The translations under genes and the position numbers were made by a program. 32,000 nt of DNA, from contig NC_008312.1 in NCBI RefSeq assembly GCF_000014265.1, positions 4,740,001 through 4,772,000 of the forward strand. The letters run 5' to 3'. Below the pieces are notes generated by a model. It saw nothing but the letters and a program-made list of their open reading frames with translations, ran no database searches and was not told where the DNA came from. Position 1 is the first letter of the stretch, and each line of letters starts with the position of its first letter. This DNA is from Trichodesmium erythraeum IMS101. GTDB taxonomy: Bacteria; Cyanobacteriota; Cyanobacteriia; Cyanobacteriales; Microcoleaceae. Shown here piece after piece: positions 1-32,000 of the stretch.

Positions 1-272
1 TTATCATAGGAAATTATTGGCTGCTGATATCCTCCACGTCGTTTGGCCTCAATTTGTCCAAGAGTAACGATAATGACACAACAAATTTCGTACCATAGAC
101 AAGCTGACCTTAAATCTTTCAGCCAACTGACGTTGAGAGCCTTCTTTTGCTTCCCAAGCTATAATCACGCGACGACGCAAATCACTCGAATACGATACTG
201 GCATTAAATTTAACAATTACATCAAACCCATTTTACCGCACTTTGTGGTTCAATTACCTGAAAAGTGCTGTA
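1..272 (-). mobile_element. IS630-family element, partial copy C (one end only, continues beyond window start)
   Basis: The reverse complement of 1-272 matches 4982-5250 of copy A almost base for base (2 mismatches by eye). The match includes the terminal repeat CAGCACTTTTCAGGTAATTGAACCACAAAGTG and the flanking TA at 271-272. Confidence 0.85.
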
Positions 273-814
273 AACAAATACTCCAGTCGCCAAATACTAA
301 TCATTTTCAGGGAAAAAGGGACTACGCAATATTAAGACTACTTTGGGATAACGCCTTACGCCGGAGTGAAGTAGTAGCCATTGATATAGGAGATATAAGC
401 TTAAGCGATCGTACTATTTGGATAAAAGGTAAAGGTACACAGGATAAAGAACGTATCACCATTAACCATAGAACAGTTGCAGCATTAAAAGATTATTTAT
501 CAATTAGAAAAGGTGGCATAAACGACCTATTATTTATCAGTCTTAGTTCTGCTAATTGGGGTAACAGATTGGCTGATGATACTGTGTACAACTTAGTAAA
601 ACGCACTTGTTCCGAACTAGGAATAGACAAACCCATGTCGCCACATAAAATCAGACATTCTGCCATTACTCATTTTCTAGACAAATCTGATGGAGACATT
701 AGAAAAGTACAACAATATTCTCGTCATAAAAATGTGCAGACAGTTTTAGTCTATGACGACAATAGAAAAGACTATCAAGAACAAATGACTGATCTTATGG
801 GAGAAGATTTTTAG
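273..814 (+). pseudogene. Tyrosine recombinase/integrase, catalytic C-terminal domain only; 5' part removed by IS630 copy C
   Basis: In the ORF-track protein 245-814, the residues after the IS junction carry the catalytic signatures: ALRRSE (Arg), HKIRHSAIT (His-x-x-Arg) and HKNVQTVLVYD (terminal Tyr). The frame upstream of 273 is IS630 terminal-repeat sequence, and there is no N-terminal core-binding domain. Confidence 0.8.
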
Positions 815-925
815 GACTAAAAGTCGTGACAATTTAAAAACTAGAAATAAATTCCGAAACTCTTATCTATTTACTATTACAACCAAACCTATTCTCAAAA
901 AGTGGTAGGATTTTGACATAAATAA

Positions 926-1162
926 AATAGGATTGCTATAGAGTTATTTTCATTTTCTGACTCACCAAAAAGATTAACTCGACCAGAAGCTTGTGGTTTA
1001 AGGCATTTAGCATTAGAAGTAGATAATATTGATGAGTCTGTTGATTATTTGAAATCTCACGGTATAGAAGTAGAAAATATTAGAATTGACGAGATAACTG
1101 GTAAGCGTTTTACTTTTTTTCCAGATCCAGATAAATTACCTTTAGAAATTTATGAAAGTTAA
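926..1162 (+). pseudogene. VOC/glyoxalase-family protein, C-terminal fragment
   Basis: My translation (no ATG, stop at 1160-1162) is NRIAIELFSFSDSPKRLTRPEACGLRHLALEVDNIDESVDYLKSHGIEVENIRIDEITGKRFTFFPDPDKLPLEIYES*. It resembles the C-terminal half of YaeR-like VOC proteins. The N-terminal half is absent. Confidence 0.55.
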
Positions 1163-1370
1163 TACAGCCCTTGACCTTGTTATTTAGATACACCTAGGCT
1201 GGCAAGATGCATGCACGACATGATTTTGATCATAAAGGCTTTAGCCTGATTTTGGTGGTTTAAGCTAAAAAAGTTAGGATTTCGGGCTGACTATGACAGA
1301 AAAGTTAAGGGACAATTCTTATTCAGATCAAAGAAAAATTTGCATAGTTTTTTTTTGGTAGTTGTACTTT

Positions 1371-1502
1371 CTACTCACGAATCTCTAGTTTTGTTGATAG
1401 ATTTGGCCCAATTTGAGGTTCTTTGCCAGCTAAGAGTCGCTCAATATTGCTACTGTGACGCCAAATCACATATATACCACCTGCAATAGCAAATATCTTA
1501 TA
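1371..1502 (-). pseudogene. plsY: plsY (glycerol-3-phosphate acyltransferase) 3' fragment
   Basis: The minus-strand translation YKIFAIAGGIYVIWRHSSNIERLLAGKEPQIGPNLSTKLEIRE* matches the conserved PlsY C-terminus. It joins in frame to 2407-2776 once the IS at 1503-2406 and one TATA copy are removed. Confidence 0.7.
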
Positions 1503-2406
1503 GAAGCCATTTTGGATCTTTCTGAAAGACTATAATGGATAGAAAATGCCATATTCTAGTAGCTTGACAGATGAGGAGTGGGTTATAATTGAACCCCTGT
1601 TACCCAAAAAGAAAAGAACTTTTCCCCCCAAATGGACTAAAAGAGAAATATTGGATGGTGTTCTCTACCAACTTAAGAATGGTTGTAACTGGTGTGATTT
1701 ACCCAAGGATTTACCTCCTTATTCGACGGTATTTTGGCACTACAAACAATGGCGTATTGGAAGGAGTAATTGAGAAGATTAGAGATGTTTTACATTGGGA
1801 TTTCTGCGTCAAAAGGTAAAAAAAAAGCGCTCCGGGACAACTTTAATCATCATTGACTCACTAATCATCAAAAATACTTGTAATGCAAGTACAGAGTCGA
1901 AAGGATTTTTATTACAGAGTACTAATGGAATCAAGTGGCATCTAGCAGTAGATAGCCTCGGTTTTCTTTTTTTTACTCATTTAAGCAATATCAGTCTCTG
2001 ATGATGTGGGATTAATTGAAATGTTGTCTGACAATATTGATTACTTCAAATCTAAACCTGTCAATATTCCTAAAATCACTATTCTTCTCCACAGGACGGA
2101 TATCACCCGGAAAAATTAACGATTGAGTTGAAAAAAATTTATCCAGCGATTATGACCAAGATTCGGTTTAAGCTCTCACCTAAGCCCTCGAAAGCCCTCG
2201 AAGAAGAAGCAGGGACAAAGGGGGGTTTAATCAGATGGGTCATTGAAAGAACTAATTCTTGGATGGAAAGATGTAAGAGTTTAGTCAAAAAAATTGATGG
2301 GAACTCTTGAGAATGCCACCACCAAGATTAATCTTTGTTTTGTTAGACTTATGCTTAAGAGATTGGCGATCGCCTGAACGGCAAAAAAAGATACACTCAG
2401 GGGTTC
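1503..2406 (+). mobile_element. IS5-family (IS427-group-like) element, transposase degenerate
   Basis: ORFs 1546-1773 (MPYSSSLTDEEWVIIEPLLP...NGCNWCDLPKDLPPYSTVFWHYKQWR), 1795-2001 and 2128-2310 (RWVIERTNSWMERCKSLVK), plus my shifted reading to 2377 (GTLENATTKINLCFVRLMLKRLAIA*), are pieces of one transposase broken by several frameshifts. The element is bounded by the 4-bp direct repeat TATA (1499-1502 and 2407-2410) and by imperfect terminal repeats. Confidence 0.75.
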
Positions 2407-2776
2407 TATAAGGAAGTGATTGACCTGTCAAAAACATTAAACCAGAAACAGTAATAGCAGCGATAATAGAACTCAAAGAAACAATACGACTAATCATCAG
2501 AACAACAATAAATACAGAAAGTGTTCCTAAACCAACAACCCAAGACATTGCTAACAAAATACCCAGACTAGAAGCAACAGGCTTGCCACCCTTAAAACCA
2601 ATCCAAATAGATTTAGTATGACCTACTATAGCAATTAATCCTGTTAAAATAACCATCCATTCTTTTGCTATATTAATGTCAGTTACTCCAGCAACAATAG
2701 TTAGGTTTTGGTCAAACACTAGAGAGTAAATATAGCGAACCAAAGCGATCGCTAATACCCCCTTGAAAATATCAAT
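2407..2776 (-). pseudogene. plsY: plsY central fragment (about residues 60-185 of a typical PlsY)
   Basis: Part of ORF 2285-2875 reads IDIFKGVLAIALV...IVGHTKSIWIGFKGGKPVASSLGILLAMSW...ISRIVSLSSIIAAI...QSLPY, which matches the PlsY core. The flanking parts of that ORF are IS or repeat sequence. The N-terminal ~50 aa are missing. Confidence 0.7.
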
Positions 2777-2809
2777 ATAGCAATGAGCGCTGGCATCTTT
2801 ACATACTAC
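2774..2809. repeat. Left copy of a 33-36 bp perfect inverted repeat (partner at 7361-7396)
   Basis: ATAGCAATGAGCGCTGGCATCTTTACATACTAC (2777-2809) is the exact reverse complement of 7361-7393. The match extends 3 more bases outward at each copy. Confidence 0.9.
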
Positions 2810-2923
2810 CAATGTCTTTATGTGTAGTATACATCCTGCTACATGACTGACATTTTTTCTATGCGATCGTGACAACGGAACGGAGGCGCAATCGCACTAC
2901 CTTAAAGTTTTATGCCATGCCTG

Positions 2924-4004
2924 GGCTTTGTTGTATAAAGATAGAAAATATGGTAACAATAAGCGTGTGGCACAAGAAACCTATAGTAAGGGTAGAGATG
3001 AGTAAGTCCAAGTCCAAGTCTAAGTACCTCTTCAGCAACTGGTCGTAGGTCTGATGCGTCCCTAAGACAGAGAGGGAGCCTCACATTTTGGTTGAATGAT
3101 GAAGTCATAGAGCAGTGAGTAAATCAACAAAAAACTGGACGTAGGGGAGCATCAAATACCTATAGCAATACGGCCATTGAATTTATGGTCACTATACAAT
3201 CATTGTTTGGTCTGGCCGGACGACAGACTGAAGGTTTTGTCGAATCTATATTTCAATTGATGGACTTAGATTTACCAGTACCAGACCATAGCACTGTATC
3301 CCGTCGCTTGCTCAAACTGAATATCCAACTGCCAGTTATACCAACTAATGAAACTATTCCGTACAGTAGTAGACTCTACAGGGGTGAAAGTTTACGGAGA
3401 AGGTGAATGGAAAACAAAAGTTCATGGTGTCAGTAAACGGCGTACATGGGGTAAATTACACCTAGGAGTAAATGAGGCTACAGGAGAGATTGTCAGTGGA
3501 GTAGTGACTACCAATGATGTCAGTGATTCACAAGCATTTTCTGAACTTGAGAAATGGAGTAGATGGGGAAATAGCCCAAGTATCAGGAGATGGAGCAGAG
3601 CACAAGTATAAATGTTACCAGAAAGCTAACCAACTAGGAGCAAAAGTAACAATTCCACCCAGGAAAAATGCAGTAATAGGTCAACACGGCAACTGCAAAT
3701 GCCCACCTCATCCCAGAGATGAAAACCTCAGAAGAATCAGAAAGGTAGGACGCCAAAAATGGAAGCATGAAAGTGGTTACCATCGGCGTTCTCTATCAGA
3801 AACCACAATGTTTAGACTCAAAGTGAGCTTTGGAGGTCAGTTACGACGAGGAAAATTCGAAAGCCCAAGCAGTAGAGTTGTTCATACAATGTGCCATGCT
3901 GAACCGTATGATTCAAACAGGTAAACCCAAAAGTCACAAAGTGAAAATCTAGTTAACTTCCTGATGGAAGTTTTTGGCGATTACTACTTTCATGCAACAA
4001 AGCC
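2924..4004 (+). mobile_element. IS903-group (IS5 family) element, copy A, transposase decayed
   Basis: The terminal repeats GGCTTTGTTG... (2924) and ...CAACAAAGCC (4004) are of the IS903 type. A perfect 9-bp target duplication CCATGCCTG sits at 2915-2923 and 4005-4013. The ORF pieces 3185-3406, 3348-3611 and 3514-3924 (VDSTGVKVYGEGEWK, SGDGA, RRSLSETTMFRLK) are IS903-like but interrupted by stops and frameshifts. Confidence 0.85.
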
Positions 4005-4217
4005 CCATGCCTGAAAAAATAATGTGACATAAGGATGTCAGAAAATCCTTGCCAGGCAATAATTATAGCATGGCAGCTCGGATTAAAATTTGGTATTATA
4101 GACTCCCGCGTTGCACTTTGATTTAACTGACAACAAAAGAATCACAGTGTTATGGGAGTGTATTCGCGAAGCCTCTCGAGTGAGAGAATCGCCTCAAAGA
4201 GCAACTATATTCTATAT

Positions 4218-6275
4218 TAGAGTTGTTTGGAAATAAGGTAAAATAATTTCAGAAAAAATTTGCTATAAAAATGCTAAATATTGAACGAGCCTTAAAACAA
4301 GACAGATTACTCAGAGCATTAACACCCATTAAACCGTAAAGCATTTGAATCTTTCTTGGAGTCCTTTGGGCAAATGTATGAGCAAACATTGCACTCGCTC
4401 ACCTCGTCAACGCTCTGTTGGAGGAGGTCTTTTGGCTCGTTTACGCACTCTACAAGACAAATTGTTTGACATTCTCTTCTACTTTAAATGTTACCCGACT
4501 TTTGACTTAGCTGGTATCTTGTTTGATATCGACCGTAGTCAAGCACATTATTGGGTTCATCGCTTACAAACTATGTTAGAAGCAGCCTTGGGAGAAAAAA
4601 AGGCGCGATGCATTGCGTCAAATTAACAGTGTCCAAGGATTCATAGAGCGTTTCCCTCGAGTAGAACGAGTGATAATGGATGGCACAGAACGGCCAGTAC
4701 AAAGACCAACTCACTCTGAAAAACCAAAACTGAATTATTCAGGAAAAAAAAAGCGTCACACTCGCAAACATCTAGTAGCAGTTAATCAAAACAAGAAAGT
4801 GCTGGTATTGAGTCAGGCACGAGAAGGAAAGCTGCATGAAGTCGAAGTTCCATGACCAGGAAAAATTGATAGGAAATATACCTCTAGAGATTCCGATAGA
4901 AGTAGACAGTGGTTTCCAAGGTCTCCACGCATCAGTATGAAAATATCCGAATCCCCCATAAAAAACCAAAAGGGGGAGAGTTACAGCACTTTTCAGGTAA
5001 TTGAACCACAAAGTGCGGTAAAATGGGTTTGATGTAATTGTTAAATTTAATGCCAGTATCGTATTCGAGTGATTTGCGTCGTCGCGTGATTATAGCTTGG
5101 GAAGCAAAAGAAGGCTCTCAACGTCAGTTGGCTGAAAGATTTAAGGTCAGCTTGTCTATGGTACGAAATTTGTTGCGTCATTATCGTCACTCTTGGACAA
5201 ATTGAGGCCAAACGACGTGGAGGATATCAGCAGCCAATAATTTCCTATGATAATCTCAACATCATCAAATCTCTGGTAGAGGAGAAAAATGACTTATTGC
5301 TGAGAGAATTATGCGCTCGCTATCAAGAAACAACAGGAATTAGGGTGAGTATCTCCACCATGCATCGCGCCGTAGAAAAATTAGGCTTACGGTGCAAAAA
5401 AAAAGTCTTTATGCCAGTGAGCAAGATACCCCAAGAGTCCAAGAGTTAAGACATGACTATCGACGTTGGTTAGATAAAATTGATGTCAGAAATTTAGTAT
5501 TTGTTGATGAAGCCCGAATAAATTTGTCAATGTCTCGTTTATTCGCCAGAGCCGTAGATGGGGAACGAGCTGTTGGTAGTATCCCAGGTAGCAAGGGTGG
5601 AAATGTTTCTTTGATTGGTGCTTTGAACCTGGATGGACTGATTGCGTCGATGACTGTACCAGGAAGTACAAATACTGAGGTATTTATCACTTTATTAAAC
5701 CCAGGTCTTACTACCTCAGTTGTGGCAAGGGGCAATCGTGGTAATGGATAATCTCAAGGTTCATCATGCTGAACGTGTCAGAGTTGCCATTGAGTCCGTC
5801 GGTGCTCAAGTCAAGTTTTGGCCCCCTTACTCTCCTGATTTATCACAAGTGTGAGCTTTGTTGGTCGAAACTGAAGCAATTTCTCCGTTCTTGTGAGGCA
5901 CGTACCCATGAATCACTGGAGCAAGCAATGGCTGAAGTTGTAAATTTCATTACTGAAGATGATGCCTTCGGTTGGTTCAACCACTGTGGTCTATTTACCT
6001 GAAAATTGCTGTAAGTGAGCAACAAAAACAGATTTTCGGAAATTGAGTCAATCAAGGGTAGTCTGTGAAAACGCCTTGGCGGGCGTCAAGCGTTATGGAG
6101 CTGTCAGTCAGATTTATCGTAATCACAAGTATGATTTTGATGACAAATTAATGCTAACAGCAACTGGTGAGTGGAACTTATATCTGATGACAGCATAAGT
6201 AGTCAAATTACTAGGGAAATATGTCAAGTTTTCGTTTGAGTTTTTTCTCTCCTAAGTTATTTCCCAACAACTCTA
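4218..6275 (+). mobile_element. Harbinger/PIF-like (DDE_Tnp_4-type) IS, copy A, degenerate and interrupted by IS630 copy A
   Basis: Imperfect terminal repeats are TAGAGTTGTTTGGAAATAA (4218) and TTATTTCCCAACAACTCTA (ending 6275). ORFs 4345-4626 and 4613-4855 (NYSGKKKRHTRKHLVAVNQNKKVLVLSQAREGKLH) and the frame after 6014 (the counterpart in copy B reads RVACENAFAGVKRYGVVSQIYRN) fit this transposase type. Confidence 0.65.
4982..6013 (+). mobile_element. IS630-family element, copy A (1028-bp core plus flanking TA-TA)
   Basis: Terminal inverted repeats are CAGCACTTTTCAGGTAATTGAACCAC... and ...GTGGTCTATTTACCTGAAAATTGCTG, with TA at 4982-4983 and 6012-6013. The transposase pieces (MPVSYSSDLRRRVI..., KKKSLYASEQD..VFVDEARIN, VVMDNLKVHHAE, PPYSPDL, ELCWSKLKQFLR) sit in four different frames. 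Confidence 0.9.
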
Positions 6276-6299
6276 TTAATAATTGATATCTTTCACCAC

Positions 6300-7210
6300 T
6301 ACGGAAAAACTTGAGGATTTTCTATAAAAGCTGCATCCACACAGTCTCTAAAATGATCAAATTTCTTCAGTATTTGTTTGCAGATCGTTTTTTAACACAA
6401 ACCACCAACGTTCTATCTTATTAAAATCTGGTGAGTATGGTGGTAAATACCAGATTTCACACCTTTGCTTGGCCACTAATTCTTCAATATAAACTGATTT
6501 ATGAAACGTTGCGTTATCCAATATAATCACTTGCCCTGGTTGTAATTTTGGTATGGGAACAATTTTCCAACCAGTTCTCAAACAAGTCACGATTACAACT
6601 TCCTGTAAATGTTAAAGGAGCAAACATTTTTGATTGATTTATAGCTGCAATCCAACTAACTCTCTCAGTTCTTTTTTCGGACTTCATGCCTGGTACTATG
6701 AATGCCTTTAAATCCATAACCATAAGGATAATCTTCTCTATTATCTATTCCGGCTTCATCTACATAAACAATATCTTTTTTGTCTATTTGATTCAGTTTT
6801 CAGGCCAACTTTTCTCTTTCTATTTCGTCTCTTTCTTGATAACCATATGTTTTTTTTTACGAGTAAACCCAAGTTTTTTTAAACTTCTACTAATAGTAAA
6901 ACGACTACAATTTCCCCATTTTGCAGCCATTTGTTTTTGAGTTTGCTCACTTAGTGTCCTCAACAAACTTTTCAAATTCTTCCCAGTTTTTAATTTTAGA
7001 TGTCTGAGGGGGAGGTATATTGGCTGATTGAGTTGTTGAACCTGTGGTTAAATATATCTCTCGCCATTGATGAAGAGTAGGCCGACTTATATTAATAAAC
7101 GACTCATAAGACTGATAGACATACCATTTAAGGTGGAGGTCAAGAGCTCGCATGTCGCAAATCTTGACTGTAAGGATATACCTAAGCACTCAAACAATAG
7201 ATTGAAGATA
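6300..7210 (-). mobile_element. Second, unrelated IS630-family element, degenerate (ends approximate)
   Basis: The minus ORFs are 6947-7189 (HTH-like N-terminus), 6514-6723 and 6357-6590 (QPGQVIILDNATFHKS...WYLPPYSPDFNKIERWWFVLKN). The intervening frame carries DEAGIDNREDYPYGYG. There are several frame breaks, and I could not identify the terminal repeats. Confidence 0.6.
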
Positions 7211-7309
7211 GAAATATCTTAAAGCTATCAACTCACTCATTGTCAATACCATTACACGCATCCTTAAAACTTTAACGTTTAGCGATCGCCTAATTTATGA
7301 AAAATGCAG

Positions 7310-7339
7310 GTCATACTGCAAGTCATACTGCAAGTCATA
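7310..7339. repeat. Tandem 12-mer GTCATACTGCAA x2.5
   Basis: Read directly: GTCATACTGCAA GTCATACTGCAA GTCATA. Confidence 0.85.
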
Positions 7340-7360
7340 TATTACATTGTAGCTATTTAT

Positions 7361-7396
7361 GTAGTATGTAAAGATGCCAGCGCTCATTGCTATATT
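7361..7396. repeat. Right copy of the 33-36 bp perfect inverted repeat (partner at 2774-2809)
   Basis: GTAGTATGTAAAGATGCCAGCGCTCATTGCTAT is the exact reverse complement of 2777-2809. Confidence 0.9.
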
Positions 7397-7733
7397 TTTG
7401 AGAACAGGTTTGTCCAAAGCCTTTGTCCCAAGTCTTGCCCTTGTGATGAGTAAAATTAAAGTCACTGGTGTCTTGTATCCCTAGGATTACATCCTCCTGT
7501 GAAGCTCTTTGTGCTGTTGAGCGTCGATGACCATCAATTATATCCTCACTGCTAAACCTTTCTGAATTCCAGAAATAATAAGTGGCTTTGGTATTCGCCC
7601 AATCACCACTTGCTTGAGGGACACTTGCCTCAGGTTGCGCACTTGCTTGTTCCACAATTTTTATCAATCTTTGGTTTAATCGTTTGTCCGGTAAATTAGT
7701 GTATTTTAGTTCTTCTGCTGCCCATGATTGCAT
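7394..7733 (-). pseudogene. IS4-family (Tn5/IS50-like) transposase, N-terminal fragment only
   Basis: ORF 7353-7733 begins MQSWAAEELKYTNLPDKRLNQRLIKIVEQ...PQASGDWANTKATYYFW...ILGIQDTSDFNF, a typical Tn5-type N-terminus. Homology stops where the 33-bp repeat begins. Confidence 0.6.
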
Positions 7734-7967
7734 GATTTTTCTCGTTTAAATTCACTTTTATAGAATACAATCATAGTAGGTATTTCAGCACTTATGGGTA
7801 AGGCATAGATTTAATACTAACCAATTAATCATTAACTTATTCCTTTAAAAATTAGTATAGCGCTACACGTAAGTCAAAAGTCATCTATTCAAAAGTAATT
7901 TCTGAGTGAGTTTTTCCTCAGGAAATGCTCTACAGACTGGAAAAAGCGAAAAATTGGGTTTAAAGCT

Positions 7968-7990
7968 TCGCCCTTCTAGGGCGACTTTTT
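7968..7990 (+). terminator. Orphan rho-independent terminator-like hairpin
   Basis: A GC-rich 6-bp stem TCGCCC/GGGCGA with loop TTCTA is followed by CTTTTT and a further T8 run. No intact upstream gene remains. Confidence 0.35.
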
Positions 7991-8499
7991 AGCTGATTTT
8001 TTTTCACAGGCTATGTTATCATGCTTTTTAGTTCACAAGAAATATATTAGTCGCGGGTGGGCAATCCGAGACAAAAAAACGGACATTGAGGCCAGCATAA
8101 GACTACTCAGGACTTACGCAGGTACGCTATATATAGCATACTGTCAACATGAAATTGTCCATACTATAATTAGTTTTTTTTTGATAGATATTACTTTATA
8201 ATATACCTTTAAATAAAGTTACGAAATGTTAAATTGACTTGCTAAAAATCTTTAATAATTAGATGATAATGACATGATTATATTAGTTAAAAATATGAAT
8301 TTTAATTTTGTTGTAACTCATCAATATTTACTTAAATCTCACACAAATTTTACAATAACGCTACGCCACAAATCATCTGGAGAATATTAGCCATGATACA
8401 ATAAATAGCTATTTAAGATATTAGTCTTTAAACTCAGAAGATTTATGGCGAAATGTTAAAGAAGAATTTGTTTCAGATACAGAAGCTTATTTAATTTTT

Positions 8500-9447
8500 G
8501 GTATTCCTGTATATGTAGTGATAAAATTACAGTGAAGCGATCGCTTCACTGTAATGATTAATGAAATACCAAATATCTCCTAGATGGGGCCGAAGCTTTT
8601 TAGAAAAGGATAAAGTCTTTCTGACCAACCGAGAAATTCTTTGACGCAAAGTATTATTTAATCTTTCTATATAAGCTGTTAAACCTGAATATTCCCCACT
8701 GATTTATGTCTCTCTTCAGGAAAGACAAGCTCGTAAGCTGACCAAAAATCTGTATAACAAACTGCACACGGCCTTAAGACACCGTGGGTTAGAATTCCAT
8801 AATCTATGCTGCCCCTTTTTCTCCTCTTTCCCCTAAGTAAAAACCCACAATTTCTTGAGTTTCTATATCAATCGCTAACCACAGCCATTGTTTATTATTT
8901 TTATTGCCTACAAATGACCACATTTCATCACATTGAATGGTGAGTTTACCGGTTTTTTTTAGTACATTTAATAGAGCGTAAAACCTCAGCATACTTATTA
9001 TTGACGTAATTCTGGAGCCATTTTTATGACACACCTGTTGCACGGATTATACCAGCTAAACTAATTTTTTCTCTATTTTAATTTATCAATAAGTTCTTTG
9101 GTTTCATTACTAATATAATCTCTCTGACAATTTTGACATTGATATTTTTGTTTTTTGTTGTGAATAGTCCCATTTTTGACAATATGATTACTGCCACAAC
9201 TAGGACAGATTAATGTATGAATGGACATCTGAATTATATAGATTTTTTCTTATTACTGTTATAGATAATAGCATACTTTTTTCATGATAGTTGAGCTTCA
9301 TCCCTGATAGTTTGATGACTGATTATTATGTAGCAATCGCCCAGATAAAAATTTTGAATTATTAAGCATAAAAAACTTAATGTTTTCAAGATTAATGTCA
9401 ATAAATAATCATTTATATTGGCTTATCACTACATATACAGGACCACC
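8500..9447 (-). mobile_element. IS1-family element, degenerate
   Basis: Terminal inverted repeats are GGTATTCCTGTATATGTAGTGATAA and TTATCACTACATATACAGGACCACC. The 8-bp target duplication TAATTTTT lies at 8492-8499 and 9448-9455. On the minus strand there is an InsA-like Zn finger (MSIHTLICPSCGSNHIVKNG..YQCQNCQR) and an InsB-like core (ORF 8804-9043, CDEMWSFVGNKNNKQWLWLAIDIETQEIVG). An in-frame TAA interrupts GVS*KWLQNYVN, and there are further frame breaks. Confidence 0.8.
8526..8555. repeat. 30-bp perfect palindrome centred on a HIP1 site
   Basis: ATTACAGTGAAGCGATCGCTTCACTGTAAT is read directly and lies inside the IS1 remnant. Confidence 0.9.
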
Positions 9448-9655
9448 TAATTTTTGATGACACAGTAATTAATAAAAAGTATGGATATAATATTGAACTT
9501 ACACGACGACAATATAGTGGTAATGAACATCAAGTTGTTCGTGGTATAGAAATAGTTAATTATCACAACCTATTTAGGATTGCTATAGGTCATGAAAAAT
9601 AAGAAAAAATAATTTGTTCCCTAGTTTCTAGCATTGCTATACACCAATACTTAAT

Positions 9656-10912
9656 ATGTTCAAACCTCAATTTAATCGTGATTTACTTAATGAAGAAAGA
9701 CAAAAAGAATTAAAAGAATTAAAAACTTATTTAATTAATCATCCTGATCTACTTTCAATACCTGATAATAATGATCACAATAATTTCTTAATTTTTTTAT
9801 CTAAAATATTAAATACTATTCCCTTATTTCGACTATTAAAACTTAGTCAAACTATTCACCCAACAAAAATATTAGGTAATGGTGTAGAAAATTATCAAGT
9901 ATTATTTCCTGCTGAAAAAATAGAATTTGGTGTTAATGATATAGATCGAGAATTTCTCCAAAAATGTCTATATTATAACAATGATTATTTTGAGCGATCA
10001 CCTATATTTATTTGTGAGATAATTCCGGCTTATATTCACATTGGTTTAGGCACTATTTGTACTAAAGATTTTCAAGTAATAGTTGATTCTGGAATGCAAT
10101 ATAGATTAACCATAGCCAGATGGAGACTTAACTATCTTAACCGTCTTAAACTTTTATTTGCTAAACAGTTATCAGTAAAATCCGCTTATATCGTTTCTTT
10201 ATCTGCGGATAATTTTTGGCATTTTTTATTTGATTGTTTACCTCGAATTTATTCTTTAATTTTAGCTAAATATACAGATAAATTAACTATATTAATACCT
10301 GATTCTTTACGCAGTTCATTTCGAGAGTTATTAAAGTATCTACTTCCTGAAAATTTTGAAATTATGTATATCGAAAATGGAACATGGGTAAGAGTTGAAC
10401 ATTTAGTAATGCCCTCTTATGTTAGCCGTTGTGAAAATGGATTTTTACCTCCAGAATACTACGAATATATTAAAAATTGTGTCTTTGATAAACTTAATCT
10501 TACACCAGTGGAAAAACTTACTGAAAGAATTTATATCTCCCGTAGAAATGCCAAACATCGTCGCGTATTAAATGAAGAAAAACTAATTCAATATTTAGAA
10601 AAATATAATTTTAAAACAGTTTTTCTAGAAGATATGTCATTTCCAGAACAAGTAGAACTATTTACTAAAGTAGAAATGATTGTAGCTCCTCATGGTGCAG
10701 GTTTAGGTATAACTTTGTTCTCAGGAAAAATTAAAATATTAGTTCTTTATCCAGAAACTTCACCTACTCCTTTTTTCTTTACTCAATTTAAAGGACTTGG
10801 ACAAAAACATTATTTTATTACCCACGATCAATTTGATGAAAATGCTGATTTTGAAGTTGATATGGAGGAATTTCAGGAAATATTTGATAAAATGATCTAT
10901 GAGGCTGTTTGA
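9656..10912 (+). CDS. Glycosyltransferase family 61 / DUF563-type protein
   Basis: The 418-aa ORF carries NFWHFLFDCLPRIYSL and a C-terminal VAPHGAGLGITLF, patterns I associate with GT61/DUF563 transferases. The coding sequence is very AT-rich. Confidence 0.65.
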   Translation: MFKPQFNRDLLNEERQKELKELKTYLINHPDLLSIPDNNDHNNFLIFLSKILNTIPLFRLLKLSQTIHPTKILGNGVENYQVLFPAEKIEFGVNDIDREFLQKCLYYNNDYFERSPIFICEIIPAYIHIGLGTICTKDFQVIVDSGMQYRLTIARWRLNYLNRLKLLFAKQLSVKSAYIVSLSADNFWHFLFDCLPRIYSLILAKYTDKLTILIPDSLRSSFRELLKYLLPENFEIMYIENGTWVRVEHLVMPSYVSRCENGFLPPEYYEYIKNCVFDKLNLTPVEKLTERIYISRRNAKHRRVLNEEKLIQYLEKYNFKTVFLEDMSFPEQVELFTKVEMIVAPHGAGLGITLFSGKIKILVLYPETSPTPFFFTQFKGLGQKHYFITHDQFDENADFEVDMEEFQEIFDKMIYEAV

Positions 10913-11003
10913 AAAGGGGTATCGGTGTAGCTAATTATACTAAATACCGAACTATGAGACGTGAGACGAATCATCGTGATATAAATCATGGTCTCGGAGT
11001 TCT

Positions 11004-11031
11004 GTAGGGGTTAACGGCCATTAACCCCTAC
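11004..11031. repeat. Stem-loop repeat GTAGGGGTTAA-CGGCCA-TTAACCCCTAC
   Basis: An 11-bp perfect stem is read directly. It looks like a Nostoc-type intergenic palindromic repeat and lies downstream of the GT61 gene. Confidence 0.7.
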
Positions 11032-11059
11032 TAGATATAGTGGTTATGCGTAAGTCCTG

Positions 11060-12552
11060 ATATTTTCTTAGTAATGTGATTACTTATGCTACCATCAGAT
11101 ATAAGTTCCACTCACCACTTGCTGTTAGCATTAATTTGTCATCAAAATCATACTTGTGATTACGATAAATCTGACTAACAACTCCATAACGTTTGACACC
11201 CGCAAAGGCGTTTTCACATGCTACCCTTGATAGGCTCAATTTCCGATTGTCTGATTTTTGTTGCTCACTTACAGCACTTTTCAGGTAATTGAACCACAAA
11301 GTGCGGTAAAATGGGTTTGATGTAATTGTTAAATTTAATGCCAGTATCGTATTCGAGTGATTTGCGTCGTCGCGTGATTATAGCTTGGGAAGCAAAAGAA
11401 GGCTCTCAACATCAGTTGGCTGAAAGATTTAAGGTCAGCTTGTCTATGGTACGAAATTTCTTGCGTCATTATCGTTACTCTTGGACAAATTGAGGCCAAA
11501 CGACGTGGAGGATATCAGCAGCCAATAATTTCCTATGATAATCTCAACATCATCAAATCTCTGGTAGAGGAGAAAAATGACTTATTGCTGAGAGAATTAT
11601 GCGCTCGCTATCAAGAAACAACAGGAATTAGGGTGAGTATCTCCACAATGCATCGCGCCGTAGAAAAATTAGGCTTACGGTGCAAAAAAAAAGTCTTTAT
11701 GCCAGTGAGTAAGATACCCCAAGAGTCCAAGAGTTAAGACATGACTATCGACGTTGGTTAGATAAAATTGATGTCAGAAATTTAGTATTTGTTGATGAAG
11801 CGCGAATAAATTTGTCAATGTCTCGTTTATTCGCCAGAGCCGTAGATGGGGAACGAGCTGTTGGTAGTATCCCAGGTAGCAAGGGTGGAAATGTTTCTTT
11901 GATTGGTGCTTTGAACCTGGATGGACTGATTGCGTCGATGACTGTACCAGGAAGTACAAATACTGAGGTATTTATCACTTTATTAAACCCAGGTCTTACT
12001 ACCTCAGTTGTGGCAAGGGGCAATCGTGGTAATGGATAATCTCAAGGTTCATCATGCTGAACGTGTCAGAGTTGCCATTGAGTCCGTCGGTGCTCAAGTC
12101 AAGTTTTGGCCCCCTTACTCTCCTGATTTATCACAAGTGTGAGCTTTGTTGGTCGAAACTGAAGCAATTTCTCCGTTCTTGTGAGGCACGTACCCATGAA
12201 TCACTGGAGCAAGCAATGGCTGAAGTTGTAAATTTCATTACTGAAGATGATGCCTTCGGTTGGTTCAACCACTGTGGTCTATTTACCTGAAAATTGCTGT
12301 AACTCTCCCCCTTTTTGTTTTTTATGGGGTATGCGGATATTTTCATACTGGTGTTGAATACCTTGAAAGCCAGTATCTACTTCAATTGGCATTTCCGCAG
12401 GTATATTTCCTATCAACTTTTCTTCGTCTAGGAATTTCTTGTCATGTAACTTTCCAACTCTATCTTGGCTTAATACCAGCACTTGTTTGTCTTGGTTTAC
12501 TACTGCTAGATGTTTACGGGTATGACGCTTTTTTTTCCCGAATAATTCAGTT
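11060..12552 (-). mobile_element. Harbinger/DDE_Tnp_4-like IS, copy B, truncated at both ends and interrupted by IS630 copy B
   Basis: 11060-11269 and 12302-12552 are diverged reverse-complement homologues of 6014-6200 and 4740-4981. ORF 11084-11299 carries RVACENAFAGVKRYGVVSQIYRNHKYDFDDKLMLTASGEWNLYLM, and ORF 12279-12482 carries LVLSQDRVGKLHDKKF. Confidence 0.7.
11270..12301 (+). mobile_element. IS630-family element, copy B
   Basis: The 1028-bp core has about 6 substitutions relative to copy A by eye, one of which creates a TAA stop (GAG TAA GAT at about 11709). TA flanks lie at 11270-11271 and 12300-12301. Confidence 0.9.
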
Positions 12553-12781
12553 AAAGAATTGTAACTAATTTCTCATAAAAAATTAGTTATTGATAAATTT
12601 TATTGATATTGAGTTCTATTTTGCGTATAAGTCTCTTTGAAAATGTAAATATACATAAAGATATATGAAGATCTCCGGAATGTCGGTATTATATTAGTAA
12701 TATTTTGTGAGATGTAAACATACCAGCACACTTTGCTATAATTACAATGCACAATAACGTTCATAAAGGAAGGATTTGATC

Positions 12782-13627
12782 ATGCAGACCGTTGGATATT
12801 CTGAGCAGCATAGCACTAGCCACACTCAATTTAATCAAGTTGAGGAGAAGGTCGCTTTCTTCGAGAAAGAAGGTTTTGTTGGCCCATTTGATCTAGGTCA
12901 AACTGCTAGTTTAGTTGCTGTACGTGATGCCATGAGTAAAGAGATAGAAGCATCTCAAGGCCAACATATTTCTAGTCAGCCTACTCAAAGTCCGATTATG
13001 GATCGCCGGATCGCTCATACGACTTCTAAGTTAATTTATAGCCTCTCTACAGAATCCCCAATTTTGGATGATGTTGCCGATTTTATTGGCTCAAATATTC
13101 TGTTTTGGATGGCAGAAACAATTGTTAGAGAGCCAGGTCATGATGGTCATATTGTGGAAAAGACTGGTCAAATTTGGCATATAGATGTGATTAATGGGTG
13201 GATTAAAGGGGTTCATACTTCTATTGCTGTCACTGATATGACGATGAAAACTGGTTGTCTCCTTGTTATCCCCGGAACTCACAAATATGATGCTGATCTT
13301 CGTGCTTTGGAAAAAGCAGGAGAGTGTAATCTCACTGATGCTGAGAGTCTTCTCAGGTTAGCTGATAAGATGCACCCAGAAAACGCACCTCATCAAATTA
13401 AAGCTATCGAAATGAAAGCCGGTCAATACTGCTTTACAAGAGGCGGTATTTGGCATGGTGTTAGTCAAAATAATGACTCTCGAACCCGCTTTGGTGTTGT
13501 GGCTCGGTTTGCCAGACCCGATGTTGAAATAAAAAATTTCGCAGGCAATCCTATTCCTTGCATTATAGTACGGGGTGAAGACTCTCACCAACTCAATCTC
13601 CTGAAAAACATACCAGAACAACACTAG
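12782..13627 (+). CDS. PhyH-family Fe(II)/2-oxoglutarate dioxygenase
   Basis: The ORF in the track starts at TTG 12776. I prefer ATG 12782, which is preceded by AAGGAAGGA. Motifs are FFEKEGFVGPFDL, WHIDV (HxD), GGIWHGV and RTRFGVVARF. Confidence 0.75.
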   Translation: MQTVGYSEQHSTSHTQFNQVEEKVAFFEKEGFVGPFDLGQTASLVAVRDAMSKEIEASQGQHISSQPTQSPIMDRRIAHTTSKLIYSLSTESPILDDVADFIGSNILFWMAETIVREPGHDGHIVEKTGQIWHIDVINGWIKGVHTSIAVTDMTMKTGCLLVIPGTHKYDADLRALEKAGECNLTDAESLLRLADKMHPENAPHQIKAIEMKAGQYCFTRGGIWHGVSQNNDSRTRFGVVARFARPDVEIKNFAGNPIPCIIVRGEDSHQLNLLKNIPEQH

Positions 13628-15760
13628 ATGATGATGGATGAACGCAGTTTAATCTCCCTTTCCCCAACGATGTTAGCTGTAGCTATTGCAATTGTTTGTT
13701 GTTGTGGCTTTGTATACTACTTTCCCAGACAATATTCAAGGGAATCAATTGATGATCATGAAAAAGACATTCCATCTGTCAGCAACTCCACTCAATTAAA
13801 TTCAGTTTCTCCATTTCTGCAAATAATCACACGCTTTACTCAACTTTTCTCTGTAGATCTTTGGGTACCCATATCTAATAAATTTCAAGAGATTCCTTCT
13901 CAACTAAAAGATTATTCGCCTTGGCAAGGGCATAAACTTTCCCAGAACTCGCAGAAGATCAATCTCAGTAATTGGAATTCATTAGTAAAAGAGTTCACGA
14001 GTCGTTTTTACTTATTCTTCAGATACGTCTGGATGTACTGGTCTCCTTATGTCGTTATTGCTATAGTTAGTGCGATTTGTTTAATGGGGATGCCTGCATA
14101 CCAACTCGTTGCAGCTCAAAAGCTAGGTAGGGTTATCGATCAAGGAGCCACTGTTCTGATCGGTTCTGCAATCCAACTCGCTATCCTATTACCGTTCGCT
14201 TTTGGCTTATACGTATTAGGTAGTCGTTTATCAGCTCGCGTTTCTAGCCGTGTTGCCAATGATATTCGATACGACTTGTTTGTCAAACTGCAAAGCCTTT
14301 CACAAAACTTCTATAAACAGGCTCGACTCGGAAATTTGTTAACTCACTTTTCTGTAGATATTTATAAAATAGAGCCGATTTTAGGTCAAGAAATGGTTCG
14401 TAGTGTAGGTGAAATGCTCATAATACTTGTCAACGTGAGCATGATGATTAGCGTTAGTGGCACTTTAACCTTATTAGGTATTTTACCTATGATTTTAATG
14501 CTACCCTTCACTCTATATTTGACAGTGAATATGAGTAGGCGAGGGCTAGATGCCATTAACCAGAATGCTTTAATGGTAAACGCCGTACAAGAGGGAATTC
14601 GTGCTAGACTCACGATCTCAGGATATGGCTTGCAAGCTTTATTTACAGGTTATTTTAGTGATGAGTTGAGAAAACTAGAGGATAAGAAAACCGAGTCTGT
14701 ATTCAGCTTTCTTGTATTTAAGTATGCAGTCACATTTTCCGCTTACTTGCTTGATGTTTGGGTTATGGGAATTGGAGCAATGTACGTTCTCTCTAACAAA
14801 ATTACCTTGGGAAGCTGGATCACTTTCTTTACAATATCTCATAATATGTATGACCTCTTAGGTCAATTGATTAATCAGCGGATTGGTCGTTGGTTTGAAG
14901 CGAGTATTGGGATGGAAAGAATCGACGAGGTATTTAAGCAACAGATTGAAATTCTGGATGCTGTGGATGCTCATACTTTGACTTCGTTTGAGAATATCAT
15001 TTGCTTTGAGCATTTATCTTTTAGCTACAATAATATACAGCTTCAATTGCACGACATTAATTTGTCGATAAAAGCGGGACAATTTGTGGCATTTGTCGGT
15101 TCCAGTGGTGCGGGTAAGAGTACGATCTTCAACCTGCTTATGCGTTTATACGATGCTAGCGAGGGAAGGATAACAATTGATGGACAGAACTTACGTGACC
15201 TAACGCAGAAATCTTTGCGATCGCAGATGGGGATTGTATTGCAAGAAACCTTTCTGTTCAACACCACCATTATGAATAATATCCGTATCACCAAACCAGA
15301 GGCTACAGAAGAAGAAGTTACTACTGCTGCTCGAACCGCTGAAATACACGACTTTATTTTGAGTTTACCAGAGGGTTACCAAACTATAGTTGGTGAAGAG
15401 GGAGGACAATTATCTGGAGGCCAACGTCAGCGAATTGCGATCGCCCAAGCTCTGCTTCATAGTCCACGCATTTTCTTATTAGATGAACCCACCAGTAGTC
15501 TTTCGGCTGAAATGGCTGATGCTATTAATCAAACGATTAGCTCTCTAGCTGGTAAACATACTGTAATTATGATTACGCATCAACTCAAAGCAGCAATAGA
15601 AGCAGACTGTATTTTTGTCTTGGATCGAGGCCAATTAGTTGAGCAGGGAACTCATAAAGATTTACTCAGGGATAGAAGGCATTATCGTTACCTCTGGGAT
15701 ATTCAACAGACTATTGGGACTCAAACAAACCATTCATCCCAAATAAATGCTAACAGATGA
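13628..15760 (+). CDS. ABC exporter, fused permease/ATPase (MsbA-like) with about 130-aa N-terminal extension
   Basis: The 710-aa ORF has Walker A GSSGAGKST, the signature LSGGQRQR, Walker B FLLDEPTS and a six-helix TMD region. ATGATGATG starts immediately after the PhyH stop TAG. Confidence 0.9.
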   Translation: MMMDERSLISLSPTMLAVAIAIVCCCGFVYYFPRQYSRESIDDHEKDIPSVSNSTQLNSVSPFLQIITRFTQLFSVDLWVPISNKFQEIPSQLKDYSPWQGHKLSQNSQKINLSNWNSLVKEFTSRFYLFFRYVWMYWSPYVVIAIVSAICLMGMPAYQLVAAQKLGRVIDQGATVLIGSAIQLAILLPFAFGLYVLGSRLSARVSSRVANDIRYDLFVKLQSLSQNFYKQARLGNLLTHFSVDIYKIEPILGQEMVRSVGEMLIILVNVSMMISVSGTLTLLGILPMILMLPFTLYLTVNMSRRGLDAINQNALMVNAVQEGIRARLTISGYGLQALFTGYFSDELRKLEDKKTESVFSFLVFKYAVTFSAYLLDVWVMGIGAMYVLSNKITLGSWITFFTISHNMYDLLGQLINQRIGRWFEASIGMERIDEVFKQQIEILDAVDAHTLTSFENIICFEHLSFSYNNIQLQLHDINLSIKAGQFVAFVGSSGAGKSTIFNLLMRLYDASEGRITIDGQNLRDLTQKSLRSQMGIVLQETFLFNTTIMNNIRITKPEATEEEVTTAARTAEIHDFILSLPEGYQTIVGEEGGQLSGGQRQRIAIAQALLHSPRIFLLDEPTSSLSAEMADAINQTISSLAGKHTVIMITHQLKAAIEADCIFVLDRGQLVEQGTHKDLLRDRRHYRYLWDIQQTIGTQTNHSSQINANR

Positions 15761-15890
15761 AACTAAAATAATATAGATATTAGTATTTTTCAAAAGCTTA
15801 TGAATCAAAAAAATTAGCTTTTGAATTTATCTATAGCATCTTTTTTTTTGTAATAGTAAGTCCTGTAAAAAAAATAATTTAAAAATAATA

Positions 15891-16787
15891 ATGAATGAAA
15901 CGATCTCGAACAAAAATGTAACAACAGTTAGACAAGAACCTCCACTTGTTTGTTTTATTGGTACTTTAAGAGCCCTTGATTTAACCTATTCTCATTTAAT
16001 TGAAAAAGTAATTCAACCCTTGAATGCAGATTTACTTTTCTGCGTCTCTCGAATAGATGCAAACGATGAAACTCTTATTAATAGGTTTAAAGATTGTAAT
16101 ATAGTTGATGTCTATCTTTATGAAGAAGCAAAAGATAACTATCAAGATTTTTTAGACAATTTTTTCAATAAATTGAGTTCAAAAGAACAAAATAAATGGC
16201 ATGAATATTTTAAGATTGAAGGGAATTGGTTAGGAGGAATTAAAGAACGTAGAGGTTCAGGTTTTCACTTAAATTTTAACTACTTTAAGCTACTTAAAAG
16301 ACTACAAAATATAAAAAAGAATGGCTTTGAATACCAAAGATATATAATCACAAGAACAGATTTTTTCTGGATGCTAGAACATCCCTCATTAAACTTACTA
16401 GACCCTAAGTTAATATGGATACCTACAGGAGAAAATTACAATGGTTACAATGATCGCCATGCAGTTTGTAGTGAGCAAAATATTTCTCATTACTTAAATT
16501 TACTTGAATTTATGCTCAACTTTCAAGCTTTCGAATATATTTATAATAATGTTGATGAAAATAACTTAAGTCATGAAAGGCATCTGAAAAGTCATTTAGA
16601 CTACTGTGGAGTAGAAGTTTCAACCTTCAACAATATAGCTTATCTCACTGGAAATCAACAAACTTTTACTAACTGGGCTAGTGTAAAATTAAAATGTATT
16701 GACGGAGTAGAATACGCCTATAAATATGAAAATGAACTATTGAGTTGTCTTGAAAATGTGAAAAAATTTAATATTGATGGCAATTAG
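15891..16787 (+). CDS. Hypothetical protein, 298 aa (possible sugar/glycan-modifying enzyme)
   Basis: It is a long, clean, co-directional ORF inside the cluster. I recognised no family. The motifs IITRTDFFW and NGYNDRHAVC only suggest an enzyme. The sequence is extremely AT-rich. Confidence 0.5.
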   Translation: MNETISNKNVTTVRQEPPLVCFIGTLRALDLTYSHLIEKVIQPLNADLLFCVSRIDANDETLINRFKDCNIVDVYLYEEAKDNYQDFLDNFFNKLSSKEQNKWHEYFKIEGNWLGGIKERRGSGFHLNFNYFKLLKRLQNIKKNGFEYQRYIITRTDFFWMLEHPSLNLLDPKLIWIPTGENYNGYNDRHAVCSEQNISHYLNLLEFMLNFQAFEYIYNNVDENNLSHERHLKSHLDYCGVEVSTFNNIAYLTGNQQTFTNWASVKLKCIDGVEYAYKYENELLSCLENVKKFNIDGN

Positions 16788-16816
16788 AACATGATGATCA
16801 AAAATGGTAGCGAAAA

Positions 16817-17791
16817 ATGTTAACTCATAAGTCTATTAAACAACAGCTAAAAAGTGTGATTGAACAAGAAATAAGTGCAATCTCAAAGCTTTGTGAAAGC
16901 ATTGACGATTCTTGGTTAAAAGCTGTACTAAGACTTCGAGACTGCAAAGGAAAACTTGTAGTTTCTGGAATTGGTAAAAGTGGGAGCATTTCCCAAAAGA
17001 TAGCCGCTTCCTTTACATCTACGGGAATACCAGCTATTTTTATTCATCCAACTGAAGCCAGTCATGGAGATTTAGGTTTATTAGATAGTAGCGATATACT
17101 TCTTGTTCTTTCTGCTTCAGGACAGACCTCTGAACTGCTAGACATTATGCAATATGCTTCAAGGCTAAAGAGCTCAATTATTCTCATTACTAAAAACCCT
17201 AACAGTTCCTTAGCTCATTTTGCTGATATTATCTTGCAAATTCCTGATCTTCCTGAAGCTTGTATTAACGGTTTAGCCCCTACTATTTCAACAACCTGTC
17301 AACTCGTCTTAGGTGATGCCTTAGTTGTAACTCTAATGTCATTACGAGGTTTTACTTCTGAAGATTTTAAACAATTTCACCCAGGGGGTAATTTAGGAGC
17401 CCTACTTGTACCTGTAAAAAATTTAATGTATAAAGAGCATCAAATACCTCTAATTGATTTAGGAGCTTCTATCAAAGAAGCCATAATTGAAATGAACTTT
17501 AAAAGTCTAGGATGTGTTGGTGTTATCAATCATCGCAATCAATATGTGGGTATTTTCACAGACGGAGATCTACGTCGAAGTTTAGAGGCTAAAGTTTCTT
17601 TAGAAGAACCTGTCAGTCAACATATGACACCTTCACCTCTATCTATCCAATCCGACCTAATTATATCTGAACTAATTGATTTCTTTCAAAAAAATCAAAT
17701 TCCTAATGTTTTTGTAGTAGAAAACAATGAGCCTATTGGCATTGTTCATGTACATCAACTGACTTCAATTTTAGGTAGAGATGTAATATAG
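16817..17791 (+). CDS. kpsF: KpsF/GutQ/KdsD-family sugar-phosphate isomerase (SIS domain plus tandem CBS)
   Basis: GKLVVSGIGKSGSISQKIAASFTSTGIPAIFIHPTEASHGDLGLL...LVLSASGQTSEL closely parallels arabinose-5-phosphate isomerases. The C-terminal ~120 aa look like a CBS pair. Confidence 0.85.
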   Translation: MLTHKSIKQQLKSVIEQEISAISKLCESIDDSWLKAVLRLRDCKGKLVVSGIGKSGSISQKIAASFTSTGIPAIFIHPTEASHGDLGLLDSSDILLVLSASGQTSELLDIMQYASRLKSSIILITKNPNSSLAHFADIILQIPDLPEACINGLAPTISTTCQLVLGDALVVTLMSLRGFTSEDFKQFHPGGNLGALLVPVKNLMYKEHQIPLIDLGASIKEAIIEMNFKSLGCVGVINHRNQYVGIFTDGDLRRSLEAKVSLEEPVSQHMTPSPLSIQSDLIISELIDFFQKNQIPNVFVVENNEPIGIVHVHQLTSILGRDVI

Positions 17792-17983
17792 TAATGCTCA
17801 CACTACTTAATAACAATAAATACGTCTAATGTGCAATAGAAGCTAAAAGTCTTGTTACTTTGGTTTTTTTAATTAATTTGTAATTTTTTCCAATGACTGA
17901 AACTACTATCAAATAAAGGTTAATTTTAATTCACATCAGACGTAATAAATATAACTAGGTATTCCAATAAGGGATCACAACTC

Positions 17984-19504
17984 ATGAAACTACAAGAAAT
18001 TCCTTGGGTTATTGCTCAAGCTGGTGGAAAAGGAACACGCTTAAAACACTATACGTGGAATAAGCCCAAGTGTCTACTCTCAATTGCTTCTCAGCCACTT
18101 TTATATCATTTGTTTTCTCATTTTCCAGACTCTAACTTTCTCGTTATAGGGGATTACAGTTACGAAGTCTTAGACAAATATCTGCAAGTTTTTCCACCTA
18201 AAGTTTCTGTCCAGTTAATACAAGCAAAAACTAAAGGAACAATATCTGGAATTGATCAAGCCTTAAGCTATATTCCAGAAAATAATCCATTCTTATTAGT
18301 CTGGTGTGACTTACTGTTTGAAGATATTCCTGATTGTAAAATTGAAGGAAAAAACTGGATTGGTTTGAGTCGTTCTTTCCCATGTCGCTGGTCTTATGAT
18401 GATACTGGAAATTGTTTGGAGGAAGCCTCAAGCGAGCGAGGAATTGCAGGATTCTTTGTCTTCCATAATAAAACCGTTCTGAAAGATATTCCTTCATCAG
18501 GGGAATGTGTCCGTTGGTTCGCTCAAAAATCTATACAGTTTAATGAGCTTTTTCTAGATCATACCTATGAGTTCGGGACTCAGGAGCATATTGCAGAATA
18601 TCAAAAACAAAGGCCTGTTAATCGCTTTTTTAACTCTGTTGAGATCGTAGGAGATCAAGTAATCAAAAAAGCACGAATCCCAGAATTTGAGACATTAATT
18701 GAAAGGGAAATTAATTGGTATCGTAATGCTCACTCATTAGGGTTTAATCATTTGCCCACCCTAATTTCTGACCAGCCAATGACTATTTCTAGAATTACAG
18801 GAGTACATCCTTTTGAATTAGAAGTCAGCTATCAACAAAAAAGAGAAATTCTGAGTGATATTTTTCAAACTTTAAATAAGCTTCATAGTTGTGATCGAAA
18901 ACAGGCTAATGCTAAAACTTTGATCGAAGTTTACCTTCAAAAAACTTATAACCGTGTTAATAGTGTTGCTCAACTAATTCCTCATTTTGAAAAACCAACG
19001 ATTCAAGTGAATGGTTGTCTATGTCGCAATCCCTTTCATTCTCAGTATGAAAATTTAATTTCTCAATTAGTTGCCGAAATTCAAGTTGATAACTTTATGC
19101 TAATTCATGGTGATCCAACCTTTTCTAATATACTTGTTGACAATCAAGACAAAGTTTGGCTAATTGATCCAAGGGGTTATTTTGGCTCAAGTTGGCTCTA
19201 TGGTGATCCTCTGTATGACTGGGCAAAATTATACTATTCAGTTGTAGGAGACTATGATTCTTTTAATCGTCGGCGTTTCCAGCTTAAGATTATTGACCAG
19301 CAAGTTGATATTAGTATCGAAAGCAATGGTTGGCAAGATTTGGAGTCAATGTTTGTAGAAAAATTTGCCAATCAAATCTTTGTTATTAGGCTATTGCATT
19401 CCCTAATTTGGCTATCACTATCAGGCTATGTTAAAGACGATTATGATTCAATTTTAGCGAGTTTTTATAATGGATTATTTTGGTTGGAGGATGTGCTAAA
19501 ATGA
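17984..19504 (+). CDS. Bifunctional nucleotidyltransferase (N-terminal) / APH-ChoK-type kinase (C-terminal)
   Basis: The N-terminus has AQAGGKGTRLKHYTWNKPKCLL (GxGTRL nucleotidyltransferase signature). The C-terminus has LIHGDPTFSNILVDNQDKVWLIDPRG (HxDxxxxN catalytic loop and metal-binding D of the phosphotransferase fold). Confidence 0.8.
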   Translation: MKLQEIPWVIAQAGGKGTRLKHYTWNKPKCLLSIASQPLLYHLFSHFPDSNFLVIGDYSYEVLDKYLQVFPPKVSVQLIQAKTKGTISGIDQALSYIPENNPFLLVWCDLLFEDIPDCKIEGKNWIGLSRSFPCRWSYDDTGNCLEEASSERGIAGFFVFHNKTVLKDIPSSGECVRWFAQKSIQFNELFLDHTYEFGTQEHIAEYQKQRPVNRFFNSVEIVGDQVIKKARIPEFETLIEREINWYRNAHSLGFNHLPTLISDQPMTISRITGVHPFELEVSYQQKREILSDIFQTLNKLHSCDRKQANAKTLIEVYLQKTYNRVNSVAQLIPHFEKPTIQVNGCLCRNPFHSQYENLISQLVAEIQVDNFMLIHGDPTFSNILVDNQDKVWLIDPRGYFGSSWLYGDPLYDWAKLYYSVVGDYDSFNRRRFQLKIIDQQVDISIESNGWQDLESMFVEKFANQIFVIRLLHSLIWLSLSGYVKDDYDSILASFYNGLFWLEDVLK

Positions 19505-19875
19505 CAGAATTAGTATTAAGTTGTTTACCGAAAACTTGGTTGATTGACATTGATGGAGTTATTCTTAAGCATAATGGCCATCAACAAAATGACGAAGTTT
19601 TGCTCCCTGGAGTTGAAGAATTTTGGCAACAGATTTCAAAACAAGATTTTGTAATTTTACTAACTGCTCGTACAGAAGATCTGCGTGATACTACCCTGTT
19701 CTTATTAGATCAACATAATCTTCGTTACAACATTGCAATTTTTGGTGTACCAACTGGAGAAAGAATTTGTATCAATGACAAAAAACCGTCAGGCCTTCTT
19801 ACTAGTTATGCTATAAATTTATTAAGAGATGGAGGATTAAATTCTCTTAGAATAATAAATAATCCTAATATGTAA
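19501..19875 (+). CDS. Small capless HAD-superfamily phosphatase-like protein (124 aa)
   Basis: The preferred start, ATG 19501, overlaps the upstream stop (ATGA). Motifs are WLIDIDGVILKH (DxDG motif I), ILLTART (motif II) and INDKKP (Lys motif). Confidence 0.6.
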   Translation: MTELVLSCLPKTWLIDIDGVILKHNGHQQNDEVLLPGVEEFWQQISKQDFVILLTARTEDLRDTTLFLLDQHNLRYNIAIFGVPTGERICINDKKPSGLLTSYAINLLRDGGLNSLRIINNPNM

Positions 19876-20033
19876 ATTTTCAAAGCATATAGTCTAAAGT
19901 TTTTAGTTACTAGGCTTTTAAATGTGTTACTCAATAGTAACAAAAGAACAGACAGAAGGTATTTCTATTTCTCACGACATGATGATAAAATAACTTATTG
20001 AGTCACCCATTCATACACAAAGAAAACAGTTTT

Positions 20034-20792
20034 ATGGAAAACCAAAATCAAACTGAACAAACATCAGAAGCAAATAGTCCAATTCCTTTAGAGAGAAGAA
20101 CCAAAGCACAAAGTGAAATTTATGATGCTTTTGAGAAATTTATTTTTAGTAACGAAACGAAAATATTAGCCAAGCTAATAGCTAGAACCTTAATTTTTGA
20201 ACAAATTATTAATGTACCTGGTGATATTGTGGAAGCTGGAGTTTACAGAGGAAGTGGGATGTTGACTTGGCTGAAACTTAAAAAAATTCTCGCACCTAAC
20301 GCATTAAAGAAAGTTATTGGTTTTGACTATTTTGACACAGAATCTTTGCTTAATTCATTATCTGGACAGGATCAAATTTCCATGAAGGATTTATTTGAGA
20401 CAAGGGGTTATAAACATGAAGAAGGAGCAGAACAATTTGTTCACGATTTAATTGCTAATGCAGCATTTGATAAGAATAGCTACGAGCTTGTTCAAGGTGA
20501 TATTTCAAAAGTTGCTCCAGATTTTGTAGCGAAAAGACCTGGCTTCAAGATATCTTGCCTATATCTGGATTTAGACTTACATTATCCAACCTACCATGCG
20601 TTGACGGCATTTTGGGATCGAGTATCTGTTGGAGGTATTGTTGTATTTGATGAGTATGCCTATCATCAATGGTCAGAAGCGCAAGGTGCAGATCAGTTTT
20701 TTGAAAAGAAGAATATTCAAATTAAAGCTCTACATTATCCTTGTCCCACAGCTTATGTTATTAAGTCATCTAGTACAAAAAACTACACATGA
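20034..20792 (+). CDS. TylF/MycF-type class I SAM-dependent O-methyltransferase
   Basis: The track ORF starts at TTG 19998; the first ATG is at 20034. Motifs are GDIVEAGVYRGSGMLTW (SAM-binding loop) and LDLDLHYPTYHALTAFWDRVSVGGIVVFDEY. Confidence 0.7.
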   Translation: MENQNQTEQTSEANSPIPLERRTKAQSEIYDAFEKFIFSNETKILAKLIARTLIFEQIINVPGDIVEAGVYRGSGMLTWLKLKKILAPNALKKVIGFDYFDTESLLNSLSGQDQISMKDLFETRGYKHEEGAEQFVHDLIANAAFDKNSYELVQGDISKVAPDFVAKRPGFKISCLYLDLDLHYPTYHALTAFWDRVSVGGIVVFDEYAYHQWSEAQGADQFFEKKNIQIKALHYPCPTAYVIKSSSTKNYT

Positions 20793-21421
20793 ATCAGAAC
20801 CAACAACTTGTAAATTATTTTAAGGAACTAACTGCCCAAAGCTATCAGTTACTAAATTCTTTAGGGTTATCTTCAACTCCTATTCCTCTAAAAATATTGC
20901 TGACAGATTTGTCAGCTAGGCTTGTTGAGTTGAAGGAAAGTATGATTATTAACTACCAAAAATTAAATCGCCCTCAATATAATTGGTGTAAAACAGATAC
21001 CAACTTAGGGGTTGGGCTCAATTCTATTGGTATGTTATCAGATCGACTTTCCATCTTAATCATTAAGGAATGGTGTTTACTCAATAAAACTAATTCAAAT
21101 CTGAAGAAGGCTAATGATTTGTATCAAACTCAGACAATGGACATTATTTATGCTTTGGCAAGTGCCAAGCCTGGTAGTTCATCAATGAATACAAAAATAA
21201 CAAGCCGTAAATCTAGGGTAATTGCAACTTCATGGGAAGAGGCTTTTTACGGTTTGTTTTCAACCAATATTGTGAATTGGGAATCTCAAGAAATTTTATA
21301 TATTAAGGACATTCAAAGTTTGCCCTGTGAAGAACTAAGAAATTACATTGACTGGTTTTCATTTGGGAACATTCAAAGAAATGAATATATTCAATACTGT
21401 GAAGAACTTTATTGGTATTAA
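20789..21421 (+). CDS. Hypothetical protein, 210 aa (possibly DUF4254-like)
   Basis: The start overlaps the methyltransferase stop (ATGA), implying co-translation. LSDRLSILIIKEW reminds me of DUF4254 proteins found in LPS/glycan loci, but this is unverified. Confidence 0.5.
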   Translation: MNQNQQLVNYFKELTAQSYQLLNSLGLSSTPIPLKILLTDLSARLVELKESMIINYQKLNRPQYNWCKTDTNLGVGLNSIGMLSDRLSILIIKEWCLLNKTNSNLKKANDLYQTQTMDIIYALASAKPGSSSMNTKITSRKSRVIATSWEEAFYGLFSTNIVNWESQEILYIKDIQSLPCEELRNYIDWFSFGNIQRNEYIQYCEELYWY

Positions 21422-21457
21422 GTTTTATTTAAATAGAGTAATTTAGAAGTAATTTAG

Positions 21458-22408
21458 ATGAGTAAAATACCTCAAACTCAGGAAAATAAACATTTAGAGT
21501 CAAATGTATATAATAACTTTAATGTTTATCCCCTCGCTGGACGTATCGGAGCAGAAATAGTTGGACTTGATCTTAAGCAGACTCTTAGCGATGAAACAAT
21601 TCATGATATTCGCCAAGTATTAATCAAGTATAAGGTAATTTTCTTTAGACAGCAAGAGCTTACTGAAATAAGTCAGGTTGCCTTTGCCCGTCAATTTGGG
21701 ATTCTTACCACTGCACATCCACTACTTTCATCTTTACCTGGTCATCCAGAGATCTTTGACTTCGATTATGGACGTATGGACAACCGAACTAATCAATGGC
21801 ATACGGATGTGACATTTATTGATCGTCCTCCTTTTGCCTCAATTTTGCGTGCAGTTGAAATACCTGCCGTTGGAGGAGATACAATCTGGGCAAATACTGT
21901 GACAGCTTATCAAGATATGCCTATACCACTGCGTAACTTTGCTAACCAGCTTTGGGCGGTTCATAGCAATACATATAATGACTATCTAGGGGCAACTGCA
22001 AATATATCGAAAAAACGACAAGAACTAGGTAAAATTTTCACTTCAATTGAATACCAGACATTACATCCAGTAGTTCAGGTTGTTCCTGATTCGGGTGAAA
22101 GAGGGCTGTTTATTGGTGCTTTTGTCCGCCAACTTCAAGGTTTTTCGATAAATGAATCAATGCAGATACTGAAGATATTGCAATCCTATATAATACGTCC
22201 GGAAAATACTGTACGTTGGCATTGGGAACAAGGCGATATTGCTTTCTGGGATAATCGAGTAACGCAACATTATGGGATCAATGATTTTGGTTCCCAGCCT
22301 CGTCGTGTTCAACGGGTAACAATTGCGGGAAACTTACCTATTAGCCTTGAAGGTATAGAAAGCAAGTCAGTTAAGGGGGATGCCTCTGCCTATAACAGAC
22401 TGAAATAG
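21458..22408 (+). CDS. TauD/TfdA-family Fe(II)/2-oxoglutarate dioxygenase
   Basis: Motifs are NQWHTDVTFIDRPPFASILRAVEIPAVGGDTIWAN (HxD plus the typical TauD context) and FWDNRVTQHYGINDF (distal His). Confidence 0.85.
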   Translation: MSKIPQTQENKHLESNVYNNFNVYPLAGRIGAEIVGLDLKQTLSDETIHDIRQVLIKYKVIFFRQQELTEISQVAFARQFGILTTAHPLLSSLPGHPEIFDFDYGRMDNRTNQWHTDVTFIDRPPFASILRAVEIPAVGGDTIWANTVTAYQDMPIPLRNFANQLWAVHSNTYNDYLGATANISKKRQELGKIFTSIEYQTLHPVVQVVPDSGERGLFIGAFVRQLQGFSINESMQILKILQSYIIRPENTVRWHWEQGDIAFWDNRVTQHYGINDFGSQPRRVQRVTIAGNLPISLEGIESKSVKGDASAYNRLK

Positions 22409-22943
22409 GTATGAATTGCGAGCACCCCATATTGCCAGAAATACAAGTTAACAACTGTTTGAAGTATTTAAGTTACTTCTACTCAGAGAATATAGTCATT
22501 TCACGTTAGATTGAGACAAGTGTTTCTTGCTATGAAAAGATTTCAGGTGAAAAAGTGTTTCGTTCTTAAATTAAATGACTATATATAATAATCGCCAGAT
22601 CTATTAGGACAAAAAATGCCATAATATTTATCTAAATAATTAACAAGGCTATCGCGCAACGTCAAAATAGTATGTTCCCTACCCTAAAAGAAAAACTATA
22701 CTATTTTGGCACTGTATGAGGCAATTATTATCAGGAAGATTTCAGGGCAAACCCATCTAAATCATGGTAATTTCTACCGTTCAGGCTTGTAGAAGTAATG
22801 AGTATAAATGCTCAAAAGCCTGGTTCCTTACCCTGTCAAAACTTTAAAACCCACATTCCGCACTTCATTATGTAGCACAAAAGGATACATGAATTATCAT
22901 CAGAATTTGAGCTAACAAATTAAACAAATTAATTCTATAGAAC

Positions 22944-23993
22944 GGCTTTGTTGCATGAATGTTGCGATCGCAGATGACTCCCTGGAGAGATGCAGGTGTA
23001 CTTGATAACTTTCGGGTTTACCATTCTGTATCATGGGGTTCAGGATAGCGCATTGAATGAATAACTCCACTGCTTGATATCAAATGATCGTCTTCGTAAC
23101 TTCCCACTAAATAAAACTTTGAACCTAAACATAGTGGTTTCAGATAGAGAGCGTCTATGGTATCCACTTTCATGCTTCCATTTTTGCCGTCCTATTTGAC
23201 GAACTCCTCTGAGGTTCTCATCTCTGGGGGCGGGTAGGGCTTTACAGTTGCCATGCTGCCTAATCACAGCATTTTTACGCCTCTTTGGTGAGCTGTTTCA
23301 TAGCACTTGTATTTGTCATCAGCCCCATCACCTGAAACTTGGGCTATTTCACCTTCTACTCCATCTAATAGGTTAGAAAATACTTGGTCGTCACTCACAT
23401 CATTTGTGACAACTGCTGTGACAATCTCTCCGGTGGCCTCATTCACACTCTAGTAATTTACGTCATGTCCTACGTTTACCTACACCATGAATCCTGGTTT
23501 TCCATTCCCCTTCACCGTAGACTTTGACCCCTGTAGAATCAACTACCAAATGCATCCCTTCTGTCCTTGGTCTCACTGGTCTCCCGATACTTAGTTTTCT
23601 GACCCTACGGCATACAGTGCTATGGTCTGGTACAGGTAAATCTAATCTCTAAAAATCAAATATAGATTCTACAAATCCTTCTGTCTGTCGCCGCGCCCTG
23701 CAAACAAACTACTGAGAGTGACCATTAGTTCAATAGCTACATCGCTATAGGTATTCGGTGCTCCCTGACGCCCAGTTTGATGTTGGTTTACCCACTGTTC
23801 TATCACTTCATAACTTAGCCAAAATGTCAGCCTCCCTCTCTGCTTTAAGGAGGCATCATCCATACGACCAGTTGCTAACCCGGTACTTGGACTTGGACTT
23901 AGACTTGGACTTACTCATAAGGAGAGTTAATGCAGGATTTTGTGCTACCCACTGTTATTTTTACCATCTTTCCTTGCTTTGTGCAACAAAGTA
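22944..23993 (-). mobile_element. IS903-group (IS5 family) element, copy B, decayed
   Basis: One end is GGCTTTGTTGCATGAA at 22944 and the other is TGCAACAAAG at 23991. The minus ORFs are 23669-23863 (SLKQRGRLTFWLSYEVIEQWV), 23264-23446 and 23040-23267 (RRSLSETTMFRFK). There are many frame breaks, and I found no target duplication. Confidence 0.8.
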
Positions 23994-24099
23994 TTTGTCT
24001 ATTTTTAAATCTCTAAATTTATCGAACTTTCAAACGTTATTTAAAGTAAAATTTTTGGCACAAGTATTTATAAATTAATTAATAACAGTAAAATTACCC

Positions 24100-24128
24100 T
24101 TGCTTATCTAACTTTTGATAGGTAAGAT
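24100..24128 (+). promoter_or_regulatory. Candidate sigma70-type promoter for the HTH gene
   Basis: TTGCTT (24100-24105), a 17-nt spacer, then TAAGAT (24123-24128), about 26 nt upstream of ATG 24155. This is a pattern match only. Confidence 0.25.
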
Positions 24129-24154
24129 AATACTACTCTTTTGTAATAATTTCC

Positions 24155-24337
24155 ATGACACACAATACCTCAGTAAATACTCCACATCTAGTCAAAACCC
24201 TGAGACAGCGTTTAGGACTATCTCAGACAAAATTTGCTAAACACTTAGGTATATCATTCCAGACGGCAAATAATAGGGAAAATGGACATAGTCGCTCATC
24301 TCCAATAGTGATAAAATCAATCTACTCACTAAATTAA
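24155..24337 (+). CDS. XRE/Cro-type helix-turn-helix protein, probably frameshifted at its 3' end
   Basis: LRQRLGLSQTKFAKHLGISFQTANNRENG is a classic XRE HTH. The expected C-terminal part (KVLGKDKTDLLKRF) is readable in another frame at about 24326-24380. Confidence 0.6.
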   Translation: MTHNTSVNTPHLVKTLRQRLGLSQTKFAKHLGISFQTANNRENGHSRSSPIVIKSIYSLN

Positions 24338-24453
24338 GGTATTAGGAAAAGATAAAACAGATTTATTAAAGAGGTTTTTGTCTAGAAAAAAATCTGACAT
24401 TTTGTTCTGTAAAAAATCAAATTAACTACTTATAAATTAAAATATTTGTAATC

Positions 24454-27400
24454 ATGCTATCCTCAATATTTCAAGCTTGCATTCCTAAAGCCGAAATTCA
24501 ATCAGGTAATTTATCAGCAGAAATATTTGCAGCTAAACTAATATCAGTTGTAGAAGGAAAAGCTCCTTATGTTTATCAAAATGCTGATGCTTTTTTTGCC
24601 AATACTTATCCCACTGACGGGCTAAAAAGTCTGATTAAAGAAGTATTTTCTCGTCTCAATAAGTCAGCAGCAGGGGCACCTGTGATTAGATTAGAAACAA
24701 GTTTTGGTGGTGGTAAAACTCACGATGAAATAGCTATTTGGCATATTTGTCAAGCAGGTAGAAAAATACAAGGTTTAGAACGTTTTACTGATTTAAATTT
24801 AATTCCTAATTCTCCTATTCAAGTAGCAGCAGTAGATGGTCGTGACTTAGACCCAGAGAATGGTGTTTTTCATCAAGATACAGGAATTACAACTTATACT
24901 TTATGGGGAGAAATTGCCTATCAAATAGGAGGAATTGCCGGTTATGAACTTTTGTCTGGTAGTGATAAAAAAGGGGGTAGTCCGGGTACTTCTGTTCTTG
25001 AAAATTTGATTAATGGCAACCCCACAGTAATTATATTAGATGAAATTGCCCATTGTTTACGAACTGCTAAAGCAAAGATTGTTGGTGATACTAATTTAGC
25101 AGAACAAGTGGTGGCTTTTGTATTTACTTTAATGAACTTAGCAGGTGCTAGTGATAATATTGTATTTGTTTACTCTTTAGCTTCTACATCCGACACTTTT
25201 TCTCAGGAAACTACAGAATTCAAAGAAGAAATATCCAAAGAATTAAAAGAAGTAAGATCTGCTTCGGCACGACAAGAATTAATTATTAGTCCTTCTACAG
25301 ATGTGGAAGTTTATAATATTGTCAAACAACGATTATTTGATAGTGTAAGTGCTGAAGTTGCTGAAAAAATCTCCAAACAATATCTTGAATCATATCGCGC
25401 TTGTAAACTCAATTTACCAGATGGATGTAAAGATGCTGACTATGCAAGTGCAATTACTCAAAGTTACCCATTCCATCCAGAGTTATTTAACCTATTGACG
25501 AAAAAAATTGCCTCTATCCCAGAGTTTCAAAAAACTAGAGGTGCGTTACGTTTATTTGCTCAGGTTGTCAAATATCTATGGCAAAACCCCCCAGAACATA
25601 CTCTCATGATACATACTCACCACATACCAGTGGGAATGGATGACAAGGTAACTAATGACTTGACCTCCAAACTACAACGTTCTCAGATGATGCCTCCTAT
25701 TAGGGCAGATATTTACAATACCGATGGCAGAAAAGCTTATGCTCAGGTTCAAGATGAAAACTGGATAGCAGCAGGTAAACCAACTTTTACAACTTGGACT
25801 GCTAGAACAATTTTTCTTCATTCTTTGACTCGAGGTACTTCTTCTGGTATAAATAAATCGGAATTAAATTTATCTCTCTTAACACCAGGAATTGAAATTG
25901 GATTTGTGGAACGTGCTTTGGAAAAGTTAACTTCAGTTGCTTGGTATTTAGACTATGACCCTATAACATCTAGAAGTAGATTTAAAGAAGAGCCTTCAAT
26001 TAATAAAATTGTGACTGAGGAAAAAGATATGGTAGGGATAATTGAAGCTAAAGACTATTTACGAGAGCGACGGGATAGTATTTTTGCTAAAAATATATTT
26101 AACAATTTAATTTTAGCTCCAGCTAGTCCTTCTGATATTGATGATAAACCGGATGAAATTGCTCTATGTTTAATTGATTTTGATGAAGCAACGGTAAAAT
26201 CTACTACAGATAATCCGCCGGAAATTGTGGATAAAATGTTTAATAATACGGGTGAATCAGGAAAATTCAGAGTTTATCGTAACCGTTTATTATTCTTACT
26301 TGCTAATGAAATTGAATTACAAAAAACTGTCGATAATGCTAGGGAATATAAGGCTATTCAAAACATTTTAAAAAGTCAAAATCGTCTGCAAGACTTATCA
26401 GAAACTCAGAAGAAACAACTGAAGGAAAGAAGCGGAGCAAAAGACTTAGATGTGAGAGTTTCTTTAACTAATACTTACCGTCATTTATTCTATCCGAGTA
26501 ATGACCCGAAAAAAGCTCCTAATGGTTTAATGCACTATACTTTACCTACTCAAGATTCTAGTACAATTAAAGGTAAAAGTAATCAACAAGATATAATTGT
26601 TAAGGCTCTCAAAGACTGTCAAAAATTTCGTTCGGAAGAGGAAGCTAAACCTTATGCACCTGCTTTTATTTTACAGAAAGTTTGGTCTAGTGGGTTAGAC
26701 TCAATATCTACAAAAGGTATTAAGGACACATTTGCTAAAGACTTAAGCTTAAAATTTCTGATGGGTGGAGAAATTTCATTGTTACGAGATACTATTCTCA
26801 AGGGGGTACAAGAGGGGCAGTGGGATATGAAAGTAGGGGAGCAGTTGTTTATCAAAACAGAGCTTGGTTTACCCAGTTTAACTAATATCAAAATCGAATT
26901 TTCTGACAATATTGTATTGTACCGTCGGGGAATATTGGAACCTCCTGCACCAAAAATAATTGAACTTAATGCTCAGGTGATGCAGAGTCGGGAAGCTGCT
27001 AAACCTGTAGGAGTCAGATGGAAAGCTAAGGGTGCTTTGACTGTTACTCTCTACCAAGATAATGATGTCATTCCTGGTAATTTTAAGCCAAGTGATGAGT
27101 ATAAAACTACTATTACTGAGAATACTGTTTTCAAGGTTATAGCTGACTATGGTAATGATGAAACTGAGTCAAAAGAATATGCTGTTACTCTTGCTCCGGC
27201 GAGAAGTGTTAAGTCTCCCACGGGTACTTATCGAGTTCCTGGTAAGAGTGATAGTGAGGGTACTCAAGGAAATGTCTTTGACTTTCAACCCCCCAATATT
27301 AACCTAGAGGGAACGGTTAATGCTGTGTTCACTAAATTTGTTGATGAATGTAGCGATCGCAAAGTCGCAACTATTGAGTCTTTAGAATTAACGGTAGATA

Positions 27401-27726
27401 AAACAGTAGACTATCGTAAAATAGGTACAGCTTTACCATTACTTAGCAGGTTTAACATTTCCATAGACCAAACAGTAACTATTCAAGCACCAGACCAGTT
27501 TGTGCGGCTTGAATATCAAGGGAAAATACGGGGGTTTCAAAGTTTTTTCACTACTATTAGTGGTTTACTGAATGTACCAAACGCTCAAGCAGATGTTAGT
27601 ATCAAAATTACTATTGAGTTTACTACACCTATTACACCAGGAGGTCACGAACTCAATGCTATCAAACAAGCCTTAACCCGTAACCCGGTTGAGCACATTA
27701 GCTTAAATGCAAAGGTGACATATTAA
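24454..27726 (+). CDS. DUF499-type P-loop ATPase (1090 aa), defence-system component
   Basis: ETSFGGGKTH (GGGKT encoded at 24706-24720) and VIILDEIAH (Walker B), in a >1000-aa protein, are the pattern I associate with DUF499/COG1483 ATPases. The C-terminal ~270 aa look beta-rich. Confidence 0.75.
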   Translation: MLSSIFQACIPKAEIQSGNLSAEIFAAKLISVVEGKAPYVYQNADAFFANTYPTDGLKSLIKEVFSRLNKSAAGAPVIRLETSFGGGKTHDEIAIWHICQAGRKIQGLERFTDLNLIPNSPIQVAAVDGRDLDPENGVFHQDTGITTYTLWGEIAYQIGGIAGYELLSGSDKKGGSPGTSVLENLINGNPTVIILDEIAHCLRTAKAKIVGDTNLAEQVVAFVFTLMNLAGASDNIVFVYSLASTSDTFSQETTEFKEEISKELKEVRSASARQELIISPSTDVEVYNIVKQRLFDSVSAEVAEKISKQYLESYRACKLNLPDGCKDADYASAITQSYPFHPELFNLLTKKIASIPEFQKTRGALRLFAQVVKYLWQNPPEHTLMIHTHHIPVGMDDKVTNDLTSKLQRSQMMPPIRADIYNTDGRKAYAQVQDENWIAAGKPTFTTWTARTIFLHSLTRGTSSGINKSELNLSLLTPGIEIGFVERALEKLTSVAWYLDYDPITSRSRFKEEPSINKIVTEEKDMVGIIEAKDYLRERRDSIFAKNIFNNLILAPASPSDIDDKPDEIALCLIDFDEATVKSTTDNPPEIVDKMFNNTGESGKFRVYRNRLLFLLANEIELQKTVDNAREYKAIQNILKSQNRLQDLSETQKKQLKERSGAKDLDVRVSLTNTYRHLFYPSNDPKKAPNGLMHYTLPTQDSSTIKGKSNQQDIIVKALKDCQKFRSEEEAKPYAPAFILQKVWSSGLDSISTKGIKDTFAKDLSLKFLMGGEISLLRDTILKGVQEGQWDMKVGEQLFIKTELGLPSLTNIKIEFSDNIVLYRRGILEPPAPKIIELNAQVMQSREAAKPVGVRWKAKGALTVTLYQDNDVIPGNFKPSDEYKTTITENTVFKVIADYGNDETESKEYAVTLAPARSVKSPTGTYRVPGKSDSEGTQGNVFDFQPPNINLEGTVNAVFTKFVDECSDRKVATIESLELTVDKTVDYRKIGTALPLLSRFNISIDQTVTIQAPDQFVRLEYQGKIRGFQSFFTTISGLLNVPNAQADVSIKITIEFTTPITPGGHELNAIKQALTRNPVEHISLNAKVTY

Positions 27727-28157
27727 TGCAAGAGTTTCAGTTAAGAGTTGTGCCATTAGATAATAATAATTTGGCATTGGAATTATATCAATGTTCTTAT
27801 AAAAAAGCAGGGGAGAAAAAACGACCTTCTGCTAAGAGAATTGCGAAGATAAAAGGTAATGCTTTAATATTAGCAAGACAGGCAATTTATCAAACTCTTA
27901 AAGTTAATAAATATGACCCAAAAACTCTTTCTTATAAACGGCAATCTCCTTATATTTTGTCTGAAGAGTCTGGAGTAAGTTTAGCAATTTTATTTCAGGC
28001 GTTACAACCTTTATCAAAACTAGAAAGAATGTCTAATATTACTGAGGGAGTAATGGAAATGAGTGATGAAGAAGCTCATTATTGGTTTGGTAAAATTAAT
28101 AATGGTAAACGCAGTCCAGCTTTGAAAGCGATGAGAGTTTTATTAGGAGACCTGTAA
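27726..28157 (+). CDS. Small conserved-context protein, 143 aa, unknown function
   Basis: The ATG shares its A with the upstream TAA (TAATG), so the two genes are coupled. The ORF is clean, with a basic N-terminal half and a C-terminal MSDEEAHYWFGKI...ALKAMRVLL. Confidence 0.6.
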   Translation: MQEFQLRVVPLDNNNLALELYQCSYKKAGEKKRPSAKRIAKIKGNALILARQAIYQTLKVNKYDPKTLSYKRQSPYILSEESGVSLAILFQALQPLSKLERMSNITEGVMEMSDEEAHYWFGKINNGKRSPALKAMRVLLGDL

Positions 28158-28221
28158 ATAAATATATATATCGCGGCCATATTTTCACTAATATCTATCC
28201 ATTATTTATAGGAAAAAATAA

Positions 28222-31032
28222 ATGAATAATTCCCAACGTCCGACTGTTTTTATTGAAAAAATTATGCCTGTGAAATTATTAAATCAACAGGTTTATTATG
28301 AACATGGAGGTAATCCTTTTAAGGGGTTGCATCGCTGGTATTCTCGTAAACCTTTATCGTTTTCAAGAGCTTCGGTTTTAGCTTCTTTATTGCCTGATGA
28401 TATTTCTGTAGAAGAGTTTGAGTATTTATTAGGGTTGAAAAAGCGGAGCAATTCTATTCAAAAAAGTGAACAGTATAAGGATGATACTAAGCTTTATAAA
28501 ACTCCTCCTGATGAAACAAGAATTAAGCAGGTACATGACTACTGTGAGAAAACCTGGGGGACCAGAACACCTACTATTTTGGATGCGTTCGGTGGTGGTG
28601 GGAGTATTCCTTTTGAAGCAGCGCGGTATGGGTTGAATGTTTTGGCATCAGATTTGAATCCGGTGGCAGTGGTGACAATGAAAGCAGCGATGGAATATCC
28701 TTTGAAATTCGGACCTGACTTGCAGCAGGATATTGATAAGTGGGTGCAGTGGGTAGGGGATGAGGCAGAGAAACGGTTGGCTGAGTTTTTCCCGTCGTTG
28801 CCAGGGGAAAGGGTGCAGAATTATTTGTGGGCCCATACGGTGGTTTGTCCCAGTTGTCAGTCGGTTGTGCCTTTGAGTCCGAATTGGTGGTTATATAAAC
28901 GCCCGGAAAAGCAGAATTTACATAAATGGTGTGCGGTGAAACCTATTCCTAATCCTGAAGGGAAGCGGGTTGATTTTGAGTTGATAAAAGGAAGTAAGGG
29001 AAAAGGTACGACTATTAAGACTGATGAGGGTGAGTTCGATCCGAGTGACTACAATACTATTAGTAGGGGTGTGGGTAAATGTTTGAATTGTGGTAATGTG
29101 ATTGAGGATGGTGTAATTAAATCTCAGGCACGGTCAGGAAAGCTTGGGCATCAAATGTATGCAGTGGCATTTAAAAAAGGTAAGGGAAGTTTAGAGTTTA
29201 GATTACCTCAAAATGTTGACTTTGATGGATTGGGTAAAACTGATTATTATTTGAATAGTAGTTTTGAGGAATTTCAATTAAGTGGTTTATTACCAGAAAT
29301 CGAAATTAACTCTGGTGAGAAAACAGACGAACTTATTAGATATGGAATTAACCAATGGTCAAAATTATTTAATCCCCGTCAACTTCTAACCCTTGTCACT
29401 TATGTCGAAATTATTAACGATGTTAAGTTACAATTACAAGCAGAATATGAACCCGATAAAGTAGAGGCGATCGCTACTTATTTGGCATTGATATTGGATA
29501 GATGCGTTGACATAAACAGCAGACTTACTCACCTAAACCCAGCAGGAAGTTGGGGAATTCAAATGTCATCTGCCCAACATTCTCTTAATTTAATGTGGAA
29601 CTACGTTGAAGCATCTGGTAGTGCAAAGCTTTGGTCAGTATATTCTCAAACTGTTCAAAGCGGATATCCTAAAATTTGCCAACTCCTCAACGCCAAACCT
29701 CTACCCATTGACACCCAACAACACAACAAAACCATCCAAATAGACTCCACATCAGCAGACACCCTCTACCACATCCCCAATAACTCAGTAGATGCCATCA
29801 TCACCGACCCGCCCTACTACGCCACCATTCAATACGCCGAACTATCGGACTTTTTCTACGTCTGGCAGCGCCGAGTCTTAGGCGATATCTTCCCCGACCT
29901 CTACTTAACCGAACTCACCGACAAAGACAGAGAAGCAGTTGCCAACCCCTCCCGCTTCCGCAACATGGGAACATCCCCCGATGAACTTGCAAACCAAGAC
30001 TACGAAGCAAAAATGGCACTCGCCTTTGCCGAACATTACCGAGTCTTGCGCGACGACGGCGTAATGACGGTACAATTTAACCACAAAGAGTCCGGCGCGT
30101 GGGATGTCTTAGCAAAATCTCTCATTGACGCTGGTTTTGAAATCACCGCATCTTGGGCAGTCAGTACTGAAAACCCCCAAAACCTCCATCAAGCTAAGAA
30201 AAATTCTGTTTCCAGCACCGTCTTACTTGTCTGTCGCAAACGTGACCCCAACGCCCCTCAAGCATGGTGGGATGACCTGCAACCAGAAGTTGCCAACCAA
30301 GTAGAGGAACGCGCCCCCGACTTTGAAAAAAATGACATCACGGGAATTGACCTATATCTCAGCGCATTCGGCCCAGCATTAAACGTATTCAGTCGTTCCT
30401 ATCCCATATTAGACAACAGTGGAGTAGAAGTCCGCCCCGAAGTCGCCTTTGCTGAAGCTAGAAAAGCGATCGCTAACTACCGCTTCCAGAAACTTGTACA
30501 AACAGACACAGCGGGCTTTGATATTTTGACCCAATGGTATTTATTAGCTTGGGATGCTTTCAGTGCCAGGGAGTTCCCCTTTGATGAAGCCAGACAACTT
30601 GCCCTAGCCATAGGAGGTTTCAACGTCAACGACCTGGTTAAAGTTCACAAATTATTAGACTCAACGAGTGGCACTTGCAAATTATTAACACCCCGACAAC
30701 GACTGAAAAAACGAGCATTTTCGGTCACTCCACAAGATTTTTCTAGTCAATATTTAGTAGATGACATTCATGCTATTATTGCTATTTATCAAGAAGAGGA
30801 AAATGTAGAAGTAGTCCGTCGGTTTATGGAAAAAACAGGATTATTAAGCAATGAAATGTTTATGCAAACTATTGAAGTAGCATTAAAAGTAATTCCCGAT
30901 AAAATAGAAGAGGAACAAACCTTGATGAATTTGTGTTTAATGATGGATGAAATTAAAGATAATGTCAGTACCCAAGGGAAACAATTAGAATTATTTGAAC
31001 AGCAGTTAAGCTTAGATTTTGGAGATGTTTAA
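28222..31032 (+). CDS. DUF1156-type Zn-ribbon DNA amino-methyltransferase (936 aa)
   Basis: The N-terminus FIEKIMPVKLLN...GLHRWYSRKPLSFSRASVLASLL is DUF1156-like. Other motifs are DAFGGGGSIPFEAARYG (motif I), CPSC...CLNCG (Zn ribbon) and ITDPPYY (motif IV, 29806-29820). Confidence 0.8.
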   Translation: MNNSQRPTVFIEKIMPVKLLNQQVYYEHGGNPFKGLHRWYSRKPLSFSRASVLASLLPDDISVEEFEYLLGLKKRSNSIQKSEQYKDDTKLYKTPPDETRIKQVHDYCEKTWGTRTPTILDAFGGGGSIPFEAARYGLNVLASDLNPVAVVTMKAAMEYPLKFGPDLQQDIDKWVQWVGDEAEKRLAEFFPSLPGERVQNYLWAHTVVCPSCQSVVPLSPNWWLYKRPEKQNLHKWCAVKPIPNPEGKRVDFELIKGSKGKGTTIKTDEGEFDPSDYNTISRGVGKCLNCGNVIEDGVIKSQARSGKLGHQMYAVAFKKGKGSLEFRLPQNVDFDGLGKTDYYLNSSFEEFQLSGLLPEIEINSGEKTDELIRYGINQWSKLFNPRQLLTLVTYVEIINDVKLQLQAEYEPDKVEAIATYLALILDRCVDINSRLTHLNPAGSWGIQMSSAQHSLNLMWNYVEASGSAKLWSVYSQTVQSGYPKICQLLNAKPLPIDTQQHNKTIQIDSTSADTLYHIPNNSVDAIITDPPYYATIQYAELSDFFYVWQRRVLGDIFPDLYLTELTDKDREAVANPSRFRNMGTSPDELANQDYEAKMALAFAEHYRVLRDDGVMTVQFNHKESGAWDVLAKSLIDAGFEITASWAVSTENPQNLHQAKKNSVSSTVLLVCRKRDPNAPQAWWDDLQPEVANQVEERAPDFEKNDITGIDLYLSAFGPALNVFSRSYPILDNSGVEVRPEVAFAEARKAIANYRFQKLVQTDTAGFDILTQWYLLAWDAFSAREFPFDEARQLALAIGGFNVNDLVKVHKLLDSTSGTCKLLTPRQRLKKRAFSVTPQDFSSQYLVDDIHAIIAIYQEEENVEVVRRFMEKTGLLSNEMFMQTIEVALKVIPDKIEEEQTLMNLCLMMDEIKDNVSTQGKQLELFEQQLSLDFGDV

Positions 31033-31047
31033 ATAGCAATTTATAGT

Positions 31048-31082
31048 TAAAACTTCTACATTCAAAACTAATAGAAGTTTTA
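31048..31082 (+). promoter_or_regulatory. Intergenic hairpin between the methyltransferase and PLD-domain genes
   Basis: TAAAACTTCTA / TAGAAGTTTTA form an 11-bp stem with a 13-nt loop and no T-tract after it. ATAACTGA occurs twice further downstream (about 31133 and 31153). Confidence 0.4.
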
Positions 31083-31164
31083 TCAGTAAAATTGCAGACA
31101 TAAAAGCCAACATAGACATTAAATTAATTCCCATAACTGATAATTGATAACTAATAACTGAAAA

Positions 31165-32000
31165 ATGCCTAACTTCCGTTCCCATTATTGGTCTATTAGC
31201 TACTCCAGCAATGAAAATAATCCTATTGCTGACTTCTATATCCCTGCCTTAGAATGTGCTATTCAATATGATAGAAAATCTGGTTTTTTTAGTAGTGCTA
31301 TTCTCAGTAAAGTAACCAGAGGATTAGGAGCAATGCTTCAAAATGAAGGTAAAATACGTCTGATTATGGGATGTCAATTTAACCCTCAAGATTTAGAAAC
31401 CATTCAAAAAGGTTATGAGTTGAGAAAAGCTCTAACCCTTCGTCTTGATGCTGACTTAAAACCACCAGAAAATTTTGCCCAGCTCAAACATTTTGAAATT
31501 CTTAGTTGGTTAATTTCTACAGGTTATTTAGATATTAAAATTGCCATTCCTCTTAAAAATAACGGACTGCCAGAAGCAAGCGATCAACAATTAGACCCCC
31601 AACATATTTTCCATGAAAAAGTTGGAATTTTTACGGATAAAAATGGCGACCAAATAGCCTTTAGTGGTTCTAATAATGAATCATTAGGAGGATGGGAACA
31701 AAACGTAGAATCGTTTCATGTTTATTGTGCTTGGGAAGGAGAAAGAGACTTTGATAGAGTACAAGAAGAAGTATATAGATTTGAGAAACTTTGGCATAAT
31801 TTAGCTCCTAATGTGAAAGTATTTAATATTCCAGAAGCCGTTGCAGAAAAACTTTTACGTTATACTCCCTCTACTAAACCCACTTGGAATGAAAAAGTTG
31901 AATTTGACACAAGACCATTACCATCAAAACTATCATATTTTTCTGACAACAAATCCGAGGAAAAAGAGGAAAGTAAAAACATATTTTCTACAGATAATAT
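31165..32000 (+). CDS. PLD/HKD-nuclease-domain protein, 5' partial (continues beyond window; a helicase body is expected downstream)
   Basis: It is not in the ORF track because there is no stop in the window. My translation from ATG 31165 is open to 31998: MPNFRSHYWSISYSS...YDRKSGFFSSAIL...IFHEKVGIFTDKNGDQIAFSGSNNESLGGW, which contains an HxK...D...GSxN phospholipase-D motif. Confidence 0.7.
   Translation, partial: MPNFRSHYWSISYSSNENNPIADFYIPALECAIQYDRKSGFFSSAILSKVTRGLGAMLQNEGKIRLIMGCQFNPQDLETIQKGYELRKALTLRLDADLKPPENFAQLKHFEILSWLISTGYLDIKIAIPLKNNGLPEASDQQLDPQHIFHEKVGIFTDKNGDQIAFSGSNNESLGGWEQNVESFHVYCAWEGERDFDRVQEEVYRFEKLWHNLAPNVKVFNIPEAVAEKLLRYTPSTKPTWNEKVEFDTRPLPSKLSYFSDNKSEEKEESKNIFSTDN

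Follow-up and report, generated by a model that had tools for sequence, protein, structure and literature searches.

An intact-looking copy of a predicted anti-phage system with Type-2 DUF499-centred BREX-related architecture in Trichodesmium erythraeum IMS101

The window analyzed here, a stretch of 32,000 nucleotides of Trichodesmium erythraeum IMS101 DNA, contains five co-directional ORFs in its last quarter, next to the remnant of an insertion sequence (IS). The coordinates of the ORFs and motifs and the TAATG overlap were all as given in a preliminary description made from the sequence, and its DUF499, DUF1156, PLD/HKD, and XRE domain calls were upheld by profile HMMs (Pfam, PADLOC, and NCBIfam), with scores far above chance level for all parts. 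Among the window ORFs, neighbours within the first four genes lie no more than 116 nt apart, with nothing extra between them. The features are as follows:

23040 to 23863, minus strand: IS5-type transposase, fragmented into three short ORFs (IS remnant, outside the system)
24155 to 24337, plus strand: XRE-type HTH protein, 60 aa (Pfam HTH_3, E=2.9e-9)
24454 to 27726, plus strand: DUF499-type AAA+ ATPase, 1090 aa (Pfam DUF499, 1.5e-33; PADLOC HmaC, 8.5e-103)
24706 to 24723, plus strand: Walker A, GGGKTH, aa 85-90 (invariant in 47/47 orthologues)
25027 to 25044, plus strand: Walker B, VIILDE, aa 192-197 (D and E invariant in 47/47 orthologues)
26821 to 27186, plus strand: all-beta FnIII/Ig-like region of the ATPase, aa ~790-911 (AF2 model with strands only, pLDDT 70-87)
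27295 to 27720, plus strand: C-terminal alpha/beta segment of the ATPase, putative RRM (secondary-structure pattern of the AF2 model)
27726 to 28157, plus strand: DUF7680 protein, 143 aa (Pfam DUF7680, E=1.7e-45)
28222 to 31032, plus strand: DUF1156-type N6-adenine DNA methyltransferase (MTase), 936 aa (DUF1156, 1.1e-8; N6_N4_Mtase; HmaB, 2e-78)
28588 to 28605, plus strand: MTase motif I, FGGGGS, predicted SAM binding, aa 123-128 (conserved in 53/55 orthologues)
28846 to 29091, plus strand: Zn-ribbon in the recognition region, CPSC (aa 209-212) and CLNC (aa 287-290)
28852 to 28941, plus strand: variable recognition patch 1, aa 211-240 (identity contrast with orthologues)
29482 to 29751, plus strand: variable recognition patch 2, aa 421-510 (identity contrast with the Trichodesmium MAG locus L001)
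29806 to 29820, plus strand: MTase motif IV, DPPYY, catalytic, aa 529-533 (DPPY invariant in 55/55 orthologues)
31165 to 32000, plus strand: N-terminal HKD (PLD-type) nuclease domain (ORF open at the window end, 278 codons)
31612 to 31677, plus strand: HKD motif, HEKVGIFTD-x7-FSGSNN, aa 150-171 of the fifth-ORF translation

The IS remnant reported upstream was confirmed by its broken minus-strand ORFs, one of which (23669 to 23863) matches Pfam DDE_Tnp_1_5 (2.8e-11). It forms the upstream boundary of the locus and has a GC content of 0.43, compared to about 0.35 in the surroundings. The five ORFs had been taken as a five-gene operon. They are indeed co-directional, but the conserved unit comprises four genes, encoding the DUF499 ATPase, the DUF7680 protein, the DUF1156 MTase, and an HKD-Swi2/Snf2 helicase-nuclease. 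Among 41 assessable cyanobacterial loci, 31 have these four genes at full length, in one order and on one strand. XRE homologues were found 5' of the ATPase gene in L001 (86%), Okeania L084 (79%), and Allocoleopsis L083 (44%) and in none of the 39 other loci. Because it is limited to the Trichodesmium/Okeania/Allocoleopsis lineage, the XRE gene was placed outside the conserved system; its product is an accessory of that one lineage and probably a regulator.

The ATPase is HmaC/BrxC-like and could serve as a scaffold or sensor. It matched NCBIfam DUF499_antiphage at 7.6e-65 (219 bits; cut-off, 1200) and is ~24% identical to the canonical, DUF3780-type ATPase. The full-length AF2 model was poor (mean pLDDT, 60.5); in Foldseek searches, it gave AAA+ matches to Cdc48, Vps4, and TRIP13, and its beta region matched tandem FnIII domains (2ha1), the CbhA FnIII module (3pe9), and SoxY Ig-like folds. 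The linker ahead of the C-terminal segment (aa 901-947) is variable and disordered and has the lowest conservation in the protein. For the segment itself, the fold search gave no confirmation of the RRM assignment.

The DUF7680 ORF starts on the last base of the ATPase stop codon (TAATG), and the two genes are translationally coupled; the corresponding gap is 2 nt or less in 20 of 45 loci. The preliminary description was right about the size and coupling of this ORF but had treated it as anonymous, whereas it has a clear Pfam assignment and makes up a defined component under very high conservation (71 to 98% identity for cyanobacterial homologues), not a filler ORF. Its AF2 model (pLDDT, 89.7) has four strands and five or six helices and found no fold match in the PDB. 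Pfam did not assign the protein to DUF3780, the family of the canonical small protein. The profile-profile score between DUF7680 and DUF3780 was 22.3, against a maximum of 18.9 over 40 shuffles, which is no more than suggestive of homology. The membership of the small protein in DUF7680, a family without discussion in the literature, is the sole unusual trait of the operon. ASCH-DUF7680 fusions occur in relatives.

The MTase matched NCBIfam DUF1156_antiphage at 8.6e-78 (262 bits; cut-off, 1000) and also PADLOC PglX/PglXI (2.9e-17). Its recognition region is nested between motif I, whose commonest form among orthologues is FAGGGS, and motif IV, beside which an intein sits in one locus (L058). 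The four cysteines of the Zn-ribbon are kept in 53 to 55 of 55 orthologues. Outside the two patches, the MTase is 97 to 100% identical to that of L001 (~99% around patch 1), also in the flanks of patch 2, whereas identity falls to 49% in patch 1 and to 35 to 47% in patch 2. Conversely, patch 1 is 100% identical to those of the distant Microcoleus L003 and L010 genes, whose MTase cores are 85 to 87% identical. Across orthologues, the median identity of patch 2 is 43%, compared to 83% for the catalytic core. By these sequence comparisons, the recognition region is a mosaic built from exchangeable alleles, the pattern expected of a restriction-modification-like system with sequence specificity.

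In the visible 278 aa of the fifth ORF, the best PADLOC match was the N-terminal region of PbeA, an HKD-helicase (5e-70), while the match to Pfam PLDc_2 was sub-threshold (E=1.2e-3; 19 bits; cut-off, 27). Across 52 orthologues, the H, K, G, S, and N residues of the HKD motif show little or no variation, a pattern that speaks for an active phosphodiesterase, and 50 of the 52 have a single motif per chain. Orthologues are 1050 to 1100 aa long and contain SNF2-rel, ResIII, and Helicase_C domains with invariant or nearly invariant DEAH and GLGKT motifs; at full length they match the NCBIfam phospholipase D-like anti-phage protein (4e-114), as well as PADLOC HmaA (3e-64 to 3e-66) and BrxHI/BrxHII (1e-74 to 1e-80), and their closest solved relative is RapA. 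The fifth gene is thus predicted from its orthologues to encode an HKD-Swi2/Snf2 helicase, with the helicase body 3' of the window end.

The system is an intact-looking copy of a known, predicted anti-phage kind, and the locus has the Type-2 DUF499-centred BREX-related (BR) architecture. Type-2 BR systems (PMC12839542, NAR 2026) are built from a DUF499 ATPase that often carries FnIII and RRM domains, a small protein encoded on its own, an N6-MTase within which a TRD is nested, and a Swi2/Snf2 helicase bearing an HKD domain at its N terminus. The canonical form is annotated by NCBI as anti-phage (DUF499, DUF3780, DUF1156, and phospholipase D-like), and anti-phage equivalog HMMs cover all four genes; the three large proteins of the window reach 18 to 35% of the cut-offs of these models. 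In Acinetobacter baumannii pJBA13_1, where the system is cargo of a Tn7-like element, the order is XRE-IrrE, DUF499, DUF3780, DUF1156, and PLD-like, with the four core genes annotated as anti-phage and the XRE-IrrE regulator at the position matching that of the XRE gene in the window. Shared with such loci are the four-gene order and orientation; the AAA+ ATPase with a beta-sandwich followed by an alpha/beta tail; the small alpha+beta protein directly 3' of it; the DUF1156 N6-MTase, in which the nested recognition region has a Zn finger; the N-terminal HKD domain joined to a RapA-like Swi2/Snf2 helicase; and, in some loci, an XRE-type regulator at the 5' end. The window system differs in having DUF7680 in place of DUF3780, a helicase ~150 aa longer, and a more divergent PLD domain.

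The neighbourhood had previously been labelled Hma. The PADLOC HmaB and HmaC matches are in line with that label, but the N-terminal HKD domain is what characterizes the sister group, Type-2 BR (PMC12839542), and the locus is not Hma. Hma (HmaA-HmaB-HmaC; PADLOC 2021, PMC8565338; tested in Halomonas, PMC11232893) equals Type-1 BR. Its ATPase (HmaC), methylase (HmaB), and Snf2 helicase core (HmaA) are homologous to those described here, and in both systems other defence genes are inserted within the operon. However, Hma has three genes and lacks the small DUF3780/DUF7680 protein that makes the fourth here, and HmaA carries a C-terminal PD-(D/E)xK (NOV_C) nickase without HKD; this helicase-nuclease protects against T4, and the nickase is required (PMC11232893). 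The proposed BREX-like or restriction-modification logic was borne out by the domain matches of all parts. The ATPase, MTase, and helicase are homologous to BrxC, PglXI, and BrxHII of Type-3 BREX (PMC12839542), a system of BrxC, PglXI/BrxXI, BrxHII, PglZ, BrxA, and BrxF, with which the locus shares an ATPase, a nested-recognition methylase, and a RapA-like helicase, whereas an HKD nuclease stands in place of PglZ. Among the operon's ORFs up to position 32000, no PglZ, BrxA, or BrxB/F was found, and profile searches of the window ORFs upheld the reported absence of PglZ, DUF1998, and HsdS/R. PbeABCD (CxC-ABC-ATPase-DndE; PMC6459918; re-annotated in PMC10853773) is similar in that PbeA is an HKD nuclease joined to an SF2 helicase. 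In contrast, modification here relies on a methylase, and no CxC ABC ATPase (PbeC), DndE-like PbeD, or dnd phosphorothioation genes were found among the window ORFs.

Descriptions of the neighbourhood date from 2013, 2020, 2021, and 2026. A further system, MANTIS, is the subject of a preprint of September 2026 entitled "Dual ATPase-activated DNA hemimethylation and cleavage" (bioRxiv 10.64898/2026.09.23.753747). MANTIS is described as "BREX-related", and the text contains the terms DUF499 (2), PLD (6), HKD (1), helicase (12), BrxC (11), and hemimethylation (10) and none of DUF3780, DUF1156, DUF7680, Hma, or SNF2. This profile fits two ATPases plus a methylase and a PLD nuclease. We see an even chance that MANTIS belongs to the same class as the window system, and the preprint may already explain how a related system works. 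The earlier statement that the system has no known mechanism was therefore too strong in view of the prior descriptions, the NCBI equivalog HMMs, the T4 test of HmaA, and the mechanism that the MANTIS preprint claims.

We consider it likely that the four genes make up a restriction-modification-like system against phages, of the Type-2 DUF499-centred BR kind, preceded by a lineage-specific XRE regulator. The DUF1156 MTase would N6-methylate adenine in a specific motif of host DNA, read by the nested recognition region with its Zn-ribbon; the invariant catalytic motifs and the exchangeable recognition alleles are consistent with this step. The ATPase and the DUF7680 protein, made together, may form a DNA-scanning or licensing complex in which DUF7680 and the variable domains at the ATPase C terminus (beta-sandwich and alpha/beta) act as sensor and "reader" parts, as suggested by their coupling, by the extremely high conservation of DUF7680, and by the ASCH reader-domain fusions in relatives. 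On DNA without the mark, the HKD-Swi2/Snf2 protein would be licensed for ATP-driven translocation, and two chains could pair their single HKD motifs into one nuclease site, at which the invading DNA would be nicked or cut. The single conserved motif per chain and the intact helicase motifs in orthologues point in this direction.

Cleavage is not certain, since two systems that have parts in common with this one, BREX and PbeABCD, are reported to stop replication without visible DNA degradation (PMC6459918). It is possible, if rather unlikely, that the window system likewise marks self DNA and blocks the replication of an unmodified invader without degrading it, the HKD domain only nicking or serving a structural or back-up role. 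The homology of the three large proteins to Type-3 BREX components speaks for such action, as do PbeABCD, which has the HKD-helicase module in PbeA and halted viral replication while DNA cleavage went undetected, and the fact that the HmaA nuclease is a nickase. Against it stand the invariant HKD catalytic residues, the arguments for DNA cleavage by such HKD-helicases in PMC10853773 and PMC12839542, and, if MANTIS is of the same class, the word "cleavage" in its title. The activity of the window copy is also not guaranteed, because its two closest relatives have decayed: L001 has a truncated ATPase and a split helicase, and in Okeania L084 the MTase and helicase are gone. We nevertheless regard a decaying or inactive remnant, whose ORFs look intact although the working system is lost, as improbable. 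Of the 41 assessable cyanobacterial loci, 10, about a quarter, are incomplete. The dead IS next to the locus, the visibility of the fifth gene only to codon 278, and the XRE residues NRENGH, compared to NRWERS in the Allocoleopsis homologue, also fit decay. However, the window has four complete ORFs of normal length with every catalytic motif, the fifth ORF is open beyond the stop point of the L001 copy, and the locus is among the most compact, without inserted cargo.

Still further behind is an abortive-infection or addiction module, in which infection or loss of methylation would turn the helicase-nuclease on host DNA and kill the cell; that its main role would be population-level defence or stabilizing a carrier mobile element is equally remote. 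Plasmids or transposons often carry the system, with some copies on cyanobacterial plasmids, toxin-antitoxin cargo is packed into relatives' operons, and suicidal back-up effectors have been proposed for some BR systems (PMC12839542). However, Pfam searches found no HEPN or other suicide domain in the window copy, decayed copies keep the nuclease region with other parts lost and no obvious lethality, and self/non-self discrimination is the better fit for a methylase that marks self DNA and whose recognition alleles switch.

An ORF scan and direct translation recovered every element named in the preliminary description, at the following positions:

23040 to 23863, - strand: IS remnant made up of ORF fragments, one piece of which is a DDE_Tnp_1_5 transposase
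24155 to 24337, + strand: XRE-type HTH gene, 60 aa (Pfam HTH_3, E = 2.9e-9)
24454 to 27726, + strand: P-loop ATPase, 1090 aa, with GGGKTH at aa 85 to 90 and VIILDE at aa 192 to 197
27726 to 28157, + strand: DUF7680 ORF, 143 aa, its ATG overlapping the stop codon of the ATPase gene (TAATG)
28222 to 31032, + strand: methyltransferase (MTase), 936 aa, with FGGGGS at aa 123, CPSC at aa 209, CLNC at aa 287, and DPPYY at aa 529
31165 to the window end, + strand: fifth ORF, open after 278 codons, with HEKVGIFTD...GSNN

The IS remnant upstream of the operon is real, as the transposase piece among its minus-strand fragments indicates. An Rfam scan of the whole window gave zero matches, and a promoter and terminator scan gave counts no higher than background.

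Profile searches backed the DUF499 and DUF1156 assignments proposed earlier. The ATPase matched Pfam DUF499 (1.5e-33), PADLOC HmaC (8.5e-103), and the NCBIfam family "anti-phage-associated DUF499" (DUF499_antiphage; 7.6e-65), and the methylase matched Pfam DUF1156 and N6_N4_Mtase, PADLOC HmaB (2.1e-78), and NCBIfam "anti-phage-associated DUF1156" (8.6e-78). For the portion of the fifth ORF inside the window, the PLD assignment was upheld through the N-terminal HKD region of the PADLOC PbeA models (5e-70), the match to Pfam PLDc_2 being sub-threshold (1.2e-3). The 143-aa protein belongs to Pfam DUF7680, which it matches over its full length (1.7e-45), and had no match among the PADLOC and NCBIfam profiles. 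The NCBIfam equivalogs (NF042962-4) have curated cut-offs of 1200 (DUF499), 1000 (DUF1156), and 1100 (PLD-like) bits, whereas the ATPase, the methylase, and a fifth-gene orthologue scored 219, 262, and 383 bits, respectively. Since these scores lie far under the cut-offs, the DUF7680-type operon is, as judged by its profile matches, a divergent clade related to the NCBIfam anti-phage equivalogs and not the canonical form of the annotated system.

A scan of one genome per species yielded 80 cyanobacterial loci, the closest of which is in a Trichodesmium MAG (methylase, 90% identical; DUF7680, 99% identical). A fifth-ORF homologue of at least 1000 aa, typically 1050 to 1100 aa, is present in 52 loci. 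In the three of these long orthologues that were scanned, an N-terminal HKD is followed by SNF2-related, ResIII, and Helicase_C domains, and the proteins match the NCBIfam "phospholipase D-like anti-phage protein" at 4e-114 as well as the PADLOC models PLD_Helicase, BrxHI/BrxHII, and DrmD; RapA is the nearest solved relative. The expectation that the downstream ORF would be a nuclease with a helicase body thus held directly for the HKD N terminus, while the helicase body is read from orthologues at 57 to 75% identity, the window's own copy being visible to codon 278. GLGKT and DEAH occur in all 52 orthologues, and a single HKD-type motif per chain occurs in 50 of them. In PLD nucleases such as Nuc and BfiI, which have one HKD per chain, two chains pair into one active site, and by the same chemistry two chains of the HKD-helicase would therefore pair.

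When the five window proteins were mapped onto the 80 loci, 41 loci had enough flanking DNA, and in 31 of these the ATPase, DUF7680, methylase, and HKD-helicase genes were all full length, in the same order, and on one strand; the other 10 loci were incomplete. Gene order is thus conserved across cyanobacteria, and the parts and logic of the operon were described correctly, but the conserved unit consists of four genes and not five. Outside the window's own lineage, 39 loci extend 1 kb or more upstream of a full ATPase gene, and the XRE gene was found in none of these, which excludes it as a core component; homologues were restricted to the Trichodesmium MAG, Okeania (79%), and Allocoleopsis (44%). 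On this distribution, it is an optional regulator. In the canonical Acinetobacter locus, an XRE-IrrE gene occupies the XRE position. The XRE sequence (24155 to 24337) reads NRENGH in the window and in Trichodesmium and Okeania versus NRWERS in Allocoleopsis, and because the tryptophan and the next residues differ, the HTH may be degenerating in the window's lineage.

The ATPase-DUF7680 gap has a median of 27 nt and is 2 nt or less in 20 of 45 loci, and this tight junction suggests that the two proteins are co-translated and form a complex. The DUF7680-MTase and MTase-helicase gaps tend to be wide, with medians of 1355 and 1041 nt, respectively, and are filled with foreign genes. Their cargo in related loci L002 to L077 includes PIN, ParE, and Zeta toxins or toxin-antitoxin genes, Uma2 endonucleases, an IrrE peptidase, a ThiF/E2/multi-ubiquitin set, an AAA+ ATPase with an S8 protease, and an IS200 transposase. 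From these gene contents, both downstream gaps are insertion hot spots, while the ATPase and DUF7680 genes remain closely joined. The idea that the MTase-helicase gap holds a conserved sixth gene was rejected, as the recurrent ORFs (Uma2, PIN, ParE, Zeta, and similar) vary by locus. With gaps of 64 and 132 nt, the window copy is among the most compact.

DUF499-centred loci have been split into three "BREX-related" (BR) types (PMC12839542): (i) Type-1 BR, which equals the Hma system named by PADLOC in 2021 (PMC8565338), has a helicase with a C-terminal PD-(D/E)xK nuclease; (ii) Type-2 BR, known from 1120 taxa, has an N-terminal HKD-helicase and a standalone DUF3780, which lies in the core locus of 98% of these taxa; and (iii) Type-3 BR has PglZ and an inactive STAND protein. 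By sequence comparison, the window locus fits Type-2 BR in its ATPase core, methylase, and helicase but not in the family of its small protein. Its ATPase is a DUF499-type STAND/ORC-like AAA+ protein with intact Walker A and B motifs, its DUF1156 N6-MTase has a Zn-finger recognition region nested inside the MTase core, and its N-terminal HKD endonuclease (no TUDOR) is fused to Swi2/Snf2, the HKD being seen in the window and the Swi2/Snf2 in orthologues. The standalone small protein at the position of DUF3780, however, is Pfam DUF7680.

A PDB sequence search with the ATPase and the MTase gave no matches. In the predicted ATPase model (whole-model pLDDT, 60.5), the N terminus has Foldseek matches to AAA+ ATPases, and the tail consists of an all-beta region (aa ~790 to 911) with FnIII/Ig-like Foldseek matches and an alpha/beta domain (aa 948 to 1089). 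Variation in the ATPase is greatest in a disordered linker (aa 901 to 960) after the all-beta domain and before the C-terminal alpha/beta domain. In 53% of Type-2 BR systems, the C terminus of the ATPase has FnIII-like beta-sandwich(es) and then an RRM/ferredoxin-like domain (PMC12839542).

The Hma label suggested earlier was right with respect to the homology of the methylase to HmaB and of the ATPase to HmaC, but the HmaA architecture fails and the proper label is Type-2 BR. Strict Hma was rejected, since the nuclease is an N-terminal HKD instead of a C-terminal PD-(D/E)xK (NOV_C), a fourth gene (DUF7680) is added to Hma's three, and the HmaA model matches only the helicase core of the orthologues, in two or three stretches stopping at model position ~642 of 1176, and ranks under the PbeA, PLD_Helicase, and BrxH models. 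HmaA itself protects against T4 through its nickase (PMC11232893). The absence of PglZ and DUF1998 noted in the preliminary description was borne out among the window ORFs. BREX, which has the phosphatase PglZ together with BrxC, was rejected because the tightly packed operon neither contains nor adjoins a PglZ ORF (within the window, up to 32000), and DISARM (DrmA helicase, DrmB/DUF1998, and separate DrmC PLD) because the window has no DUF1998 or DrmA gene; the DrmD matches cover the shared Snf2 core only. PbeABCD has only the PbeA-like HKD-helicase module in common with the locus and was rejected, as no CxC ABC ATPase (PbeC), DndE-like PbeD, or dnd genes (the dndCDEA set that usually accompanies PbeABCD) were found among the window ORFs.

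A canonical DUF499/DUF3780/DUF1156/PLD-like system is found on the conjugative plasmid pJBA13_1 of Acinetobacter baumannii (178 to 18109), where it immediately follows the Tn7-like transposition genes for a protein with a Mu transposase C-terminal domain, an AAA ATPase, TnsD, and TnsE, and this adjacency suggests that the canonical Acinetobacter system travels as transposon cargo. Between E. coli, Bacillus, and Desulfo- lineages, DUF3780 shares 74 to 89% identity.

DUF7680 is conserved better than any other component: its median identity to the window protein is 74%, compared to 68% for the methylase and 62% for the ATPase. Its AlphaFold model, which is confident (pLDDT, 89.7), has four strands packed on five or six helices, and a fold search with it against the PDB gave no match at E <= 0.001. 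An exhaustive profile search retrieved 401 representative clusters, some of which are ASCH-DUF7680 fusions. The DUF7680 type also occurs beyond cyanobacteria, as a Sinorhizobium plasmid locus encodes DUF499, a 159-aa DUF7680, DUF1156, and the HKD-helicase. The DUF3780 profile did not match the window small protein. In the canonical system, DUF3780 occupies the position of DUF7680. Comparison of the two families by hhalign with diverse alignments gave a weak but end-to-end collinear match (score, 22.3; P about 0.006 to 0.009). The highest score among 40 column shuffles was 18.9, and a reversed control scored 10.5. The DUF7680-DUF3780 match pairs "MS-EEA-YWF-K" in one profile with "LRPEERWWLYSK" in the other. 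The published description of DUF3780 gives it the same position in the locus, a fold of four strands and five helices, and fusions to ASCH (PMC12839542). Because of the collinear match and the similar position, fold description, and fusions, remote homology between the two is plausible but unproven. DUF7680 is mentioned in no paper of the searchable literature, and a classification of the DUF7680 clade was not found in the supplements of PMC12839542. It is conceivable, though we hold it doubtful, that the DUF7680-type loci of cyanobacteria and some rhizobia form a distinct undescribed BREX-related subtype in which an unrelated or very remote protein replaced DUF3780 as the ATPase partner, and that DUF7680 could read the methylation state and gate both ATPases. 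If so, DUF7680 would be a new kind of epigenetic-mark reader.

Across 47 to 55 orthologues, there is little or no change in the Walker A and B motifs, in motifs I and IV of the methylase, in the four cysteines of the Zn ribbon, or in the HKD residues; the ATPase Walker motifs are invariant in all 47 examined. In the methylase, variation clusters between motif I (aa 123) and motif IV (aa 529), where the CPSC/CLNC ribbon also sits. The window methylase is 97 to 100% identical to that of the Trichodesmium MAG outside aa 211 to 240 (49%) and aa 421 to 510 (35 to 47%), and two Microcoleus genes with a catalytic core at 85 to 87% identity share the first of these patches at 100%. Such apparent shuffling of recognition modules among lineages is expected for an enzyme that marks self DNA at specific sequences and is under pressure to alter its specificity, and the mosaic patches are the likely site where target specificity is set.

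The component identities, conserved active sites, ATPase-DUF7680 coupling, and modular recognition alleles are observed; in the most likely mechanism, the methylase would mark host DNA at a specific motif, DUF7680 and the ATPase would together scan DNA and license activity, and the HKD-Snf2 protein would translocate and, as a dimer, nick or cut unmarked DNA. A restriction-modification-like mode of action has been proposed for BR systems (PMC12839542), and we consider a BREX-like block without DNA degradation unlikely. It is less likely still that the locus is an inactive remnant, a reading given weight by the decay of the two closest relatives and by the 10 incomplete loci among the 41. In the Trichodesmium MAG (L001; 6484 to 16168), the ATPase N terminus is gone, a PIN-like gene has been inserted, and two ORFs of 227 and 627 aa stand in place of an intact HKD-helicase gene; the 91%-identical Okeania locus (L084; 9703 to 23258) keeps the HTH, ATPase, and DUF7680 genes and has lost those for the methylase and helicase. 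The window copy is well preserved. An abortive-infection or addiction role appears very improbable.

A September 2026 preprint, [quoted passage not shown] (bioRxiv 10.64898/2026.09.23.753747), has a text that includes DUF499, PLD, HKD, helicase, and BrxC and, to judge from these terms, may already contain a mechanism for the DUF499/PLD-helicase class. The preliminary view of an unknown system is out of date: the literature already covers this class of system, its likely logic, and its role in defence, and current understanding is not overturned. The locus is mildly novel in its DUF7680 small subunit and its divergence from the NCBI equivalogs. It provides a well-preserved compact BREX-related copy from a Trichodesmium-like marine nitrogen fixer, a setting in which phage defence is little studied, and the cargo hot spots in the two downstream gaps could steer a search for new defence cargo.

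Some related loci carry rearranged methylase genes. In L058 (191 to 4318), the 1375-aa orthologue has an intein (Intein_splicing, Hint, and LAGLIDADG) at about aa 552 to 981, directly after DPPY. The 1226-aa ORF of L064 (9992 to 13672) has an in-frame IS200-like Y1 transposase domain (aa 633 to 717), and core-gene mapping detected no system gene besides the methylase in that locus. In L054 (8750 to 12106), one 1118-aa ORF matches both the methylase and the C-terminal end of the ATPase, DUF7680 is missing, and the ORF looks like a fusion of the two genes by deletion.

Upstream of the operon, a co-directional cluster (9656 to 22408, + strand) encodes a GT61 glycosyltransferase, a PhyH dioxygenase, an ABC exporter, DUF7796, an SIS+CBS sugar isomerase, an NTP-transferase/kinase fusion, a TylF-type O-methyltransferase, and a TauD dioxygenase, and it looks like a modified-sugar or small-molecule biosynthesis/export operon unrelated to defence. 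Given this neighbour, the defence locus is, on gene content, a stand-alone insertion outside any visible defence island. Positions 1 to 9600 of the window have very low coding density (longest ORF, at most 196 aa on both strands; GC, 0.26 to 0.42) and may be pseudogenised or noncoding DNA, which is reported for the genus Trichodesmium.
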